A DNA stretch of 64,000 nt, taken from NCBI GenBank assembly GCA_944375905.1, contig CALWAS010000001.1, forward strand, positions 1,540-65,539, in the 5' to 3' direction. Positions 1-64,000 of the stretch are shown one piece after another (position 1 is the stretch's first letter; every line of letters starts with the position of its first letter). The DNA comes from an uncultured Bacilli bacterium. Lineage in GTDB: Bacteria > Bacillota_I > Bacilli_A > RFN20 > CAG-826. The notes under the pieces were generated by a model. That model saw nothing but the letters and a program-made list of their open reading frames with translations, did not search any database and was not told where the DNA came from. Position numbers and translations under genes: made by a program.

Positions 1-2325
1 CGATAGCGTTGCCGCACTAAGACGGCTAAAGCCTGTTAAATTCGCATTTACAGTAAATTCACCTCCGCTAATTTCCGAATATTTAAATAGCGTATATGAC
101 CCACTGTTGGAAGGCGTAACGGTAATCTCCCCGGTGCTATTTCTTGCAAAGTAGTCATTCATAGGCCCCTTAACATACCCAACTGTTGTTCCTGAGACAT
201 CATTTGCTATCGTTATCGAAGAACCCGGAATTACTTGGAAAGTTCCTGGATAACCGTCTTTGGGGAATCCCGCTGAAACAGTTAACCGTGGCAGTACATC
301 GTCGATTTCAAAAGAACCATCGGAGACAAATGACACCTCGATGAGTTGAAGGTTTTCTACGGTATAAGCCCAATCGCCATCACCGCCTATAGAAGATGAA
401 GTAAATGAGCTTTGCGGAAACGAGCTTATATCGAATTTCTTCTTTAGGCCAAAAACCTCGCCAAAAGATAAATCAATGGTCGTTTTTTGCGTCTTGGGCA
501 CGAATGCCCAATTGCTGCTTCGCCAGTTTAATTCATTCACGGAAACTTGTCGGCCAGCGCCTTCCTGAAAGCTTATTTTGGAGTCGGAGGCCGCGGTCTT
601 GACATATCCAGCAAATGCCGAAGACGAATCAACGGATATAGTGCCGTTGTTTATTATTACGGCATCAGACATTGCTGTCCCGTCATGATATTTTGTCGGA
701 TATACATCGGTTAATTTCGTAGAAGAGTCGATGTTTTGATAACCGGCTAAATGGCCACCGTTTGTAACCTGGAGCGACCCTCCTTGCTCTATTTGCAGCT
801 TAGATCCAGGCAAGAAATTTGCATAGCAGCTGGAAATAGAAAACGAGGATGAATTTTTGACTAAAACATCCCATTTGTATGAAAACGGAATGGAAAGGCG
901 ATTATAGGTAAAATCAACCCCCACGCCTAAAATGGCTTTCAGCGCGTCTGGAAAGAATTCTGACGCATCGCCTCCTGCAGTCGAAATGCCAACGGTAAAA
1001 GAAAAATTTCTACTAGCAAAGGTGATGTCTAAATCCATCATCACCGTGATATCCTGCATATTGGCGTTTCCGTCTAGCTCGATGCTTGTAATAGCCGCCC
1101 TTTTTTCATTCGCCCAAAAAAAGCTGCTGCTATCTTCGTCTGGATAATGCGAATTTGGCAGAGACAAATACCGGTTGTCTCCTATAGTTAAACCGCGCTT
1201 AATTAGTTTTTCGCCGTTTTGGGATTCATTGACGCTATCGTTTACCCAATAGTAAGCGGCCGGCTCATAATCGAACGTAATATGGCCACTGTTAAGCTGA
1301 AGAAGGCCGGCCGACCCGCTAGCCCCTATGATATCTAGAGTGCCAAGGGTGTGTGCCCCGCTGAAATAAATGTCATATTGCCCCTTAACTCTAGACCCCG
1401 CATAAACACGCAAAGGTACCGAAATGTTTGGCATGTCGAATGTCTCAATCGGAAACACGGCTCCACCAAATAAGGCGCCGTTCCAGCTGCTGACGGAACT
1501 TGTTCCCACACTCCCAGAAAGGGCGTCTCCACCGCCGATGAAATCGTATGTCACAAAGGGGAGAGTAACCTCTGCTCCAGAAGCGGAAGATGACCCTATC
1601 TGAACTCTAGTTAGCCCGTTATCGGCATCGTCTTCGTTCCATGGCTTGATGTAGCCGTTCACGATAAGGTCCCCATTAACAGTCAAAGCAGTGTCGCCTT
1701 CCATGGAAAGTTCAGCATACAACCCAGCAGTTTGCCCCATCGGATGCCTATTTTCCGTAACAGCGCCAAGTTGACCGCCGACAATCAACTCTGATCCAGA
1801 CGCGACGGAAATAGAGCAGCCCCGCTTAAGCACGACCGAGGCTCTCTTATTAATCTTTACTTGTTCAAGGCTTTCATCCGAAAACCACGGGCTGTTCTTA
1901 TCAACGTCTTCCCTAGTATATTTTTTTGCCTCATCGTCATAAGAGTTTTGATATTCCGCGGTTATTGTCCCGCCCACAATCGAAAGGGAATACGGAATGA
2001 TCAGCTTCTTTCCGTTGTCTATCGTTATGTCCTCGTCGATGACGATTGGATTGGAATCGGGATTATTGGGATTGACCCGCGGAATGACGTAGATGGCCTC
2101 GTTCGCCCTCGCATCGGTCACGGCCGCGGCAATGCTCGTATAGAGAATGGCCTGCCCGTTCCTTGAAATGCAGGCTTCCGCCCGCTTGGAATCCGCGGTA
2201 AAGGCCTTGACCGTGCCGCGCGATAGGAAGTTCCACCCCGAGAGGGCGGATCCGATTCCGGCCATGAGGATGCCGAAAAGAAGAATTCCCGCCAGCGCCT
2301 TCTTGCCCCTTCTATTTAATCTCAT
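1..2325 (-). CDS. hypothetical membrane-anchored Gly/Ser/Thr/Asn-rich (beta-rich) surface protein; partial, 3' end lies beyond base 1
   Basis: Absent from the ORF track because it has no stop inside the window. I translated the minus strand codon by codon from ATG 2325..2323 (MRLNRRGKKALAGILLFGILMAGIGSALSGWNFLSRGTVKAF...) down to base 1 (775 codons) and met no stop. The N-terminus is a basic stretch plus one hydrophobic helix (signal anchor). The start overlaps the stop of the upstream ORF in ATGA. Confidence 0.75.
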   Translation of the reverse strand, partial: MRLNRRGKKALAGILLFGILMAGIGSALSGWNFLSRGTVKAFTADSKRAEACISRNGQAILYTSIAAAVTDARANEAIYVIPRVNPNNPDSNPIVIDEDITIDNGKKLIIPYSLSIVGGTITAEYQNSYDDEAKKYTREDVDKNSPWFSDESLEQVKINKRASVVLKRGCSISVASGSELIVGGQLGAVTENRHPMGQTAGLYAELSMEGDTALTVNGDLIVNGYIKPWNEDDADNGLTRVQIGSSSASGAEVTLPFVTYDFIGGGDALSGSVGTSSVSSWNGALFGGAVFPIETFDMPNISVPLRVYAGSRVKGQYDIYFSGAHTLGTLDIIGASGSAGLLQLNSGHITFDYEPAAYYWVNDSVNESQNGEKLIKRGLTIGDNRYLSLPNSHYPDEDSSSFFWANEKRAAITSIELDGNANMQDITVMMDLDITFASRNFSFTVGISTAGGDASEFFPDALKAILGVGVDFTYNRLSIPFSYKWDVLVKNSSSFSISSCYANFLPGSKLQIEQGGSLQVTNGGHLAGYQNIDSSTKLTDVYPTKYHDGTAMSDAVIINNGTISVDSSSAFAGYVKTAASDSKISFQEGAGRQVSVNELNWRSSNWAFVPKTQKTTIDLSFGEVFGLKKKFDISSFPQSSFTSSSIGGDGDWAYTVENLQLIEVSFVSDGSFEIDDVLPRLTVSAGFPKDGYPGTFQVIPGSSITIANDVSGTTVGYVKGPMNDYFARNSTGEITVTPSNSGSYTLFKYSEISGGEFTVNANLTGFSRLSAATLS

Positions 2326-3016
2326 CGAAAGAGAACCTCGTAGGTGAAGTCGGCTTGGTTAATCGAGCCGGAAAGGTCGGAAAAGGAAGCATAGTTTTGG
2401 TTCGCTTCCGGGGTAATGAGCGGGAAGTCAATCTCGAAATAGGCCGCGGATGCCGTCGGGGCTTCCGCGTCGAAGGAAAAGCCGACGTGATCGGCCGGGC
2501 CGGAGGAATCGAAGGCATAGCTCCCATCCTTTATCGGAAGGTCGCTTTCGTAGGCCGCGTTCACCAGCGATGAGCCGAAATAGCCACCGAACTTCGCTTC
2601 ATAGCTGAGGGTGAAGGAAAAATGGAAGCCATTGGGAAAGGCCGCGTTGAAGGGGTCTTCTTCGCCCACGGGGAAAGAAAAGGCAATCCTCGCCGTAAGG
2701 GTCCCTGTATAGACGATGTGGTAATAGTCCCCCGCCGCATTCTGGGAGGAATTGGCTTCGAGGAAGCCCTCGGTCGAAAACTTGCTGATGTCGAGGCTCA
2801 CGGCCGCGTAGTCGCTCGCGTCAAGGACGTAGCCGACCGAGACGTTGCCGCCCTCGACGCTCGCGCTCTGGTTGATCGACCAGGCGGAGTAGCCGAAGCC
2901 GATGAGGCTAATTACGGCTAATGCTAAAAGCCCCCCCCTGACGAAATCGCCCCATTCGACAAGCGAAGCTTCCTCTTCATAGCGGTGATTTTACAACATT
3001 GCAAAGAATGTTTCAT
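2322..3016 (-). pseudogene. signal-peptide protein gene split by a frameshift in a G8 homopolymer (candidate phase-variable gene, OFF in this sequence)
   Basis: Frame A runs from ATG 3016 (SD-like GAAGG 5 nt upstream) or ATG 2980: ...MKRKLRLSNGAISSGG, then the G-run, then stop at 2924. The next frame continues without a canonical start as LLALAVISLIGFGYSAWSINQSASVEGG... into track ORF 2322..2801. One extra G (G9) or two fewer (G6) fuse both parts into a roughly 220 aa protein with a basic n-region plus a hydrophobic h-region. Confidence 0.6.
2931..2938 (-). repeat. poly(G)8 on the coding strand (C8 on + strand) inside the signal-peptide coding region
   Basis: Read directly: aaaag-cccccccc-tgacg. 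It sits exactly at the frame break between ORF 2924..3229 and ORF 2322..2801. Confidence 0.95.
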
Positions 3017-3371
3017 CTTTGCCTTCTTTGCGTTCAAGGAAGTCCCCTTTTCGGGACTGTAAGAAAGAAGCCGGGAACTAGGAAATGGATTTCGGGTGAA
3101 AGCTCGAACTCGAAAGGCAAATAGAAACGGGCCGCATAAGCGAACTGGGGAAGAACCCAGCGACATAAATGGAAACTCGGAAACGGGTTTCGCTATTCTT
3201 GTCTCCCTCGAAGGAAGATGGATCATCAAACATGACGGCCAGACTTTCCTTTTCTAAACAGCGGCTAAAAAGTAGACCAAGGCTTTATGCAACCTTTCGG
3301 CGTAATCCATCCCCTTCTGCATTAGCCTGGTGGATTGACGTCGGAAGCTGACTTTGTCGAATAACCGCAGT

Positions 3372-3986
3372 CTATTCTTCGTCCGGCTGCTGCCCGTCGT
3401 GCGCAAGCCAGCGGCACTCACCGAAATCGAAGTCGGAGAAGACGGCCTTGAAGGAAGAGTCCTCGGGCGAGCAGGCGTACACGCCGAAGCGGATTTCGCC
3501 GGTCGCCTTAGTTAAGTGGGCAATCCGCATCTGCTCGAAGTTGACTCCATCCTTGGAGCATTCGATCTTGAAGTCGTCTTCGCGCCTCGAAAGGCGGTAC
3601 CACATCTCCTTGACGTCGGCTTTGATATTGGTCGTCGCCCAGTCGCTATAGCCGCCGTTCGTGACGACGGAGCCGAGATGCTGGAATTCCTCGTTTTCGT
3701 ATTCGATCGATCCCTTGATCCAGTTCTCGCTATCGAGATAGACGATCACCCCGCATTGATCGAAACGATGATGGGCATCCCTGAAAGAGGTTTTTACCGT
3801 GAAGGAAAAGAACTTCCGGTCGGTTGCCATCTGAAAGCACGGGGCGTTGTCGTTCCGGAAATGGTAATAGGTCCTCTGCCATAAATCGGTATGGGGGACG
3901 GTCGTTATTTCAAGGGTTCCGTCTGGACTTGCTTTCCAATTTTTAGGCTCGCGGGTCCAGGCGAATTTAACAAAATCTGGTTGCAT
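3372..3986 (-). CDS. DUF1349-family protein (concanavalin A-like lectin/glucanase fold)
   Basis: 204 aa. MQPDFVKFAWTREPKNW...LEITTVPHTDLWQRTYY...QCGVIVYLDSENWIKGSIEYE...MWYRLSRREDDFKIECSKDG matches my memory of the DUF1349 family pattern. No competing ORF. Confidence 0.7.
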   Translation of the reverse strand: MQPDFVKFAWTREPKNWKASPDGTLEITTVPHTDLWQRTYYHFRNDNAPCFQMATDRKFFSFTVKTSFRDAHHRFDQCGVIVYLDSENWIKGSIEYENEEFQHLGSVVTNGGYSDWATTNIKADVKEMWYRLSRREDDFKIECSKDGVNFEQMRIAHLTKATGEIRFGVYACSPEDSSFKAVFSDFDFGECRWLAHDGQQPDEE

Positions 3987-4038
3987 ACTTTTTTATACAC
4001 GAGAATTGTATTCGATTCTAAAAAAGGGCGAATTTTCT

Positions 4039-4074
4039 AAACATCAGTAAATAAGCCAACTAACACCATCAAAC
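4039..4074 (-). repeat. fossil (decayed) CRISPR repeat beyond the terminal repeat
   Basis: ...ctaacaccatcaaac ends 31 nt before repeat 1. Its last 13 nt match the repeat end (aacaccCtcaaac) at 12/13 positions and carry the same C>A change as repeat 3. The remainder has decayed. Confidence 0.45.
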
Positions 4075-4105
4075 TATCAGTATCTAATCCACTCGACTGC
4101 CAATG

Positions 4106-6845
4106 GTTTCTCAGGATGTGGATTTGGCAACACCCTCAAACACTCGCGGATATAGATCTCGCAACGCCGACGTTTCTGAGGATGTGGATTTGGCAACACC
4201 CTCAAACATCCGAAAGCGGGGCGTAGAAAAGCGTGTTGTTTCTGAGGATGTGGATTTGGCAACACCATCAAACGGCAACGCGATCGGCGCCGATCTTTCC
4301 GGTGTTTCTGAGGATGTGGATTTGGCAACACCCTCAAACTCTCCATGATCTCCCCCAGCTTCTTTGCCGGTTTCTGAGGATGTGGATTTGGCAACACCCT
4401 CAAACGGAAGTCCAAGGATAGGCGCGTTTTCCGCCGTTTCTGAGGATGTGGATTTGGCAACACCCTCAAACCCCTATTGCCTTATCTGTTCGCTAAATGT
4501 TGTTTCTGAGGATGTGGATTTGGCAACACCCTCAAACGGATAATCGGACACCTCGAAAATTCCGGAGGTTTCTGAGGATGTGGATTTGGCAACACCCTCA
4601 AACTCAATGTCAGCCATGAACTGACCATACGTTGTTTCTGAGGATGTGGATTTGGCAACACCCTCAAACTGCTTCTGAAAGTAATCCTTATGAAGGTCTG
4701 TTTCTGAGGATGTGGATTTGGCAACACCCTCAAACTCAGCTTGTCGAGGTTGGCGAGAAATGCCTGTTTCTGAGGATGTGGATTTGGCAACACCCTCAAA
4801 CTTATTGGTCATCCCCTCCGCATCCCCTGCGGTTTCTGAGGATGTGGATTTGGCAACACCCTCAAACGATATCCTCGATCTTGTCCATTAGCTTTTTGTT
4901 TCTGAGGATGTGGATTTGGCAACACCCTCAAACTTATTTCCCTAAAGTCCACTACTTACGTATGTTTCTGAGGATGTGGATTTGGCAACACCCTCAAACC
5001 CCCGAAAACGCCGGTCATGGACAACGCTTGTTTCTGAGGATGTGGATTTGGCAACACCCTCAAACAAATGTAGAAAATGGGATTGCAGTATCTCAGTTTC
5101 TGAGGATGTGGATTTGGCAACACCCTCAAACTTATTTCCCTAAAGTCCACTACTTACGTATGTTTCTGAGGATGTGGATTTGGCAACACCCTCAAACGCT
5201 ATCAGGAAGCTTGGGCCGATTACCGGTGTTTCTGAGGATGTGGATTTGGCAACACCCTCAAACCCCTGTCGAAGAGGGTGAGCTCGAAGTCCTGTTTCTG
5301 AGGATGTGGATTTGGCAACACCCTCAAACCCCCTGTGGCGCGCCCTCGGTAGCGACGAAGTTTCTGAGGATGTGGATTTGGCAACACCCTCAAACAAGAG
5401 CCTTGAGAAAGGCAAGGAAGGCTTGTTTCTGAGGATGTGGATTTGGCAACACCCTCAAACAGTGTCTTGAGATACTTCCGGGCGATACTGGTTTCTGAGG
5501 ATGTGGATTTGGCAACACCCTCAAACTTATCTCCCTAAGTACTCCACTACTTACGTGTTTCTGAGGATGTGGATTTGGCAACACCCTCAAACCCACACGT
5601 AGAACGCTCCCCCGGGCTTCAGTTTCTGAGGATGTGGATTTGGCAACACCCTCAAACTTGCAGGGCAGCCAGAGGTAACCAACCTCTGTTTCTGAGGATG
5701 TGGATTTGGCAACACCCTCAAACACCTGACCGGCAACGTCTACTCCCTCTACAGTTTCTGAGGATGTGGATTTGGCAACACCCTCAAACCTTGATGGTCA
5801 TTTTCCTTTTCCTTTTCCTGTTTCTGAGGATGTGGATTTGGCAACACCCTCAAACGAGGAATCGCCCGAAGAGTAATAGCTGAGGGTTTCTGAGGATGTG
5901 GATTTGGCAACACCCTCAAACGCGGTCGTTCCGAAACCTGCCGTTGCCCATGTTTCTGAGGATGTGGATTTGGCAACACCCTCAAACCTGGTACGAGGGC
6001 GGAATAAGCCCGCTTTCGTTTCTGAGGATGTGGATTTGGCAACACCCTCAAACTGTTGAGCGACGCTTGCTGCTGGTTGATCTGTTTCTGAGGATGTGGA
6101 TTTGGCAACACCCTCAAACCGGACGATCGTCGTATATAGTTCCTTGAAGGTTTCTGAGGATGTGGATTTGGCAACACCCTCAAACGTCGTTGCGGCTCAT
6201 TTCAGCTTGATCCTTGTTTCTGAGGATGTGGATTTGGCAACACCCTCAAACCGAATCCGAAATGACCTCGCGGGTACTTATGTTTCTGAGGATGTGGATT
6301 TGGCAACACCCTCAAACCTTGATCGTCATTTTCCTTTTCCTTTCCGGGTTTCTGAGGATGTGGATTTGGCAACACCCTCAAACTAGCGCTTTTTCCAATT
6401 CGTCGAATTTGCTGTTTCTGAGGATGTGGATTTGGCAACACCCTCAAACAACTGTTGGCCAGAAAACCGCGTTTTTCGTGTTTCTGAGGATGTGGATTTG
6501 GCAACACCCTCAAACTATTTCGATTGGCGGGTGGCAGGGAACGTCGTTTCTGAGGATGTGGATTTGGCAACACCCTCAAACCGATATCAAGGATCTCATC
6601 GCGGGAACGCGGTTTCTGAGGATGTGGATTTGGCAACACCCTCAAACATTCCACGAAGCCCTTTCCTAGGTTGAACAGTTTCTGAGGATGTGGATTTGGC
6701 AACACCCTCAAACTCCATAGGGATATGGAGAAAGGAAAACTCTGTTTCTGAGGATGTGGATTTGGCAACACCCTCAAACTGTAGACGCGCGGTATCCGGT
6801 TGCCCGGGAGTTTCTGAGGATGTGGATTTGGCAACACCCTCAAAC
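4106..6845 (-). CRISPR. type II-A CRISPR array: 42 x 36 bp repeats, 41 spacers (39 x 30 nt, 2 x 29 nt)
   Basis: The + strand repeat is GTTTCTGAGGATGTGGATTTGGCAACACCCTCAAAC with a 66 bp period, and I verified every repeat start. Variant repeats lie only at the low-coordinate end (repeat 1 at 4106 has G>C; repeat 3 has C>A at 4267), so the leader is at the 6845 end next to csn2. The array is therefore transcribed on the minus strand, giving crRNA repeat GTTTGAGGGTGTTGCCAAATCCACATCCTCAGAAAC. Confidence 0.97.
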
Positions 6846-6905
6846 CTCTAATTAAAGGTTCTATCGGTGTTTCAAATCCTTAGAAACTCTAACATTAATA
6901 TTCGT
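6846..6905 (-). promoter_or_regulatory. CRISPR leader (60 bp, AT-rich) between the csn2 stop and the newest repeat
   Basis: Assigned by position. On the minus strand it reads ...ATTAATGTTAGAGTTTCTAAGGATTTGAAACACCGATAGAACCTTTAATTAGAG followed by GTTTGAGGG. No convincing -35/-10 pair was identified. Confidence 0.55.
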
Positions 6906-7577
6906 TCAAATCTCGCAAAGATCACGATCAATTTCAATTATGTGTTCGCAAGCGGCAAGACAATCTGGCCTAAAAGCTTCTAAAAGAACAATCGAAATGT
7001 CTTTTCTTTCCATTTCGCGATGGAACGTTCCCAGTTCATCAAGTTCCAAGAAGCCATGTACCCCAAAAATAATCGCTAGTTTTTTCTGGAACAGATGGCC
7101 AACCGCGGACACGGATGATATGAGTCCTTCAAGAAAAGACGAATCATTCCCGGCAGGTTTTAACCCGACAGTCTTTAATAGCGAAGATAGAGCAAATTCC
7201 TCATCCATTTCGAGTGAAACCGAAGCATAGGCGGAAAGGCTCCTGACGTAGTCGACGATGTTTCTTCGAAGACTTTCGAATTCGACCTTTCCGCTTTCGT
7301 CGAGCAAAGATGTTATTTCCTTCACCAATGAGGCTTGCTCTTTCTTTTCATCGCGAGGCCAAAAAAGGGGATCGCTGATAAGGAAGGCGTCTTTTTTCAA
7401 TGAGGCTTGATTTCCGTCGCGAAGATAGAAAAAGTCGCCTTCGTCGTGCTCAATCTGATCTTTCAACTCAGTAATGAACTTTCTTAAAAAGCAAGGATTC
7501 TTGATAATCAGGGTCGTGAATTCGCCATTTCCGGCAATCAATTTCTGTTCAATAAGCCGATGCCTTAGTTCAATCAT
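6906..7577 (-). CDS. csn2: Csn2 (type II-A signature protein)
   Basis: 223 aa, the last gene before the leader. The C-terminal part KKLAIIFGVHGFLELDELGTFHREMERKDISIVLLEAFRP parallels S. pyogenes Csn2 [40 protein letters not shown]. It overlaps cas2 by 4 bp. Confidence 0.85.
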   Translation of the reverse strand: MIELRHRLIEQKLIAGNGEFTTLIIKNPCFLRKFITELKDQIEHDEGDFFYLRDGNQASLKKDAFLISDPLFWPRDEKKEQASLVKEITSLLDESGKVEFESLRRNIVDYVRSLSAYASVSLEMDEEFALSSLLKTVGLKPAGNDSSFLEGLISSVSAVGHLFQKKLAIIFGVHGFLELDELGTFHREMERKDISIVLLEAFRPDCLAACEHIIEIDRDLCEI

Positions 7578-7903
7578 AGGTCCACCACCCGATCAAAATT
7601 CGTTAAGACGTCGGTCTCGTAGTCTCCTAGCAAATAGCTTATGGAATTGAACTGGTTTTCCGTCAATGTCAGGAGCGATACCACTCCGTTTTTAGGCAAA
7701 TTGCCCTTTATCGTTTTTTCGGTCGCCTTGGCCGACGCCTCGTTGACCGATAGCTTGCAGTAAATCGACTTTTGAAAGAGGACAAAACCCTGCTTTTTAA
7801 GAAATTTGACGAATTTGGCGTATTCTCGGCGATCCCTCGCCGTTTCGACTGGCAAGTCGAACATAAGAAGAGATCGCATGAACCTAAATACCGACTCCCC
7901 CAT
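7574..7903 (-). CDS. cas2: Cas2
   Basis: 109 aa. The N-terminus FRFMRSLLMFDLPVETARDRREYAKFVKFLKKQGFVLFQKSIY is the typical type II Cas2 pattern. It overlaps the cas1 end by 20 bp. Confidence 0.9.
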   Translation of the reverse strand: MGESVFRFMRSLLMFDLPVETARDRREYAKFVKFLKKQGFVLFQKSIYCKLSVNEASAKATEKTIKGNLPKNGVVSLLTLTENQFNSISYLLGDYETDVLTNFDRVVDL

Positions 7904-8774
7904 CTTCGAATCCTATTTCAAGCAGAGAATCAACTTTCCCGCCGTTTAATGCCGAGAAAACGGAAAGGCACCAAGGACCAACGGCATTCTGGATTAGCAT
8001 CGTTCTTCCACCGCAACGGCATTCCCTGGTAAAAGACAGAAGCATATCTTTCTTAAAATCATCGGGGTTCAATTTATTTGACAATATGAAGTCATCGACA
8101 AACGGCCTAAAAGGCTCGACGAGATCGCATCCAAGATTGAATTCATTCGTCGGACCACAGTGATGAATGCCGAGCAAATTGCAATATCCGTACGAAGAAA
8201 CCTCGCGGTTCACCATCCCCAGAAGCACTGAATATCCATAGTTTAGGTATGCATTGCGCGAATCTAGCTCATCGCGACGGTCAAAGCCTTCTCCGAAAAT
8301 GGTATTGAAATATACCCTGGCTGCCTGTCCTTCTCTGTTGTTGGAATCGCCGGAAACCGTCTCTTCGCGGTATTTTTTAAGGATTGCGATGCGCTCTGGC
8401 GGAAATCCATGCCGTCTCATGCATGAGATCTGGTTTGATATTTTGGCCATTACGATTTCTTTCCAAACGCCTTCAATTACTCCTTTCTCCCAAGACAGCT
8501 GGCGATATAGCTTCGCCGGCGCATCAAAGCATCCGGCGTATGGGCTTATCTCTCCTTGAGGATTGTGCTTTTGATCGCAGAAAATGACCCTTACCTTATG
8601 GGCGAGGAGTTCGCTTATGAGGGAACCGGTGATGCATGCCTGCGGATTTTCAATTATCAAAACGGCTATTTCATCTAGAAGGACCCTCGTGTCTTTCTCG
8701 GCGCGGCAAACAAGATAGTTAAGCTGGGTCTCGAGTTTGCAACGCGAGGATACCTTCAGGATTCGATAGGCCAT
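7884..8774 (-). CDS. cas1: Cas1 integrase
   Basis: 296 aa with type II Cas1-like layout (MAYRILKVSSRCKLETQLNYLV...VIFCDQKHNP...NAYLNYGYSVL...GIHHCG). It starts 3 bp after the cas9 stop. Confidence 0.9.
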   Translation of the reverse strand: MAYRILKVSSRCKLETQLNYLVCRAEKDTRVLLDEIAVLIIENPQACITGSLISELLAHKVRVIFCDQKHNPQGEISPYAGCFDAPAKLYRQLSWEKGVIEGVWKEIVMAKISNQISCMRRHGFPPERIAILKKYREETVSGDSNNREGQAARVYFNTIFGEGFDRRDELDSRNAYLNYGYSVLLGMVNREVSSYGYCNLLGIHHCGPTNEFNLGCDLVEPFRPFVDDFILSNKLNPDDFKKDMLLSFTRECRCGGRTMLIQNAVGPWCLSVFSALNGGKVDSLLEIGFEDGGVGI

Positions 8775-8777
8775 TCT

Positions 8778-11700
8778 TTAATCCTCTGGAACTTCAAAAA
8801 GGAGATTTTCGTAATAGCCCGTGTAGGAAGTACGTATCAATTTGGTACCTGGCTTCAGAACTTTGCTAATTCGTATCGTGCCAACTGCGGCGGAGAACTC
8901 ATTTCCAAATGATTTTTGCAGATTCACTCTCACAAACTTGCAAGAAAGCAGGCTAACAATGTCATGTAAGGCTAAGCACTGATCAATTGTAGCTAGTGTC
9001 TCAAAAGCAGGTTGGCATATGCGAAGCTTGGAAAGATGGCTTCCCAATTCAGGCAGTTTCGCATAGCAATCGCGCCTTAGCACGTCGTTAAGCAGATAAT
9101 TTAAGAAAGCAAGATTCCCTTTTCTTGATACGCGAGACTCCCCTTCTGAGATTTCTTCTATATGAGTCTCGTCCTCGGAGTAAATAGAAAGGTCTTTCTT
9201 TTTGCCAGCCGGCTCATTGGATCCGATGATTTTACAAATCGATTTGAAATATTCCCTATTTTCTGCATTCATCTCAAGCTCGGATCCATTAATCGCAATT
9301 ATCATGTTCCCGCTTCTTCCGCTTATTGCCAAGCGGACCCGTCTTTTGCTATTTTCAACGGCCATGGAGATAATCGTTCTAATTGGAACTTTTTCTATTA
9401 AAACCTCAGGATCGACAAGCCCGTTGAACGATAAATATTTTTCTATTTCTGGCCTGAGGCTTTCAGTTTGCATTGACGATAAGACAATTTCTGGAATCCC
9501 TTCCAGAGAATAGACATGCTTCTTTCCCTTTCTTGACCTCACTAGCGAATAGAAAGGGGTCGTCATATCGCTATAGCTGCCGTATTTCTTCATCCATTCA
9601 ACCGGTTCGACGCCGTCTGGCACTTTTTTAAGTGGGAAATTGGTTTCCTTGGAATCTTTTCCCTTTACGTAGCCGATTTTATTGAAGAATCCGCTCTTGC
9701 CGCTGAGGTAATTGGGACGGAACGTCACCATGGGGTCGTTCCAGCTCAGGGTCTTCCTGACGAGTTTGATCGTCGAGTTTTCCTTTTCGACCTCCACCGT
9801 CTTATCGTCCTTTTTCACATAATCGCAGGCAACCCAGATAACTTTTCTTAGGTCCCTGGATTTTTGGTCGCGGCGGAAAATCCACTTCGGCCCGGCTTTG
9901 AAGCTCGGATGCCCCTTTGCCTTTTGCTCCTCGACCCATTTTTTGTTGATTCGGCGGCCAAAGCGTTGGTTGTAAACGTCGCCGACGACGATATTGAGGT
10001 AGGCATCGTTGGCATGGTGGAAGTCGTTTAGGTCCCTCACCTTCGGAAGATGGAACATTCCTCGGAAATCGGTAACGAGGCCGGCTTTCGAATAGATGAC
10101 TTCCGTTTCCGGGTAACGCAGCTTGAAAATGTCGCAGACGGCCTTCACCGCCTGGTTCGTATAGACAAGCTGACGGTTCACGAAACCAACGATTTCGTCG
10201 TCCCGCAGTTCTTCTTTCCTAAGAAGGCGCTCGCGCTTTTCCCCGGGCATGAGCTTTCTATTCCCGACCTTGATTTGGGAGAGAATGTCAATCCACTTCT
10301 TCCCTTCCGGGCTTATGAAGCCTGGGGGCAATGGATACTCCTTGTCCTTGAGGTTGTTCTTTGAACGCTTGGTCAAAACAGTGTTCAGGAAGGAGTCGTC
10401 CTTGACGTAGGCTTGGGGGATTATGTGATCGATGTCGTAGTCGGACGATAGACGCTCGAGCTTGATTTCCTCGCCAGTGTAGACATCGTGCCCAAGCTGC
10501 ATGAAATAGAGATATAAGCGCTTTGAGCGAAGCTGGTCTTCGCTTTTGTCGTCAAGTTCCTTTTTGAGGGCCGCGGCTTCCGACTTGAGTAATCCAACGG
10601 CCGCCGAAAGATACTTTTCGATCGACTTCTTGCGCGATTCGGTCGTTTTCGGATCCTTGGCCTTCGAACGGGTGCATTCGACGAATACCTTGTCGAACTT
10701 CTTGATGCCAAGGATCTTCTTTAGCTCGTCGACGATATGGAACGTCTGGAAAAGCGATCTTTTCATTCCGGGCGAGACATAGGCTTCGTCGATCAATTCC
10801 CTCAAAGGATCGCTTTCTCCGCCTTCTTTGAAACGCGAAGAGTTTATGGCCTCGACCTGGGAAGAGAATGAATACTTGTCCCCTTCGTAAATTTCCATGA
10901 AGTTGTCATTCGTCCGGTAGAGGAGGTCCATGATGGAGGAAGGGATAATCTCCCCGGTTTCGCGATTCACGACGTTCTCCTTTATTCCCCTGAGCAGGAG
11001 GTCCGAGACCGGGGCATAGTCCTTGAAGGGAAGGGAACTGGCTTTTTGGGCCTGTTCGGGAGAGAGTAAAGAAGAAAGTTCTTCCATTCTCGTGGCTTTG
11101 TCTTCAAAGGCGGTCACGATGGCGATTATCTTTTCGCCTAGTTCAAAAGCCTCGCGGTTTCGGTAGAAGCCTTCCCCAAGCACCGATTCGAGGGCAATCC
11201 ACGAGGAAAGCGACCCATTAAGCATGTTTTCGAGTTTTTCTTCGTCGTCGGTGTTCCTCGTCGACAAGACGACGGCTTTATCGGCATAAAGCAAGGAAAG
11301 CGACTTTTTGAGATCGCTCGGCTTCACTTTCTTCTTCTTTAGATATACGTCCTTGAGGAGGTGGCGCTTTTCCTCGAAGCTCAAAGGACGGTGGTTGAGG
11401 GAGATGTTGTTAAGCTCGTTGAGGACCTTGAAGGCTTGGAAAACCATCGACGACTTCGGAAGCGTCTCTTCGCCTTTGATGTAGGTGCAGGTATTCCTGA
11501 GATTGTCCATGAATCCCTTGGCCGTTGCCGAGCGGTTGACGACATCGAAGAAATTCCAAGGAGTTATCTTGGTATTCGGATCATTTTTGACGACCCAGTG
11601 GTTCTTGTTTTCCCTCCCTTCTTCCGGGTTGGAAATCGGCCCCACGTAATAGGGAATACGATATCGTAGGAGCGAAAGGATCTTGTAGTCCTCCTTCTTC

Positions 11701-13121
11701 GGGTTGGGGAAACCCTTGTCTTTTTCAAGCAGGAACGGGTAGTACTTCCCCTGCTTTTGGAGAATGATGGCCAATTCCGACTCGTTTAGCTGATAAGGAA
11801 AGACGCCGTTGTGCTTGCTATTTTGCCTCTCGAAGAGCTTGCCAGCCCCGATTCGTCCCCGGAGGTAGGCGACGGTGGGCACAAGCTCCTCTATTTCCGC
11901 TGCCTTGTCGCAAAGGGCGTTTACTGCCTTCATGAAATCATCGGGAGAGCATTTTTTCTCGCAAGTCTTCCCGTCCTTATGGCCGCTCGATCCCGTGAAC
12001 GTAAGGAAGGTAACCCCAGTCGTTCCGTTCCAAAAGTCGTTATAGATGTTCTTTCCGTCCTTCTTCATCATCCCGCGGTCGCGAAGCGCTTTCGTAAGCC
12101 TCCGCAGGGCCTTAAGGTCCTGACCGTATGCTTCGTAGACGGAAAGCATGGCGTCCGTTATCGAGTTCTTTCCCTTGAGCAAATTCACTAGGAGAAGCGA
12201 ATCGGCCAGTTCCTTGGCTTTCGACAAAAGCGATGTTTCCTCGTCGCTTAGCCCATATTGGAGAATCGCGTCATCGAAGTCTTCCATCTCGAAGGAAATG
12301 CCCGTCTTTGCCTTCTCCGGGTCATCGTCTTTTAGGCGAGGGAAGAAATCGGAAAGCTTGCGTTTTCCTCCGGAAATGAAAGAGACGATGGCAGCCTTGG
12401 TCCCCCTTCCCTTTCCTCCTAGAAGGATGCCGGAAACCGATTCCGTCCGGTCGCTTATCCTTTGGTCGCCTTTGAAAAGATCGATCAATTTCTCGGCGGC
12501 TCCCGGTTTTTCCCTCATCGAGAAGCTCTCGACCTCGGATTCTCCGTCCTCGTCCTCGACGGCCAAAGAGGACAGGATCTCGTCTATTTCATCGAATGCT
12601 TCCTCGATTTCCTCTTTTGCGACCCCGCCGGTCGAAATGCTTCCCTCGCGCAGGAAATTGCCGCGGTATTTAATCATGTGGGCTATCGCGAGATAGACGA
12701 GTCTGATGTCAAATTTCCGGTCTTCGCTCATCAAGGCTTTCCGGAGATGGTAAATGGTCTTGTATGACTTATAAAAGGAAAGGTCGTCGGTATAGAAGTG
12801 CTTGGCCCGAAGTTCCGGCATTTTGTCTTCGGGATGGAATTTCGAGGCATCGAGGCGCTTGAAGAAAAGAGGATCGACCTTGTCCATCTCCTCGCGGAAA
12901 AGATCCCTCAAAAGAAGGATGCGGGCCCTCCTTCTTTGATAACGCCTTCTCGCAGCCCGGGCTGCACGCCTGGTGCTTGCGTCCTGTGCCTCGTCGAAAA
13001 GACGGCTGCCCCAAAGGTGCTTTCCGCCCTTCCTGATGAGGTGGTACTCCGGATCGGTAACGGCAAAGCCTACCGAGTCGGTTCCGATGTCGAGTCCCAG
13101 ATAATATTTCCTGTCTTCCAT
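8778..13121 (-). CDS. cas9: Cas9 (type II-A), 1447 aa
   Basis: RuvC-I motif MEDRKYYLGLDIGTDSVGFAV sits at the ATG 13121, with SD AAGGGAAG upstream. HNH motif DYDIDHIIPQAYVKDDSFLNTVLTKRSKNN is present. The track start at 13238 adds 39 non-conserved residues and runs across the tracrRNA gene, so I trimmed it. Confidence 0.95.
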   Translation of the reverse strand: MEDRKYYLGLDIGTDSVGFAVTDPEYHLIRKGGKHLWGSRLFDEAQDASTRRAARAARRRYQRRRARILLLRDLFREEMDKVDPLFFKRLDASKFHPEDKMPELRAKHFYTDDLSFYKSYKTIYHLRKALMSEDRKFDIRLVYLAIAHMIKYRGNFLREGSISTGGVAKEEIEEAFDEIDEILSSLAVEDEDGESEVESFSMREKPGAAEKLIDLFKGDQRISDRTESVSGILLGGKGRGTKAAIVSFISGGKRKLSDFFPRLKDDDPEKAKTGISFEMEDFDDAILQYGLSDEETSLLSKAKELADSLLLVNLLKGKNSITDAMLSVYEAYGQDLKALRRLTKALRDRGMMKKDGKNIYNDFWNGTTGVTFLTFTGSSGHKDGKTCEKKCSPDDFMKAVNALCDKAAEIEELVPTVAYLRGRIGAGKLFERQNSKHNGVFPYQLNESELAIILQKQGKYYPFLLEKDKGFPNPKKEDYKILSLLRYRIPYYVGPISNPEEGRENKNHWVVKNDPNTKITPWNFFDVVNRSATAKGFMDNLRNTCTYIKGEETLPKSSMVFQAFKVLNELNNISLNHRPLSFEEKRHLLKDVYLKKKKVKPSDLKKSLSLLYADKAVVLSTRNTDDEEKLENMLNGSLSSWIALESVLGEGFYRNREAFELGEKIIAIVTAFEDKATRMEELSSLLSPEQAQKASSLPFKDYAPVSDLLLRGIKENVVNRETGEIIPSSIMDLLYRTNDNFMEIYEGDKYSFSSQVEAINSSRFKEGGESDPLRELIDEAYVSPGMKRSLFQTFHIVDELKKILGIKKFDKVFVECTRSKAKDPKTTESRKKSIEKYLSAAVGLLKSEAAALKKELDDKSEDQLRSKRLYLYFMQLGHDVYTGEEIKLERLSSDYDIDHIIPQAYVKDDSFLNTVLTKRSKNNLKDKEYPLPPGFISPEGKKWIDILSQIKVGNRKLMPGEKRERLLRKEELRDDEIVGFVNRQLVYTNQAVKAVCDIFKLRYPETEVIYSKAGLVTDFRGMFHLPKVRDLNDFHHANDAYLNIVVGDVYNQRFGRRINKKWVEEQKAKGHPSFKAGPKWIFRRDQKSRDLRKVIWVACDYVKKDDKTVEVEKENSTIKLVRKTLSWNDPMVTFRPNYLSGKSGFFNKIGYVKGKDSKETNFPLKKVPDGVEPVEWMKKYGSYSDMTTPFYSLVRSRKGKKHVYSLEGIPEIVLSSMQTESLRPEIEKYLSFNGLVDPEVLIEKVPIRTIISMAVENSKRRVRLAISGRSGNMIIAINGSELEMNAENREYFKSICKIIGSNEPAGKKKDLSIYSEDETHIEEISEGESRVSRKGNLAFLNYLLNDVLRRDCYAKLPELGSHLSKLRICQPAFETLATIDQCLALHDIVSLLSCKFVRVNLQKSFGNEFSAAVGTIRISKVLKPGTKLIRTSYTGYYENLLFEVPED

Positions 13122-13150
13122 ACTTCCCTTTCTTTGGCTAGAATAGCCTC

Positions 13151-13236
13151 GGATTTGGCAATCCTGTTCAAATAAGCAAGAATGCCAACACATTGGCCTG
13201 CGTTTGCGGGCAATGACGGCCGATAGGCCGTTTTTC
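13151..13236 (+). ncRNA. tracrRNA: tracrRNA (anti-repeat + nexus-like region + intrinsic terminator)
   Basis: GGATTTGGCAA-TCCTGT-TCAAAT (13151..13173) matches the + strand repeat GGATTTGGCAA-CACCC-TCAAAC. It pairs with the crRNA repeat 5' part in an 11 bp block and a 6 bp block around an internal bulge. It is followed by AAGCAAGAATGCC..., hairpin GCCAA-CACA-TTGGC (13184..13197), and terminator GGCC-GATA-GGCC + TTTTT (13218..13235). A possible -10 TAGAAT lies at 13139..13144. The exact 5' end is not known. Confidence 0.85.
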
Positions 13237-13349
13237 ATTGTTAAAATGATTGTACCCGATGATTTGTTAAGACGACACTTAAAAAGTTCAAACAGCCATT
13301 TTATTTAAGCCTAATGCAGAATGGATTCCATATTCGCCAAGTAAAAAAT

Positions 13350-16300
13350 TTAGTTCAAAAAAGCCTCGAAGAACGATCTTATGCTGGATTCGTCATTTTC
13401 CCTTCCGCCACGACGGACGTATTTGTAGCCCTTATCGTCGGAATATTCCTCAAGAAAGCCAAAATTAACCATCGTTCTAAGAACAAAGAGAACTTCCTTT
13501 TCCGAATGTGCTTCGCCTAGCCATCCAAAGCCACGGGCTTTGCTAAGTCCAAAGCGCACCATCCTCTTTGTCTCGTCCCCCCTCATGAATTCCGATATCG
13601 CATAAGTTGATGGCGTAAGGCGATATTGAGAGCAAACCCCAATAGACTGCAGAACTCCGTTGACGATTGTTTTGATGGGCAGCCCAAGAAGACAACATGA
13701 GGAAAGGGGGATTTCGTTGCTTTCATAAGTTTCCCGGTCCCTTGATATTTTCTCCAGGGTGTCGAGCCATGGTTTCCTAACAATGAAATTGCAGCCAGAC
13801 CCGTCGGCCTTGTAATTGGAACATCCAAGTATCCGCCGACCGCTATCGTGGCCTGATTTGTCTTTCACCTTCTTAACGATTAGGTAGCCGCTCAGACACA
13901 CCGGGCATTTCGATATCTGCAGGTTAAACTGGTTGCCGCTTATGTCGTTCGTCACGAAGCCGCACACTTCCGGATCGTTGGAGCAGACGTAGATTTTGCG
14001 CAAGAACTTCTCCATTCCCTTCCGGGGCCTCATTTCCTGAAGGGGGTAGCCGCATTTAGGGCAGGCATAGCGCAGCTTTAGCTCGCTTTTAGGCTCGAAA
14101 GCCGGCCCGTTGATAACGACATGGGTATGCTTCTCGCGAAGCTCGAGGATAAATGACGATGGGTGATATTTCGGGGCAACGAGGTAAACCCGGTTCTTCG
14201 TCCTCGTAAGGGCAACGTAGAAAAGTCGCCTTTCCTCTCCGTATTCGATCTCCGGCTGTTCCTTTATGACGAGCTTCATTATCGGGTCGTCTTCGATCTT
14301 GCTTGGAAAGCCAAGCACGTCGTCCTTCCCGTTTATCACGATCACGTTGTCGTAGCCAAGACCTTTGGAAGAATGAGCCGTCAGAAAATCGATTTTCAGT
14401 TGGGGGAAGCGCTTCGATACGATCGTCTTTCTCGCTTCGTCGTATCCGTATAAATCGGAGAACCGGGAAAGGTTATAGGCATCGAAGCTGTAACGGCCGA
14501 TCAATAGTATCGTTCCCTTGTCTCCGTAGCGAACATGGATGTCGTCAATGGCCATGTCCACCGCTTCGGCAAGTTTCCGGTAGGGGGAAGATCCGCCTTT
14601 GGCTTCGCCGTCGTCGTAGGAATATACGATGACCGGATCGTTTAGATGCTTGCTGGAGACAAGGCTTTTCTTCTTCTGAAGCGCATTTTCCATGACGAAG
14701 CCGCCGGCGATGTCGATGAGTTCCTGGGAGTTTCGATGGGTCGATGTGAGATAAAGCGTATCGCAATAGCCCATTGTCTTCTCGAAATCGACGAAAAGGC
14801 CGATGTCGCTTCCCGAAAAGCGGTAAATCGATTGCCAGTCGTCCCCCACTGCCACGATCTTGGCTTTGGAAACCTTCGACAGTTTTTCGGCAAGATTGAA
14901 ACGCTGGGCCGAAATATCCTGGTATTCGTCGATGAAGACATAGTCATAGGGAAGCGTCTTTCCTTCCTCCGCGAGACGGTCAAGATAGTCGGAGGCATCG
15001 TTGATCATGTCCTCGAAATCGATGGCTTTGTCGTTTTCGAGGGCGGCTTGATAAGCCAGGTAGCACTGATGGGCAATATCCAGGAAAAGAAGCGTCCGCT
15101 CGTCATTCCGGGCACGAGCCGCGGCCTTGAAATCCATGAATTTGTCAACCGTATAGGCATCGACCTTGAAACGGTTTATGAAATTGGCGACGAGTTGGAT
15201 GAGCCGGAGGAAATAGCGGTCGTCGGCCAGCTTCGATAACTCATAATAGACCTCGATATCCCTTTTAGGCTTGCCACTTATGCCCGCCTTTGCAAGTTCG
15301 TCCTTCAAATGCTCTATCAGGTCCCTACCGTCGTTATAGCGGGAAAAAGTCGTAATCAGGCAAGTCTTGTGAAGGGCGTGGAAACGGGCCTTGTCGACCA
15401 TGTGGGCCTTATATTCGTGCAGCTCATCCTCATCGTAACGGCTAGACGTCCCGTCCTCGGCGATCCCGTAGTGTTCGAGATAGACCGTTCTTTCGCCATC
15501 TCGAATCGTGAAGTCCGGGCAATATGGCTTGTTGCTGCCCGGGAAGAAGAACGGATACGGCTCCTCGTATGAGTAATCGATTCCGCTCACGTAAAGGAAA
15601 TTGGCTATTCTGCACTCGTCGCGCGACCTTACGCGTTCGTTCTGGATCGTCACGCGCTTCCGCTCGAGATCTTGTTTAAACGAATCGAGGGCACATTCGA
15701 GATTCCCTTTCATCGTTACTTCGGCTCCGCGAGAAAGGGCTAGCTTATAGCCATCGGCCGCAAGCCCGGGGTCGAAAGGAACTTCGAGGTACGACGCAAA
15801 GAAAAGCGCAATCTTCTTTTTTAACGAATCGTCTTTGAGATCCTCCTTCAGGTAGCGTCGAAGGACATCGACCATGTAGGATCGCTCGACGATTTTCCTT
15901 TTCTCCGACGTGCCTTCCGCCAAAAGGCTATTGCCCAGCGAGTGGAAAGTAAGGATCTTCGCGTCTATCGCCATCTTTTTGAAGCGCGCCTTCAACTCGG
16001 ATGTTGCCTTCCGCGTAAAGGAAATCACGAGTATCCGTTTGGGGTCGATTCCCTTCTTATCGAGCAAATAGCGGCATTTGGCTTCGATCAATGTCGTTTT
16101 TCCCGCTCCGGCTCCGGCGACGACGAGCGTGTAATCCTCGTCTCTCAACACCGCCTTTCGCTGCCCTTCATCTAAAGATATGCGCGGATCGTCCGGCTTC
16201 ATGACCTCATCAAGGTAATCTTTGTCTATTGATAAGTGACGGTTAACGAAAGCCTCGTTGTGACGATTCACGAGTTCCTTCGCGCTTTCAAAACAGCGCT

Positions 16301-16538
16301 GATAGCGAATCAACTCTTTCAAATTGAAGTGGCTTTTGCGGGCAAAATCCCCCAAAACGCCGTTTTCCTCCATGGTCTTCAGCTCATCATGGGTCCTTCG
16401 GCATTTATCGATGATCGGATCGTACTCGCGGCGAGAAACGAAACGGTCGAGATGAAGAAGGTATTCAATCTTCTCATAGCAGTCTTTCATCTCAATGAAT
16501 TTTGGGTTGTCGTTCTTGAAAAAGGAAAATATTGCCAT
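13350..16538 (-). CDS. helicase IV / UvrD-type SF1 helicase with nuclease-like insertion, two topoisomerase-type Zn-ribbons and a C-terminal winged-helix-like domain
   Basis: 1062 aa. Walker A is VVAGAGAGKTT. Other motifs: FIDEYQDIS, VGDDWQSIYRFSGS, TAHSSKGLGYDNV, LFYVALTRTK. The insertion ECRIANFLYVSGIDYSYEEPY...YCPDFTIRDGERTVYLEHYG resembles the helicase IV insert. Zn-ribbons are CPKCGYPL...CSNDPEVCGF and CPVCLSGY...GCSNYKADGSGCNF. Confidence 0.8.
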   Translation of the reverse strand: MAIFSFFKNDNPKFIEMKDCYEKIEYLLHLDRFVSRREYDPIIDKCRRTHDELKTMEENGVLGDFARKSHFNLKELIRYQRCFESAKELVNRHNEAFVNRHLSIDKDYLDEVMKPDDPRISLDEGQRKAVLRDEDYTLVVAGAGAGKTTLIEAKCRYLLDKKGIDPKRILVISFTRKATSELKARFKKMAIDAKILTFHSLGNSLLAEGTSEKRKIVERSYMVDVLRRYLKEDLKDDSLKKKIALFFASYLEVPFDPGLAADGYKLALSRGAEVTMKGNLECALDSFKQDLERKRVTIQNERVRSRDECRIANFLYVSGIDYSYEEPYPFFFPGSNKPYCPDFTIRDGERTVYLEHYGIAEDGTSSRYDEDELHEYKAHMVDKARFHALHKTCLITTFSRYNDGRDLIEHLKDELAKAGISGKPKRDIEVYYELSKLADDRYFLRLIQLVANFINRFKVDAYTVDKFMDFKAAARARNDERTLLFLDIAHQCYLAYQAALENDKAIDFEDMINDASDYLDRLAEEGKTLPYDYVFIDEYQDISAQRFNLAEKLSKVSKAKIVAVGDDWQSIYRFSGSDIGLFVDFEKTMGYCDTLYLTSTHRNSQELIDIAGGFVMENALQKKKSLVSSKHLNDPVIVYSYDDGEAKGGSSPYRKLAEAVDMAIDDIHVRYGDKGTILLIGRYSFDAYNLSRFSDLYGYDEARKTIVSKRFPQLKIDFLTAHSSKGLGYDNVIVINGKDDVLGFPSKIEDDPIMKLVIKEQPEIEYGEERRLFYVALTRTKNRVYLVAPKYHPSSFILELREKHTHVVINGPAFEPKSELKLRYACPKCGYPLQEMRPRKGMEKFLRKIYVCSNDPEVCGFVTNDISGNQFNLQISKCPVCLSGYLIVKKVKDKSGHDSGRRILGCSNYKADGSGCNFIVRKPWLDTLEKISRDRETYESNEIPLSSCCLLGLPIKTIVNGVLQSIGVCSQYRLTPSTYAISEFMRGDETKRMVRFGLSKARGFGWLGEAHSEKEVLFVLRTMVNFGFLEEYSDDKGYKYVRRGGRENDESSIRSFFEAFLN

Positions 16539-16811
16539 GCTGACTCGCTATATTGTATTTCGATAAGCCAAACAATTGGAGTTTGCTATCACAAACATGC
16601 AATTTGCTTTTTAGATAAAGGCTTCTTTGCAATGGTTTCTCAAAGAAAACGACAAAGAATTCCCGAATAGAATCTTTAAGATTTGCGTTCTGTAACCCAA
16701 TGGTACCAATCGGCTTGTGTACGAGAACATCACATGGAGACACGCATCGCGCAGTCAACACTCACGATTCGACTTAAAGACAAAAAATATCAAATTCTTG
16801 CCACTTTGGCC

Positions 16812-18674
16812 CTAGGCACTGATTTCTTTCTTTGCAAAGCTGCCGATGTAATCTCTTAGAGCATCGTCCTCCGCATAGACATAGCAGCTTTTCTGCCCTC
16901 TCGTCAAAAGCACCTTGTAGGTATCGCGGATGATCTTGTCGGCAATTGATTTGTCGGGCATTTTCTTTAATCCCCGAAGCGACTGATCCGTCTTCGCTCT
17001 TTTGGTGTAGTCGGCCATCACCTTGCCATCGCGATAGACTAGGTCCTTGCCGATGATGACCCCGACATGATCGAATTCAAGTCCTTGGGACGTATGGATG
17101 CAGCCGATTTGGTCGAAACTATCCGGATCGATGGCCCAAGTCGAAGTCGAATTGAAATTCCATTGGGCCTTGAATGATCCGATTTCGATGTCGAAAAGCA
17201 AAGGGTTGCCCTTCGAAACCCAGTCATAGCAATATCCGGCCAGCATCCTGGCTTTGTTATCGGCGTTGAGTTTTCGAAGGTCCTCCATCATCTTGCCGGG
17301 ATCGTCATAGACTCTGAAATCGAAATTAAGCCCCTCGAGATTTGGGTGGGCGGTTTCCCTGATGCCAAGAAGGGAATCTATGAAGGCAAGGTAAGCATCG
17401 CTTCCATTGCAGCGGAATTGGCTCGAAAGGGCGAAGTCGGGTCCGCTATAGAGGAGCGACCCTTCCTTATTGGCCCACTTCGCCACTTCCTCGGACGACC
17501 CAATATCCTTGAGAGTCACAATCTGGTCCTCGTCGAGGAAGAAAACATTCACGAACGAGGCATCGATTATTTCCTTTATCTGATTTTCGCCCTTGTTTTG
17601 GAATATCCCGCTTTTGGCATTGAGACGATGTGCCTCGTCGCAAATGAGGAAGTCAAACTCGTTTTTCCGGCTGCTGACAAAACTGCCGGACCCAAGGAAA
17701 AGATTCTTTAGATACCCGTTTCTGCCTTTCTCGAGCCTGAATTTTTCAAAGTAGACATTGCGGGGCGCGGCATTCTTCGTTACGTAGGCCGAAGTAAGTC
17801 CCCGGTGTATGGCCTCGCTAAGGAGGTTAACCGCCAACACCGATTTGCCGGTGCCCGGGCCGCCCTTCACGAGGATCGTCCTCTTTCGATGGTCTTTTTG
17901 CGATTCCTCGACGAGGCCGAGTATTCTTTCGAAAGCCACCTTCTGGTCATCGAGGAGGACGAACTCTTCGTTTCCCTTGAGAATCGAGACAATCGCGTCC
18001 TGAAGCGTTTTCGAAGGCTTTATCCGGCCGTGGTCGATGGCATAGATGGCTTTCCCTTGATCGCTCGTCTTGACGTATCTTGAAATGAAATCGGCGAGCT
18101 TCAGGCGGTCTTCCTTAAGGAAAAGAGGCGCCTCGAAAATCGATTCGCTATAAAGGGGCCCATCGATTTTCCGACGTCGCGAAGCCGGAAAATTATGGAG
18201 AAACGCGCAGGGCCTAAGCTGAATTTCCTTCTTTTCGAAGCTCTCGTTGAAATTCTCGATCGTCTCGGCATAGCTGCGGGCTTGATAGCAAGGATGGGCG
18301 ACGTTTCTCCTGTTTCCGCCAACGAAGGTATTGACCAAATCCGGGTAAGCGGTAGGTTCCGCGTCCTCCCACTGCTTCAGTTCGACTATGACAACGTTTT
18401 CATGTCCCGACTCGTCGAAGCCGGAAACGAGGAAGTCGATCCTTTTCGCCGTCAGCGGGATTTGAAGCTCTATTGAAACCCGTATGTCGTCAGGCAGACG
18501 TGAAAGCTCGAGGACATTGTCCATTATCGGAAGGGAATTGTTCCAAGCCCGATACTCGCCGGTAGATCCTCCAGAAAGGTGAAATTCGCGAAAGACGGTT
18601 TCCAGCCGATCGGTAAGCACGCCGTATATCACGTCGCTATGGAATTGCGCCTTGGTGTTTTCGTAAACGATCAT
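16812..18674 (-). CDS. PD-(D/E)xK nuclease + DUF2075 SF1 helicase fusion (Schlafen-helicase-like; Nhi-like architecture)
   Basis: The N-terminus MIVYENTKAQFHSDV is typical of DUF2075. The nuclease-like motif is RIDFLVSGF...VVIVELKQW. Walker A is GGPGTGKS, Walker B is FLICDEAHRL, and the C-terminal motif is IHTSQGLEFDHVGVI...LLTRGQKSCYVY. I chose ATG 18674 over the upstream TTG at 18698 used by the track. Confidence 0.8.
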   Translation of the reverse strand: MIVYENTKAQFHSDVIYGVLTDRLETVFREFHLSGGSTGEYRAWNNSLPIMDNVLELSRLPDDIRVSIELQIPLTAKRIDFLVSGFDESGHENVVIVELKQWEDAEPTAYPDLVNTFVGGNRRNVAHPCYQARSYAETIENFNESFEKKEIQLRPCAFLHNFPASRRRKIDGPLYSESIFEAPLFLKEDRLKLADFISRYVKTSDQGKAIYAIDHGRIKPSKTLQDAIVSILKGNEEFVLLDDQKVAFERILGLVEESQKDHRKRTILVKGGPGTGKSVLAVNLLSEAIHRGLTSAYVTKNAAPRNVYFEKFRLEKGRNGYLKNLFLGSGSFVSSRKNEFDFLICDEAHRLNAKSGIFQNKGENQIKEIIDASFVNVFFLDEDQIVTLKDIGSSEEVAKWANKEGSLLYSGPDFALSSQFRCNGSDAYLAFIDSLLGIRETAHPNLEGLNFDFRVYDDPGKMMEDLRKLNADNKARMLAGYCYDWVSKGNPLLFDIEIGSFKAQWNFNSTSTWAIDPDSFDQIGCIHTSQGLEFDHVGVIIGKDLVYRDGKVMADYTKRAKTDQSLRGLKKMPDKSIADKIIRDTYKVLLTRGQKSCYVYAEDDALRDYIGSFAKKEISA

Positions 18675-18855
18675 CTGCGTTTCTCTGCCTTCGAGCAATT
18701 ATACGTAAAGAAAACGGCCATGGGTCTTTCAGATGGCTGATGACCGTTGAAGAAAATACCGATGTTACGAAATGAGACTGATTCCCTGCTAACCGTCAAA
18801 ACGCGAACATTGCGCCTGGACAAATTGATTTTCGAAGAAGAAATGATTTTCCGAA

Positions 18856-21756
18856 TCAATATCCTAGTTCGTAGCCGTAAATCAGATTGTCGCTATAAGA
18901 ACTACCATAGATATAGGCAAATTCGCTTTCATATCCGTCTGGCTTCGAAGTTACTTCCAGGTAGATTCTTGAATCCGCTTGGCTCAAGTAGAAGCTGTGA
19001 TACTCGATGGTCGCAACCGAATCGGGAACGAATATCGAGTACGGAAGGGACGAGCTTTCGCTGTCGTAAAGGAATCCTTCGCCGATGGAATCGACCGTCT
19101 TGCCGCCGATCTGCCGCGGCAGCATTATTTCCGTCTTGCTTCCATAGTAGGCCAGCAGCTTGCCATTTTGATAGACGATTCCGCTATCATCGTCCAAACC
19201 CGAGCCGACTAATGAATGGCCGTAGGTAACGTAATTCGTCGAGTAAAGGTAAATCGGCCCATCCGTCCATCCGTCCCTAAGGGCGCTTCCTTCGTAGTAG
19301 AGATGGCATGATGAATTGATGGTAAATGCGTTGTTGCCGATTTTTTCTATGCTGGACGGAAGATAGACCGACGTGTACCAAATATGATCGGTGGCGAAGT
19401 CGCGATAGATTTCGTTTACCACATTTCCGTCTATTTCGGAAGGAACGTAGAGGGCCCGCGATTTCGGCTCATCCACGGAAATGAGGATAATGCTCCCATC
19501 TGACTTAATGGCGTAATCGAAGATTAAATAACGGCCGAATGATTCAATGTCATAGCCGTAATTGACTTGGCCCGACCCATCAAACCAATTCGTGTCCCAA
19601 TCGTCCGGTTTGGAAGCAGCCGCCGCGAAGACATTGCCTCGGCAGTAAATTGCATCGGCGTTCATGTCGGCCATCGAGGAAGGTATTGAAAGCATTTCGA
19701 CATTCGAAGCTTTGATTCCGTTGGCCTCGATCTTCTTGATTCCATTCTCGATTCTCAACGCTTTGATTTCCGACCACGCGAAGAAAGAATACTTGCCAAT
19801 GGTCGAAACGAGCCTTGTTCCAACCGAAGAAGGAATTACCGGTTCGGTTTCTCCGTTTCCAAGGAAACTAATCAATTTCAAGGACAAGCCATCGCTCAGG
19901 AAATAGGAGTTCGATTCGTCATCGTAGACGAGGTCGGATTCCGATATTCCAACGAGCGGGGCCAGAATTTCCTCGGCTTCTTCCTGAGAATAATCGGAAT
20001 TAATCTGCGGTAGAGAATCGCCGGCAAAAGTCGTTTGGTAAAAAGATAGCTCCGTAGGGAAATACATTTCCATAGTTGACGGCAAGTGAATGAAAACCCG
20101 CTCGGCAAATAGAGAATAGAGTTCGGTCTTTTTTACGCCTTCCGGAACGAAGACGCTATTGTAACGGCGTCCCCCGTTCGCATAGGAATCGTCAAGCTCG
20201 ATAGCCGGCGATACGCTGCCGAAGCCACGCCCAACTACCGAAACGTCCTTCCCTCCGATGCTTGCGGGAATCCGAACGTTTCCATGAACGCTTTCCGGCG
20301 CCTGGTAAACAATAAGGCCGCCGTCTTCGGAATCGGAAACGATGTAGCCGTCCGCCTTGTAACAGCCGTAGGCAACGTAATGCTCGTCATCGCCTGTAAC
20401 ATGGTCGAACGTATCTTTCTTGGAAGCGGCCTCAATATAAACGAAGTTATCCCCAAAAGCGTAACTGCCTATTTCCTCGACTTCATCGTCAAGGTAGTAG
20501 TAAAGCATCGTCGATGAACGTAGGCAGCTTGCGCCGAATCGCTTTACGTTTTCATAGTTTATCGATGTTATCTCATCATATTGGAAAGCGTAATCACCGA
20601 TTTTCTCGATGCTAGGTGAGAGCTCTATCTCGACAATGGCCGTGTTTTGGAATGCATATGCCGGTATTTCTTCAAGCTCGCATTCATTGAAATCGACTCT
20701 CGAGAGACCTGAGCAGCCGCTGAAGACCCTTTCTTCCAAGTAAATGGTATTCTTCGATAGCGACACGGATCGAATCTCGTCATTTTCTTCAAAAGCCTCT
20801 CTATAAATCCCGATGACGGGAACTAGTCCGACATAGTTCGGGATCACGACGTCCACATCGCTTCCCCGATAACCGGATACGACCATGCCTGCCGTCCCGT
20901 TCACGCTAGTCACCACAAAATCAAGGCCGTCGCTTATGGGGTCGCGTCCATCGGCGGTCGGATCGGCCAGCACCCCGGTGTCGTTTTCCCCGATCCACCA
21001 GTTGCCGTTCTCCCCGATGTATGGCGTCTGCCCGTCTTCGGGAATGGGCAATCTGAATTCGTAGCATGAGCCATCGGAAAGTCTTACTTCATAGACGTAT
21101 TCGCCGTCTTGTTCTTTAAGGAAGGAAATGGATTCTATTTTAGTGGTTGATCCATTGGTTACTTCGAACGAAAAGGTCCCGCCGTCGCTAAAGGTCACTA
21201 CATATGTATCGACATCGCCGTCGCTTGAGACCTTTTTTATCGAAACGATGCCATTTCCGTCCTTGCCAGTTGCCGAGACGCCGGTGCTATTGCCGTTGAT
21301 TACCCAAATGCCATCTTCATTTATCTCAATGGTGGGCGTTTTCCCGTTTTCTCCCGGGTTGCCGGTCGCCGAGACGCCGGTATCGACGCCGTCGATCCAC
21401 CAGTTGCCGTTATCGCCTATCTCGATTGTCGGGGTCTTGCCGGGTTCGCCTGGTTTTCCTTGGGAGCCGTCTTTTCCCGGCTCCCCGGTGGCAGAGACGC
21501 CGGTATCGACGCCGTCGATCCACCAGTTGCCGTTATCCCCTATTTCGATTGTCGGGGTCTTGCCATCCTCTCCGGGTTTGCCGTCAGAGCCGTCTTTTCC
21601 CGGCTCGCCGGTAGCCGAATGGCCGGTATCGCTGCCGTTGACCCACCAATTGCCATTTTCGCCAATGTAAGGCTCATTGGTCGATTGCGCAGGCGAGCAA
21701 GAGGCAAGGCCTAGGGCAAAGACACTTGCTAGGAGAAAAATAACGGGTTTCTTCAT
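18856..21756 (-). CDS. surface lipoprotein with collagen-like/GNWW tandem repeats and BspA-type leucine-rich repeats
   Basis: MKKPVIFLLASVFALGLASC carries a lipobox, and SD AAGGTGGA precedes ATG 21756. Repeats have the form GEPGKDGSxGKPGExGKTPTIEIGDNGNWWIDGVDTGVSAT. Recurrent LRR_5-like motifs follow (IGDYAFQ, IGSYAFG, IGKYSFF, IGNNAF, IEYHSFY). Confidence 0.8.
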   Translation of the reverse strand: MKKPVIFLLASVFALGLASCSPAQSTNEPYIGENGNWWVNGSDTGHSATGEPGKDGSDGKPGEDGKTPTIEIGDNGNWWIDGVDTGVSATGEPGKDGSQGKPGEPGKTPTIEIGDNGNWWIDGVDTGVSATGNPGENGKTPTIEINEDGIWVINGNSTGVSATGKDGNGIVSIKKVSSDGDVDTYVVTFSDGGTFSFEVTNGSTTKIESISFLKEQDGEYVYEVRLSDGSCYEFRLPIPEDGQTPYIGENGNWWIGENDTGVLADPTADGRDPISDGLDFVVTSVNGTAGMVVSGYRGSDVDVVIPNYVGLVPVIGIYREAFEENDEIRSVSLSKNTIYLEERVFSGCSGLSRVDFNECELEEIPAYAFQNTAIVEIELSPSIEKIGDYAFQYDEITSINYENVKRFGASCLRSSTMLYYYLDDEVEEIGSYAFGDNFVYIEAASKKDTFDHVTGDDEHYVAYGCYKADGYIVSDSEDGGLIVYQAPESVHGNVRIPASIGGKDVSVVGRGFGSVSPAIELDDSYANGGRRYNSVFVPEGVKKTELYSLFAERVFIHLPSTMEMYFPTELSFYQTTFAGDSLPQINSDYSQEEAEEILAPLVGISESDLVYDDESNSYFLSDGLSLKLISFLGNGETEPVIPSSVGTRLVSTIGKYSFFAWSEIKALRIENGIKKIEANGIKASNVEMLSIPSSMADMNADAIYCRGNVFAAAASKPDDWDTNWFDGSGQVNYGYDIESFGRYLIFDYAIKSDGSIILISVDEPKSRALYVPSEIDGNVVNEIYRDFATDHIWYTSVYLPSSIEKIGNNAFTINSSCHLYYEGSALRDGWTDGPIYLYSTNYVTYGHSLVGSGLDDDSGIVYQNGKLLAYYGSKTEIMLPRQIGGKTVDSIGEGFLYDSESSSLPYSIFVPDSVATIEYHSFYLSQADSRIYLEVTSKPDGYESEFAYIYGSSYSDNLIYGYELGY
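21265..21666 (-). repeat. in-frame tandem repeat (123 bp unit, two near-identical full copies plus diverged flanking copies) in the lipoprotein gene
   Basis: The DNA segment gagacgccggtatcgacgccgtcgatccaccagttgccgttatc recurs at 21371 and 21494, an offset of 123 bp (41 aa). Confidence 0.85.
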
Positions 21757-21781
21757 TCTTAAATCCACCTTAACTTTCTTA

Positions 21782-21809
21782 ATGATAATACCGGTGTCTT
21801 CCCTTTCAA
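21782..21809 (-). promoter_or_regulatory. candidate sigma-70 promoter of the LRR lipoprotein gene
   Basis: On the minus strand: TTGAAA, 16 nt spacer, TATCAT. It ends about 25 nt upstream of the ATG. Confidence 0.4.
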
Positions 21810-22192
21810 CCTCGCATTTGCGGCTTTATGGGAACAGATTGTTCCTATTCCGAACACTGAAGTTGGATTGCAAGATTAATCGCCTCGGAGTTTAAAAATC
21901 CATACGGGATCATGGAACGCGGCAAAGTTTTTCATTTGCAGTCGTCAAAACGATTTTTGCATCCATGAATATCCGTCTTGAATCTAATTAGGCGGCGGAA
22001 AATCAGCAGACTTAGATTTTCGAACATAATTCGATGTCTTCAATGATTCTCGCGATGGTTGGGCGTTTATTCTAGACGATGGCTCCAGTCGTTCCTTTAT
22101 TGGAATATCAGATGCTTTTACGCGTGTTTTTTACGCAAGCTTCCCTCGTATCATCAGAATTCCCTTAGATAAGCCGAAAGCCGACGCTGAGG

Positions 22193-23197
22193 CTACTTGT
22201 CGTACCTGGTCGACGCTCGCTCATTGAGACGCGGAAAGGCAATATAGGTCTCGACCACCTGCTCGGGATGGCGAATCTGCTCGACGATGGCCCGCCCGGC
22301 CGAAAGCCCGAGCGAATGGACATCGATCGAGACGCTCGAAAGCTTCGGCTTCGTATATAGGGCCAATGGGTAGTCGTCGAAGGTGATGATCGATATCTCG
22401 CTAGGAACCTTCATCTTCGCGTCCTGGACCGCCCGCAGGGCCCCGAGGGCCAGGAAGTTGTTGGCCGCGACGATCGCGTCGTATTTTCTTTGGGAAAGGG
22501 CCTTCCTTACTGCCTTCTCGGCCTGGATGGCGACCGGTTCGAGCGAAAGGATGTCGCCTTCGTCCAGCCCGATTCCCTTCTTTTCGAGGACCCTTCTCAC
22601 CCCGAGGAGGCGGGAGCAGGAAATGTTGTCGGCCACTTCCCCGCCGACGAAAAGGAAGCTCCGCCGGCCATGGGAAAGAAGACAATTCGCCGCGACCTCG
22701 CCGCAGACCTCGTTGTTGTTGTCGATCCAGGAAAGGGAGCACTTTTCCTTCGGTTCCCCGATGAGGAGCGTCGGAAGCGCATACTCGCGGACGATGCCCA
22801 ATAGTTCGTCCGACACCTCGATTCCATGGACGACGAGCCCGTCCATTTCCTTCTGGGAAGCCATCTTTCGGAGGGGAGTGAGATCGCCGCGCTCGACCTG
22901 GAGGAAATAGACCCGGTACTTGTAGCGCATGAGGCTATGCTCGATCCCGGAGAGGATCGCGAACTTGTGCGGGTCCTCGAAAAGAGTCTCGTAGGAAGTG
23001 AGGAAAACGACCGAGGAGGTCTTCCCGGTAGCGAGGCTTTTGGCCTTCCGGTCGGGAACGAAGCGGAGCTTCTTCATCGCCCGTTCGACCTTTTCCCGCA
23101 CCTCCGGGGAGACGCTAGGAAAGGAGTTGACGACCCGGGAGACGCTCGCGGTCGAGACCCCCGCTTCCTTTGCGACGTCGTTGATGGTTGCCGACAT
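22193..23197 (-). CDS. LacI-family transcriptional regulator (maltodextrin locus)
   Basis: N-terminal HTH ATINDVAKEAGVSTASVSRVVN followed by a periplasmic-binding-fold body. It is the last gene of the sugar operon. Confidence 0.9.
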   Translation of the reverse strand: MSATINDVAKEAGVSTASVSRVVNSFPSVSPEVREKVERAMKKLRFVPDRKAKSLATGKTSSVVFLTSYETLFEDPHKFAILSGIEHSLMRYKYRVYFLQVERGDLTPLRKMASQKEMDGLVVHGIEVSDELLGIVREYALPTLLIGEPKEKCSLSWIDNNNEVCGEVAANCLLSHGRRSFLFVGGEVADNISCSRLLGVRRVLEKKGIGLDEGDILSLEPVAIQAEKAVRKALSQRKYDAIVAANNFLALGALRAVQDAKMKVPSEISIITFDDYPLALYTKPKLSSVSIDVHSLGLSAGRAIVEQIRHPEQVVETYIAFPRLNERASTRYDK

Positions 23198-23206
23198 GGT
23201 TACATT

Positions 23207-24883
23207 CTACGGCTCGATAAGCAAATAGCCGAGAGGGGCAAGCCTCCCCCCGCCATAGCCCTTCATGAGCGCCTTTCTCCCCTCGATGGGGTCGATGGGC
23301 CGTTCCTGACTTGAGGCATTCACGTAAACGGCCAAAGAATCGCCCTCCATTTCCCGCTTGAAGGCGAATAGGCCCCCGTCTTCCTTGTGCAAGAGGACGA
23401 AGCGCCCTTTTCTGATGGACGGATGGGCTTTCCTCAAAGCCGAAAGGGAACGTAGAAGCTCCTTGAAGCACGGCTCCCCTTCCCACTCCATCGCCCGTCG
23501 GTATTCGTCTTCCCTAAGCCCGGTGAAGCCCCGCTCGTCCCCATAGAGGAGATTGATCGGTCCCGGATAGGCAAACTGGAGAAGGAAGGCGAGTTCCATC
23601 CGTTCGCGGCTGTTACCGAGGACCGTCAATAGCCGCGGCACGTCGTGGGTGGATAGAAGCGAGAGCATCCCGCCTAGATAAGGGGACGGGATCCGGTTGA
23701 AAAGATAGGCGGTCGCCTCGTAGAAGGCGTTGCTCGTCCCGCCTAGGAGGAAGGCGATGAGGGAACGCCGGAAGTCGTAATCCATCGCCCCGTCGAATCC
23801 CTCCTCGAGGAGCATCGGGCGGGGATTTTGCCAGGTTTCGGCGATCATCGCCGCCTCCGGGTTGATCTTCTTCATCTCTTCTTCGAAGAACCGCCAGAAG
23901 GCGGGCGAGCATTCGTCCGCCGTATCCATCCGGAAGCCGTCTATCCCTTCTTCACCCACCCATTTCCGGAGAACCTTGAGGAAATACGCGCGGACGGGCG
24001 GGGAATCGAGGTCGAGCTTCGGCATGTGGGCCTCGTAGCCGAAGGTGGCGTAAGAAGGCCGTTCCCCCTTTTTCGGCGGATAGGAAATAGGGAAGGAAAG
24101 CTCATAGAACCAATCGCGGCAAGAAGAGGCTTCTTGCTTTTCGAGCACGTCGAGGAAAGCGAAGAAAGAAGGACCGCAGTGGTTGAAGACGCCGTCGAGA
24201 ATGACGTGCATCCCCCGCCGGTGCGCTTCCTTGACGAGGAGGCGGAAATCGTCCTCGCTCCCGAAGGAGGGGTCGATCGAAAGATAGTCCTCGGTGTCGT
24301 AGCGATGGTAGCTCGTCGCCTTGAAGATCGGGTTGAGGTAAAGGGCGTTGCAGCCGAGGGAAAGGATGTAGTCGAGGCTTTTGGCGATTGCCTTGAGGCT
24401 TCCCCCGTGATGGGCCCCGCGTAAGAGGGAAGGCTCGACCCCATCGGCGATGAAGCTATCGGGGAAGATATTGTAGAAAACGGCTTCCGAAAGCCATTTC
24501 GGCGGAACCTCGAAAGGGGAACGGAAGCGATACGGGTACTTGAAAAGGTCGTTCCTTTCCTCGGAGAGGGCGGAATGGAAACCCTCGCCATAGTAATAGA
24601 CGATGCGGCCGTCCATCGAATGGATCTCGAAGGCGTAGACGATGCGGACGCAGGAAGTCATGACGTCGGCCTCGAAGTAGTCGTAGAGGGAGGTGGCGAA
24701 GCTTCTTTCCATCTTCGCCCGTTCCATCCTTACCTTGGGCGCGGGATAGGCCGTGTCCCCGTAAAGGAGGAAGACCTCCGCGAGGTCGCCGCTTCGGGCT
24801 CGGAGGCGGAAGACGAAGCGTCCCTCCTCGGGGCTGAAGGCCATCTCGCTACGCGAACGGTGGATGATCGAGCTCAAGTCCAT
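23207..24883 (-). CDS. GH13 alpha-amylase-family enzyme, intracellular (neopullulanase/maltogenic amylase-like)
   Basis: Conserved GH13 regions VILDGVFNHCG, GIDGFRMDTADE, AETW and LLSTHDVPR. No signal peptide. SD AAGGAG lies within the upstream gene's stop region. Confidence 0.85.
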   Translation of the reverse strand: MDLSSIIHRSRSEMAFSPEEGRFVFRLRARSGDLAEVFLLYGDTAYPAPKVRMERAKMERSFATSLYDYFEADVMTSCVRIVYAFEIHSMDGRIVYYYGEGFHSALSEERNDLFKYPYRFRSPFEVPPKWLSEAVFYNIFPDSFIADGVEPSLLRGAHHGGSLKAIAKSLDYILSLGCNALYLNPIFKATSYHRYDTEDYLSIDPSFGSEDDFRLLVKEAHRRGMHVILDGVFNHCGPSFFAFLDVLEKQEASSCRDWFYELSFPISYPPKKGERPSYATFGYEAHMPKLDLDSPPVRAYFLKVLRKWVGEEGIDGFRMDTADECSPAFWRFFEEEMKKINPEAAMIAETWQNPRPMLLEEGFDGAMDYDFRRSLIAFLLGGTSNAFYEATAYLFNRIPSPYLGGMLSLLSTHDVPRLLTVLGNSRERMELAFLLQFAYPGPINLLYGDERGFTGLREDEYRRAMEWEGEPCFKELLRSLSALRKAHPSIRKGRFVLLHKEDGGLFAFKREMEGDSLAVYVNASSQERPIDPIEGRKALMKGYGGGRLAPLGYLLIEP

Positions 24884-24887
24884 ATGC

Positions 24888-25775
24888 CTACTCCTTTACC
24901 CCACCCGCCGATAGCCCGCTTACCATGTGGCGCTGGGCCAGCATGAAGACGAGGAGAATCGGGGCGCTAACGACAAGCGAGGCGGCGAAGAAGACCGGCC
25001 AGCTGCCGGTCGATTCCTGGGCCTGGAGGCCATAGAGGCCGCTCGCCAAGGTGTAGAAATCGGGGTTCGAGATGAAGGTGACCGCGAAGATGTACTCGTT
25101 CCAGACGTAGATGAGGACCATGACCCCGGTCACGGCGAGGGCCGGGCGGGCCAAGGGAAGGAGGATCTTCATGATGACCCCGAAGGTCGAGCAGCCATCC
25201 ATCCGGGCCGCTTCCTCGATTTCATAGGGAATGGTGTCGAAATAGCCCTTGAGGTTGTAGAGCCCGAAGATGGCCATCGTCCCGACGTAGACGAGAAGGA
25301 GACCCCCGATGCTATTCGAAAGGCCGAGTTCCCGGACGAGGGTATAGACCGAATAGAGCGAGAGGACGCTCGGGAAGGCGTTAAGGATGATGAGGAAGCG
25401 GATCGTCGCCCCTCTCATATGGAAGCGGAAGCGGGAAAAGGCATAGGCTGCCGGAATCGAGATGGCGAGGACGAGGACGACCGTCGAGACGGCGAGTAGC
25501 AACGTGTTCCCGAACCAGGTCAAGATGTCGTAGTCCTCGAAAAGGGAGATGTAGTTCTCGAGCGTCCACCGCTCGGGGAATAGCGACAAGGAGGAAGATA
25601 GAAGCGAATTGCTTTCGCCGAAGCTAATGCCGAAAGCGTAGATGATCGGCAGGAGCGTAAGGAAGGCGATGACGATGAAAAAGGCATTGAGAAAGACCGA
25701 TTTCGAAACCGTTTTCGCTTTTTCGATGGCCTTTCGGCGGGCGATTTCGCCTTCCCACGTCCTAGCGGCTGCCAT
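24888..25775 (-). CDS. ABC sugar permease (MalG-like)
   Basis: Multi-TM protein with the EAA loop EEAARMDGCSTFGVIMKILLPLARPAL. Start trimmed to MAAARTWEG (25775); the track start at 25904 would overlap the upstream permease by 140 bp. Confidence 0.8.
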   Translation of the reverse strand: MAAARTWEGEIARRKAIEKAKTVSKSVFLNAFFIVIAFLTLLPIIYAFGISFGESNSLLSSSLSLFPERWTLENYISLFEDYDILTWFGNTLLLAVSTVVLVLAISIPAAYAFSRFRFHMRGATIRFLIILNAFPSVLSLYSVYTLVRELGLSNSIGGLLLVYVGTMAIFGLYNLKGYFDTIPYEIEEAARMDGCSTFGVIMKILLPLARPALAVTGVMVLIYVWNEYIFAVTFISNPDFYTLASGLYGLQAQESTGSWPVFFAASLVVSAPILLVFMLAQRHMVSGLSAGGVKE

Positions 25776-26682
25776 GCTTGGCTCCTTTCTTCCGGAAGGA
25801 TGGATCGAAGAAGACGGTCGAGAGGACGACGAGGAGGAAGATGAGAGTCGCGACCGCCCCGCTATAACCGTAGTTGCCGGTGATGAAGGCCTGCTGGTAG
25901 GCATAGACGATCACCGTCTCGATATGGGCCCCGGTCCCGACCGGGGAAATCGTCATGAGGTTCACGATGTCGAACTGCTTGAAGGTCGTGAAGAGAGTGA
26001 TGAGGACGGCCGGGGAGACGATCGGGACGATCGACGGAATGGCGACGAAAAGGTGCTTTTTTATCGCGTTGCAGCCATCTAGCTCCGCGCTTTCGAAGAG
26101 CTCCCGGTTAACGCTTTGGAGGGCCCCGTCGATGATCATGATCATGAACGGAAGGGCGAGCCAGAGGTTGACGACCGTGCAGGAAAGGAAGGCCATGATG
26201 TCGTTCGAGAGGAAATCGACATCGACCCCGAGAAGGGAAAAGATCTTGCTTAGATAGCCGAACTGCCCGTTGAACATCCCGTTTTTCCAAAGGAGGATGC
26301 TAACGTAGCCCGGCATCGCCCACGGGATCATGAGCAGCGCTTTGTAGAGTTTCCTCAGCCGGAGGTGCGGGGAGTTGAGAAGGACGGCGAGGACGTAGGC
26401 GATCACGAGCTGAAGGGCCATGTTCAGGGCCGTCCAGAGAATCGTTATCCCAAGGCTCCTCAGGAAGGATGCGCTTCCTAGCGAAAAGGCATCGAGGTAA
26501 TTGCCGAAGCCGATGAGCGAGTAGTCGTAGTAGTTGTAGATCCCCATGTTGGTGAAGGAGAGGTAGACGGTATGGCCGATGGGGAAAACGACGACGAGGA
26601 GAATCGTCAATAGGGATAGCGAGGCGAATAGCCACGGCCTCGCTTCCCGTTCAAAACGGCGGAAGCCTTCTTTCTTCTTCAT
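25762..26682 (-). CDS. ABC sugar permease (MalF-like)
   Basis: Multi-TM protein with the EAA loop ESAELDGCNAIKKHLFVAIPSIVP. Start MKKKEGF at 26682 overlaps the SBP stop in ATGA. Confidence 0.8.
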   Translation of the reverse strand: MKKKEGFRRFEREARPWLFASLSLLTILLVVVFPIGHTVYLSFTNMGIYNYYDYSLIGFGNYLDAFSLGSASFLRSLGITILWTALNMALQLVIAYVLAVLLNSPHLRLRKLYKALLMIPWAMPGYVSILLWKNGMFNGQFGYLSKIFSLLGVDVDFLSNDIMAFLSCTVVNLWLALPFMIMIIDGALQSVNRELFESAELDGCNAIKKHLFVAIPSIVPIVSPAVLITLFTTFKQFDIVNLMTISPVGTGAHIETVIVYAYQQAFITGNYGYSGAVATLIFLLVVLSTVFFDPSFRKKGAKHGSR

Positions 26683-27896
26683 TGCATCTGGGCGATGAGG
26701 CGCAGGGCCTCTTCCTGGTACTTGTCGGCCGTTTCCCGGACGCCGGCCCCGTTCATGTTGACGTCGGTAAGGAGATATCCGAGCTCGCTCCACATGATGT
26801 CCATCTCGGGACGGGAGGGCATCGGGATCGCCGTCGCGGCCTGCTCTTCGATGGCCTTGACGATGGCATTGTCCCGGACGCCGTCCACTTCGTAGGCATC
26901 TAGGAGCGCCGGGGCGCAGCCGCTAACGAGGGCGAGCTCGCCTTGGACCTCAGGGTCGACGAAGCATTCCATGACGGCCTTGATCCTGGCCCGCCGCTCG
27001 GGGTCGCGGCACTTGATCTTGAGGGCTTGGATGCCCTGGACGCCGCTATAGGGCGAAAGGGGTTTCCCGTTTGGCAGAGTCGGCATCGGGGCAACCCCGA
27101 TGTCGATTCCGGCCTCGAGGGCCGAGGGAATCATCCAGGGCCCGCCGATGACCATGTCGGCGCTCTCTTCGAGGAAGAGGGTATTTACCGTCGCGTAGTC
27201 GGCACTCGTCCGTGGCATGTAGTCGACGAATTTCCGGTGGTATTCGATCGAGTCCACCACCGCTTGGTCATTAAGCCCGGGCGTCCCGTCGTCATGGAGA
27301 ATCTTTCCGCCCCAGCCGTTGATCCAGGCCGAGGCGTAATAGGGAGTCGAGTGCTGCTCGACGAAGCCATAGCGGCGGCCGTCGGTATATTCCTTCATGT
27401 AGGAATAAAGCTCCTCGCTCGTCTTTGGAAGGGAAGGCAGGGATGGGTCTTTGTCCCCGACCAAATCGCGGTTATAGAGGAAAAGCGTCGTCTCGTAATA
27501 AAGAGGAACCCCGTAGTTGACCCCTTGGTATTCCATGGCGTCGAGGGCCAGCGGCACGCTTTCTTCATAGGAGGAGGGATCGACGAGTCCGTCCAATTGC
27601 TCGAGGATGCCGATCGTCGCGAAAAGCCCGATTTTGTCGTGGGCGAAAATGTACATGTCCGGGCAGCTAGAAGGGTCATTGCCGACGAGCTTAAGCTGAT
27701 CGGTCATCGAGTCGCGCTTGACGAACTCGACCTTCTCGCCCGGGAGCTTTTCCTCGATGGCCTTCCTTAGGACCTCGACGACGGCGTCGGTCTTGTCGTG
27801 CCAGATGACGAGGCTGCCCCCGTCGTCGCTACCGCAAGAGGAGAGGCCGGCAACCGCCAAGAGGCCGGCCATGGCAATGGCAACGTGCTTTTTCAT
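26679..27896 (-). CDS. maltodextrin/sugar ABC substrate-binding lipoprotein (MalE-like)
   Basis: MKKHVAIAMAGLLAVAGLSSC carries a lipobox, and SD GGAGGA is present. The body has solute-binding family 1 features (IWHDK..., GPWMIP). Confidence 0.85.
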   Translation of the reverse strand: MKKHVAIAMAGLLAVAGLSSCGSDDGGSLVIWHDKTDAVVEVLRKAIEEKLPGEKVEFVKRDSMTDQLKLVGNDPSSCPDMYIFAHDKIGLFATIGILEQLDGLVDPSSYEESVPLALDAMEYQGVNYGVPLYYETTLFLYNRDLVGDKDPSLPSLPKTSEELYSYMKEYTDGRRYGFVEQHSTPYYASAWINGWGGKILHDDGTPGLNDQAVVDSIEYHRKFVDYMPRTSADYATVNTLFLEESADMVIGGPWMIPSALEAGIDIGVAPMPTLPNGKPLSPYSGVQGIQALKIKCRDPERRARIKAVMECFVDPEVQGELALVSGCAPALLDAYEVDGVRDNAIVKAIEEQAATAIPMPSRPEMDIMWSELGYLLTDVNMNGAGVRETADKYQEEALRLIAQMQ

Positions 27897-27944
27897 GGGA
27901 TTCCTCCAAAAGAAGAAGGGGGCCCGAAGGCCCCCGTCGATCGG

Positions 27945-29174
27945 CTAGGCTTCGTAGGAGATGGTGAGGATGTACTTCCCGTTCGCGTCTTTCTCGTCGG
28001 TGACGGTCGCGTAGACGGTGTCCTTGCTCGTGTCGATGTTCTCGGCGAGATCGGCTGTCTGGAGGCGGTCCTCTTTTTTGTCGCTATTCGGGTCGTCGAT
28101 CGAGATGATGATCTGATCGCAGGTCGTCGAGACGTCGTAGGCGAACTTGCCGTCGCTTACTTTCTCGAGGGCTTCGCCCGGCCAAGCGGAGAACATCCCG
28201 ACCCCGCTTGCCTTATTCCATGCCCAGAGGTAGGGCTCGGTCCAGGCCGCGGGGACGCTTACCTCGAGGCGGTAGGTATCGCTCGGTGGAAGCGGCTTTG
28301 TGTCGTAAGCCACGATGCCAGCTTCGTTCTTGCCGTCGATGAGGTATTCTCCGACATCGGCGAACCAAGCCGAATTGCCGTTGTTCTTGCGCAACGCGAA
28401 GTTAACGGAGGTCCGGCTTCCGCCGTCGGTGACGTAATAGGAGACGTAGTCGCTATTGGCAAAGCCCATGAACCGGTAGCCGTCGCTATCGAGCTCGGTC
28501 GGGATGAGAGTTGCCTTGCCTTTCCCGTCGACGCCATAGACATTGGCCGTCCGCCAGGCGTTCGGGACATGGACCCCGAAATAGGCCTCGCTAACGTAGG
28601 CCTTGGCAGCCGGGGCTCCGGCCGGGGCTTCGTATAGGGCCGTCAGGTTATATGCGTCGCGGCTCGTGCCGTCCTCGTTTTGGGCCGTGCCCTTGCTCAC
28701 TCCGTCGAACCAAACGTCCTTTCCTTCGATGGTAAGGCCTTCCGACTGGATGGCATTGTCCTTGCCTTGATTCGCGGCGATGATCACCATGTCGACCCGG
28801 GTCGGGACGGCAAGCTGATACCAGCCATCGGCCGCCTCTTCCATGAGGCGTCCGGGCCAAGCCATGCCGGGGAAGGCATTGGCCCCGCCTTCGTTGGTCC
28901 AGGCCCAGAGATAGGGATCATCCCAGCCTTCGGGGGCCTTGAAGGAAATCGAGTATCCGCTCGTGTCCGGTTCCTTCTCGAGATCCTCGAAGGTCGGATA
29001 GACGGTCGGCTCGCCGTGCTGCTCAGACGAGGCAGGAAGAGAAGAAGACGATGTAGAAGTTTCTTCCGACGTCTTTTCGGAAGAGGCGCTGGATGAAGAG
29101 TTCTCGGTCGGTCCGCAGGCAGCCAAAATCAAAAGGGCCGCGGTACCGAGAACAGGAAGCAAAGACTTTTTCAT
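27945..29174 (-). CDS. surface lipoprotein with two putative starch-binding (CBM25/26-like) modules
   Basis: MKKSLLPVLGTAALLILAAC carries a lipobox, with a strong SD AGGAGGA before ATG 29174. Two copies of the motif are present: YLWAWTNEGGANAFPGMAWPGRLMEE..DGWYQ and YLWAWNKASGVGMFSAWPGEALEKVSDGKF. Confidence 0.6.
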   Translation of the reverse strand: MKKSLLPVLGTAALLILAACGPTENSSSSASSEKTSEETSTSSSSLPASSEQHGEPTVYPTFEDLEKEPDTSGYSISFKAPEGWDDPYLWAWTNEGGANAFPGMAWPGRLMEEAADGWYQLAVPTRVDMVIIAANQGKDNAIQSEGLTIEGKDVWFDGVSKGTAQNEDGTSRDAYNLTALYEAPAGAPAAKAYVSEAYFGVHVPNAWRTANVYGVDGKGKATLIPTELDSDGYRFMGFANSDYVSYYVTDGGSRTSVNFALRKNNGNSAWFADVGEYLIDGKNEAGIVAYDTKPLPPSDTYRLEVSVPAAWTEPYLWAWNKASGVGMFSAWPGEALEKVSDGKFAYDVSTTCDQIIISIDDPNSDKKEDRLQTADLAENIDTSKDTVYATVTDEKDANGKYILTISYEA

Positions 29175-29239
29175 TTTGGTCCTCCTAATGTTCCTGATGT
29201 CATTATCGGGAACGCTTTTCAGGTTTTCACACATAAAAT

Positions 29240-29253
29240 TGAAAGCGGTTACA
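29240..29253. promoter_or_regulatory. cre (CcpA) box, perfect match to TGWAANCGNTNWCA
   Basis: TGAAAGCGGTTACA lies 66 bp upstream of the first gene of the maltodextrin operon. Confidence 0.6.
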
Positions 29254-29290
29254 ATATGGGTTTACTTCGATGGGAACTGGTTATTTTCTT

Positions 29291-29303
29291 TGTAACGCTT
29301 ACA
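29291..29303. promoter_or_regulatory. palindromic operator candidate (LacI-family half sites TGTAA/TTACA)
   Basis: TGTAACGCTTACA lies upstream of the same operon. It is a candidate site for the LacI regulator encoded at 22193..23197. Confidence 0.35.
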
Positions 29304-29439
29304 AGGAAAATCGACTTTCGGAAAAACGGCTGACCCTAGGATAAAGAAAAAAGGAGGGGCTTAGAAGTGGCCCATCGCCCCTTTCCCTTTACCCTTTTGG
29401 GAATTTATGAAGGCAGCCGCGATATGGGATGGCCGTCTA

Positions 29440-30132
29440 TTAAGCGCGATTCCCCTTCTTCGCTAGGAAGACGAGCTCATCTATGGTCGTTTTTACCTCG
29501 TTGAGCTTCTTAAGCGGATAGACGCTAAATCGTCCCCTGTCGGTGACGACGGTAAGCCGTCCAGACGACCAGTTCCCATGGGTTCTTATATCGACCCCAA
29601 GGATGTCGGAATAGCTGATTTCCTTCTTACCGCGGATGGTATGGAGCAACAGGCCTTCCCCACTGTATTTAACGAGGATCCTTCCTGTCGGAAAAAGCGA
29701 CTGGACGAGAAGATAGGAGATCATCAAAACGAGAACGGCGAAGAAGGCGATGTAAAGAACCTTGGAGTAGATGGGTCCCTCTCTGTCCTCGATTAGCAAA
29801 ACGGCAAATACGGCGATAACCAAGACGATCATCAACGAATAGATGACGGCAAAGCCGAAGTGCCGGTAGCCCAACGGCTTGTAGCTTTCTCCCCCGCCCT
29901 TCTTCTCTTCCCCAACCTCAAGAAGGGAATCGAGGCTCTCGCCCATTTCCTTCGCGAGGAGCCTCAGCACGTCGATCGAGGGAAAGCTCTTCCCGGTCTC
30001 GTATTTGCTAATCGCCTGGCGGGTTACGAAAAGGCGGCGGGCCAGCTCTTCCTGGCTCATCTTCCTTTCTTCCCGGAACGACCTGATCTTCTCTCCGATT
30101 TCCATGCCCCTATTTTCTTTCATAAGAGCCAT
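29440..30132 (-). CDS. XRE-family HTH protein with two TM helices and a C-terminal beta-rich domain
   Basis: HTH IRSFREERKMSQEELARRLFVTRQAISKYETGKSFPSIDVL, then FGFAVIYSLMIVLVIAVFAVLLI and VLYIAFFAVLVLMISYLLV. The start is uncertain among M1, M4 and M10. Confidence 0.75.
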   Translation of the reverse strand: MALMKENRGMEIGEKIRSFREERKMSQEELARRLFVTRQAISKYETGKSFPSIDVLRLLAKEMGESLDSLLEVGEEKKGGGESYKPLGYRHFGFAVIYSLMIVLVIAVFAVLLIEDREGPIYSKVLYIAFFAVLVLMISYLLVQSLFPTGRILVKYSGEGLLLHTIRGKKEISYSDILGVDIRTHGNWSSGRLTVVTDRGRFSVYPLKKLNEVKTTIDELVFLAKKGNRA

Positions 30133-30217
30133 CTAAGTCACGCGACGCGCGGTTGCGAAGGGCAAAAGAAAGGCCTTTTGGGAGGGAAATCGTCCGCAAA
30201 AGGACCTTATTTTGCTT

Positions 30218-30415
30218 TTAACCATCTATTTCCTTTAGGAAAGAAACTGCTTCATCGAACCAGCCTTCGGCCCCGTCGCGGCCGAGGGAGCCGCCGTGGC
30301 GGCAGCCATGGAAAGGATGGTAAACGTGCCGCACGTGGGCCTTCGAGAGCGCCTCGTCGAGCATCCGCGAATTGATGGGGTCGACGACCGGGTCGGAAGC
30401 CTTGAGTTCGAGCAT
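30218..30415 (-). pseudogene. C-terminal remnant of an alpha/beta-hydrolase (dienelactone hydrolase / peptidase S9-like)
   Basis: The 65 aa end in ...HVYHPFHGCRHGG...GWFDEAVSFLKE, which resembles only the last strand/helix of such enzymes. There is an in-frame stop 5 codons upstream and no usable SD spacing. Confidence 0.3.
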
Positions 30416-30419
30416 ATCC

Positions 30420-30602
30420 TCACTTGTCTAGGAGCGAGGAGAGAAAATCCCCCTGCCCGACATAGCGGCCCAATTCGTCGTAGGTCGAGCCATTTTGGTA
30501 GGAGCCCTTGTAGCGTCCGAGCGAATCGTAGATCTTCCGTCCGGACGCGTCTTCGTCGACCCGTCCTTTGAGGCGGCCTAGATTGTCATAGAGAAAAGGC
30601 AT
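30420..30602 (-). CDS. 60 aa protein made of three YD-repeat-like units
   Basis: A strong SD AGGAGGA lies 8 nt upstream of the ATG. Units are YDNLGRLKG / YDSLGRYKG / YDELGRYVG. Confidence 0.6.
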   Translation of the reverse strand: MPFLYDNLGRLKGRVDEDASGRKIYDSLGRYKGSYQNGSTYDELGRYVGQGDFLSSLLDK

Positions 30603-30667
30603 GCGTTTTTTCCTCCTACCACTACTTTAGCAAGAGGCGGCCTTTTGTAAACGCCGCATTAGCCTTC

Positions 30668-33214
30668 TCATTCCGCCATGAACTCATGGCGTCCGGGCCC
30701 GATTTCCTCGGCCTCCCGTCCGGGAAGGAGGAGTTCGGCCGTGCAGTTGGCCGGTATCTCGACCTGGTAAATCGTCTTCCCTCCCTCTTTCTTCCAATAG
30801 GAGCGTACTTCCCCATAGGCGCTTAGATAGCTGGCCCTGGCCTCGCTAAGGTGTCCGCCGGGCAACGGGGCGAGGCGGAAGCGGCGTTCCCCCGCCACTT
30901 CGATCCCGGCGACCCGACGGAAGAGGAATTCGCACATCGCGCCCTTCGAATAGTGATCGAGGGAGGCAACCCCTTTGCTCGCCTTCGTCCCTTCCCAGCT
31001 TTCCCAGATCGTCGTCGATCCTTCTTTGGCCATCGCGAGCCAGCCGGGAATCTCCTCGTTTTCGAGGAGACGATAGGCCGCCTCCACGTCGATGGAGGCA
31101 AGGACATCGAGGATGAAGGGGGTCGAAAGGAAGCCCGTACCGATCCGCCAGGAATAGTTTTCCATGGCTTCGATGAGCCTTTTGCGGGCGAATTCGGCCT
31201 GCTCAGGCTTTAAAAGGCGGAACTTGAGAGGACGGACGAGCTTGGCCTGACGGTCGGTGTCGAGAGAATGCTTCGTGCTTTCGACCAGCTTCTGGTAGCC
31301 GATCCGGGCTTTGTTGGCGATGGAGCGGAAATAGCGGGCGTCGGTTGCCTTGCCGAGCTTAAGGGCAATTTCCTCCATCGTCTCGAGCACGTAAACGAGA
31401 TAGGCCGTCGTCTCCTCGGGATGGGGAGCGATGAAATCCTTTATCTCGAAAGGATGTACGTCGTTAGGCTCGGCCCACTCGCCATAGGACTGGCCGTAGT
31501 TGGAAATCCATTTCCGGTATTTCCCTTCGATTCCGGTCGGGAGCGAGGTGAGGTAGCGTTTACCTAGGGTCGAGCATTTGAAGAGGGCATAACGCCGCAT
31601 CGCGTCGTAGTTCTTAATGAGGATCCGCTCGTCCCCGTACATCCGGTAAAGGCGATAGGGAATGAGGACCCCGGCGTCGCTCCAGCCGGCCGACCCGTCC
31701 ATCGGGGCCATGTAGAAATCGGTTCCGCCCTTGGGCGAAATCTGGCGGAAGCACCCGTTTTTCTTCTGTTCGTCGACGAGGTCGCGGACGTATTTGCGGG
31801 CAAAGGGGAGGTAATTGAAGAAATAGGAAGCCGTGACGGCGAAGATCTGGGCGTCGCCGCTCCAGCCATGGCGCTCCCTCGTCGGGCAATCGGTCGGGAC
31901 GTCGCACTGGTTGTTGCGGGCCGACCACCGCGTCATCTCGACGAAGCGGTCGAGAAGGGGATTAGACGAGGCGAAGGAAGCCGTCTCCTCGAGGTCGCTA
32001 TGGACGGCGATGGCCGTGAAGCCGTCGACCTTCCAATCCGCGTTTCCCTCGACGAGCATGTAACGGAAGCCGAAAATGGCGAATTTGGTTTTGTAATGGC
32101 TCTTTCCTTTCCCGAAGACGATGTCTATTTCCTGGCGGGGCGTCGCCTTCTTCTTGCTCACGCACTGGATGTTGCTTTGGGTGAACTCGCCGTCGCTGCC
32201 TAGCATCTCGCCAAAGCGGAGGATGAGCCTATCCCCGTCCTTCGCCTCCCCTTCGAAGGAAACGTAGCCAGCGATGTTCTGGCCGAAGTCGACGATCTTC
32301 TTGCCGCTCGGGGAAACGATGAGCTTGCCCTTGAAGGTCTCCTTTTCACGGACCTCGACATTGTCGGAAGGGGTCGGGAAAAGCTTTTCCCTCGCCGCCC
32401 TTGCCTTGCCCCGATAGCTCGGGACGAGGCGGAGATCGACGATTTCCCCGTCTTTGTTGTCGGCAAAGCGGATGGGCCCGTCGTTGCTCCAATCCCAGCT
32501 CGGGTCGCTTTTGACGATATGGCGCCTGCCGTCATCTTCCTCGATTTCGAGCTGGGCGATGAGCTTGGTCGCCTTTCCGTATTGATAGGTCAGCCCCCAA
32601 GCCCCGACCGATCCGCGGTAATAGCCGTCCGCGAGCTCCACCTCGATCTTGTTTTCCCCTTCGCTTAGAAGGGAAGTGACGTCGTAAGCTTGCTCTTGGA
32701 TGCGCTTATCGTAATCGGTGTGCCCCGGGGCCAAGACGAATTTCCCGACCCGACGGCCGTTGATCTTGGCCTCATAGAGGCCGCAGGCGGAAATGTAGAG
32801 CCGGGCCTTTTTGACCTTGCCGCTCGAAAAGGCCTTTCGGAAGCAATCGACCGGGTAGCGCTTTTTCTTGCTCGGGAGATAGTCGCCGCTGATCCAGGAA
32901 GCTTCCCAGTCCTTTCGCTCGAGAAGCCCCATCTCGAAGGAGGACGAGGAGGCTTCTCCTTTCCTGCCGGCTTCGTCGTAGGGAACGATGCTCCACTCCA
33001 CCACGTCCCTCGAGGCAAGCTCGAAGGGCAAGTCGAAATGCATGTCGGGACTTTCGACCTTCGCCTCGTAGGCGTTCTTGCCATTGACCTTGACGTTTAT
33101 CTCGAAGGCCGTCTGGGAAATTCCGTCGACGAGGTTCCAGCTGAGCCGGGGCTTCCTTTCCCCAAGCCCGAGGGGCGAGGCGAGCCCCTCGACCAATAAG
33201 CGGACGGCTTTCAT
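30668..33214 (-). CDS. alpha-L-rhamnosidase (GH78)
   Basis: 848 aa. The N-terminus [31 protein letters not shown] is typical of the Bac_rhamnosid N-domain. Catalytic (alpha/alpha)6 region motifs [13 protein letters not shown] are present. The start overlaps the transporter stop in ATGA. Confidence 0.85.
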
Positions 33215-35163
33215 TTCCCTTCCCCCTTCGCGTCATATGAAGCAAGTTCTTCCTTCATCTTCCGATAGTTCTTCTCCCCCGCCTCTTCTTCCTTTTTCCA
33301 GCGGGCGGCATCGCGAAGCTTCCTTTCCTCCATCCGCCTTTCGTAAGCTTCCCTCTTCTCAGGCGGCATGGCCTCGAGTTTCCTTTCCTTCTTCGCCTTG
33401 GCCTTTTCCTCCTTGAGGGCCGCCTTTCGCTCGGCATTTTCCTCGCTTAGCTTGGCCTTGGCCCGCTTTTCCTCTTGGAGGACGAGGTGCCGGTTCAGCT
33501 CCTCATCGTCATCGAGGCCCCTCTTGAGGCATTTTTCCCGAAGCTCGGACTCGTAGGCTTCCTCGGCCTCTTTGTCGGCGCGTTCCTGCTCGAGCTCGAC
33601 CCTCGTTTCCGGCTCGATCCATTCCTTTCCTTCCGCGAGGCATTCCTTTTCCATCCGGAGGCGGATGGCGGCTTGCTTATAGGGAAGCGTCTTCTCGACG
33701 TTGACCCCCATGAGCATGAGGGCATAGACGATGCCGCCGATCGTCTCGATACCGACGAAGAAGAGGACGAGGGTGGTTATGACCGACGACGGCTGGTTGT
33801 AGATGACCGAATAGGTCCCGTCGCTATTGGCGATGACCTTCTGGAGGGCGGAGGTGAGGTCCGGGGCCTCGCTTGCCGTCTCCGGGGCGAGATAGCCCGA
33901 GGCGGAGAGCCCGCCGTTGAAGATGCCGGTGCAGATGCCGGCCGCCGCGGTCGTGATGACCGAATAGGCGCTCATCGCGATCCCGTCGGAACGGAAGCCG
34001 TTCTTCCACTCGAGGTGGTCGAGGGTATCCGAGAAGAGGGCCATGAAGACATAGGCGCAGGGAAGGCCGCCGATGTTCTTCACGAACTGCCCGACGAGGA
34101 AGAGGGGCAGATTGGTCGGGAAGAGCCAGCAGATGGCCCCGCCGAGGGCATAGATGAAGAAGCCGGCGACGGTGACGTTCTTCTTGCCGAATTTCTTCGC
34201 GAGCGGCCAGACGGCGAAGATGCCGATTCCCATCGGGATGCCCCCGAGGACGGAAACCATCGTCTGGGTTATGCCGTCGTTATAGGTGCCGAGGACGTAG
34301 TTGCAATAATAGGGAAGGGCGATGTTCTTGATTTGGGAAGTGACCGTAAAGAGGAGGAAATAGGCGAGGAGGACGAGCATGTAGCGGTCGCTGAAAACGG
34401 CCTTCAATTGAAGGCGGAGCGGGATCTTCTTCTCGATCGTCCCCGCGCTTTCGGCGGTAACGCGTTCCTTCGTGAAGAAATACTCGAGGAGAATGAGGGG
34501 GAGGGAAATGGCGCTCAAGGCCGCCATCGCCCCGATCCATAGTCCCTTGGAAGTGCCAAGGCTCGGGATGATGAGCATCGGGAAGATGAGGGCCACGACG
34601 ATGCCGCTCATCATGACGGAGGCGACGTTGTTGAAGACGGCGAGGACCCCGCGCTGCGAGGAGTTGCGGGTTGAGAGGGGAACCATGAGGTTGTGCGACA
34701 TGTTGTACATGGTGTAGGCAACCGAGTAGTACAGGTTGTAGGAAACCACGACCCAGATGACGGTCGCCACTTCGTTCATCTCGGGGATGAGGAAGAGAAC
34801 GATGCCGCTTATCGCTACGAGGGGAGCCGAAAGCAGTAGCCACGGCCTTGCCTTCCCCTGCTTCGTCCGCGTCCGGTCGATGATGGCCCCCATCACCACG
34901 TTCGTGATGGCGTCGACGATCTTCGAGAAAATCGGGAAGAGGACGAGGAAGAGCCCGCCCCAAACCATCCCGAGGCCGAGGACATCGGTGTAGTAGACAT
35001 TGAGGTAGGTGCCCATGACGGCATTGAAGAGAAGGGCTCCGCAGGGACCTAGCAGGTAGCCGAGCCACATTTCCTTCTTGCCGACGTTGCGGCTGCGAAG
35101 CCGGCTGTTGAAGATGGGAAGCCCCAGTACTTCCTTTCTTTCCTTTGATTTGCTTAAGGACAT
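33211..35163 (-). CDS. GPH-family (MelB-like) glycoside:cation symporter with a roughly 160 aa Lys/Glu-rich C-terminal tail
   Basis: About 12 TM segments with the GPH motif [18 protein letters not shown]. The tail runs from ...[10 protein letters not shown] to the end and is highly charged ([32 protein letters not shown]...). Confidence 0.8.
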
Positions 35164-35175
35164 GATTGACCTCCT

Positions 35176-37644
35176 TTAATCATCCGCTTTCCGAAGAAAA
35201 TCCTTTGCCGCCTTTATGAGATGGCCATTGGCGAAGTCGACGAAGCCCTCGGCGACGTTATAGGGCATCGACTTTCCGGCCGACATCGACATCGACCGGG
35301 GGGATCCGCTTTCGAGGATCCTCGTAAGGAAGACGGCCCCCTTTTCCGCGTTGGCCTTTTCCTTTCCCTTCTCCATCTTCCTGGCCTTCTTGGCGATTTT
35401 CCTTGGGACCGAGAGGACGGCCGCGAGAAGGTAGCGCCCCGGAAGGGTAAGGGCGAAGTCGGCCAATGGAGACTCGAGGGTCAGCGGCTTTCGGCTCGGC
35501 TCGGCCGGGATCTTGAGCCCCGACATCGCCTCGAAGGCTGCACTATCAAGGGAAGAAAGCCGGCGGGCGTCGTATTCCTCGTTGATTTCCCTTTCGTAAG
35601 GAGCACACTCTTTCTCCCCGTCGATCTCGACGGAAAAGGAAGCAGCATCACGATGGGCGTCGCGCGAAAACGAGAAGCGGTACTTTCCCTTCTCGAGGAC
35701 GAAGCGCCCCTTCTTCGCATCGAAGTAGGAAAGATCGTCCTTCTTCACGATGATCAGGGCGGTTTTTTCCTCGCCGGGAGCTAGCCGCAGCTTGCACCAT
35801 CCCCTTAGTTCCTTCTTGGCCCGGAAGAAGGTTGGATCTTCCTTCGAGGAATAGATCTGGACGAGGTCGGAAGCTTCATGCTCCCCGATGTTTTTGACCT
35901 TGCAGGTGAAAGCGATGGCGTCACCCTTATCCTCGAAGGAAAAGCCCGACCAGTCGAAGGTCGTGTAAGTGAGCCCATAGCCGAAGGGGAAGCGGACCGC
36001 GAGGTCGGCGCTCTCGTAGTACCGGTAGCCGACATAGATGCTTTCCCGATAGATTTCGTTGACGTGCTTGCCGAAATCATTCCCAAAGGGAACGTCCGCA
36101 TAGGACAGGGGCCAGGTTTCGGCCAGGTGCCCGGATGGGGACGCCTTTCCGAGGAGAAGGTCCAAAACCGCCTCTCCCCCGGCTTGCCCGGGGAGGTACA
36201 TGTCGAGCACGGCCGCGCACTCGTCAAAGAAGGGAAGCTCGATGGGCGAGCCTCCGAAGAGGACGAGCACAACTTTCTTCCCGGCCTTCAATAGAGCATC
36301 GATAAGTCTCACCTGGTTCGATGGAAGGCCCATCGTCTTACGGTCGGCCCCTTCGCTTTCCGAATAGTCGTCAAGTCCCGCAAAAACGAGGGCAATTTGC
36401 CGATTTTCCCCGCAAAGTAGGGCTTCTTTAATCAAATCGCCGTCGTCGCTCTCCCCTTCCTCGCGATAGCCACGGGCAAAGGGAATGCCGATCTTTTCGT
36501 CGTCGAAGGCCTTTTTCGGGCTGACGATGCGCGTCGGGTTGATCATCGAGCTTCCCGCGCCCTGGTAACGCATGTTCTCGAACATGTCCCCGACGGCAAA
36601 GGCCGATTCGAGGCTTTCCTTAGTTAGAGGCAAAATGCCGTCGTTTTTCATAAGGACGGCCGAGGCGATGGCAATTTCCTTAGCGAGCCCATGATGGGCG
36701 TCGAAGCCAACTTCGGGGCAATTCTTGCCTTCGAGCGAGTATTCGTTGACTAGCTTTAGGACATTGGTAACGGCTTTATCGAGGCATGCTTCGTCTAGCT
36801 CGCCGTCCTCAATGGCATCCTTGATCCACTTTCGGCAGACGGAAGTGTCGCCCGGCATCTCGAGGTCGAGCCCGGCCTTGAGAGAAGGCACCCTCGAATG
36901 CATGGCTCCCCAATCGGTCATGACGAGGCCATCGAACCCCCACTCCCCGCGGAGGATGTCATTGAGCAACCATTCGTTCTCCGAGGCAAAGGTTCCGTTG
37001 ATGCGGTTATAGGAGGACATCACCGAAGAGGGACGGCCTTCCTTCACCGCTATTTCGAAGCTTTTGAGATAGATTTCCCTCATGGCCCGCATATCGGCGA
37101 CGCTATTGCCCATAAAGCGGTAATTTTCGCTGTTGTTCAGGGCGAAGTGCTTGAGGCAGGCGCCGATTCCCCTTTCCTCAAGGCCGCGTATTTCGCCGGC
37201 GGCCATCTTCCCGGAAAGAAGGGGATCCTCGCTGAAATACTCGAAGTTGCGGCCTCCGAGAGGATTGCGCTTGATGTTGGCTCCCGGTCCAAGGACGACG
37301 GAGACGCCATAGTGTGCGGCTTCCTCCCCTATCGCCTTTCCGATTTCCTCGCTAAGGGCCGGATCGAAGCTATTGGCAACCGTAGCCGCGGTCGGAAACG
37401 CCGTAGCCGGTTCGCTAATGGTGATCCCATTGTCCGATTCGCCCTTTTGCTTTCTTAGGCCATGAGGGCCGTCGCTCATCGAGATGGCCGGTATGGCTAG
37501 CCTTTCGACTTTGAAGGTATCCATGAAATTGGCGCCGGCGACGAGGCGAACTTTCTCGTCGAGCGTCAACTTAGGGAGAATCTCGTCAATATCTATTTTT
37601 TCCACAATGGAATTCTTGTCCTTTTTGGAAGCGCTTTCTTGCAT
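35176..37644 (-). CDS. GH3 beta-glucosidase (BglX-like)
   Basis: 822 aa with motifs SMSDGPHGLRK, GRNFEYFSEDP, VMTDWGAM and a C-terminal Fn3-like domain. Confidence 0.85.
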   Translation of the reverse strand: MQESASKKDKNSIVEKIDIDEILPKLTLDEKVRLVAGANFMDTFKVERLAIPAISMSDGPHGLRKQKGESDNGITISEPATAFPTAATVANSFDPALSEEIGKAIGEEAAHYGVSVVLGPGANIKRNPLGGRNFEYFSEDPLLSGKMAAGEIRGLEERGIGACLKHFALNNSENYRFMGNSVADMRAMREIYLKSFEIAVKEGRPSSVMSSYNRINGTFASENEWLLNDILRGEWGFDGLVMTDWGAMHSRVPSLKAGLDLEMPGDTSVCRKWIKDAIEDGELDEACLDKAVTNVLKLVNEYSLEGKNCPEVGFDAHHGLAKEIAIASAVLMKNDGILPLTKESLESAFAVGDMFENMRYQGAGSSMINPTRIVSPKKAFDDEKIGIPFARGYREEGESDDGDLIKEALLCGENRQIALVFAGLDDYSESEGADRKTMGLPSNQVRLIDALLKAGKKVVLVLFGGSPIELPFFDECAAVLDMYLPGQAGGEAVLDLLLGKASPSGHLAETWPLSYADVPFGNDFGKHVNEIYRESIYVGYRYYESADLAVRFPFGYGLTYTTFDWSGFSFEDKGDAIAFTCKVKNIGEHEASDLVQIYSSKEDPTFFRAKKELRGWCKLRLAPGEEKTALIIVKKDDLSYFDAKKGRFVLEKGKYRFSFSRDAHRDAASFSVEIDGEKECAPYEREINEEYDARRLSSLDSAAFEAMSGLKIPAEPSRKPLTLESPLADFALTLPGRYLLAAVLSVPRKIAKKARKMEKGKEKANAEKGAVFLTRILESGSPRSMSMSAGKSMPYNVAEGFVDFANGHLIKAAKDFLRKADD

Positions 37645-37690
37645 TTTTGTTTTCTATTTCGTATAAATGTTTTGAAATGAAAGGGCTTCC

Positions 37691-38860
37691 ATGGACGAGG
37701 CAACGCTGATTTCCTATCTAGGTTTAACCAATCGGGCTTCGGCGATACCGATTCGTTATCGCCCAAAAGGCAACCCGACGCGAAGTACCGGCCTCGATGG
37801 ATTTCCGGTCGATCCCCTGGCACCGACATGCCGCGACCTTGAAGGCCTCGAGGAGCGGCTTTTCTACGGTTTCGACGGTAATGGTCAGGGATTCGCTTCC
37901 TATTGCGGCACGGATTTCCAAATCGTTGCAGGACCCATCATTACGGCGAGAAAAGAAAATGCGGAAATTGCATCAATAGCCCTTGCTGCCTCGTGCCCTA
38001 GTTCGGAAACCGAGGCTTTCCGCAAGGCCTATTCGGAAATCCCGATGTCAAGTCTTAGCAAGCTTCTCGCCCTCCTTCTTTCCGTCGCGACGGCCGTCGA
38101 GGGCCGCACCCTCGACATCGCGGAACTTTCCTTTCCCGCCGATCCCTCTTACCCCGAAGAAAAGGCAAGGGTCGAAAACGCCACCAACAACTCAATCGAG
38201 ATCGAAAGGAAGATCCTCGCTTTCGTCGAACGAGGCGACATTGACGGCTTCCGCGAATGGGCACAGAGTTTCCCGACGGTCGAGGCCGGGACGTTGGCCA
38301 AGGAGCAGCTCCGACAGCTCAAGGACATCTTCATCTGCACGGCGACCGTCGTTTCCCGAGCCGCAATCGCCGGCGGGCTTTCCGCGAATGAATCGCTCTC
38401 CCTTTCCGATGCCTACATCCAAGAGGACGAAGCGGCATCGAGTGCCGACGCGATCATCAAACTCCAGTTCCGCATGGTGGGCGACTACGTCCGCCGCGTT
38501 CACCTGCTTACCAACGGAAAGGAGCTTTCGCCCCTCGGGAAAAAGGTGGCACGCTATTGCCGGGAGCATCTTTACGAGCCCCTTCGAACCGAGGAACTTG
38601 CCAAGTCGCTATTCATGTCCCGTTCCTATCTTTCGACCACTTTCAAAAAGGAAAACGGAGAGACTCTCGTCGAATACTTCCAGCGCTTCAAATGCGAGGA
38701 AGCCAAGCGGCTTCTCCGCCAAAGCGAATCCTCCTTAGCCGAAATATTGTCTTATCTCGCCTTCTCTTCCCCGTCGCATTTCGCGCGCGTCTTCAAGAAA
38801 GTCGTCGGGGTTTCCCCGATCGAATACCGTCGAAATGGCCGCGATCAGCGAACCGGATAG
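37691..38860 (+). CDS. AraC-family transcriptional regulator
   Basis: C-terminal double HTH LAKSLFMSRSYLSTTFKKENGETLVEYFQRFKCEEAKRLLRQSESSLAEILSYLAFSSPSHFARVFKKVVGVSPIEYRR. It is divergent from the GH3 operon. Confidence 0.85.
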   Translation: MDEATLISYLGLTNRASAIPIRYRPKGNPTRSTGLDGFPVDPLAPTCRDLEGLEERLFYGFDGNGQGFASYCGTDFQIVAGPIITARKENAEIASIALAASCPSSETEAFRKAYSEIPMSSLSKLLALLLSVATAVEGRTLDIAELSFPADPSYPEEKARVENATNNSIEIERKILAFVERGDIDGFREWAQSFPTVEAGTLAKEQLRQLKDIFICTATVVSRAAIAGGLSANESLSLSDAYIQEDEAASSADAIIKLQFRMVGDYVRRVHLLTNGKELSPLGKKVARYCREHLYEPLRTEELAKSLFMSRSYLSTTFKKENGETLVEYFQRFKCEEAKRLLRQSESSLAEILSYLAFSSPSHFARVFKKVVGVSPIEYRRNGRDQRTG

Positions 38861-39327
38861 GTCTTCGCCTTCGTCATCTTCGAGAGAAGATCGAGGAATT
38901 CGACTTCCTCGTGGCCTAGCCCGACGAAGGAAACGAACACCGAGTTTCGATAGGACGTCCCTAGGAAGAAGCCGTACTTCCGCCGCTCGCAATAGGAAAG
39001 CGGGATTTCCTTTTCCCGGAACTCATGGCCGAGGAACGAGCCTTTGACTTTCATCTTCCCGCTTTCGTAAACGGTTATTTCCTTTACGACGGCCAATGGG
39101 AAATACGGCCTTGTGACAAGCAGGAGAAGAAAGGGGACGATAAGCCCCAAAACCGCGATGGCAGCCCCGATTAAGGGCAAGCTGATGCCGTCGATTCGGA
39201 AGAAAGTGGTGATCAGCCCTCCGACGAAGAGAAAGGCCGAGACGATGTAGGCCCAGCTGTCGCGCCCGGCCATCGGGGTCAACTCGGCCCGGTCCCGGCA
39301 AGAAGAAACAATGCGTTTGGGAAACAT
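38845..39327 (-). CDS. small membrane protein (2 TM + beta-rich C-terminal domain)
   Basis: WAYIVSAFLFVGGLITTFF and LPLIGAAIAVLGLIVPFLLLLV. It converges on the AraC gene with a 16 bp end overlap. Confidence 0.55.
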   Translation of the reverse strand: MFPKRIVSSCRDRAELTPMAGRDSWAYIVSAFLFVGGLITTFFRIDGISLPLIGAAIAVLGLIVPFLLLLVTRPYFPLAVVKEITVYESGKMKVKGSFLGHEFREKEIPLSYCERRKYGFFLGTSYRNSVFVSFVGLGHEEVEFLDLLSKMTKAKTYPVR

Positions 39328-39378
39328 GGCTAAATATTATTACCCTCAGCCGTTTTCTCGAAGTGGGATAATGAGCCC

Positions 39379-39549
39379 ATGAAACCTTTTGACGACTCCT
39401 TCTTCGACATGATGGTGTCCTCCTCTTTCGGGAACGATGCCACGCGAAAGGGCGGCTACGTCCGCAAGTGCCCGAAATGCGGCGCCCGGCTGAAACTCGA
39501 CGATGACGGCGTCTGGTCCTGCCCGAAGGGCCACTACCGCCATCCCTGA
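39379..39549 (+). CDS. 56 aa zinc-ribbon protein (not in the ORF track, below 60 aa)
   Basis: MKPFDDSFFDMMVSSSFGNDATRKGGYVRKCPKCGARLKLDDDGVWSCPKGHYRHP contains CPKC...CPKGH. GC3-rich codon usage is like its neighbours. The SD is weak. Confidence 0.4.
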   Translation: MKPFDDSFFDMMVSSSFGNDATRKGGYVRKCPKCGARLKLDDDGVWSCPKGHYRHP

Positions 39550-39591
39550 TTCGACGCATCCGTCCTCTATAGAGGACTGGCTTGCCTTATA

Positions 39592-42570
39592 ATGGGCGGG
39601 ATGTCATTCGTCCCCCTTTTCGTTAGAAGCGGCTTCTCTTACCTCTCTTCGTCCCTCCGGGCGGAGCTAATTCCTTCCCTCGCCAAGAAGCGGGGATCGA
39701 AGGCGGTTTGCATCGCCGACCGGAATTTGGCTGGCTACGCGCCTTTTTGCCACGCCGCGATGAAAGAGGACATAGCGCCGCTATACGGGTTCGAGGCTCC
39801 GCTTGAAAAAGGAAGCGTCGTCCTCATCGTCAAAGACGAAAGCGGCTACCGCGAATTGCTCCGCCTTTCCTATCTCGCCTCGACGCGCGAACTCCTCGAG
39901 GACGACATCGACTTCTCAAATCCCGGCCTCATCTCGATTGCCTTGCCCTCTTGTTCGGAGACGGCAATGGCAAAGTCTTCCTACATAGGCCTTCCCTATT
40001 CGCTTCCCATCGATTCGAGAAACGGGCTCCGAAAGAAATTTGCCTCCCGCCTCGTCGCCCTTCCCCTCATCTCCTATTTCGACGAGGACGACCAGATATC
40101 GCTCAAGATCCTGACGAGCGTCGAGAGGAAAGTCGCGCTCGACGAACTGAATGAAATTCCTGACAGCCACTGGCCGAGCGAAGAGGAAGTGGCCACCTAC
40201 TATACGGAAGGCGAAATTGCCTTAACGGAAAAGATAGCCGCGCTTTGCAAGGGATTTTCCCTCATCGAAAAAAGGGGGCACCTGCTTTCCTTCCCGCTTC
40301 CGGAAGGGGAAAGCGCCGAAACGTACTTGAAAAAGAAGGCGACGGAAGGGCTATTGGAAAGGAAAGGCAAAATCGAGGAGGCCTACCGCAAAAGGCTCGA
40401 CTACGAGCTATCCGTCATCGACCAAATGGGCTATGCCTCCTATTTCCTCATCGTCCAGGACTATGTCCGCTATGCGAAGGAACACGGCATATCGGTCGGC
40501 CCCGGACGGGGATCGGCGGCCGGTTCCCTCGTTGCCTATGCCCTAGGGATCGTCGAGCCAGATCCGATCGAGCACGGTCTCATCTTCGAGCGCTTCCTCA
40601 ATCCCGAGCGGAAGACGATGCCGGATATCGACGTCGATTTCTCCGACGTGAGAAGGGACGAAGTCGTCGCCTACCTTTTCTCCCGTTACCCGGATAAGCG
40701 GGTCGGGCGGGTGCTTACCACCCAGACCATCGGGGCCAAGGAAGCCCTGAGGGATGCCGGACGCTCACTCGGCTATACCGACCGCGAGGTCTCCCTCCTT
40801 TCCTCTTCCATTGAGAACCCCTACATCAGCCTGCGGGAGAACTACCGGGCCAGCCGAGAATTCCACGACCTCGTTAAGGGCGATCCCTATTATCTAAAAC
40901 TCGCCGCGATGGGCGTGAAAATCGAGGGTCTCCCCCGGCAAAAAGGCATCCACGCGGCCGGCGTCGTCATCGACGAACACCCGCTCCCTTCCGTGGCTCC
41001 CTCGCGGGAGGAAGAAGGAAACGGCCTCGTCGTCAATCTCGAGAAGGACTATCTCGAGGAACAGGGCTTCCTAAAGTTCGACATCCTCGGCCTCCGGAAC
41101 CTTTCCATCCTCGACCTCATGCTCGAACTCGTCGCCGCGGACGGCGGCCACCGCCTTTCCTACGCCGACCTCGACATAAACGACAAGGACGCGATTAAGC
41201 TCATCGCCGAAGGCAAGACCATGGGGCTCTTCCAGCTCGAGTCGGAAGGCATGAGGAAGGCCGTAAGGGAAGTCGCCCCCACGAGCTTCAATGACGTCGC
41301 GGCCATCCTCGCCCTTTACCGTCCGGGCCCCATGCAGTCGATCCCGTCCTTCGCCCGGAGGAAGAAAGGGCTCGAGAGGGTAAGCTACCCCGCCAAGGAA
41401 CTCGCCCCGATCCTCGATGAGACATATGGCATCATCGTCTATCAGGAACAGATCATGCTCTTGGCCGAGGCATATGCCGGCTACTCCTTTGGGGAGGCCG
41501 ACGTCCTTCGCCGGGCCATCTCCAAGAAGAACCGCGAGGCCATGCTCGCCGGGCGGAGCTCCTTCATCGAGCGGAGCGTGAAAAAGGGCCATCCGGAAAG
41601 CGAGGCCAGCCGGGTCTATGACCTCATCGAGCGCTTCGCAAGCTATGGCTTCAACAAGTCCCACGCGGTGAGCTACGCCTATCTTTCGATGTACCTTGCT
41701 TACGTAAAAGCCCATTATCCAGCGCCTTTTTACGCGGGATATCTCTCTTTCCTTTCGATTGGCGACCCCAAATTCAACCTCACGCTCGGGGAGATGAGGG
41801 AAAAGGGCCTCGCCCTTTCCTCACCCTCGATCGACGGACCTTATTTCCACTTCGCCCCGAAGGACGGGAAAATCAGGATTCCCCTCTCCTACGTGAAGGG
41901 GCTTCCTTCTCCCCTCGTCAAGGGCATCGCCGAGGAAAGGAAGAAGGGGCCGTTCCTCGATTACTTCGATTTGGCGAGGCGCCTCATCGCCTACGGGCTC
42001 AAGCAAGAGCATCTCGTCGCCCTCGGCGACAGCGGGGCGCTCGACGGGCTTGGCGAATCGCGGACGACCTTGAGGGCCAATAGCTACCGGGCCCTGCAGT
42101 ATGCAACCCTCTTCGTCGGGGAAAGCGGCATGGAATGCCTGCTCGACCTCCACATCGCCCCGCCTTCCCTCGATCGGAGGGAAAGCGACCCCCGGATCGA
42201 CTTCGACGCCGAGGAGGACGCCCTCGGGATGATCGTCTCTTCCTCGCCGTTCCTTCCTTACGAGGAAGACATCGAGGGCTCGGGCGCCTTGCCCCTTGCC
42301 GAAGGGCTATTGAATGATCGCTCGAAGGTCTATTGCCTGCTTGAAAGCGCGAAGGCCATCGTGACGAAAAGGGGGAAGAAAATGGCCTTTCTCGCCGTCC
42401 ACGACGAAACGATCCACGCCGAGGGAATATGCTTCGAGGACACCTACAATCGATGCTATCCCTTCCTCAAGAAGGGAAACGCCCTCCTTCTTACGATCGA
42501 GAAGGACCGCCGGAGCGAGGGGAAGTTCATCGTTGACGATGTTAGGCCCCTCAGGGAAAAAGGAGAATAG
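39592..42570 (+). CDS. dnaE: DNA polymerase III alpha subunit (DnaE type)
   Basis: PHP domain FVPLFVRSGFSYL; motifs GRGSAAGSLVAYALGI, PDIDVDF, GLLKFDILGLRNL. The start may instead be ATG 39601. Confidence 0.9.
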   Translation: MGGMSFVPLFVRSGFSYLSSSLRAELIPSLAKKRGSKAVCIADRNLAGYAPFCHAAMKEDIAPLYGFEAPLEKGSVVLIVKDESGYRELLRLSYLASTRELLEDDIDFSNPGLISIALPSCSETAMAKSSYIGLPYSLPIDSRNGLRKKFASRLVALPLISYFDEDDQISLKILTSVERKVALDELNEIPDSHWPSEEEVATYYTEGEIALTEKIAALCKGFSLIEKRGHLLSFPLPEGESAETYLKKKATEGLLERKGKIEEAYRKRLDYELSVIDQMGYASYFLIVQDYVRYAKEHGISVGPGRGSAAGSLVAYALGIVEPDPIEHGLIFERFLNPERKTMPDIDVDFSDVRRDEVVAYLFSRYPDKRVGRVLTTQTIGAKEALRDAGRSLGYTDREVSLLSSSIENPYISLRENYRASREFHDLVKGDPYYLKLAAMGVKIEGLPRQKGIHAAGVVIDEHPLPSVAPSREEEGNGLVVNLEKDYLEEQGFLKFDILGLRNLSILDLMLELVAADGGHRLSYADLDINDKDAIKLIAEGKTMGLFQLESEGMRKAVREVAPTSFNDVAAILALYRPGPMQSIPSFARRKKGLERVSYPAKELAPILDETYGIIVYQEQIMLLAEAYAGYSFGEADVLRRAISKKNREAMLAGRSSFIERSVKKGHPESEASRVYDLIERFASYGFNKSHAVSYAYLSMYLAYVKAHYPAPFYAGYLSFLSIGDPKFNLTLGEMREKGLALSSPSIDGPYFHFAPKDGKIRIPLSYVKGLPSPLVKGIAEERKKGPFLDYFDLARRLIAYGLKQEHLVALGDSGALDGLGESRTTLRANSYRALQYATLFVGESGMECLLDLHIAPPSLDRRESDPRIDFDAEEDALGMIVSSSPFLPYEEDIEGSGALPLAEGLLNDRSKVYCLLESAKAIVTKRGKKMAFLAVHDETIHAEGICFEDTYNRCYPFLKKGNALLLTIEKDRRSEGKFIVDDVRPLREKGE

Positions 42571-42572
42571 AG

Positions 42573-45146
42573 ATGGCTAAGCTTGTCGTTGTCGACGGAA
42601 ACTCGCTGCTCTTCCGCGGTTTCTACGCGACTTACCGGGGAAAGGATTCCCCCATCATGAGAAATAGGGACGGAGTGCCGACGAATGCCATATTCGCCTT
42701 CGCGAACATGCTTTCGAAGGTCGTGGCCGGACTTCAATCCGGCGATTACCTCTTCGTCGCCTTCGATGCCGACAGCCAGACCTTCCGCAAGGAAGAGCTT
42801 TCCTCCTACAAGGCCAACCGGGCCCCGTGCCCCGAGGAGCTCAAGCCCCAGTTCCCGATATCCCGGGAGATGCTGACATCGATGGGCGTCTTCTACTATG
42901 AGCTCCATGGCTTCGAGGCCGACGACCTCGCCGGGACGGTTGCCTCCCTCGGGGAAAAGGCCGGGCTCAAGGTCGACATCTACACTTCGGACAAGGACTA
43001 CCTCCAGCTCGTCTCGCCCCTCGTGAGCGTCGAGCTAATGAAAGTCGGCCTCAGCAACATCGTCGAGGTGACGCCCGAGAACATCGTCTCCCTATTCGGC
43101 TACACCGCTCCCCAGACCGTCGACTTCAAGGGGCTAAGGGGCGATGCCTCGGATAACCTGAGCGGCATCCCCGGCATCGGGGAGAAGGGCGCGGTCAAGC
43201 TCCTAGCCAAATACGGCACCTTCGAGAACATCGTCGCCCATGCCGAGGAAATCGGGGGCAAGACCGGGAAGGCCATTCTCGAGCATCAGGAAGAAGGGCG
43301 TCTTTCCTATCGCCTGGCCAAGATCAAGCGCGACGTCGAGTTGCCCTTCGGCCTCGACGACCTTCTCTACCGGGGCTATGACGGGGAAGAGGCATCTCGC
43401 TTTGCCGCGAAGTACGATCTAAGGACCTACGTCGCCCACCTTCCTTCTTCCTGGCGGAGGCAAAAAGAGAGCGAGAAGGCCGAAATCCTCCCCAAAACCG
43501 CCCTTTCTTCCATCCTTTCGAAGGAAAAGGTCGGAATCTACGTCGATCTCGGAAGCGAGCTTTACCACGATGCCGAGATCTTCGGGATGGCTTTTTCCGA
43601 CGGGGAAGGAGCCGTCTACCTTTCCAAGGAGGACATCGCGTCCGACCTCGAGGAAATGAAGGCTTTCTTTTCATCCTCGACCCGCGTCTATGCCTATAGC
43701 GTCAAGGAGCTCGCCTATGTCCTCCACCGGCTCGGCATCGACTTCCTAAATCCCTACGAAGACCTTCTCTCGGGAGCCTATCTCCTCTCCCCGGACATCG
43801 CCCAGAAGAAAGAAGCGGCCTACGCCTCTTTGTCCCTCCCCTACCATTTCGACGCTGAAAAGCGCGAGGAATCGTCTTCTTCCCTTGCTAGGGAGGCCCT
43901 CCTTTTCGATAACGCCATCGCCCGGCTAAAGGAAGAAGGGCTCTTTGCCCTCTATGAAAACGTCGAGCGTCCCCTTGCCCTCGTCCTCGAGAGGATGGAG
44001 GAGGAAGGCGTTCCCCTCAAAAAGGAAGTCCTTAAGAAGCTGGGCGATGCCTTCGCCTATAGCCGCGACAAGGCCGAGGAGAAAGTCGATCAGGCGGCCG
44101 GTGGGGAAAAGGTGAACCTCAACTCTCCAAAGCAGATCGCCGCCCTTCTCTTCGACCGGCTGGGCTTACCCAACATCAAGAAAGGATCGACTTCGGTCGA
44201 CGTTCTCAAGGAACTCGCCAAAAGCTATCCGATCGCCGAGGACATCTTGGCCTACCGCAAGTACGCGAAGCTCGTCTCGACCTACGTGGAGGGGCTTCTC
44301 CCCCACCTTGCCGAGGACGGGAAGATCCACACTTATTTCAATCAGGCACTCACCGCGACCGGCCGTCTCTCCTCAAGCGAGCCGAACCTCCAGAACATCG
44401 CGAGCAAAGACGAGGAGGGAAGCCTCGTGAAGGAGGCTTTCCTCTATGAGGACGGGAGCTATTTCCTTTCGCTCGACTATTCCCAGATCGAGCTCCGGGT
44501 CCTTGCCTCGATGAGCGGGTCGAAGGCCTACATCGAGACTTTTGAGAGGGGAATCGACGTCCACGAGGAAACCGCCCGGCGGATCTTCCATGTCGAAAGC
44601 CCGACCCATCTCGAAAGAAGGAAGGCCAAGGCCGTGAACTTCGCGGTCGTCTACGGCTCCACCGCCTTCGGACTTAGCGAGCAGATCGGCTGCTCCCCGG
44701 CGGAAGCATCGGCGCTCGTAAACGATTTCTACGAACACTACCCCGAGGTCAAAAGCTACCTCGACGGGGCCGTTGAATTTGCCATAAAGCATGGCTACTG
44801 CACGACCATGTTCGGGAGGAGGCGCTATTTGCCCGACCTCCACTCGCCAAAGTTCCAGCTCAAGGAAGCGGCGCGCCGCCAGGCGATGAACGCCCCGATC
44901 CAAGGCACGGCCGCCGACATCATCAAGATGGCCATGCTCAAAGTCGATTCCCTCCTCAAAGAGGGCGGATATCGGACGAAGATGGTCCTCCAGATCCACG
45001 ACGAGCTCATCTTCAAGGTGCCCGAGGACGAGAAGGAAGCCGTCTATCCCCTTCTCAAGAAGGCCATGGAAGGGGCGGCTTCGCTCAAAGTCCCACTCGT
45101 CGTGGCCGGAGGATACGGGAAAACATGGAAGGAGGCAAAGGACTAA
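42573..45146 (+). CDS. polA: DNA polymerase I
   Basis: 5' nuclease N-terminus MAKLVVVDGNSLLFRGFYA; polymerase motifs DYSQIELRVLA and QIHDELIF. It starts 2 nt after the dnaE stop. Confidence 0.92.
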   Translation: MAKLVVVDGNSLLFRGFYATYRGKDSPIMRNRDGVPTNAIFAFANMLSKVVAGLQSGDYLFVAFDADSQTFRKEELSSYKANRAPCPEELKPQFPISREMLTSMGVFYYELHGFEADDLAGTVASLGEKAGLKVDIYTSDKDYLQLVSPLVSVELMKVGLSNIVEVTPENIVSLFGYTAPQTVDFKGLRGDASDNLSGIPGIGEKGAVKLLAKYGTFENIVAHAEEIGGKTGKAILEHQEEGRLSYRLAKIKRDVELPFGLDDLLYRGYDGEEASRFAAKYDLRTYVAHLPSSWRRQKESEKAEILPKTALSSILSKEKVGIYVDLGSELYHDAEIFGMAFSDGEGAVYLSKEDIASDLEEMKAFFSSSTRVYAYSVKELAYVLHRLGIDFLNPYEDLLSGAYLLSPDIAQKKEAAYASLSLPYHFDAEKREESSSSLAREALLFDNAIARLKEEGLFALYENVERPLALVLERMEEEGVPLKKEVLKKLGDAFAYSRDKAEEKVDQAAGGEKVNLNSPKQIAALLFDRLGLPNIKKGSTSVDVLKELAKSYPIAEDILAYRKYAKLVSTYVEGLLPHLAEDGKIHTYFNQALTATGRLSSSEPNLQNIASKDEEGSLVKEAFLYEDGSYFLSLDYSQIELRVLASMSGSKAYIETFERGIDVHEETARRIFHVESPTHLERRKAKAVNFAVVYGSTAFGLSEQIGCSPAEASALVNDFYEHYPEVKSYLDGAVEFAIKHGYCTTMFGRRRYLPDLHSPKFQLKEAARRQAMNAPIQGTAADIIKMAMLKVDSLLKEGGYRTKMVLQIHDELIFKVPEDEKEAVYPLLKKAMEGAASLKVPLVVAGGYGKTWKEAKD

Positions 45147-45147
45147 C

Positions 45148-46536
45148 ATGCCAGAACTGCCGGAAGTAGAAACGGTTAGGAGGATGCTCGAAAACGAGGT
45201 CCTCGGGAAGAGGATCGAACACGTCGACGTCTTCCGCGACAAAAACGTCGTGACCGGGGCCGAAGAATTCAAGGAAGCGGTCAAGGGCAAGCGGATCGAA
45301 AAGATGGGAAGGGTCGGGAAATTCCTCATTTTCCACCTTTCGGGAGGACTCGCCCTCGTCTCCCATCTCCGGATGGAAGGCAAATACTACGACGGTTCCT
45401 ATGAAGATCCCGTTTCAAAGCACGAGATTCTCCGCTTCCGCTTCGAAGACGGAAGCCGCCTTTCCTATCTCGACACCAGGAAGTTTGGGGTCATCTACCT
45501 CAAGAAGGAAGACGAGCTCATGAGCGCTCCCCCGCTCACCGAAGTCGGGACCGAGCCGTGGGCCACCGATCCGGAAGCCCTCCTCAAGGCCTATCGGCGG
45601 AAGAAAGGGCCTCTCAAGGAAGCTCTTCTCGACCAGGGGATCATGTGCGGGCTTGGCAATATCTATGCGGACGAAGTGCTATACGCGACGGGGCTTCATC
45701 CTTTGAAAAGGTGCCCGACCCTAACCCTTGACGACGCCAAGCGGATCGTCGAGGAGTCGTCCCGCATCCTCAAAATGGCCATCGAGAACGGTGGCTCGAC
45801 GATTCGGAGCTACCACCCGAAAGAAGGCATGGATGGTAGAATGCAAAATGCCTTAAAGGCATACGGAATGGTTGGTCATCCCTGTGAGAGATGTTCCTTC
45901 CCCCTTGCCAAAATCCGCGTTGGCGGAAGGGGAACGACCTATTGCCCCCACTGCCAAAGGGACGAGGAACATCCATTCGTCGTCTCGGTAACCGGTCCCA
46001 TCGCAAGCGGAAAGAGCTCGGTTGGCCGTTATCTTGAGGCAAATGGGTTTCGGCGCATCGATCTCGACGAAGTGGTTCGCGAACTCTATCAAGACCCAGC
46101 GATTCTCGAAGAGGTCGACCGGATATTGGGGCTAAGCTCGAAAGAGAACGGGCTTGACCGCAAGGCCGCTCTCGAAATCCTCGCTAACGACCAAAAAAAG
46201 AAAAGCGAACTTGAGGCCTATATCCATCCTCTAGCCTATGAAAAAGCCATCGAGGAGGCGGCTAATAGCCACGCGGATAAACTCGTCTACGAAGTCCCCT
46301 TCTACCTCGGCTCGCCCATCGAAGAGATAACTAACTGCCTCATTTACGTGGAAGCGAGCCAAGAGAACAAGGAAAAGCGGATCCTCGAAAGGGGAAAGAA
46401 CCCCGAGGAAGCTTTGGCCCTAAATGGTTCCTACCCATGGCTTGAGGCAAAGGCGAAGGCCAATGTCGTCATTTCAACCAATGGTTCAATCGATGACCTC
46501 GTAGCAAAGCTTAAGGCCTACCAATACTTAGGATAA
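45148..46536 (+). CDS. mutM: fused formamidopyrimidine-DNA glycosylase (MutM/Fpg) and dephospho-CoA kinase (CoaE)
   Basis: Residues 1-270 form an Fpg module: MPELPEVETV... through Zn finger CERC...CPHCQ. After linker RDEEHPF a CoaE module begins, VVSVTGPIASGKSSVGRYL...IDLDEV. It is one uninterrupted 462 aa ORF. Confidence 0.85.
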   Translation: MPELPEVETVRRMLENEVLGKRIEHVDVFRDKNVVTGAEEFKEAVKGKRIEKMGRVGKFLIFHLSGGLALVSHLRMEGKYYDGSYEDPVSKHEILRFRFEDGSRLSYLDTRKFGVIYLKKEDELMSAPPLTEVGTEPWATDPEALLKAYRRKKGPLKEALLDQGIMCGLGNIYADEVLYATGLHPLKRCPTLTLDDAKRIVEESSRILKMAIENGGSTIRSYHPKEGMDGRMQNALKAYGMVGHPCERCSFPLAKIRVGGRGTTYCPHCQRDEEHPFVVSVTGPIASGKSSVGRYLEANGFRRIDLDEVVRELYQDPAILEEVDRILGLSSKENGLDRKAALEILANDQKKKSELEAYIHPLAYEKAIEEAANSHADKLVYEVPFYLGSPIEEITNCLIYVEASQENKEKRILERGKNPEEALALNGSYPWLEAKAKANVVISTNGSIDDLVAKLKAYQYLG

Positions 46537-46548
46537 ACATCGTCAATT

Positions 46549-46577
46549 AAAATGCCGCCAACGCGGCATTTTTTTAT
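46549..46577 (+). terminator. intrinsic terminator after mutM-coaE
   Basis: Stem ATGCCGC, loop CAAC, stem GCGGCAT, then TTTTTTT. Confidence 0.7.
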
Positions 46578-46711
46578 TTTGATATTAGAGGTGTCGAAAG
46601 AAGCAACAACGCAAAAAAGATCGAAAGATCAAATGCAGGTAAAACGGTTTTGCCATGTCGCTTCTAAGAGTCGGAAGCGATGGGCGGCACTTTCTTTCCA
46701 CACGGCTGAGG

Positions 46712-46752
46712 GAAAAAGAAAGCGGCTTTCAGGCAATAGCCCCTTAAGCCGC
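46712..46752 (-). terminator. intrinsic terminator after dnaI
   Basis: On the minus strand: AGCGGCTT, 16 nt loop, AAGCCGCT, then TTTCTTTTT. Confidence 0.5.
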
Positions 46753-46792
46753 TAGAAGAGCGAATGTTATCCAAATTGTTTAACAACGCTTT

Positions 46793-47692
46793 TTATTTAT
46801 TGTTATTAATATCGTATCTTTCAGTGATAATCACGTCTTTCCCGCAATTGGCGTTTAACAACTTCATTAACCTGGTTGCCACAATGCGGCCGGTCGCCGA
46901 GTTCGAATACAGCTGTTTGATCTCTTCGCGCGAATAGGAAGAGATGAAAAACGTCGGAAGCTTTCGATTTGATCGACTCGATAATAGCGGCATCAATATC
47001 GTGTCGCGGACATAGTCGCTTTTGAACTCGTCCCCGAACGAATCGAGGAAGAGAATCTCCACGTTTTGAAGCTGACCCAGGCTTGCTTCGAAGGCAACGC
47101 GGTCCTTAATTGCCGTCCCTTTAAGCTCATCGAATCTTTTCACCGTGTCAATGAAAGCTACTTTTTTCTTAAATGAAGCCCCGGCAAGATTCTTGGCGAG
47201 GCTAAAGCTCAGGAAGCTTTTCCCGGTGCCGGCTTCCCCCGTCACGTAGACCCATGGCTTTCCGCCTTTTAAGAAGGTTCCAAGCCCCGATTCGTATAGG
47301 GAACGGGCCCGTTCGCTGATCTTCTCGTCGGCCTCCATCCAATCGTCAGGAACGTCATGGTAAATGAGATTGAGCTTCACGAGCTCCTCGTTTTGGGCGC
47401 GCACGCACGGCCCGGTGCGCAGCTTAAGCGCTCCGTCTTCGTCGCGGATGACCTCCGTTACGTAACGTGGCAATTCGGCGTTGCATTTCTTGAGTCCGGG
47501 GCAGGAAGAGCAGGCAAGGAGGCTTTCGTAGAAACGCGAAAGGATCGGGAGCTGCTCCTTGCTTTCCTCGTAGGAAACGTCAAGCTCCTGCATTTTTCGG
47601 GCAAATGGCTTGTTCGCCCACATCTCATCGAGGAGCGAGTGCCCGTTTCCGGCGACCCTCAGAGAGTCTATTTCTTTCGATAATTCCTTCAT
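46793..47692 (-). CDS. dnaI: primosomal helicase loader DnaI
   Basis: 299 aa with an AAA+ Walker A GEAGTGKSFLS and Walker B ILFLDSFGDE. An N-terminal Cys cluster is present. It is adjacent to dnaB as in Bacillus. Confidence 0.85.
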   Translation of the reverse strand: MKELSKEIDSLRVAGNGHSLLDEMWANKPFARKMQELDVSYEESKEQLPILSRFYESLLACSSCPGLKKCNAELPRYVTEVIRDEDGALKLRTGPCVRAQNEELVKLNLIYHDVPDDWMEADEKISERARSLYESGLGTFLKGGKPWVYVTGEAGTGKSFLSFSLAKNLAGASFKKKVAFIDTVKRFDELKGTAIKDRVAFEASLGQLQNVEILFLDSFGDEFKSDYVRDTILMPLLSSRSNRKLPTFFISSYSREEIKQLYSNSATGRIVATRLMKLLNANCGKDVIITERYDINNNK

Positions 47693-47694
47693 AA

Positions 47695-50052
<2,358 letters not shown>

Positions 50053-50066
50053 GGAGAGTCTTAGCG

Positions 50067-51524
50067 ATGGAACTCCACGTCGACAAGAAAACGAAGATCG
50101 TCTGCACGATCGGCCCGGCTTCGGACACCAAGGAGATGATCCTCAAGCTCTATCGGGCTGGCATGAACGTCATGCGGGTCAATTTCTCGCACGGAACCCA
50201 CGAAGAGCAGCTTAGGAAGCTCGAGATCGCCCGCGAACTCGAGAAGGAAAAGGGCATCTTCATTCCCGTCGCCCTCGACACCAAGGGACCGGAAATCCGG
50301 ACCGGGATGATGGAAAACGGGAAGGTTGACGTCCATAAGGGACAGCGGATGCGCATCACTTCCAAGAAATGCCTTGGAAACGCCGAGCGCTTCTATTGCA
50401 CCTACGAAGGGCTTTACGACGACGTGAAGGTCGGCGACCTCATCCTCATCGACGACGGAAACCTCGAGATGGTCGTCGTCGGCAAGGACGAGAAAGAGCG
50501 CGAAATCATCGTCGAGGCCCAAAACGAGCATTACATCAAGGACCAGAAGGGGATGAACGCCCCATCGACCCGCCTTTCGATGCCCTTCATTTCCGAACAG
50601 GACGAGAAAGACCTCCGCTTCGGCTGCGAACACGACGTCGACGCGGTCTTCGCCTCCTTCGTCCGCCGTCCGGAAGACATCCGCGACCTCAAGGCGACCC
50701 TTGCCAAGTACGGCAATCCGTCGATCCCGGTCTTCGCCAAGATCGAGAACCCGGAAGGGGTCGAGAAGATCGAGGACATAATCCGGGCCGCCGACGGCAT
50801 CATGGTCGCCCGCGGCGACCTCGGGGACGAAGTCCCGCCCGAGCAGGTCCCGCTCATCCAGCGCCGCATCATCAAGATGTGCCGGAAGCTCGGGAAGCCG
50901 GTCATCACCGCTACCCAGATGCTCGATTCGATGACCACCCACCCGCGCCCGACGCGAGCCGAGGTCAGCGACGTCGCGACTGCCATCGACGAAAGCAGCG
51001 ACTGCGTCATGCTCTCGGGCGAAAGCGCCTCGGGCCTTTACCCGGTCCAGGCCGTCGAGATGCAGGCGAAGATCGCCCGGGCGATGGAAGAGGAGCTTCC
51101 TTACGAGGAACTCTCCCGCCAAGCCTTCGATACCTCCGAGCACACGATCAACGACGCCATTGCCAATTCCATCGCGAATACCGCCCTCCTCATCGGGGCC
51201 AAGCTCATCGTCAACTTCACCCAGACCGGAAATTCGACGAAGCGCATTTCCAAGTCGCGGCCCTGCTGCCCGATCGTGAGCGTCACCTGCTCTAGGAAGG
51301 CGTGCCTCGAAAGCGCCTGGCTCTGGGGCGTCTACAGCGTCCTCATCAAGACGTCGATGCCCGACTTCATCGAGGAGATGGAAGTCCTCGCCCTCAAGAT
51401 CGCCCGCGACCTTGGCCTTGCGGCCGGCACCCCGATCATCATCGCCGGCGGCACCCCGACCGGCGCCGGGCGCACCAACTTCATGCGCATCGTGAACGTC
51501 AACTCGATAAAGGACCTCGACTGA
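50067..51524 (+). CDS. pyk: pyruvate kinase
   Basis: MRVNFSHGTHEE, TKGPEIRTG, MVARGDLG. 485 aa. Confidence 0.93.
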   Translation: MELHVDKKTKIVCTIGPASDTKEMILKLYRAGMNVMRVNFSHGTHEEQLRKLEIARELEKEKGIFIPVALDTKGPEIRTGMMENGKVDVHKGQRMRITSKKCLGNAERFYCTYEGLYDDVKVGDLILIDDGNLEMVVVGKDEKEREIIVEAQNEHYIKDQKGMNAPSTRLSMPFISEQDEKDLRFGCEHDVDAVFASFVRRPEDIRDLKATLAKYGNPSIPVFAKIENPEGVEKIEDIIRAADGIMVARGDLGDEVPPEQVPLIQRRIIKMCRKLGKPVITATQMLDSMTTHPRPTRAEVSDVATAIDESSDCVMLSGESASGLYPVQAVEMQAKIARAMEEELPYEELSRQAFDTSEHTINDAIANSIANTALLIGAKLIVNFTQTGNSTKRISKSRPCCPIVSVTCSRKACLESAWLWGVYSVLIKTSMPDFIEEMEVLALKIARDLGLAAGTPIIIAGGTPTGAGRTNFMRIVNVNSIKDLD

Positions 51525-52363
51525 TGGGACTTGTATTGGCACTCGACATCGGCGGCACCAACACCAGGGCTGCCTTAGTAGACGAGAATTACGACATCAA
51601 GGGCATCGAGATTCGCCCGACCATCCGGGGAGACCGCGAAGCTTTCCTCGAAAACATCAAGAAGACGATCGAGATGCTCGGGGACGACGTTAAGGACGTC
51701 AAGGCCATTGCCGGCGGCGTCCCGGGACGGGTTCGCTACGACGGCTATGTCTATGCCCTTCCCAACGTCGGGGTTAGCGAGATCCCGATTGCCGAATACC
51801 TCGCGAAGGAGTTCGGAAAGCCTAGTTACATCATCAACGATGCCGAGGCGGCCGTCCTCGGGGAAGCGAACATCGGGAGCTGGAAGGAGCTTCCTTCCCT
51901 CTTCTTCATCACGGTGTCGACCGGGGTCGGGGCCGCGCTCGCGAGAAACGGCAAGCTGCTCTCCTCTTCCTACGAGGCCGGGCATACCCTCATCCCCTAC
52001 CAAGGACGCCTCTATGAATTCGAGCGTCTATGCTCGGGCGAGGGGCTGAAGCGCCTTTCCGCCCTGAACGGGCTATCGGTCGAAAGCGCGAAGGATTTCT
52101 TCGCCCTCGTAAGCGGCAAGAATCCCTTGGCCCTCAAGGTCTACGAGGACTGGCTCGAACTCTTCGGGAAGTGGTTCAGGATGCTAAACGATTCCTTTGC
52201 CCCCTCCGCCTTCGTCCTCACCGGCGGGGTCATGAAGAGCGAGAACGTCTTCTTTGCCGATCTAAGGAAGGCGGCTGCCCCGTCGCGTCTCGAGAAGTGC
52301 GCCCTCGGGCAGGAAGCCGGGCTCCTCGGAGCCGCGGCCTACGCCTGGCAAATGGCCAAGTAA
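51524..52363 (+). CDS. ROK-family sugar kinase (glucokinase-like)
   Basis: MGLVLALDIGGTNTRAALV is the ATP-binding N-terminus. The start overlaps the pyk stop (TGATG). The track start at 51302 lies out of frame inside pyk. Confidence 0.8.
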   Translation: MGLVLALDIGGTNTRAALVDENYDIKGIEIRPTIRGDREAFLENIKKTIEMLGDDVKDVKAIAGGVPGRVRYDGYVYALPNVGVSEIPIAEYLAKEFGKPSYIINDAEAAVLGEANIGSWKELPSLFFITVSTGVGAALARNGKLLSSSYEAGHTLIPYQGRLYEFERLCSGEGLKRLSALNGLSVESAKDFFALVSGKNPLALKVYEDWLELFGKWFRMLNDSFAPSAFVLTGGVMKSENVFFADLRKAAAPSRLEKCALGQEAGLLGAAAYAWQMAK

Positions 52364-52384
52364 GGCCGGAAAGCGAAAAGACGG

Positions 52385-52408
52385 GCCCTCCGCGAGGAGG
52401 GCTTTTCT
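52385..52408 (+). terminator. intrinsic terminator after the glycolytic operon
   Basis: Stem GCCCTCC, loop GCGA, stem GGAGGGC, then TTTTCT. Confidence 0.65.
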
Positions 52409-52409
52409 G

Positions 52410-52437
52410 TTGACTTTCATGGCGCCGAGGCTATTCT
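52410..52437 (+). promoter_or_regulatory. candidate thrS promoter
   Basis: TTGACT, 16 nt spacer, TATTCT. Confidence 0.5.
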
Positions 52438-52443
52438 AAGGGC

Positions 52444-52628
52444 GGCTAAGAAGGAGACACGCCTCTTCGATCGATAGACGAGGGGGTACCACTCCGGAGC
52501 CGCTCCCCGAAATAAGGGAAGCGTACCCCCAGCGCGTTAAGCGGGGAAAGAGCAAGCGCATTGGCTTGAATTGAGGTGGTACCGCGCGGAAGCGTCCTCA
52601 ACGGACGATTTCGCGTTTTTCTTTTTTA
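52444..52628 (+). promoter_or_regulatory. T-box leader (tRNA-sensing attenuator) of thrS
   Basis: The conserved T-box sequence AATTGAGGTGGTACCGCG lies at 52569..52586. It overlaps terminator stem CGCGCGGAAGCGTCC / GGACGATTTCGCG followed by a T-run (52616..52627). A possible Thr specifier is ACC within GGUACCACU. Confidence 0.8.
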
Positions 52629-52639
52629 GGAGGATTGCC

Positions 52640-54547
52640 ATGAAAGTCATCTACGAAGGGAAGGAAGTCGAGCTCGAAGAAGGGGCCAACGGCTTCGCCC
52701 TCATGAAGAAAGCCGACGAGGAAAACAAGAAAAAGGACATCGCCTACAAGGTCGATGACGAGGAATTCGACCTTTCCGCCCCGCTTCCGGAAGGGAAGGA
52801 AGTCTCCTTCATCCGAATCGGGAGCCCGGAGGCCTTCGAGATCCTCAACCACTCCACGAGCCACCTCATGGCGGAAGCCATCCGCCATCTCTATCCGGAA
52901 GCGAAGTTCGGCTTCGGCCCGGCCATCGAGGAAGGCTTCTATTACGACGTCGATTTCGGCGACGCCGTCATCAAGGAAGAGGACCTTCCGAAGATCGAGG
53001 CCGAGATGAAGCGCCTCGCCAAGGAAGAGAACAAGTTCGTCCGGAAGGAAGTAAGCGCCGCGGAGGCGATGGAAGTCTTCAAGGACAACCCCTACAAGCA
53101 AGAGCTCATCAAGGAGCATGCCGCGGAGGGCATTTCCCTTTACACCCAAGGCTCGTTCACCGATCTCTGCAAGGGCATCCACCTACCCTCTACTTCCTAC
53201 ATCAAGCACTTCAAGCTCCTTTCCCTCGCCGGCGCCTATTGGCGGGGCGATAGCAAGAACAAGCAACTCACCCGCATCTACGGGACTTCGTGGTGGACGG
53301 CCGAGGAACTCGCGAGCTACCTCGAGATCCTCGAGAAGCGCAAGAAGAACGACCACCGTCGCCTTGGAAAGGAACTCGGCCTCTTCTTCATCAGCGACTA
53401 CGGCCCGGGCTTCCCTTTCTTCCTTCCGAACGGGATGAAGCTCAAGAACGCCCTCCTCGACTACTGGCATGAGGTCCACCGCCGGCACGGCTATCTCGAG
53501 ATCGAGACCCCGACGATGCTCTCGCGCGAGCTTTGGGAAACCTCGGGGCACTGGGACCACTACAAAGAGAACATGTACACGACGAAGATCGACGACAAGG
53601 ACTTCGCGATCAAGCCGATGAACTGCCCGGGCGCCCTCGTCACCTACAACCAGTCGCTCCATAGCTACAAGGAACTGCCGATCCGCTACGCGGAGCTCGG
53701 CCACGTCCACCGCCACGAGGCTTCCGGGGCCCTCAACGGTCTCTTCCGTGTCCGGGCCTTCACGCAGGACGATGCCCACATCTTCATCCGCGAGGATCAG
53801 ATCGAAAGCGAGGTCGGTGAGATCATCTCCCTCCTCGACGAGGTCTATAAGACCTTCGGGCTCACCTACAAGATCGTCCTCTCGACCCGTCCGGAAAGCG
53901 ACTACATCGGAACCGTCGAGTTCTGGGACAAGGCCGAGAAGGCCCTTGGCAAGGCCTGCATCGATGCCGGCCACCCCTACACGATCAACCCGGGCGACGG
54001 CGCCTTCTACGGGCCGAAGCTCGACTTCAAGCTTCGCGACTCGATGGGCCGCACCTGGCAGTGCGGGACCATCCAGCTCGACCTCAATCTCCCGCACCGC
54101 TTCGGCTGTTTCTACATCGATGAGCACGGGGAGAAGAAGGAGCCGGTCATGCTTCACCGCGTCGCCTTCGGCTCGGTCGAGCGTTTCATCGGTATCATCA
54201 CCGAGAACTACGGCGGGGCCTTCCCGACGTGGCTTGCCCCGATCCAGCTCGACGTGATCCCGGTCAATGCGGCAGCCCATGGCGATTACGCGAAGGAAAT
54301 CGCCGATTGCCTCTTTAATCGCGGCGTGAGGGTCCGCCTCCTAGACGGGGAGGACAAGCTCGGCTACCGCCTCCGGCAGTCGATCACCATGAAGGTCCCA
54401 CTGGCTCTCGTCCTTGGGGAAAAGGAGAAGGAGGCCAGGACCGTCAACCTCCGGCGGCTCGGGAGCGAAAAGGGCATCGCGATGGGGCTCGACGACTTCT
54501 ATTCCCTCCTCGAAAGGGAAATAAAGGAGCGGAAGGCGGCCATCTAG
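52640..54547 (+). CDS. thrS: threonyl-tRNA synthetase
   Basis: Start MKVIYEGKEV follows SD TAGGAGGA. TGS domain, editing domain and class II core motifs are present (HRHEASGALNGLFRVRAFTQDDAHIF). Confidence 0.93.
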   Translation: MKVIYEGKEVELEEGANGFALMKKADEENKKKDIAYKVDDEEFDLSAPLPEGKEVSFIRIGSPEAFEILNHSTSHLMAEAIRHLYPEAKFGFGPAIEEGFYYDVDFGDAVIKEEDLPKIEAEMKRLAKEENKFVRKEVSAAEAMEVFKDNPYKQELIKEHAAEGISLYTQGSFTDLCKGIHLPSTSYIKHFKLLSLAGAYWRGDSKNKQLTRIYGTSWWTAEELASYLEILEKRKKNDHRRLGKELGLFFISDYGPGFPFFLPNGMKLKNALLDYWHEVHRRHGYLEIETPTMLSRELWETSGHWDHYKENMYTTKIDDKDFAIKPMNCPGALVTYNQSLHSYKELPIRYAELGHVHRHEASGALNGLFRVRAFTQDDAHIFIREDQIESEVGEIISLLDEVYKTFGLTYKIVLSTRPESDYIGTVEFWDKAEKALGKACIDAGHPYTINPGDGAFYGPKLDFKLRDSMGRTWQCGTIQLDLNLPHRFGCFYIDEHGEKKEPVMLHRVAFGSVERFIGIITENYGGAFPTWLAPIQLDVIPVNAAAHGDYAKEIADCLFNRGVRVRLLDGEDKLGYRLRQSITMKVPLALVLGEKEKEARTVNLRRLGSEKGIAMGLDDFYSLLEREIKERKAAI

Positions 54548-54578
54548 CCCCTTGCCTACGACGGCTGGACAGGAATTT

Positions 54579-54618
54579 GGCGTTTGGAAGGATCGTTGGC
54601 CTTTCCGGACGCCTTTTT
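54579..54618 (+). terminator. candidate intrinsic terminator after thrS
   Basis: GGCGT...(imperfect inner stem GGAAGG/CCTTTCC)...ACGCC followed by TTTTT. Confidence 0.45.
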
Positions 54619-55043
54619 CCTTTCTTTGCTTCTTTTTGGGCACGTTTCCGTTTCGCCGCCCATATACGGGCGAAGGAGGCTTGGCCCATGGCCTTTCTTC
54701 CTAGGTTGCGCCTGGAAAGAAGCCATTCGGAAAGGAGGCATCTTGGCAATGTGATTCGTCCTCCTCGTCCTGGCCCTGGCCGAAGGACTGGTGAGCGAAT
54801 GAAAAAGAGGCAAGGAAGCCTTCCATCTTCAACCCGCCGCCCGGATAGCGCTCCTTAAACCCGGCGTAACCCCGGGGGCTCTCCTAGCGGGCTCGCCGGT
54901 CCCGCTCAGCAACGCCAAAAGAAAGGAAGGCGTCGCATTCCTTCCTCTGTAATTGCTTTGGGAAGGGCGCCATTCTGCTGCGCGGAAATTTCTGCACTGC
55001 TCAAGATATCGATCAACGATTCCCTTTTTCCGTCTGGGTATAT

Positions 55044-55057
55044 TGAAAGCGGTTACA
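55044..55057. promoter_or_regulatory. second perfect cre box, identical to the one at 29240
   Basis: TGAAAGCGGTTACA lies 64 bp upstream of the lipoprotein gene at 55121. The shared 16-mer is ATTGAAAGCGGTTACA. Confidence 0.55.
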
Positions 55058-55120
55058 GTGTCTTCGTTGACGTCCGGCAGGCCAATCGGCGGTTTGCCTC
55101 TTGGGCGAGAAAGGGCAAGC

Positions 55121-55966
55121 ATGGGCATAAGGAAGAGGGCAATGCCGATTCTAGCCGTTCTTGGAATCCTCCTTTCGTCGTGCTCAATGGATGAAAAAAC
55201 AAGCACCTACCCGCCGTTCTTTTCCGATTTCTACTACCAGCCGACTGTTTCTTCGCCTTCGCCCCTGCCCCTATCGCTTCCCGACTCCGATGCCTATCTC
55301 GAGACGGCCCGCACCGTCGTCGCCAGCTTGATCGGCATCGAGCCGGAGATCGCATCCTTCCCCGAGGGCGAAATCAACGCCATGGGCCCTTTGCCGCTCG
55401 ATGAGGGCAACTTTTCTTACAAGAAAGACATACCTCCTTTATCTTCGACGACCATTTCCTTTGGAAAGCTTGGCATCTACTCGTATTTCCGTGCCGAGAT
55501 CGTAGCGAAGGGAGATGGCTTCTTTCCCCTTCGCAAAGGGAAAGGGAACCTCCTCCTCGTCGAGTATTTCGACGGAGACCGCGACTTCCTCTTCGACATG
55601 AGCGTGGGCGAGGTACCGATTCCAAGCCCCTATGGAAAGCTCCTCCTACTTTATAGCGAGGACGAAGCCCTCTTCCTCCTTGGAGACAGCGAAAGGCTCT
55701 CGCTAGGCGGCGCCCTCTTCTTCGCCGAGCGGCGGATCCTTCCCCTCCCTTACGAGATAGAGGCCGAATACGATCCGAACGAAAGGTGGCTTTTCCCGCT
55801 CTCGTTCGTCTTCCGGGACGCCGAGACGGGGGAACGGACGGAAGTAGAAGGCGACAGCGCCTTCTCGATCAGGCGGATCGAGTTCTCGCGCGTGACGAGC
55901 TCCGCGGAGGCCGACTACCCGATCATCGACCTCAATGCGATCCGGAGGGAAAACCAAAATGCGTAG
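55121..55966 (+). CDS. hypothetical lipoprotein
   Basis: MGIRKRAMPILAVLGILLSSC carries a lipobox, and SD-like AAAGGG is present. The track start at 54953 is over-extended. Confidence 0.7.
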   Translation: MGIRKRAMPILAVLGILLSSCSMDEKTSTYPPFFSDFYYQPTVSSPSPLPLSLPDSDAYLETARTVVASLIGIEPEIASFPEGEINAMGPLPLDEGNFSYKKDIPPLSSTTISFGKLGIYSYFRAEIVAKGDGFFPLRKGKGNLLLVEYFDGDRDFLFDMSVGEVPIPSPYGKLLLLYSEDEALFLLGDSERLSLGGALFFAERRILPLPYEIEAEYDPNERWLFPLSFVFRDAETGERTEVEGDSAFSIRRIEFSRVTSSAEADYPIIDLNAIRRENQNA

Positions 55967-56762
55967 CAAAAGCCTTCCGCTTTTCCTTCTCCTCGCGTTT
56001 GCCCTCCTTTCGTGCGGCGAGACGGGCGAAAGGAGGGCCAATCCCGTCTTTGCCTATGCCTATGGCGGAAGTTCCTACTCCTTGGCGCGCGACGTCTATC
56101 TCTCCCTGGCCCTCGAGAATCCATCGCTGAGCGGGAGCTTGCCCCCGGAATCCTTCCCGGAGCAAGACCCCTACCCCTTGCCCTACGAGGCCAAAACGAG
56201 GCATGTCTACAGCTATTACACCCGTTATTGCGGCGAATGGGAGAACATCATCTACGAAGATGCCTATTCTTTTTCCCTCATGCTCGACGAGTCCTCAGCT
56301 TGGGCCCCGTCGATGGGCTACCTCGAGTCGAAGGAGGTTTCGGGCGTCCTCCTTTTTGCCCATATCGACCCGAACAACGGCCTAGGGGCCGAGGCCTACG
56401 ACTTCTTTCTCCTCTTCCTCTTCGACGGGGAAAGTCTATTAGCCATGGCTGGGAATCAATTCGGTTCCGGCAAGACGCGATACGGCACCTACCGGGCGTT
56501 GAGCCAAACCTTTGCCCGGGTGGCGGCCGCTCCATATGTATCTCCCTACGTGGGGGCCAATTTCACTTTCTCGAAAGATGTTTCCTCCCTTAGTGCCTAT
56601 TTCTTGGCCGACTACGAAAGCGCCTCGGGGAAAGAACAAACCGCGCCCTATGGATCGTGTGTCTTCTCGGTTTCCTCCCCCACTGAGCTAAACGTCCCGC
56701 AAGAGGGGCTCGGGAAAAGCGCTTTCGACTACTGCGGCAAGGATGCCTGCCCGGCCGTGTGA
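55959..56762 (+). CDS. hypothetical lipoprotein (distant paralogue of 59926..60897)
   Basis: MRSKSLPLFLLLAFALLSC carries a lipobox, with SD GGAGGG 9 nt upstream. It overlaps the upstream gene by 8 bp. Confidence 0.7.
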   Translation: MRSKSLPLFLLLAFALLSCGETGERRANPVFAYAYGGSSYSLARDVYLSLALENPSLSGSLPPESFPEQDPYPLPYEAKTRHVYSYYTRYCGEWENIIYEDAYSFSLMLDESSAWAPSMGYLESKEVSGVLLFAHIDPNNGLGAEAYDFFLLFLFDGESLLAMAGNQFGSGKTRYGTYRALSQTFARVAAAPYVSPYVGANFTFSKDVSSLSAYFLADYESASGKEQTAPYGSCVFSVSSPTELNVPQEGLGKSAFDYCGKDACPAV

Positions 56763-57133
56763 TCGGCAGAAAACTCCTATTGTCGCGGCCTTTCGGCAAT
56801 TGAGAAATCCCATCCTTTCCCTGACGGGTCACAAGATATGGCAAACCCAAGGAGAGCCTGCTTGGAAGACCGGGCAAAGCCGGCTGGGGAGTTCATGGCC
56901 ATCGCGAGGCGACCGGAGAGGGAGTTGTCCGAGGAGGGACTTACGGACTGCGTCGGGAGAAGGAGGGCGGGCTGGCAATCGATCGAACGGGGAAGGGCCG
57001 GGGATATGGAATCCTGCGGTTAAGGCAGGAAAGAGGACGCTCTCCGCCTTTTCGATCCAATAGACAAGAGGCGATTTAGCCTTTGGAAGGCAGCATCGGC
57101 GTATCGATCGCCGCTAACCGCAAGTTCCTAACG

Positions 57134-57158
57134 CGAAAAGAAAAGCCCCGGCGGGGCG
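57134..57158 (-). terminator. intrinsic terminator after ogt
   Basis: On the minus strand: GCCCCG-C-CGGGGC then TTTTCTTTTC. Confidence 0.6.
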
Positions 57159-57169
57159 TCTTGGATCGG

Positions 57170-57730
57170 CTAGTCGTCGTATTCGGGAGCGTGGAACTCG
57201 CGGTCGGCGTTCGTCTTCTCCATCCTAAGGAGCTTTTTCTTGAGTTCCGGATCCCCGCAATAGGGGCCGATGTCCTCCGCGCTTTCGATCACCCGGTGGC
57301 ATGGGATGATGATGGGGATCGGGTTATGGAGGAGGGCTTCCTTCACCTTCTCGGGCTTGCTGCGGATCGACTTTGCCACTTCCTCGTAGGTCTTCGTCTC
57401 GCCATACGGGATTTCCCTAACCGCGTCGTAGACCTTGGCCGCGTCCCCCGATGGGTAGCCGATCGAAAGATCGAACTTCTTCCTCTGTCCGTAAAAATAC
57501 TGATTGAGCTCGATGATCGCATCGTACTGGTGGATATTCTCGAGGTTAACCGCCCCCTCTGGATCGACCGCCCCGAAAAGAAGGCCCACCACGCCCTTCG
57601 AATCGGCAAGGACGGTGACGTCGCCGGCGGGAGTGTCGTATATCCAGTAATTAAGGGGTTGCGCTTGTTTTTCCATCCACCTAAAGATAGCCAATCCGCC
57701 CGTTTTTGGCAATGCTGCCGATGCCATCAT
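57170..57730 (-). CDS. ogt: methylated-DNA--protein-cysteine methyltransferase
   Basis: Active-site motif IIIPCHRVI and the preceding helix-turn-helix YGETKTYEEVA. Confidence 0.88.
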   Translation of the reverse strand: MMASAALPKTGGLAIFRWMEKQAQPLNYWIYDTPAGDVTVLADSKGVVGLLFGAVDPEGAVNLENIHQYDAIIELNQYFYGQRKKFDLSIGYPSGDAAKVYDAVREIPYGETKTYEEVAKSIRSKPEKVKEALLHNPIPIIIPCHRVIESAEDIGPYCGDPELKKKLLRMEKTNADREFHAPEYDD

Positions 57731-57923
57731 CGAAATACGACGTTTCCCGTACTTAGCGGGATTTTAGCGTCCATCTTTACTCGGCTTTGGCAATCGGCGC
57801 ATTCTTGAAATGCAACCAGCAGCCGCCATATCTTGCCAATCGGCCATGCCCCATACATACTTAAGGTGCAAGAGCTAGCCGACAACCCACCACCGCCCCG
57901 TCCACGTTCGCGTCGAACGGTTT

Positions 57924-59921
57924 TTGCCAAACAGCGGCATCCGAGCAGAAGTAGCATCGACCATGGTTTTGCCCGTCATCGAGCTAACAGCCATCCTCCT
58001 CAAGACAATGAGCGGGAACGCCTTTTTCGTCCCGTCGGGGGGAGCCCAGAACTATTCATTCCAGCCGTCCTTTGCCGTAAGCGAGCCGGAATTCGACATG
58101 AGCGATGTCGAAAGAACGGTCCTTGGGTACAATTCCTCGACGGATTTATACGAGGCGAACGACTATTCGTTCCAGGCCTTCAACGTCACGCCCGAAGGGT
58201 GCTATCGCGGAAGGGGAATGGCAGTCGAGATACGCGGAGGCACCCTGAGGAACGCCAACGACGAAGACTGGTTCTGCTTCGACGCAATGGGCGACTCTGC
58301 CGTCATGATAAGCCTAAGCTTCGTAGGGGGAACCTCGTCTTCGGCTGCGACCGTCGAAATATGGTCGATGGCTACGGAGCGGATCGAATACGATAGAGAC
58401 GTCCATACAAAGCGTCTTAAGGTAGCCGAATTCGACTATAGCAGTCAGAGCGACGCGAAATTCAGCGGAACCCTCAAGGCCCGCCGATACCACGTCAAGG
58501 TCCAAGGCAAGGGAGCGTCTCCCTCGAACCTCGGCTACGTTCTTAAAATTTCCGCCTTTTATCAGAAACGTCCTGACTATGACATCAATTACCTCCGCTA
58601 TTTCAAAAACGCCGGCGGCGTGTTCTGGGAAGCCGACTACTTTCCGTGGATGACATACGACGCAACCATAATGTCCGAGTACATGCAATGGACGGAAGGG
58701 GGCGGCCTGCAAGAGGCTCGAGAGCAAAAGGACAGTTTGCCGGAAGACCTTTTCGCCAGAAGCGAAGGCGAGCCGATCCTTACCTCCTATTACGTCATCT
58801 GGGATCCGCACCTCAAGGTTCAATTGGTCGACGCGCTGAACACAATCATCGCCGAACTGAGGAACGAATCGGCTAAATATTCCAGAGCCAATCAGATCAT
58901 CACCGGCGTCCAGGAAGGGGTGTCTGGGCTCGTTAAGCTCGTCTGCTCGCTCTTTGCGGGGACAAGCCTGATTGGGGAGATAGCCATGCTCGTCCCGTCC
59001 TGGATCGCATCCGCCTTGAAAGGCATGATCGCCACGCGCATAGACAGCCTAAACAACACAATCGACTACCTTGAACATGCAAGAGACTACTTTGACGCAA
59101 GTAGGAATATGCCAAACGATTTCGAGCTTCCGGAAAACGACACCGCCCGAATTTTCTTTCCCCTTTATTTCGGCATGAACGGCGGGAAAGCGAATTACAC
59201 GCGCACTACGGATGCCATTTTCCAAGGGAACCCCGATGACAGCCTCGTCTTCGAGCCGGATTGTCTCCCCCCGATCATCGACGGGGCCCTTTCCCCGGGG
59301 AACGCCTACGTTCTGGAAAGGCTTGGGCCCGACGGAAAATCGGAGATAGTCCCGGCCGAGCTCGCGCCCGATGTGCTGACCTTCCCGGAGGAAAGAATCC
59401 AGCCTCTCACGATCGGGTCGATCCAGAAGTTTTTCCTCAAGGAAAAATACGACTACCAAATATTCTCTTTCGAGGCACCGGCTAGCGATCTCTACACCTT
59501 CTACGTCAACGAGGATTGCTCCTTCAAGTTCGACGCGTTCCGGGAGCTGACTGGCGATTACGAGGTCGATTACGGGAAGCCGGGGGACTTTTATCTTACA
59601 ACCGACTATCGATACATGGACGGCGCCGCTTCGAGCGACGGCATCACCCTTCAGCTGAAGAGGGGCGAGAAGGCTTCCATCAGGGTAACTCTCGAAGAAG
59701 CGCCAACGACCACATCGTTCGACCTTAGATCCTTGAGACCGGCGACCCATGCGGACAACGACCACGTTTATGAATACCGCTACACATTCGACAAGTTCGT
59801 CTTCGCCACCCACAGGTCGGAGTGTGTGTGCGGCTCCTTCGTGGACGAGGCCCACTACTTCATCCCAAGCCTCGGGGCTTGCCGATATTGCGGGCGGACT
59901 GCCCTGCCGGGGGAGATTTGA
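57924..59921 (+). CDS. hypothetical protein with two PPC-like (pre-peptidase C-terminal-type) beta domains, a central hydrophobic/helical region and a Cys/His-rich C-terminus
   Basis: NDYSFQAF...NANDEDWFCFDAMGDSAVMISLSF resembles the PPC domain signature, and a second copy lies around YDYQIFSFEAPASDLYTFYV. The C-terminus is HRSECVCGSFVDEAHYFIPSLGACRYCGR. The start is uncertain. Confidence 0.6.
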   Translation: MPNSGIRAEVASTMVLPVIELTAILLKTMSGNAFFVPSGGAQNYSFQPSFAVSEPEFDMSDVERTVLGYNSSTDLYEANDYSFQAFNVTPEGCYRGRGMAVEIRGGTLRNANDEDWFCFDAMGDSAVMISLSFVGGTSSSAATVEIWSMATERIEYDRDVHTKRLKVAEFDYSSQSDAKFSGTLKARRYHVKVQGKGASPSNLGYVLKISAFYQKRPDYDINYLRYFKNAGGVFWEADYFPWMTYDATIMSEYMQWTEGGGLQEAREQKDSLPEDLFARSEGEPILTSYYVIWDPHLKVQLVDALNTIIAELRNESAKYSRANQIITGVQEGVSGLVKLVCSLFAGTSLIGEIAMLVPSWIASALKGMIATRIDSLNNTIDYLEHARDYFDASRNMPNDFELPENDTARIFFPLYFGMNGGKANYTRTTDAIFQGNPDDSLVFEPDCLPPIIDGALSPGNAYVLERLGPDGKSEIVPAELAPDVLTFPEERIQPLTIGSIQKFFLKEKYDYQIFSFEAPASDLYTFYVNEDCSFKFDAFRELTGDYEVDYGKPGDFYLTTDYRYMDGAASSDGITLQLKRGEKASIRVTLEEAPTTTSFDLRSLRPATHADNDHVYEYRYTFDKFVFATHRSECVCGSFVDEAHYFIPSLGACRYCGRTALPGEI

Positions 59922-59925
59922 GACA

Positions 59926-60897
59926 ATGGGCAAAAAGCTGTTCCCGAAAAGGGCCGTTTCCCTCCTCTCGCTCCTCGCCTTTCTCGTCGGAGGTTCTCTC
60001 TCGTCGTGCAAAACGATCTACATCTACACCTACGGTCCGCTTTCCTACCGCTATGGCAAGGATGTCCATCCCCTGTGGAGGATCGTCTACAACGAGATAG
60101 CGCCCGCGCTCGGGGACGGCCTCTACGAGGAAGTCGGGCCCGAGCAGCCGGAGCAGGAAGACTACAACCTCCCCTACGAAAGCGTCTACGACAGCCTGAA
60201 GGACCGGGAAACCGGCTGCGGCGTCTTCTACTATCCCGTCTTCTGGCGGGAGGCGCCCGACAAGGTCTACCTCGACGGCGGCTTCGCCTTCCCGATCCGC
60301 TTCCTCGATCCGGAAGGATGGCTCCCGAGCCAGAACTTCACGAGCGAGGCGATCGCCGTCTGCGCGGTCGTGGCCAGGACGTGCTACAACGACGGTTCCC
60401 ACGATAACCAGTTCATGTTGGAGAAGGTCTTCATCGTGAGCGACGGCTCGACGTGCGTCGGCGTCTGCGCGATAATCGGCTACTTCCTGCTCGTCGAGGG
60501 ATCCTACGAGGAGTTTGTCCCCCCGGAAAGGGATCCCTTCGGGGGGCGACCGCAAGAGGAATACCGCGCGCGATACTCCACTTATAACCTTGCCGGGGGC
60601 GTGGGCTTCGGCGCGAACATTTGGGACTTCACCATCGACCTGACCCTCAACGGCCTGGCGCCCGGGGAAGAGAGAAGCGGGGAATTCGTCCTCAACTACA
60701 CGGGCATAGACGACGAAGGGTGGCACGACGCCGAGGCGCGCGCCCCTTTCGTCGTTGACGAGTCCCGCCTTGGGGAAGGCGCCTTCGAATACGTGAGGAT
60801 CGGGATCGAGATACCGATGCCGGAAACCCTCGGGTGCTCCGATTACCCTTCGTATTGGCCCTACGCGGACAGGGTGTCGAGCGAGGAGGCGCCTTGA
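59926..60897 (+). CDS. hypothetical lipoprotein (paralogue of 55959..56762)
   Basis: MGKKLFPKRAVSLLSLLAFLVGGSLSSC carries a lipobox. It shares PEQEDYNLPYES with PEQDPYPLPYEA, and YTYGPLSY with YAYGGSSY, in the other lipoprotein. It starts 4 nt after the upstream stop. Confidence 0.7.
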   Translation: MGKKLFPKRAVSLLSLLAFLVGGSLSSCKTIYIYTYGPLSYRYGKDVHPLWRIVYNEIAPALGDGLYEEVGPEQPEQEDYNLPYESVYDSLKDRETGCGVFYYPVFWREAPDKVYLDGGFAFPIRFLDPEGWLPSQNFTSEAIAVCAVVARTCYNDGSHDNQFMLEKVFIVSDGSTCVGVCAIIGYFLLVEGSYEEFVPPERDPFGGRPQEEYRARYSTYNLAGGVGFGANIWDFTIDLTLNGLAPGEERSGEFVLNYTGIDDEGWHDAEARAPFVVDESRLGEGAFEYVRIGIEIPMPETLGCSDYPSYWPYADRVSSEEAP

Positions 60898-61305
60898 AAG
60901 GCGAAACGCCGGGGCCCGGCCTTGGCCTTGCCCCGAGAGAAACGGCGGAGGCCCACATCTTGCCAAAAAGGCAAGGATCAGTTCCCATGATTTTTAAACG
61001 GGACGTCCAGGCCAGGCTACGACATGCAACCGGCCATGTAGTCAGAAGGGCACGCACTCTTCGATGACCTGGGGCTTGTCTCCAAGGAGAAAGGTCGGGG
61101 ACAATCCACGGGGAACTTTCCATTTCCCCCCATGCCGGAAGAGGTCCATCCCGTCGATCCGGGAGCAAAGACCCGTCTTGGCTTCCGCCGTCCCGGGACC
61201 GCATCCGTCGGAATGGATCGGTGGTTTCCTTGCTTCCACGATCCCGAAACCCCTTTCGGTCCTTGCCTGCATTTCCCCAAAGGCGACTCAGAAAGGCAAA
61301 AACGC

Positions 61306-61333
61306 TTGACAAGCTCATCGTCCTGCCGATAAT
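61306..61333 (+). promoter_or_regulatory. infC-rpmI-rplT operon promoter
   Basis: TTGACA, 16 nt spacer, GATAAT. Confidence 0.6.
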
Positions 61334-61339
61334 GGGGCT

Positions 61340-61483
61340 GGCAAAGTAGAAAGCGTCCTCGCGAGGGACCGCCGGACTCCCATCGGGAATCGGCACGGAG
61401 CTACCTCCTGGTTAAATAGGGAAGAAACTCTATGAAGCTCGCGGGAACGCTCCCGCGTTTTGCTTGCTTAGGAGGAAAGAACA
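61340..61483 (+). promoter_or_regulatory. L20-leader-like 5' UTR with attenuator terminator
   Basis: A roughly 140 nt structured leader ends in hairpin CGCGGGA-ACGC-TCCCGCG + TTTT (61440..61461), just upstream of SD AGGAGG (61470..61475). The position matches the Firmicute L20-dependent attenuator. Confidence 0.55.
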
Positions 61484-62032
61484 ATCGCCTACTTCAATCG
61501 GAACGACCGCCGGCGCCCCGACAAGCGCCCCGACCCCATCAACGAGCGCATCCGCTATCCGGAAGTCCGCGTCATCGGACCGGACGGGCAGCAGCTCGGA
61601 GTGATGTCTTCGCGCGCGGCCAATAGCCTCGCCCTGTCCTACGAAATGGACCTCTTCTGCGTCGCGCCAAACGCCAACCCGCCGGTTTGCAAGATCCTCG
61701 ACTACGGTCGCTACCGCTTCGAGCAGCAAAAGGCCGAGCGGAGCCAGCGCAAGAAGAGCAAAGGCCATGAATTGAAGCAAGTGCAGCTCACGCCGCAGAT
61801 CGGCGCCCACGACCTCGAGACCAAGGCCAAGAAGGCCCATGAGTTCATCGAGGAGGGGGACAAGGTCGAATGCTGCGTCGTCTTCCGGGGGCGCCAGCTC
61901 GCCCACAAGGAAGTCGGCGAGGACGTGATGAAACGCTTCTTCGACACCCTAAGCGACATCGCCCAAGTCGAAAAGCCGCCCTATTGGGAAGGGAAATGGT
62001 ACAAAGCCATCGTCGGTCCCAAGAAGAAATAG
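61484..62032 (+). CDS. infC: translation initiation factor IF-3, non-canonical ATC start
   Basis: The conserved N-domain INERIRYPEVRVIGPDGQQLGV lies upstream of the track start at 61601. The frame opens after TAG at 61469..61471 and has no ATG/GTG/TTG before 61598. ATC at 61484 sits 8 nt after GGAGG. Confidence 0.8.
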   Translation: MAYFNRNDRRRPDKRPDPINERIRYPEVRVIGPDGQQLGVMSSRAANSLALSYEMDLFCVAPNANPPVCKILDYGRYRFEQQKAERSQRKKSKGHELKQVQLTPQIGAHDLETKAKKAHEFIEEGDKVECCVVFRGRQLAHKEVGEDVMKRFFDTLSDIAQVEKPPYWEGKWYKAIVGPKKK

Positions 62033-62043
62033 GAGGAAGTAAC

Positions 62044-62247
62044 ATGCCGAAAATGAAATCGAGCCGGACCCTCATGAAGAGGATCAAGGTCACCGGCACC
62101 GGCAAGATCAAGCACAAGCACGCCTATACCGGCCACCTTGCGCCGAACAAGACGAGAAAGCAGAAACTGCACCTGCGCCACCATGCCTTGGTGGCCGAAT
62201 CGGACCTCAAGCGGATCAATCAGATGATCTACCACAAGGTTCGCTAA
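62044..62247 (+). CDS. rpmI: ribosomal protein L35
   Basis: MPKMKSSRTLMKRIKVTGTGKIKHKHAYTGHLAPNKTRKQK, 67 aa. Confidence 0.93.
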   Translation: MPKMKSSRTLMKRIKVTGTGKIKHKHAYTGHLAPNKTRKQKLHLRHHALVAESDLKRINQMIYHKVR

Positions 62248-62265
62248 GTTGGAGGATTATAGACA

Positions 62266-62643
62266 ATGGCAAGAGTCAAGGGCGGAATTACCACCAGGGC
62301 CCGGAGGAAGAAGATCCTCAAGGCGGCCGAGGGCTACTTCGGCAGCAAGCACCTGCTTTTCAAGACGGCCAAGGAACAGGTTCTCAGGGGCTACCAATAC
62401 GCTTACATTTCCCGCCGTCAGCGCAAGAGCGACTTCCGCAAGCTCTGGATCAAGCGGATCAATGCCGGCTGCCACATGAATGGCATCAGCTACTCCCGCT
62501 TCATCGACGGGCTCACGAAGTCCGGCGTCATCTCGAAGGGCGGAGCCGGCCTCAACCGGAAGATGCTCTCCGAAATGGCCATCAATGACCCGAAGGCCTT
62601 CGCTTCTCTTTGCGAGACTGCGAAGAAGTCCTGCAGCAAGTAA
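62266..62643 (+). CDS. rplT: ribosomal protein L20
   Basis: [29 protein letters not shown]..., 125 aa. Confidence 0.95.
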
Positions 62644-62664
62644 GCTTCGACCGACAAAAGAAAG

Positions 62665-62694
62665 GCCCGGCTTCCGAAAGGAGCCGGGTTTTTG
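62665..62694. terminator. bidirectional intrinsic terminator between rplT and the convergent flavoprotein gene
   Basis: Stem CCCGGCT, loop TCCGAAAGG, stem AGCCGGG, then TTTTT. An A-rich run precedes the stem. Confidence 0.75.
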
Positions 62695-62707
62695 CTTGCT
62701 TCGCTAA

Positions 62708-63328
62708 TCACCGAACGAAATTGCTGACGATCGGCTTCTCCTTTTCGGGATAGCCGCCTTCCTTTTCCTTTTCGTTAACGGTGGCTCGCACCAGGAAGGC
62801 GATGTGATGGGCAAGGGTCCGCATTTGCTGAAGACCCTCGAGATCTTCCTTCGCCTCGCCGGCGCCCCGTCCATGGAGGCCGTTCCAGTACTGGCCCCCG
62901 GCCACCGTCATCCCGGATATCGAGAAGAATTTGCTCAGTTCGTCGAAGGTGGCGCTGAGACCGCCCCTTCGGGCAACGGCCACCGCCGCGCCGACTTTGT
63001 AGTTCCAATCGGTTCCCGCCGAGTAGAAGAGACGCTGCAGATAGCTCACGAGAGTTCCGTTCGCCATTCCATAATAGACCGGCGAGGCGAATACCACCGC
63101 ATCGGCCTCGGCAAATAGCGGAGCCGTCTCGTTCACGACGTCGTCGAAGACGCAATGCCCCGTTTCCTTGCAACGTCCGCAGGCAATGCAGCCATGGACC
63201 GCCTTGAGCCCGACTTCCACCGTCTTGACCTCGAATCCTTCCTCCAAAAGGACCTTGCCCAGTTCCTCAAGGGCAAGCGAGGTGTTCCCGCCCTTTCTCG
63301 GGGAGCCGTTTACCAATATCGCTTTCAT
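62708..63328 (-). CDS. flavodoxin-fold NAD(P)H-dependent FMN reductase / iron-sulfur flavoprotein-like
   Basis: MKAILVNGSPRKGGNTS..., Cys cluster HGCIACGRCKETGHC, then SPVYYG. SD GGAGGA precedes ATG 63328, and the track start at 63415 is over-extended. Confidence 0.8.
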   Translation of the reverse strand: MKAILVNGSPRKGGNTSLALEELGKVLLEEGFEVKTVEVGLKAVHGCIACGRCKETGHCVFDDVVNETAPLFAEADAVVFASPVYYGMANGTLVSYLQRLFYSAGTDWNYKVGAAVAVARRGGLSATFDELSKFFSISGMTVAGGQYWNGLHGRGAGEAKEDLEGLQQMRTLAHHIAFLVRATVNEKEKEGGYPEKEKPIVSNFVR

Positions 63329-63404
63329 CTTTTTTTCCTCCGCGCTAGTTATAAGCGAAAAAGAGGGGCCGTTAACTTTCCCTCTGCTATTATGATTAAA
63401 GCAA

Positions 63405-64000
63405 ATGGATAACATCAGCCTCGATTTCCTAGCCTATTTCATCGCCTTTGCGAAGGCCGGTTCCCTTTCGAGGGCGGCCGAGGAAACCCACGTCAGCCAG
63501 TCGGCCCTCACGAAGGCCATGCAGAAACTCGAGGACGGGGTCGGGGTCCCGCTTTTCCTTCGGCACGGGAACCGCTTGGAACTGAGCGAGGCAGGTAGGG
63601 CCTTCCTCAAGGGAGCCAAGGCAACGCTTTCGACTTGCGAAGGCGCCGTCGAGATGGCCAAGCAAGCCCATCGGAAAGCGAACTCGATAAGGCTCGTCTC
63701 CGCCTTGCCAGGCGTCTACGAGAAGGAGTTGCCGCTTCTTCTTGCCTGCTTTCAGGATAAGGAGATCTCCCTGAAACTTGCCAGGGAAAAGGAAGCCGCT
63801 TCCCTTCTTGCCAAGGGGGAAGCCGACGGCGGCTTCTTCCTTCTTCCGCCTTCTCATAACTACGGATCGAAGTCCTTCGACCTGCGCCTGCAGATTGCCC
63901 TATTCGAGGGGGATCCGCTCCTCAAAGAAGGGAAAATCTCTCTCGATGACCTTGAAAAGAGAGCCTTCCTCAAACGCGAAGGAGCCGGGGAAATCGACGA
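63405..64000 (+). CDS. LysR-family transcriptional regulator (partial, runs off window end)
   Basis: Not in the track because it has no stop in the window. MDNISLDFLAYFIAFAKAGSLSRAAEETHVSQSALTKAMQKLEDGVGVPLFLRHGNRLELSEAG is the LysR HTH. The frame stays open to 64000. It is divergent from the flavoprotein gene. Confidence 0.85.
   Translation, partial: MDNISLDFLAYFIAFAKAGSLSRAAEETHVSQSALTKAMQKLEDGVGVPLFLRHGNRLELSEAGRAFLKGAKATLSTCEGAVEMAKQAHRKANSIRLVSALPGVYEKELPLLLACFQDKEISLKLAREKEAASLLAKGEADGGFFLLPPSHNYGSKSFDLRLQIALFEGDPLLKEGKISLDDLEKRAFLKREGAGEID

Follow-up and report, generated by a model that had tools for sequence, protein, structure and literature searches.

The locus described here raises the question of whether a run of eight G residues that splits a gene for a putative secreted protein is a genetic switch, a recent loss of function, or an artifact of assembly. 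The window, that is, the whole 64-kb stretch of DNA that was analyzed, carries at its left end a small gene followed by a large one, both on the minus strand, and the small gene is interrupted within its predicted signal-peptide region. The first-pass annotation had read this interruption as a candidate phase-variation switch, with a homopolymer error or a plain pseudogene as the alternatives. The features concerned are:

2931–2938, minus strand: poly-G tract, read as C8 (CCCCCCCC) on the plus strand and as G8 on the coding strand
2924–3016, minus strand: 5′ fragment of the split gene, with ATG at 3016, opening with MKHSLQCCKITAMKRKLRLSNGAISSGGGF and ending at a premature TAG at 2926–2924
2322–2930, minus strand: 3′ fragment of the split gene in the +1 frame, with the core LLALAVISLIGFGYSAW, a predicted beta-sandwich body, and the stop TGA at 2324–2322
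2322–2325, minus strand: ATGA stop/start overlap between the small and the large gene, TGA 2324–2322 over ATG 2325–2323
1–2325, minus strand: large downstream gene (P0006), with 775 of its 868 codons inside the window, running off the left end

The frames and coordinates bear out the anatomy first proposed for the split gene, with one correction. In the signal peptide, the tract separates the basic start from the hydrophobic core, and the TAG at 2926–2924 stands two codons past it; the first start codon of the +1 frame is indeed a GTG (2801), 43 codons past the first Leu and without a Shine-Dalgarno sequence, and the ATGA overlap with the large gene is present as described. The following frame had been given as 219 codons long; the frame is real, but it remains open over 222 codons when measured from a TAA at 2993 and over 202 when measured from the first Leu; it is the repaired protein that has 219 residues, with MKRK as its start. 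As had been predicted, one added G (G9) yields a single intact signal-peptide protein, an ORF of 231 aa from MKHS or 219 aa from MKRK, with an architecture identical to that of P0001 and P0002, whereas G8 leads to a stop after 30 codons. The ATG at 3016 is preceded by an RBS-like GAAGG 8 nt upstream, and the second ATG of the 5′ fragment, at 2980 (MKRKLR), offers an alternative start that agrees with the family; the true start is likely this second ATG, as in all family members, and MKHS is the less sure of the two. Thus, the locus combines a mononucleotide G/C tract of ≥7 nt inside an ORF with a frame that is toggled between intact and truncated by a change in repeat number, both of which are marks of phase-variable loci. 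A scan for sigma-70 promoters and terminators gave nothing convincing upstream of the small gene, the lone promoter-like match lying inside the start of the ORF.

The locus was present in chicken-gut and bird-gut metagenome runs and in no RNA run, and tract lengths were read from assembled contigs, in which minority variants drop out. In sample X1, an independent Logan assembly at 29x word depth gave C8 on a 5.6-kb contig that passes through the tract unbroken and matches the window exactly. Two other samples from the same chicken-gut study, X3 and X4, carried C9 and were otherwise identical over positions 2300–3400. Comparison of the clone over positions 1–60000 (∼57 kb of assembled window sequence) showed that the tract indel and at most one SNP (41037) set X3 apart from the window; in X4, the differences were the tract indel, isolated SNPs at 19177 and 58484, and one cluster of seven SNPs, amounting to ∼3 substitution sites. 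The cluster, at 53567–53597 in the ThrRS gene, comes from a short contig of 3x depth and was probably cross-mapped from the ThrRS of another organism. Short contigs of both samples also join 53785 to 54002, skipping 216 nt of the same gene, with a shorter side of 27–28 nt; this junction, too, is probably due to cross-mapping of another organism's ThrRS and not a variant of the strain. No other homopolymer indel (A7, T7, C6, or G6) was found among X1, X3, and X4 over the ∼57 kb; thus, the tract was the first site to change in this clone. Both lengths are thus genuine, G8 in one population and G9 in its clonal siblings, giving the length polymorphism among near-identical populations (C8 in X1 versus C9 in X3 and X4) that is expected of a phase-variable locus. 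Taking the out-of-frame state as OFF and the in-frame state as ON, one solid and one weak OFF sample stand against at least nine ON samples. A further sample, X2, was also C8 and was left out of the counts, because its label is “synthetic metagenome” and its sequence may go back to the same assembly.

Five further loci, L001, L002/L003, and L006/L007, were recovered by protein and contig look-ups, and the comparison with related genomes that the first-pass annotation had proposed gave G9 or an in-frame G10 in every one. L002/L003 and L006/L007 have G9, and L001 has G10 through a synonymous TCA>TCG change (Ser) just before the tract, which leaves the length the same and the frame intact. Among the metagenome samples, X5–X7, which carry the L002 allele, have the extra C (i.e., G9), and X13 has the L001-type substitution together with the extra C (i.e., G10). 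One contig from X10 shows C11 beside the L001-type substitution, one base more than the in-frame G10, and is out of frame, a weak observation at 3.5x depth near the contig end. In X8, X9, X14, and X17, the contigs break off within or at the edge of the tract and say nothing about its state; a reading of these breaks as within-sample heterogeneity was rejected, since at 2.6–5x depth they are uninterpretable. The in-frame length is therefore the common state among diverged strains, all three of the other alleles having an uninterrupted in-frame tract. These alleles differ from that of the window by a dS of 0.065–0.15, and a dN/dS of 0.13–0.30 among the four alleles indicates purifying selection. 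Apart from the tract, the window copy is free of stops and frameshifts, and the five other loci are all intact (5/5). A decaying pseudogene is ruled out by this dN/dS, the absence of other lesions, and the intact orthologs. The exact-flank pattern GCTAAAAGCCCCCC N{0,8} GACGAAATCG had no match in GTDB species representatives or JGI metagenome contigs; the locus is thus absent from, or different in, these two sets.

As for chance, no G/C run of ≥7 nt other than the tract occurs in the 64-kb window (54.6% GC) or in any of the 10–20-kb relative loci (L001–L003, L006, and L007). Dinucleotide shuffles predicted 5.7 ± 3.6 C8/G8 matches per window versus one observed, the window being depleted in such runs. 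GGG accounts for 30% of Gly codons, giving P ∼0.03 for GGG-GGG-GGG given Gly-Gly-Gly, and at every other Gly-Gly-Gly site of the window the run is interrupted (4/4). Conservation of the tract among the alleles is not significant at their divergence (P ∼0.5, an estimate, for no change at three synonymous sites). As bare sequence, the existence of the tract does not exceed chance; what makes it significant is where it lies and that its length varies from sample to sample.

Several explanations for the interrupted frame were weighed against these observations. Homopolymers are classic sites of indel errors, and the tract is evidently hard to assemble, with low-depth Logan contigs of four samples ending there, but the proposition that the real genome is G9 and that G8 is a sequencing or assembly error is very improbable; against the uniform G9 in high-quality reads that the first-pass annotation had considered, G8 was reproduced independently on the through-going 29x contig of X1, and the lack of any other homopolymer difference among X1, X3, and X4 excludes a homopolymer-error-prone platform. 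A very small chance is left to programmed recoding, by which transcriptional slippage or ribosomal frameshifting on G8 would yield some full-length protein and G8 would be a low-expression allele. Long homopolymers can cause RNA-polymerase slippage, but slippage is poor at G/C runs of 8 in comparison with A/T runs of ≥9, and since every other strain carries the protein in one uninterrupted frame, no conserved requirement for frameshifting exists.

A one-off loss of function, in which a G9>G8 deletion was fixed in one bird by drift or selection and the gene is an incipient pseudogene that does not switch back and forth in any biologically meaningful way, is unlikely, yet it accounts for several of the observations: a single well-supported OFF population (X1 and the window) stands against many ON ones, no within-sample heterogeneity is visible in the contigs, the tract does not exceed the expectation from shuffles, and, as a homopolymer is the likeliest place for an indel, one swept deletion would look the same. 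Against it, the near-identity of the clone to its G9 siblings over ∼57 kb places the event very recently and at one hypermutable site, a length out of frame in the opposite direction (G11, weak) occurs in another lineage (X10), the gene is under purifying selection and free of secondary lesions, and the tract has been kept, even lengthened, and never interrupted in four alleles. The fixed G8 with decayed orthologs that was to indicate a plain pseudogene is not what was found, given the G9 siblings and the intact, selected orthologs. The reading we favor is that the poly-G tract is probably a slipped-strand ON/OFF switch, a contingency locus, caught in the OFF state in this clone. What stands of the original phase-variation claim is that the length differs between clonal samples, that the in-frame state is common, and that the gene is selected; reversible switching within a population, its defining property, is presumed.

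Under such a slipped-strand switch, a hypermutable poly-G run would reside within the signal-peptide coding region of a selected gene, and the gain or loss of one G moves it between an intact frame (G9, or G10 with TCG) and a truncated one (G8, or G11 in one weak sample). By analogy with known contingency loci, the length would change by slipped-strand mispairing at replication, reversibly and at high frequency. The G8 window represents a natural population whose consensus is OFF. In the OFF state, translation would end after 30 codons (18 from the second ATG), ahead of the hydrophobic core, so that no exported protein would be made, and the first possible restart would be the GTG 125 nt further on, which has neither an RBS nor a signal peptide. 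The OFF state would probably also lower translation of the coupled large gene, because of the ATGA overlap and because the large gene's own RBS candidate is a poorly spaced GAGG 12 nt upstream of its start.

The repaired small protein is ∼220 aa long (219/231 aa), with a basic, hydrophobic, and small-residue N-terminus, and it had no Pfam, NCBIfam, PADLOC, or PHROG match. Searched as a single query, it returned only its own 95–96% relatives among 5.8 billion and 1.84 billion proteins, the latter being representatives that were searched with full HMMER and yielded only its own cluster. A profile built from syntenic small proteins, those of the distant relatives being 20–29% identical to the window protein, retrieved ∼20 clusters of 200–214-aa proteins. 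The family N-terminus consists of M-R-R-L-R, a hydrophobic stretch, and G-[FIV]-[AG]-[FY]-S-[SA]-W, with an invariant Trp46, and the basic, hydrophobic, and small-residue signal is kept in 20 family members. This N-terminus is predicted to be a Sec-type signal or signal-anchor and, judging from it alone, the protein would be secreted or membrane-anchored, with function and surface exposure likewise read from the N-terminus. An insert specific to the lineage, SNGAISSGGG, separates the n-region from the h-region in the chicken-gut species, and the Gly3 of this insert is encoded by the tract; in the high-GC relatives L009 and L011, the equivalent Gly-Gly is encoded by the interrupted codons GGA GGG or GGC GGG, and low-GC family members have no insert of this type. 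AlphaFold models of the small protein (a TM helix and a beta-sandwich, pLDDT 58) and of the large one (all-beta, pLDDT 65) are of low confidence, and no fold assignment was drawn from them. With Foldseek, neither model found a significant or high-TM counterpart in the PDB, the best matches being Ag43 and Gram-positive pilins (E > 0.01) and a luteovirus readthrough domain (TM 0.24). The small protein belongs to a small, unnamed family of ∼200-aa signal-peptide proteins in uncultured Bacilli, each of which has a large, secreted all-beta protein as its partner.

The large partner, P0006, is 868 aa long with an N-terminal signal or TM segment, and neither it nor the 327-aa product of a third gene had a Pfam, NCBIfam, PADLOC, or PHROG match. 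Compared with other strains, residues 1 to ∼120 of P0006 are 92–97% identical and the remainder only 15–60%; the adjoining small gene is 95–96% identical across strains, and the flanking genes are ∼95–97% identical. This pattern marks the large protein as a putatively surface-type protein that is hypervariable and mosaic. At least three alleles of the large gene occur within one species (P0006, P0004/5, and P0007). In X3 and X4, one contig leaves the window sequence at 1591 and continues into unrelated sequence beginning TCTTGATGGTGAACTCCCTGTC, which suggests a second allele or a recombination breakpoint of the large gene co-existing in these samples. Distant homologs of the large protein were found in MAGs titled “uncultured Bacilli/Firmicutes bacterium,” and in each case the large gene is preceded by a gene for a 200–244-aa protein with a 4- or 8-nt stop/start overlap. 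Titles as general as these do not bear out the allusion to wall-less Bacillota in the first-pass annotation. The loci of these distant relatives (GC ∼59%) have one 8–9-nt G/C run each, in unannotated sequence ∼4–5 kb downstream of the gene pair (13517–13525 in L008, 14373–14381 in L009, and 13641–13648 in L010).

The gene pair adjoins a type II-A CRISPR-Cas system in both the window and L002. In the window, the CRISPR array at 4106–6845 is built of a 36-nt repeat, GTTTCTGAGGATGTGGATTTGGCAACACCCTCAAAC, which occurs ∼42 times at a period of 66 with spacers of 30 nt, and the Logan contigs of all runs break in it. The type II-A operon follows on the minus strand at 6906–13238, in the order csn2 (6906–7577), cas2, cas1, and cas9 (8778–13238, 1486 aa). 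Beside the cas operon, at 13350–18698 on the minus strand, are two helicase genes with best matches to defense-system models, the first encoding a UvrD-like protein of 1062 aa (GajB and DRT-associated helicase models) and the second a Schlafen-group-3-type protein of 628 aa (AbiO/Nhi/PDC-S41 models); together, the two helicase genes and the CRISPR-Cas system make this a defense-island-like region. Further along the minus strand, at 18856–21768, a 970-aa protein with BspA-type leucine-rich repeats (PF13306) is, from its repeats, a probable further surface protein. In other strains, restriction-type genes replace the CRISPR-Cas block upstream of the DUF1349 gene; in L001, LlaJI/Eco57I-type restriction genes lie beside the gene pair (LlaJI, Eco57I-like, and ResIII at 1–8742). 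Downstream of the gene pair, at ∼3 kb, L001, L006, and L007 carry a JetABC (Wadjet) operon. With the CRISPR-Cas block swapped for restriction genes and JetABC downstream, the locus is thus situated at a strain-variable junction.

A more far-reaching reading would make the tract the master ON/OFF gate of an undescribed two- or three-gene surface module that combines allelic replacement with stochastic silencing, and we put it forward tentatively, as a possibility on the doubtful side. The module may comprise an all-beta protein of ∼850 aa whose translation is coupled to that of a small beta-sandwich protein with a signal peptide, and the large protein may exist as several alleles of <50% identity within one species, in a defense-island-like flexible region. 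If this were true, a phage-receptor or antigen-like surface structure would be silenced, and a Campylobacter-style strategy would have arisen independently in a commensal known only from metagenomes.

The best-supported conclusion is that the locus is a poly-G contingency locus, of a known kind, in an unnamed gene family of uncultured chicken-gut Bacilli. Slipped-strand phase variation is a textbook phenomenon in pathogens, but few cases are on record from uncultured gut commensals; in this case, public metagenomes were sufficient to reveal a clone whose representatives in different birds are set apart by little more than one G in a signal-peptide tract, providing a concrete and testable example of putative in-host ON/OFF variation in an uncultured Bacilli lineage. 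Phage or host selection is likely to act on the unnamed conserved pair of a small and a hypervariable large secreted protein. Annotators should enter the split ORFs as a single phase-variable gene, in place of two hypothetical proteins or a pseudogene.

Among known systems, the TapA-SipW-TasA and camelysin operons of Bacillota offer a superficial likeness, in that a small beta-sandwich secreted protein is encoded with a partner and the N-terminal signals of the gene pair described here are similar, both ending in the conserved small-aromatic motif G-[FIV]-[AG]-[FY]-S-[SA]-W. Membership in the SipW-cognate or TasA/camelysin families was rejected, there being no NCBIfam or Pfam match (E ≤ 1/0.01), including to SipW-cognate or TasA models; a TapA-SipW-TasA operon was also rejected, as no signal-peptidase gene was called in L001–L007 and Foldseek gave no significant match. 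Repeat-mediated frameshift switches in signal-peptide regions are familiar from the CTCTT repeats of Neisseria opa and the poly-A tract of Mycoplasma hominis vaa. As in opa and vaa, the repeat lies in or near the leader-peptide region of a surface protein (here a putative one), where extra residues are tolerated and translation would be switched ON and OFF; unlike in these, it is a mononucleotide G run encoding Gly3 at the junction of the n- and h-regions, in an unrelated protein family.

The closest comparison is with the poly-G/C contingency loci of Campylobacter jejuni, such as cj1139 (G8) and cj0031 (G9) (Bayliss et al., 2012, PMC3401435), in which G8 and G9 tracts switch at high rates, the modal length is 9, and ON/OFF states shift during passage in chickens (PMC3401435). 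The likeness extends to an intragenic tract of G8–G11, an ON/OFF frameshift upon gain or loss of a single G, a modal in-frame length of 9, the chicken-gut habitat, changes of state between birds, and genes that concern, here putatively, the cell surface. Unlike C. jejuni, a low-GC epsilonproteobacterium, the host is an uncultured MAG lineage of the class Bacilli with 55% GC, and only one such tract was seen in 64 kb and one in each 10–20-kb relative locus, which gives no sign of a multi-locus phasome.

Follow-up and report, generated by a model that had tools for sequence, protein, structure and literature searches.

The gene analyzed here lies on the minus strand of a 64,000-nucleotide stretch of DNA from an uncultured Bacilli bacterium (the window), next to a UvrD-like helicase gene and a type II-A CRISPR-Cas locus (Table 1). 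An earlier note on this DNA, made from the sequence alone, had described a nuclease-helicase gene in the same orientation as cas9 and about 3.7 kb upstream of it, which agrees with the stop codon at 16812 and the cas9 start at 13238. The gap between the two is filled by the gene for the 1062-aa UvrD-like helicase, absent from that note. The UvrD-like gene is set off from its neighbors by 273 bp on one side and 111 bp on the other, and an 89-aa ORF that overlaps its start (16492-16761) has no Pfam match. Genes for fpg and DNA polymerases are found elsewhere in the window. When six-frame translations of the window were searched by tblastn and HMMs, no MazG-like partner or remnant was found, and the surroundings of the window copy contain no genes for an integrase, for replication, or for transfer.

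Table 1. Features of the nuclease-DUF2075 gene and its surroundings, in window coordinates (res, residues of the 620-aa protein).
Feature	Coordinates	Strand	Basis or remark
CRISPR array	4106-6845		~41 units, 66-bp period
Type II-A CRISPR-Cas locus	4106..13238	-	Pfam matches of the identical genes of sister strain L081
csn2	6906-7577	-	within type II-A locus
cas2	7574-7903	-	within type II-A locus
cas1	7884-8774	-	within type II-A locus
cas9	8778-13238	-	within type II-A locus
UvrD/helicase IV-like protein, 1062 aa, T7-endonuclease-I-like insertion	13350..16538	-	co-inherited with the nuclease-DUF2075 gene within this species only
Nuclease-DUF2075 helicase CDS, 620 aa	16812..18674	-	ATG 18674-18672, stop 16814-16812; ORF, translation, homologue N-termini
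DUF2075/Schlafen group-3-type SF1B helicase domain, res 264-603	16866..17885	-	Pfam PF09848, Foldseek
Helicase motif V region IHTSQGLEFD, res 526-535	17070..17099	-	sequence; I526, H527, T528, Q530, G531, E533, D535 invariant
Walker B DEAH, res 346-349	17628..17639	-	sequence; D346, E347, H349, R350 invariant
Walker A GGPGTGKS, res 271-278	17841..17864	-	sequence; G271, G272, G274, T275, G276, K277 invariant
Conserved helical linker, res 161-263	17886..18194	-	invariant residues, predicted structure
Predicted PD-(D/E)xK-type (NERD/RecB-like) nuclease core, res ~38-160	18195..18563	-	AlphaFold model, invariant residues, weak Foldseek, sub-threshold NERD in relatives
Codons of Gln131-x-x-x-Tyr135 (QxxxY), helix after ExK	18270..18284	-	Q131, Y135 invariant
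Codons of invariant Glu98-Leu99-Lys100, (D/E)xK motif VELK, end of strand beta-3	18375..18383	-	conservation; paired with IECK in the alignment to Nhi-like
Codon of invariant Asp80 (RIDFLV), predicted metal-binding catalytic residue, strand beta-2 (78-86)	18435..18437	-	conservation; aligns with PDILLL of Nhi-like
Candidate -10 box TATAAT	18698..18703	-	24 nt 5' of ATG; read from sequence
LacI-family regulator	22193..23197	-	core-genome edge of variable defense slot; GC jump

The ORF runs without interruption over 16812-18698 on the minus strand; a plus-strand reading of the same interval was rejected, its translation being full of stops. The likely start, judged from sequence, is the ATG at 18674, which yields the 620 aa given in the earlier note and is supported by homologous proteins that share the N-terminal MIVY... 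with the window protein. An alternative TTG start at 18698 overlaps the TATAAT box. Our consensus promoter scan of the gene returned no full -35/-10 pair, and terminator-like sites in the consensus scan occurred at chance level only. The gene is intact and under purifying selection, with a dN/dS of 0.09 against a sister strain at 98% identity, the only comparison in which selection was measurable, dS being saturated against the relatives at 72% and 69%.

The gene belongs to a strain-variable part of the genome. Its GC content is 50.8% (GC3 63%), and island genes have GC contents of 49-51% and GC3 values of 58-63%, compared with 58-60% and 76-85% for core genes, consistent with the AT-richness that the note had judged by eye. 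Beyond the same LacI/amylase operon, the window and L081 carry the DUF2075-UvrD-like-CRISPR block, L087 has Eco57I-like, Type I R-M, and T5orf172 genes in the same slot, and L086 has an HsdS fragment. The nuclease-DUF2075 gene occurs in only about half of the assemblies from this species, some others having an R-M system in its place, and its 90%-identity cluster has six members versus 13-18 for core genes. The slot is a strain-variable defense hotspot, and the gene is an accessory, horizontally acquired one.

The DUF2075 helicase identity is certain. Pfam PF09848 (SLFN-g3_helicase/DUF2075) matched with E=7e-91 and 305.6 bits, against a gathering cut-off of 24 bits, and the match covers the model in full (positions 1-354 of 354), confirming the DUF2075 SF1 helicase call of the note. 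The Walker A and DExx motifs, motifs V/VI, and the two-RecA-domain fold of the predicted structure (full-length pLDDT 86.7) are those of a Superfamily 1B/Upf1-like helicase; a conserved LLTRGQK was counted with Walker A, Walker B, and motif V in the assessment of motifs V/VI. Foldseek matched the helicase to RecD2 (2.8e-10), SLFN11 (1.9e-9), Dna2 (8e-9), Dda (8e-7), and Upf1 (~5e-6), with RecD2, Dda, and Upf1 at probability 1.00, and further matches were to nsp13 and SLFN14. The linker region ahead of this domain holds many invariant residues (H160, Y175, P183, G216, P220, L224, G234, F238, D242, and Q244), the last two forming an SF1 Q-motif-like D242-x-Q244 that closely precedes Walker A. 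All motifs that the note had listed were found: RIDFLV at residues 78-83, VVIVELKQW at 94-102, GGPGTGKS at 271-278, FLICDEAHRL at 342-351, and, toward the C terminus, IHTSQGLEFDHVGVI at 526-540.

The assignment of a nuclease fold to the N-terminal domain is supported by motifs, topology, and remote homology, and it leans on these because Foldseek E-values never beat 0.017. AlphaFold modeled the domain with pLDDT 86 and pTM 0.85 in an alpha-beta-beta-beta-alpha-beta topology: a helix (38-57), strands 65-71, 78-86, and 92-100, inserted hairpins (105-126), a second helix (128-142), and a strand (152-159). The predicted structure places D...(D/E)xK on beta-2 and beta-3 of this core, as in PD-(D/E)xK enzymes, with E69 on strand 65-71. 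E69, D80, E98, K100, Q131, and Y135 were invariant in two diverse sets of homologues (n=60 and n=46); a QxxxY motif such as that formed by the last two is typical of RecB/Cas4/Exo5-type nucleases. When the 260-aa N-terminal model was searched against PDB and BFVD with Foldseek, the best E-values were 0.017 (Card1) and 0.025, which are individually not significant, and nuclease folds dominate the weak top ranks (Card1, NucS, MspI, EcoO109I, SfsA, and Exo5). The NERD model PF08378 was found in three of six relatives at sub-threshold scores (16-18.7 bits versus a gathering threshold of 22.1). On the N terminus of the window protein itself, a lenient Pfam scan gave no match even at E<=10; an N-terminal profile found nothing among PDB sequences, and a whole-protein sequence search of PDB returned P-loop noise only (IstB, KaiC). 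Taken together, the invariant catalytic residues, the modeled topology, the NERD signal in relatives, and the colinear homology to Nhi-like described below favor the PD-(D/E)xK call made in the note.

We compared the protein with two families of the same architecture. Nhi (SERP2475 of Staphylococcus epidermidis), which has proven antiphage defense, is a 606-aa protein with an N-terminal PD-(D/E)xK domain of ~230 aa followed by DUF2075, and its activities, autoinhibition, and SSB-dependent escape have been documented (Bari et al. 2022). Lactococcal AbiO likewise combines a nuclease-DUF2075 architecture with proven defense, and by the PADLOC models Nhi and AbiO are one family. On the Nhi and AbiO models (PDLC02372 and PDLC02350), a true Nhi scored 523 and 465 bits over positions 2-469; the window protein scored 40 and 47 bits and matched only positions ~175-349 of 470, so that membership in Nhi/AbiO was rejected. 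The note had left open whether the gene is a true Nhi orthologue, and at 40 versus 523 bits it is not. Pairwise and profile comparisons of SERP2475 with the window protein aligned only Walker A, over 24 residues, and motif V, over 26 columns.

The second family is represented by Nhi-like of Bacillus cereus FSL H8-0482, the proven antiphage system SG141 (Millman et al. 2022). Phage methylase mutants escape Nhi-like, which appears to be sensitized by phage DNA methylation. This protein corresponds to the PADLOC candidate PDC-S41 (PDLC05014), on which the verified B. cereus protein, as a partial sequence, scored 254 bits. The window protein scored 48 bits over positions 33-274 of 657, for which PDC-S41 membership was rejected, and members of its family scored 53-74 bits with partial coverage. 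Since a genuine PDC-S41 gene (E=8.6e-242) is a separate neighbor of one window-family member, the two are paralogous families. Alignment to Nhi-like by hhalign (97.1%, E=6.9e-11) extended over 271 colinear columns and window residues 38-353, and BLASTP gave E=2e-6 at 22% identity; the methylase-escape result thus comes from a protein only ~22% identical to the window protein. Colinear homology through the nuclease, linker, and helicase N-domain supports a shared superfamily rather than family membership. Judged by these sequence comparisons, the window protein represents a third nuclease-DUF2075 family with the same layout as Nhi/AbiO and Nhi-like, unmodeled in PADLOC v2. The PADLOC v2 models did not recognize the window gene as a defense gene, and RefSeq labels the family only as "DUF2075 domain-containing protein." Our literature search found no paper testing the family, none mentioning DUF2075 together with MazG, and none on PDC-S41.

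The family is huge and has spread by horizontal transfer. It comprises ~1,500 clusters at 50% identity and is patchily distributed, at 45-57% identity, over Bacillota, Spirochaetales, Proteobacteria, Bacteroidota, Saccharibacteria, archaea, and plasmids. Homologues at 72% and 69% identity lie between shared flanks with genes for a DUF4011 helicase, GIY-YIG-DUF2075, SIR2, AAA_14, and IS1595, and their loci hold neither CRISPR-Cas nor a UvrD-like gene. PADLOC analysis of 217 neighbors within two genes on either side (80 loci) identified mREase_IV, SoFic, DRTs, dGTPase, Mokosh, Cas3, a CBASS cyclase, and PDC candidates, and Pfam found no conserved housekeeping partner among the relatives' neighbors. 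These heterogeneous, defense-rich surroundings, together with the strain-variable slot, bear out the note's reading of the gene as a defense-island candidate and are the opposite of the mostly housekeeping contexts that it had named as counterevidence. In 36 of 70 loci the adjacent gene encodes a MazG pyrophosphatase (PF12643), for which DCTPP1 is the closest PDB relative (E=4e-19), and in at least nine of 80 loci genes for a SauUSI-type, methyl-directed Type IV enzyme, NUDIX, MazG, and DUF2075 lie close together in varying order. Neither the window copy nor its closest relatives have a MazG, NUDIX, or Type IV partner.

We consider it reasonably probable that the gene codes for an ATP-driven nuclease-helicase that acts on its own and defends against phages or other invading DNA, likely in a Type IV-like, modification-dependent manner; that it works as a nuclease, the polarity of its translocation, its role against phages, and its dependence on modification are what we infer here. 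The DUF2075 SF1B motor would load on foreign DNA and translocate along ssDNA, with a predicted 5'->3' polarity by analogy to RecD2, Dda, and Dna2. It would feed the strand to, or position, the PD-(D/E)xK nuclease (E69, D80, E98, K100, Q131, and Y135), which would cut or degrade it. The cue that separates non-self from self would be a modification on the invader's DNA, giving a Type IV-like restriction activity. Such a cue seems most likely because there is no cognate methyltransferase, Nhi-like is escaped by methylase mutants, and members of the family recurrently accompany modified-cytosine genes (for a DCTPP1-like MazG, NUDIX, and a SauUSI-type enzyme). By analogy, this linkage and the Nhi-like escape point to modified DNA as the target; just as well, the MazG and NUDIX partners could reflect a nucleotide-pool or DNA-repair role.

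Another cue would follow if the protein acted as Nhi does, as an autoinhibited nuclease-helicase that senses phage replication intermediates (free 3' ends, ssDNA, or SSB-coated DNA) and degrades replicating phage DNA. The domain order and size equal those of Nhi, for which autoinhibition and SSB-dependent escape are on record, the window gene stands alone without a modification-related partner, and the Peptidase_S24 fusions that occur in the family hint at ssDNA/RecA signals. However, there is essentially no sequence relation to Nhi except at Walker A and motif V, the closer relative Nhi-like was escaped through a phage methylase, and MazG, NUDIX, and Type IV enzymes are found as partners in the family; we hold Nhi-type action to be fairly unlikely. 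The same S24 fusions (LexA/UmuD-type) could suggest SOS coupling, and with the structural match to Dna2 and its shared nuclease-SF1B layout, the MazG/DCTPP1-like and NUDIX partners that are classic house-cleaning enzymes, and the fpg and DNA polymerase genes elsewhere in the window, they would fit a role outside immunity: housekeeping or damage-tolerance repair by Dna2/AddAB-like end processing, with MazG/NUDIX pool sanitation in relatives. A repair gene would hardly be expected to be carried by about half of the assemblies of a species and exchanged for an R-M system in others, to have a foreign base composition, to be scattered over phyla and archaea and onto plasmids, and to neighbor defense genes and transposases rather than repair operons, and we give this explanation very little credence.

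Two further explanations concern the company that the gene keeps. That it is an accessory of the adjacent type II-A CRISPR-Cas, or half of a two-gene system with the UvrD-like helicase, is suggested by the co-directional DUF2075, UvrD-like, and cas9 genes, by the preservation of this block in the sister strain, by the similar GC content and dS of its genes, and by the four contigs that hold both the nuclease-DUF2075 and UvrD-like genes; cas9-cas1-cas2 also occur within 10 kb in two of 80 other loci. The remaining 78 loci have no type II cas genes nearby, a UvrD-like homologue was found in none of the 80 neighborhoods, the 72% and 69% relatives lack both partners, and the intergenic gaps do not point to tight coupling. 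Either arrangement was rejected, the pairing not being kept beyond this species, and is in our estimate highly improbable. The gene could also belong to a plasmid, phage, or ICE, serve that element's replication or competition between elements, and be incidental in the chromosome, as 89 plasmid records including archaeal megaplasmids, four phage records (one with a MazG partner), and transposases near some relatives' loci might indicate. Phage occurrence is nevertheless very rare (four of 50,697 records), 76 of the 89 plasmids are large, non-mobilizable replicons with defense-type neighbors, and the window copy is surrounded by no integrase, replication, or transfer genes. Competition between elements is, moreover, itself a form of defense, and we see only a slim chance that a mobile-element function is the correct explanation.

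Extending modification-dependent defense to the whole family, we tentatively suggest, as a possible but doubtful generalization, that it forms an unrecognized, widespread class of modification-dependent nuclease-helicases that was ancestrally a two-part system with MazG. The nuclease-DUF2075 enzyme would destroy invader DNA with modified cytosines, and the DCTPP1-like MazG, often with NUDIX and a SauUSI-type enzyme, would hydrolyze modified dNTPs. This would either starve the phage of modified dNTPs or keep salvaged modified nucleotides out of host DNA, avoiding self-restriction; solo copies such as the window gene would be a streamlined derivative. The MazG, NUDIX, and Type IV linkage raises the idea that nucleic-acid degradation is coupled to sanitation of the modified-nucleotide pool in immunity against modified-DNA phages. 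Two single-gene antiphage families of this architecture are proven so far, Nhi/AbiO and Nhi-like/PDC-S41; if active, the window family would be a compact one-gene addition to the defense toolkit, one that inventories built with PADLOC v2-type catalogues would miss. The slot itself is a clean natural example of CRISPR-Cas and a nuclease-DUF2075 gene alternating with Type I R-M among strains.

Nuclease-DUF2075 enzymes are bacterial counterparts of the Schlafen helicase module. The group-3 Schlafens (SLFN5/11/13/14), which have antiviral or genome-guardian roles, carry a C-terminal helicase of the same Pfam family, and the structures of SLFN11 and SLFN14 were matched at ~11% identity in structural alignments. 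Their N-terminal domain is a Schlafen-core RNase, whereas the window protein has a predicted PD-(D/E)xK-type domain instead, and Pfam detected no Schlafen core (AlbA_2-type) in it. Dna2 is a conserved replication and repair enzyme with an Fe-S cluster in its nuclease. Like the window protein, it joins a RecB-type PD-(D/E)xK nuclease and an SF1B helicase in one chain, and the structural match covers ~557 columns; the window protein differs in that its nuclease domain shows no motif of clustered cysteines and in being encoded by an accessory, horizontally transferred gene. The Type IV enzyme SauUSI is an NTP-dependent nuclease without a cognate methyltransferase, the layout that we propose for the window protein, but it is built from a PLD nuclease, an SF2 helicase, and DUF3427 rather than PD-(D/E)xK and SF1B DUF2075 domains; Pfam detected no modification-reader domain (e.g., DUF3427) in the window protein.

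The closest parallels remain the bacterial families. Nhi/AbiO and the window protein have in common an N-terminal PD-(D/E)xK domain (predicted in the latter) and a DUF2075 SF1 helicase in one polypeptide of ~600 aa, their structural relatives Dda, Upf1, and Dna2 are likewise matched by the window protein, and they provide single-gene antiphage defense in defense islands, for which the window gene is a candidate of the same kind; the cue described for Nhi is phage replication/SSB rather than modification. Nhi-like, at 611 aa versus 620 aa and ~21-22% identity, is also a single-gene system of defense islands. Antiphage activity and methylase-dependent escape are, of these two proteins, demonstrated for Nhi-like only, and their sequences correspond from PDILLL...IECK...QxxxY in Nhi-like and IDFLV...VELK...QxxxY in the window protein through a conserved linker, Walker A/B, and DUF2075 that are colinear in both.

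We examined the interval 16812-18698, where the earlier note had placed a gene. A single long ORF does occupy it, on the minus strand; the plus-strand translation is riddled with stops. As listed, the ORF opens at a TTG inside a TATAAT hexamer, and an ATG at 18674 gives a MIVY... start that is common to homologues of many phyla. Since the homologues share this start and the TTG falls within the hexamer, we assigned the coding sequence to 16812-18674. The resulting protein has the 620 aa estimated from the sequence alone, and its minus-strand translation contains every motif that had been read by eye (see table). The gene is co-directional with cas9 and upstream of it, as the note had stated, with 3.57 kb between its stop and the cas9 start; this gap is occupied by a UvrD/helicase IV-like gene that the note did not mention. 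The impression of an AT-rich region was also borne out, as the target has 50.8% GC and a GC3 of 63% against 58-60% GC for core genes. Values like that of the target (49-50% GC) hold for the UvrD-like gene, for cas9 and for the LRR gene upstream, while LacI, amylase, dnaE, polA and thrS have 58-60% GC and a GC3 of 76-85%. Comparison with the 98%-identity sister strain gave a dN/dS of 0.09 for the target, indicative of purifying selection and similar to that of LacI (0.08).

Features in the window and, where a locus is named, in related loci; residues refer to the 620-aa protein
Feature	Position	Strand	Remarks
Target coding sequence	16812-18674	-	620 aa; ORF and homologue N-termini
RIDFLV	residues 78-83		translation
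VVIVELKQW	residues 94-102		translation
GGPGTGKS	residues 271-278		translation
FLICDEAHRL	residues 342-351		translation
IHTSQGLEFDHVGVI	residues 526-540		translation
TATAAT hexamer	18698-18703		TTG at 18698
UvrD/helicase IV-like gene	13350-16538	-	1062 aa; neighbour of target
Collagen-like/BspA-type LRR lipoprotein gene	18856-21768	-	970 aa; between LacI and target
CRISPR array	4106-6845		single; 66-bp period; ~41 units; Tandem Repeats Finder
Long ORFs over array	4632-5432, 6202-6843, 6214-6669		artefacts
Fpg-CoaE ORF	45148-46536	+	462 aa
Slot with Type I R-M cargo	L087:11803-21005		other assembly, same species
Slot with HsdS fragment	L086:11449-12599		other assembly, same species
MazG-like gene, examples	L018:9679-9999; L004:9666-9992; L091:5657-5986		L091, phage record
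Longer MazG-like cluster proteins	L019:9047-9988; L053:12992-13612		313 aa; 206 aa
GIY-YIG-DUF2075 gene	L082:8129-9955		upstream of PD-(D/E)xK-DUF2075 homologue
Two adjoining DUF2075 genes	L089:8098-9987		Hymenobacter plasmid

The helicase half was identified readily. Pfam PF09848 (SLFN-g3_helicase, formerly DUF2075) matches completely over residues 264-603 (E=7e-91, 305.6 bits, threshold 24), and the confident whole-protein AlphaFold2 model (pLDDT 86.7, pTM 0.88) has SF1B/Upf1-like helicases as its best PDB matches by Foldseek, in agreement with the DUF2075-type SF1 helicase proposed in the note. These matches include RecD2 (2.8e-10), human SLFN11 (1.9e-9) and the Dna2 nuclease-helicase (8e-9), followed by coronavirus nsp13, Ighmbp2, SLFN14, T4 Dda and Upf1.

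For the N-terminal 240-260 residues, Pfam gave zero matches even at E≤10, and a family N-terminal profile gave zero matches to PDB sequences. Because both searches were empty, the case for a nuclease was built on conservation, topology, structure search and weak profile matches. Across 60 close and 46 phylogenetically scattered homologues, E69, R78, D80, E98, L99, K100, W102, H127, P128, Q131 and Y135 are among the invariant residues. In a confident model of residues 1-260 (pLDDT 86, pTM 0.85), a helix (38-57) and a strand (65-71) precede strand 78-86, which carries D80; E98-x-K100 ends strand 92-100, and helix 128-142, bearing Q131xxxY135, leads to strand 152-159. This modeled topology corresponds to the alpha-beta-beta-beta-alpha-beta core that is canonical for PD-(D/E)xK enzymes, among which a QxxxY helix motif typifies the RecB/Cas4/Exo5 branch. 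Foldseek matches of the N-terminal model were each insignificant (best E=0.017); the PD-(D/E)xK nucleases Card1, EndoMS/NucS, MspI, EcoO109I, SfsA and Exo5 held the top PDB ranks, and PD-(D/E)XK proteins, UL24 and endonuclease I the top ranks among viral models. The NERD nuclease domain matched three of six family members below threshold (E 0.0025-0.018) over exactly the same core. The nuclease fold suggested earlier thus drew agreement from motifs, topology and weak NERD matches, and no significant HMM or Foldseek match; we regard a PD-(D/E)xK-type fold as well supported in the predicted domain, if short of the proof that the check proposed in the note would ideally ask for. Taken together, the target gene joins a conserved PD-(D/E)xK-type active site to an SF1B DUF2075 motor in one protein.

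The host belongs to an uncultured Bacillota lineage, and its core genes include a Firmicute-type DnaB loader, DnaE, PolA and ThrS; the nearest ThrS with a source name, from a "Bacilli bacterium" MAG, shows 71% identity. At 90% identity, core genes form clusters of 13-18 members, compared with six for the DUF2075 protein and seven for the UvrD-like protein. Behind one amylase-LacI operon, the cargo differs between assemblies of the species. The sister strain carries an 89-aa ORF, the DUF2075 gene, the UvrD-like gene and cas9-cas1-cas2-csn2, and the window has this same block plus the LRR lipoprotein gene. Since the LRR gene is absent from the sister strain, which has just the 89-aa ORF there, it marks a separate insertion or deletion. 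In L087 and L088, two other assemblies, the whole DUF2075-UvrD-like-CRISPR block is replaced by genes for an Eco57I-like protein, an HTH protein, a Type I R-M system (HsdM, HsdS fragment, HsdR) and a T5orf172 protein; a further assembly, L086, shows an HsdS fragment at its contig end. The slot after LacI is therefore a defence hotspot with exchangeable cargo, and the target is an intact, constrained, horizontally acquired accessory gene within it.

The adjacent UvrD-like protein is a candidate second defence gene product. Part of it is an insertion similar to T7 endonuclease I (PDB 1m0d, E=0.003), with Tyr (VYLEHYG) in place of the ExK lysine; its C-terminal repeats are cysteine-rich, and it gives a weak RQC-like match and many PADLOC matches of the GajB/RTasHel type. 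Its gene is co-inherited with the DUF2075 gene in this species only. The CRISPR array has a repeat of ~36 nt, GTTTCTGAGGATGTGGATTTGGCAACACCCTCAAAC, and the long ORFs across it are translation artefacts of the repeats. Elsewhere in the window, one ORF joins a complete Fpg (formamidopyrimidine-DNA glycosylase, residues 1-271) to the dephospho-CoA kinase CoaE (residues 278-456), either as a genuine fusion or as two genes merged by ORF calling.

The family is very large. A word-indexed search with the window protein returned at least 8,000 matches; those listed are full length (~620 aa) at 55-72% identity, and their few source names are "DUF2075 family protein", "ATP-binding protein" and "uncharacterized". 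When only the N-terminal 240 residues served as query, an exhaustive phmmer search yielded 1,548 clusters (50% identity) at E≤1e-3 and 767 at E≤1e-10, with matches nearly always spanning residues 1-240 of 620-650-aa proteins. In contigs of one genome per species, at least 545 loci matched, of which the best 80 (46-57% identity) come from Bacillota of many orders, Mollicutes, Spirochaetales, Oxalobacter, Gamma- and other Proteobacteria, Bacteriovoracaceae, Bacteroidota, Rubricoccaceae, Saccharibacteria and the archaeon Methanobrevibacter. Members also occur on 89 plasmid records, those of Methanosphaera and Halalkalicoccus included, under the RefSeq name "DUF2075 domain-containing protein", but among 50,697 phage records only 4 have one. 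Such a scattered occurrence over domains, with identity staying roughly constant, implies extensive horizontal transfer. Full-length archaeal members (45-47% identity) were found in Methanobrevibacter (L050, L059) and on plasmids of Methanosphaera (H1/H2) and Halalkalicoccus (H5), pointing to inter-domain transfer. Some members are longer, P0251 reaching 1068 aa. P0220, P0221, P0228, P0238, P0257 and P0291 (785-815 aa) end in a Peptidase_S24 domain (LexA/UmuD-type), which might link their activation to RecA/ssDNA signals; one longer member carries a second, PIF1-like helicase as a fusion. At L082, a GIY-YIG-DUF2075 protein lies directly upstream of a PD-(D/E)xK-DUF2075 homologue, and two DUF2075 genes adjoin on a Hymenobacter plasmid. 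Such tandem paralogues suggest that nuclease domains are swapped on a common helicase chassis.

The note had raised conserved housekeeping contexts as evidence against a defence role; instead, the slot varies by strain and the neighbours of relatives are diverse and defence-rich. For instance, a 72% homologue adjoins a GIY-YIG-DUF2075 paralogue and a 2208-aa DUF4011/AAA_11/AAA_12/MTES_1575 helicase. A 69% homologue lies between an AAA_14 ATPase and a GIY-YIG protein; next comes either a protein of 731 aa or a SIR2 protein of 950 aa with an IS1595 transposase, all within flanks in common with the 72% locus. Genes in the related loci were called as simple ORFs, and the counts of neighbour families are lower bounds. 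Across the 80 loci, the 217 genes no more than two positions away from the homologue fell into at least 113 and at least 117 different Pfam families. No conserved housekeeping partner was seen among the Pfam matches listed, in which DUF3427/PLD/ResIII, Fic, HNH, NERD, RVT, AAA_21, HEPN_AbiU2 and SLATT recur. PADLOC matches listed at E≤1e-10 include Type IV methyl-directed REases, SoFic, DRT reverse transcriptases, dGTPase, Mokosh, Cas3, CBASS cyclase, Hhe, AriA and several PDC candidates. The Hymenobacter plasmid copy adjoins a restriction endonuclease, a DNA methyltransferase and transposases besides the second DUF2075 gene. Of the 80 other loci, only 2 have type II cas genes within 10 kb and none has a homologue of the UvrD-like neighbour, so neither is a dedicated partner.

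One association recurs. In 36 of the 70 loci with sufficient flank, the DUF2075 gene has a gene of ~105 aa as its immediate same-strand neighbour (upstream in 28, downstream in 8), often with gaps of -4 to +17 bp, and five more have this small gene within 10 kb. The small gene encodes a PF12643 MazG-like pyrophosphohydrolase (E=4e-18), for which dCTP pyrophosphatase 1 of mouse and human (DCTPP1/RS21-C6, E=4e-19) is the nearest relative of solved structure; DCTPP1 hydrolyses dCTP and 5-modified dCTPs. At least 13 loci also have a 930-1050-aa PLD-helicase-DUF3427 protein and/or a NUDIX hydrolase. The former is mREase_IV by PADLOC (E down to 1e-304) with the architecture of SauUSI, a 5mC/5hmC-dependent Type IV enzyme. 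These genes form a module with MazG and DUF2075 in at least nine loci of different taxa (L009, L019, L021, L032, L034, L067, L075, L078 and L080), closely packed and on one strand but in shuffled order, as is typical of functional linkage; the module suggests a common role against modified DNA. Two cluster proteins, in L019 and L053, are longer MazG-like forms; in that of L019, MazG is preceded by a fused SAM-dependent methyltransferase domain (Methyltransf_25/23), and the start of the L053 protein resembles that of the L019 protein. On a neighbour-joining tree, MazG-linked and MazG-less members interleave, and the clade of the window protein with P0001, P0002 and P0004 is uniformly solo; the 64-kb window itself contains no MazG-like sequence. 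In the literature searched, no paper names MazG together with DUF2075; a 2019 paper mentions in passing that the DUF3427 enzyme McaZI adjoins a DUF2075 NTPase.

The domains, the hotspot and the defence-rich neighbours support the earlier reading of a candidate single-gene defence, its activity being predicted, and a defence nuclease-helicase is on balance the probable explanation. By homology and the precedent of Nhi, AbiO and Nhi-like, the protein would act as an autonomous ATP-dependent nuclease-helicase that degrades invading DNA. Its structural relatives RecD2, Dda and Dna2 suggest that it would translocate 5'->3' on single-stranded DNA and that the nuclease would act on the tracked strand. 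The cue separating self from non-self would most likely be a DNA modification on the invader, following a Type IV-like logic. This leading but unproven proposal draws on the lack of a cognate methyltransferase, on the family linkage to modified-cytosine enzymes and on methylase-escape data for Nhi-like, the nearest relative with experimental tests, which imply that methylation sensitises phage DNA to that protein. The main alternative follows Nhi, which phages escape via their SSB: the target would sense replication intermediates or SSB. A wider proposal, in which the family would be a widespread class of modification-dependent restriction enzymes whose action is coupled to clearing modified dNTPs from the pool, seems to us rather unlikely.

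In the literature, three proteins of the nuclease-DUF2075 layout have experimental support: Nhi of S. epidermidis, the lactococcal AbiO and Nhi-like of B. cereus. Nhi (606 aa) combines a 3'-5' exonuclease and nickase in its N-terminal 230 aa with a bidirectional helicase, and its full-length form is autoinhibited. Nhi-like has no sequence identity to Nhi (Millman et al.). Since the architecture and its probable role are already known, the target is not categorically new, and another nuclease-helicase in a defence island will not surprise a specialist. The literature searched held no experimental test of the family, and its accessory-gene associations are unreported; the catalogue gap and the MazG/NUDIX/Type IV linkage are worth following. 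We calibrated PADLOC with the published sequences of Nhi and Nhi-like. True Nhi matched both the Nhi model (523 bits) and the AbiO model (465 bits) at full length, which makes Nhi and AbiO one family. Nhi-like scored 254 bits on PDC-S41, identifying it with that PADLOC candidate. The window protein and six relatives reached only 40-74 bits on the three models, always with partial coverage, and the window protein aligned with Nhi only at Walker A (24 residues) and motif V (26 columns, 53% probability). One family member moreover has a true PDC-S41 gene (E=8.6e-242) as a separate neighbour. We therefore rejected both PDC-S41 membership and the Nhi orthology that the note had left open. In contrast, the family profile matched Nhi-like with 97.1% probability (E=7e-11) over 271 colinear columns spanning the nuclease core, linker, Walker A and Walker B at ~21-22% identity. 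The present family differs from the two characterised ones and lacks a PADLOC v2 model; by these comparisons, we place the window gene in a third family of the same architectural class, nearer to Nhi-like than to Nhi.
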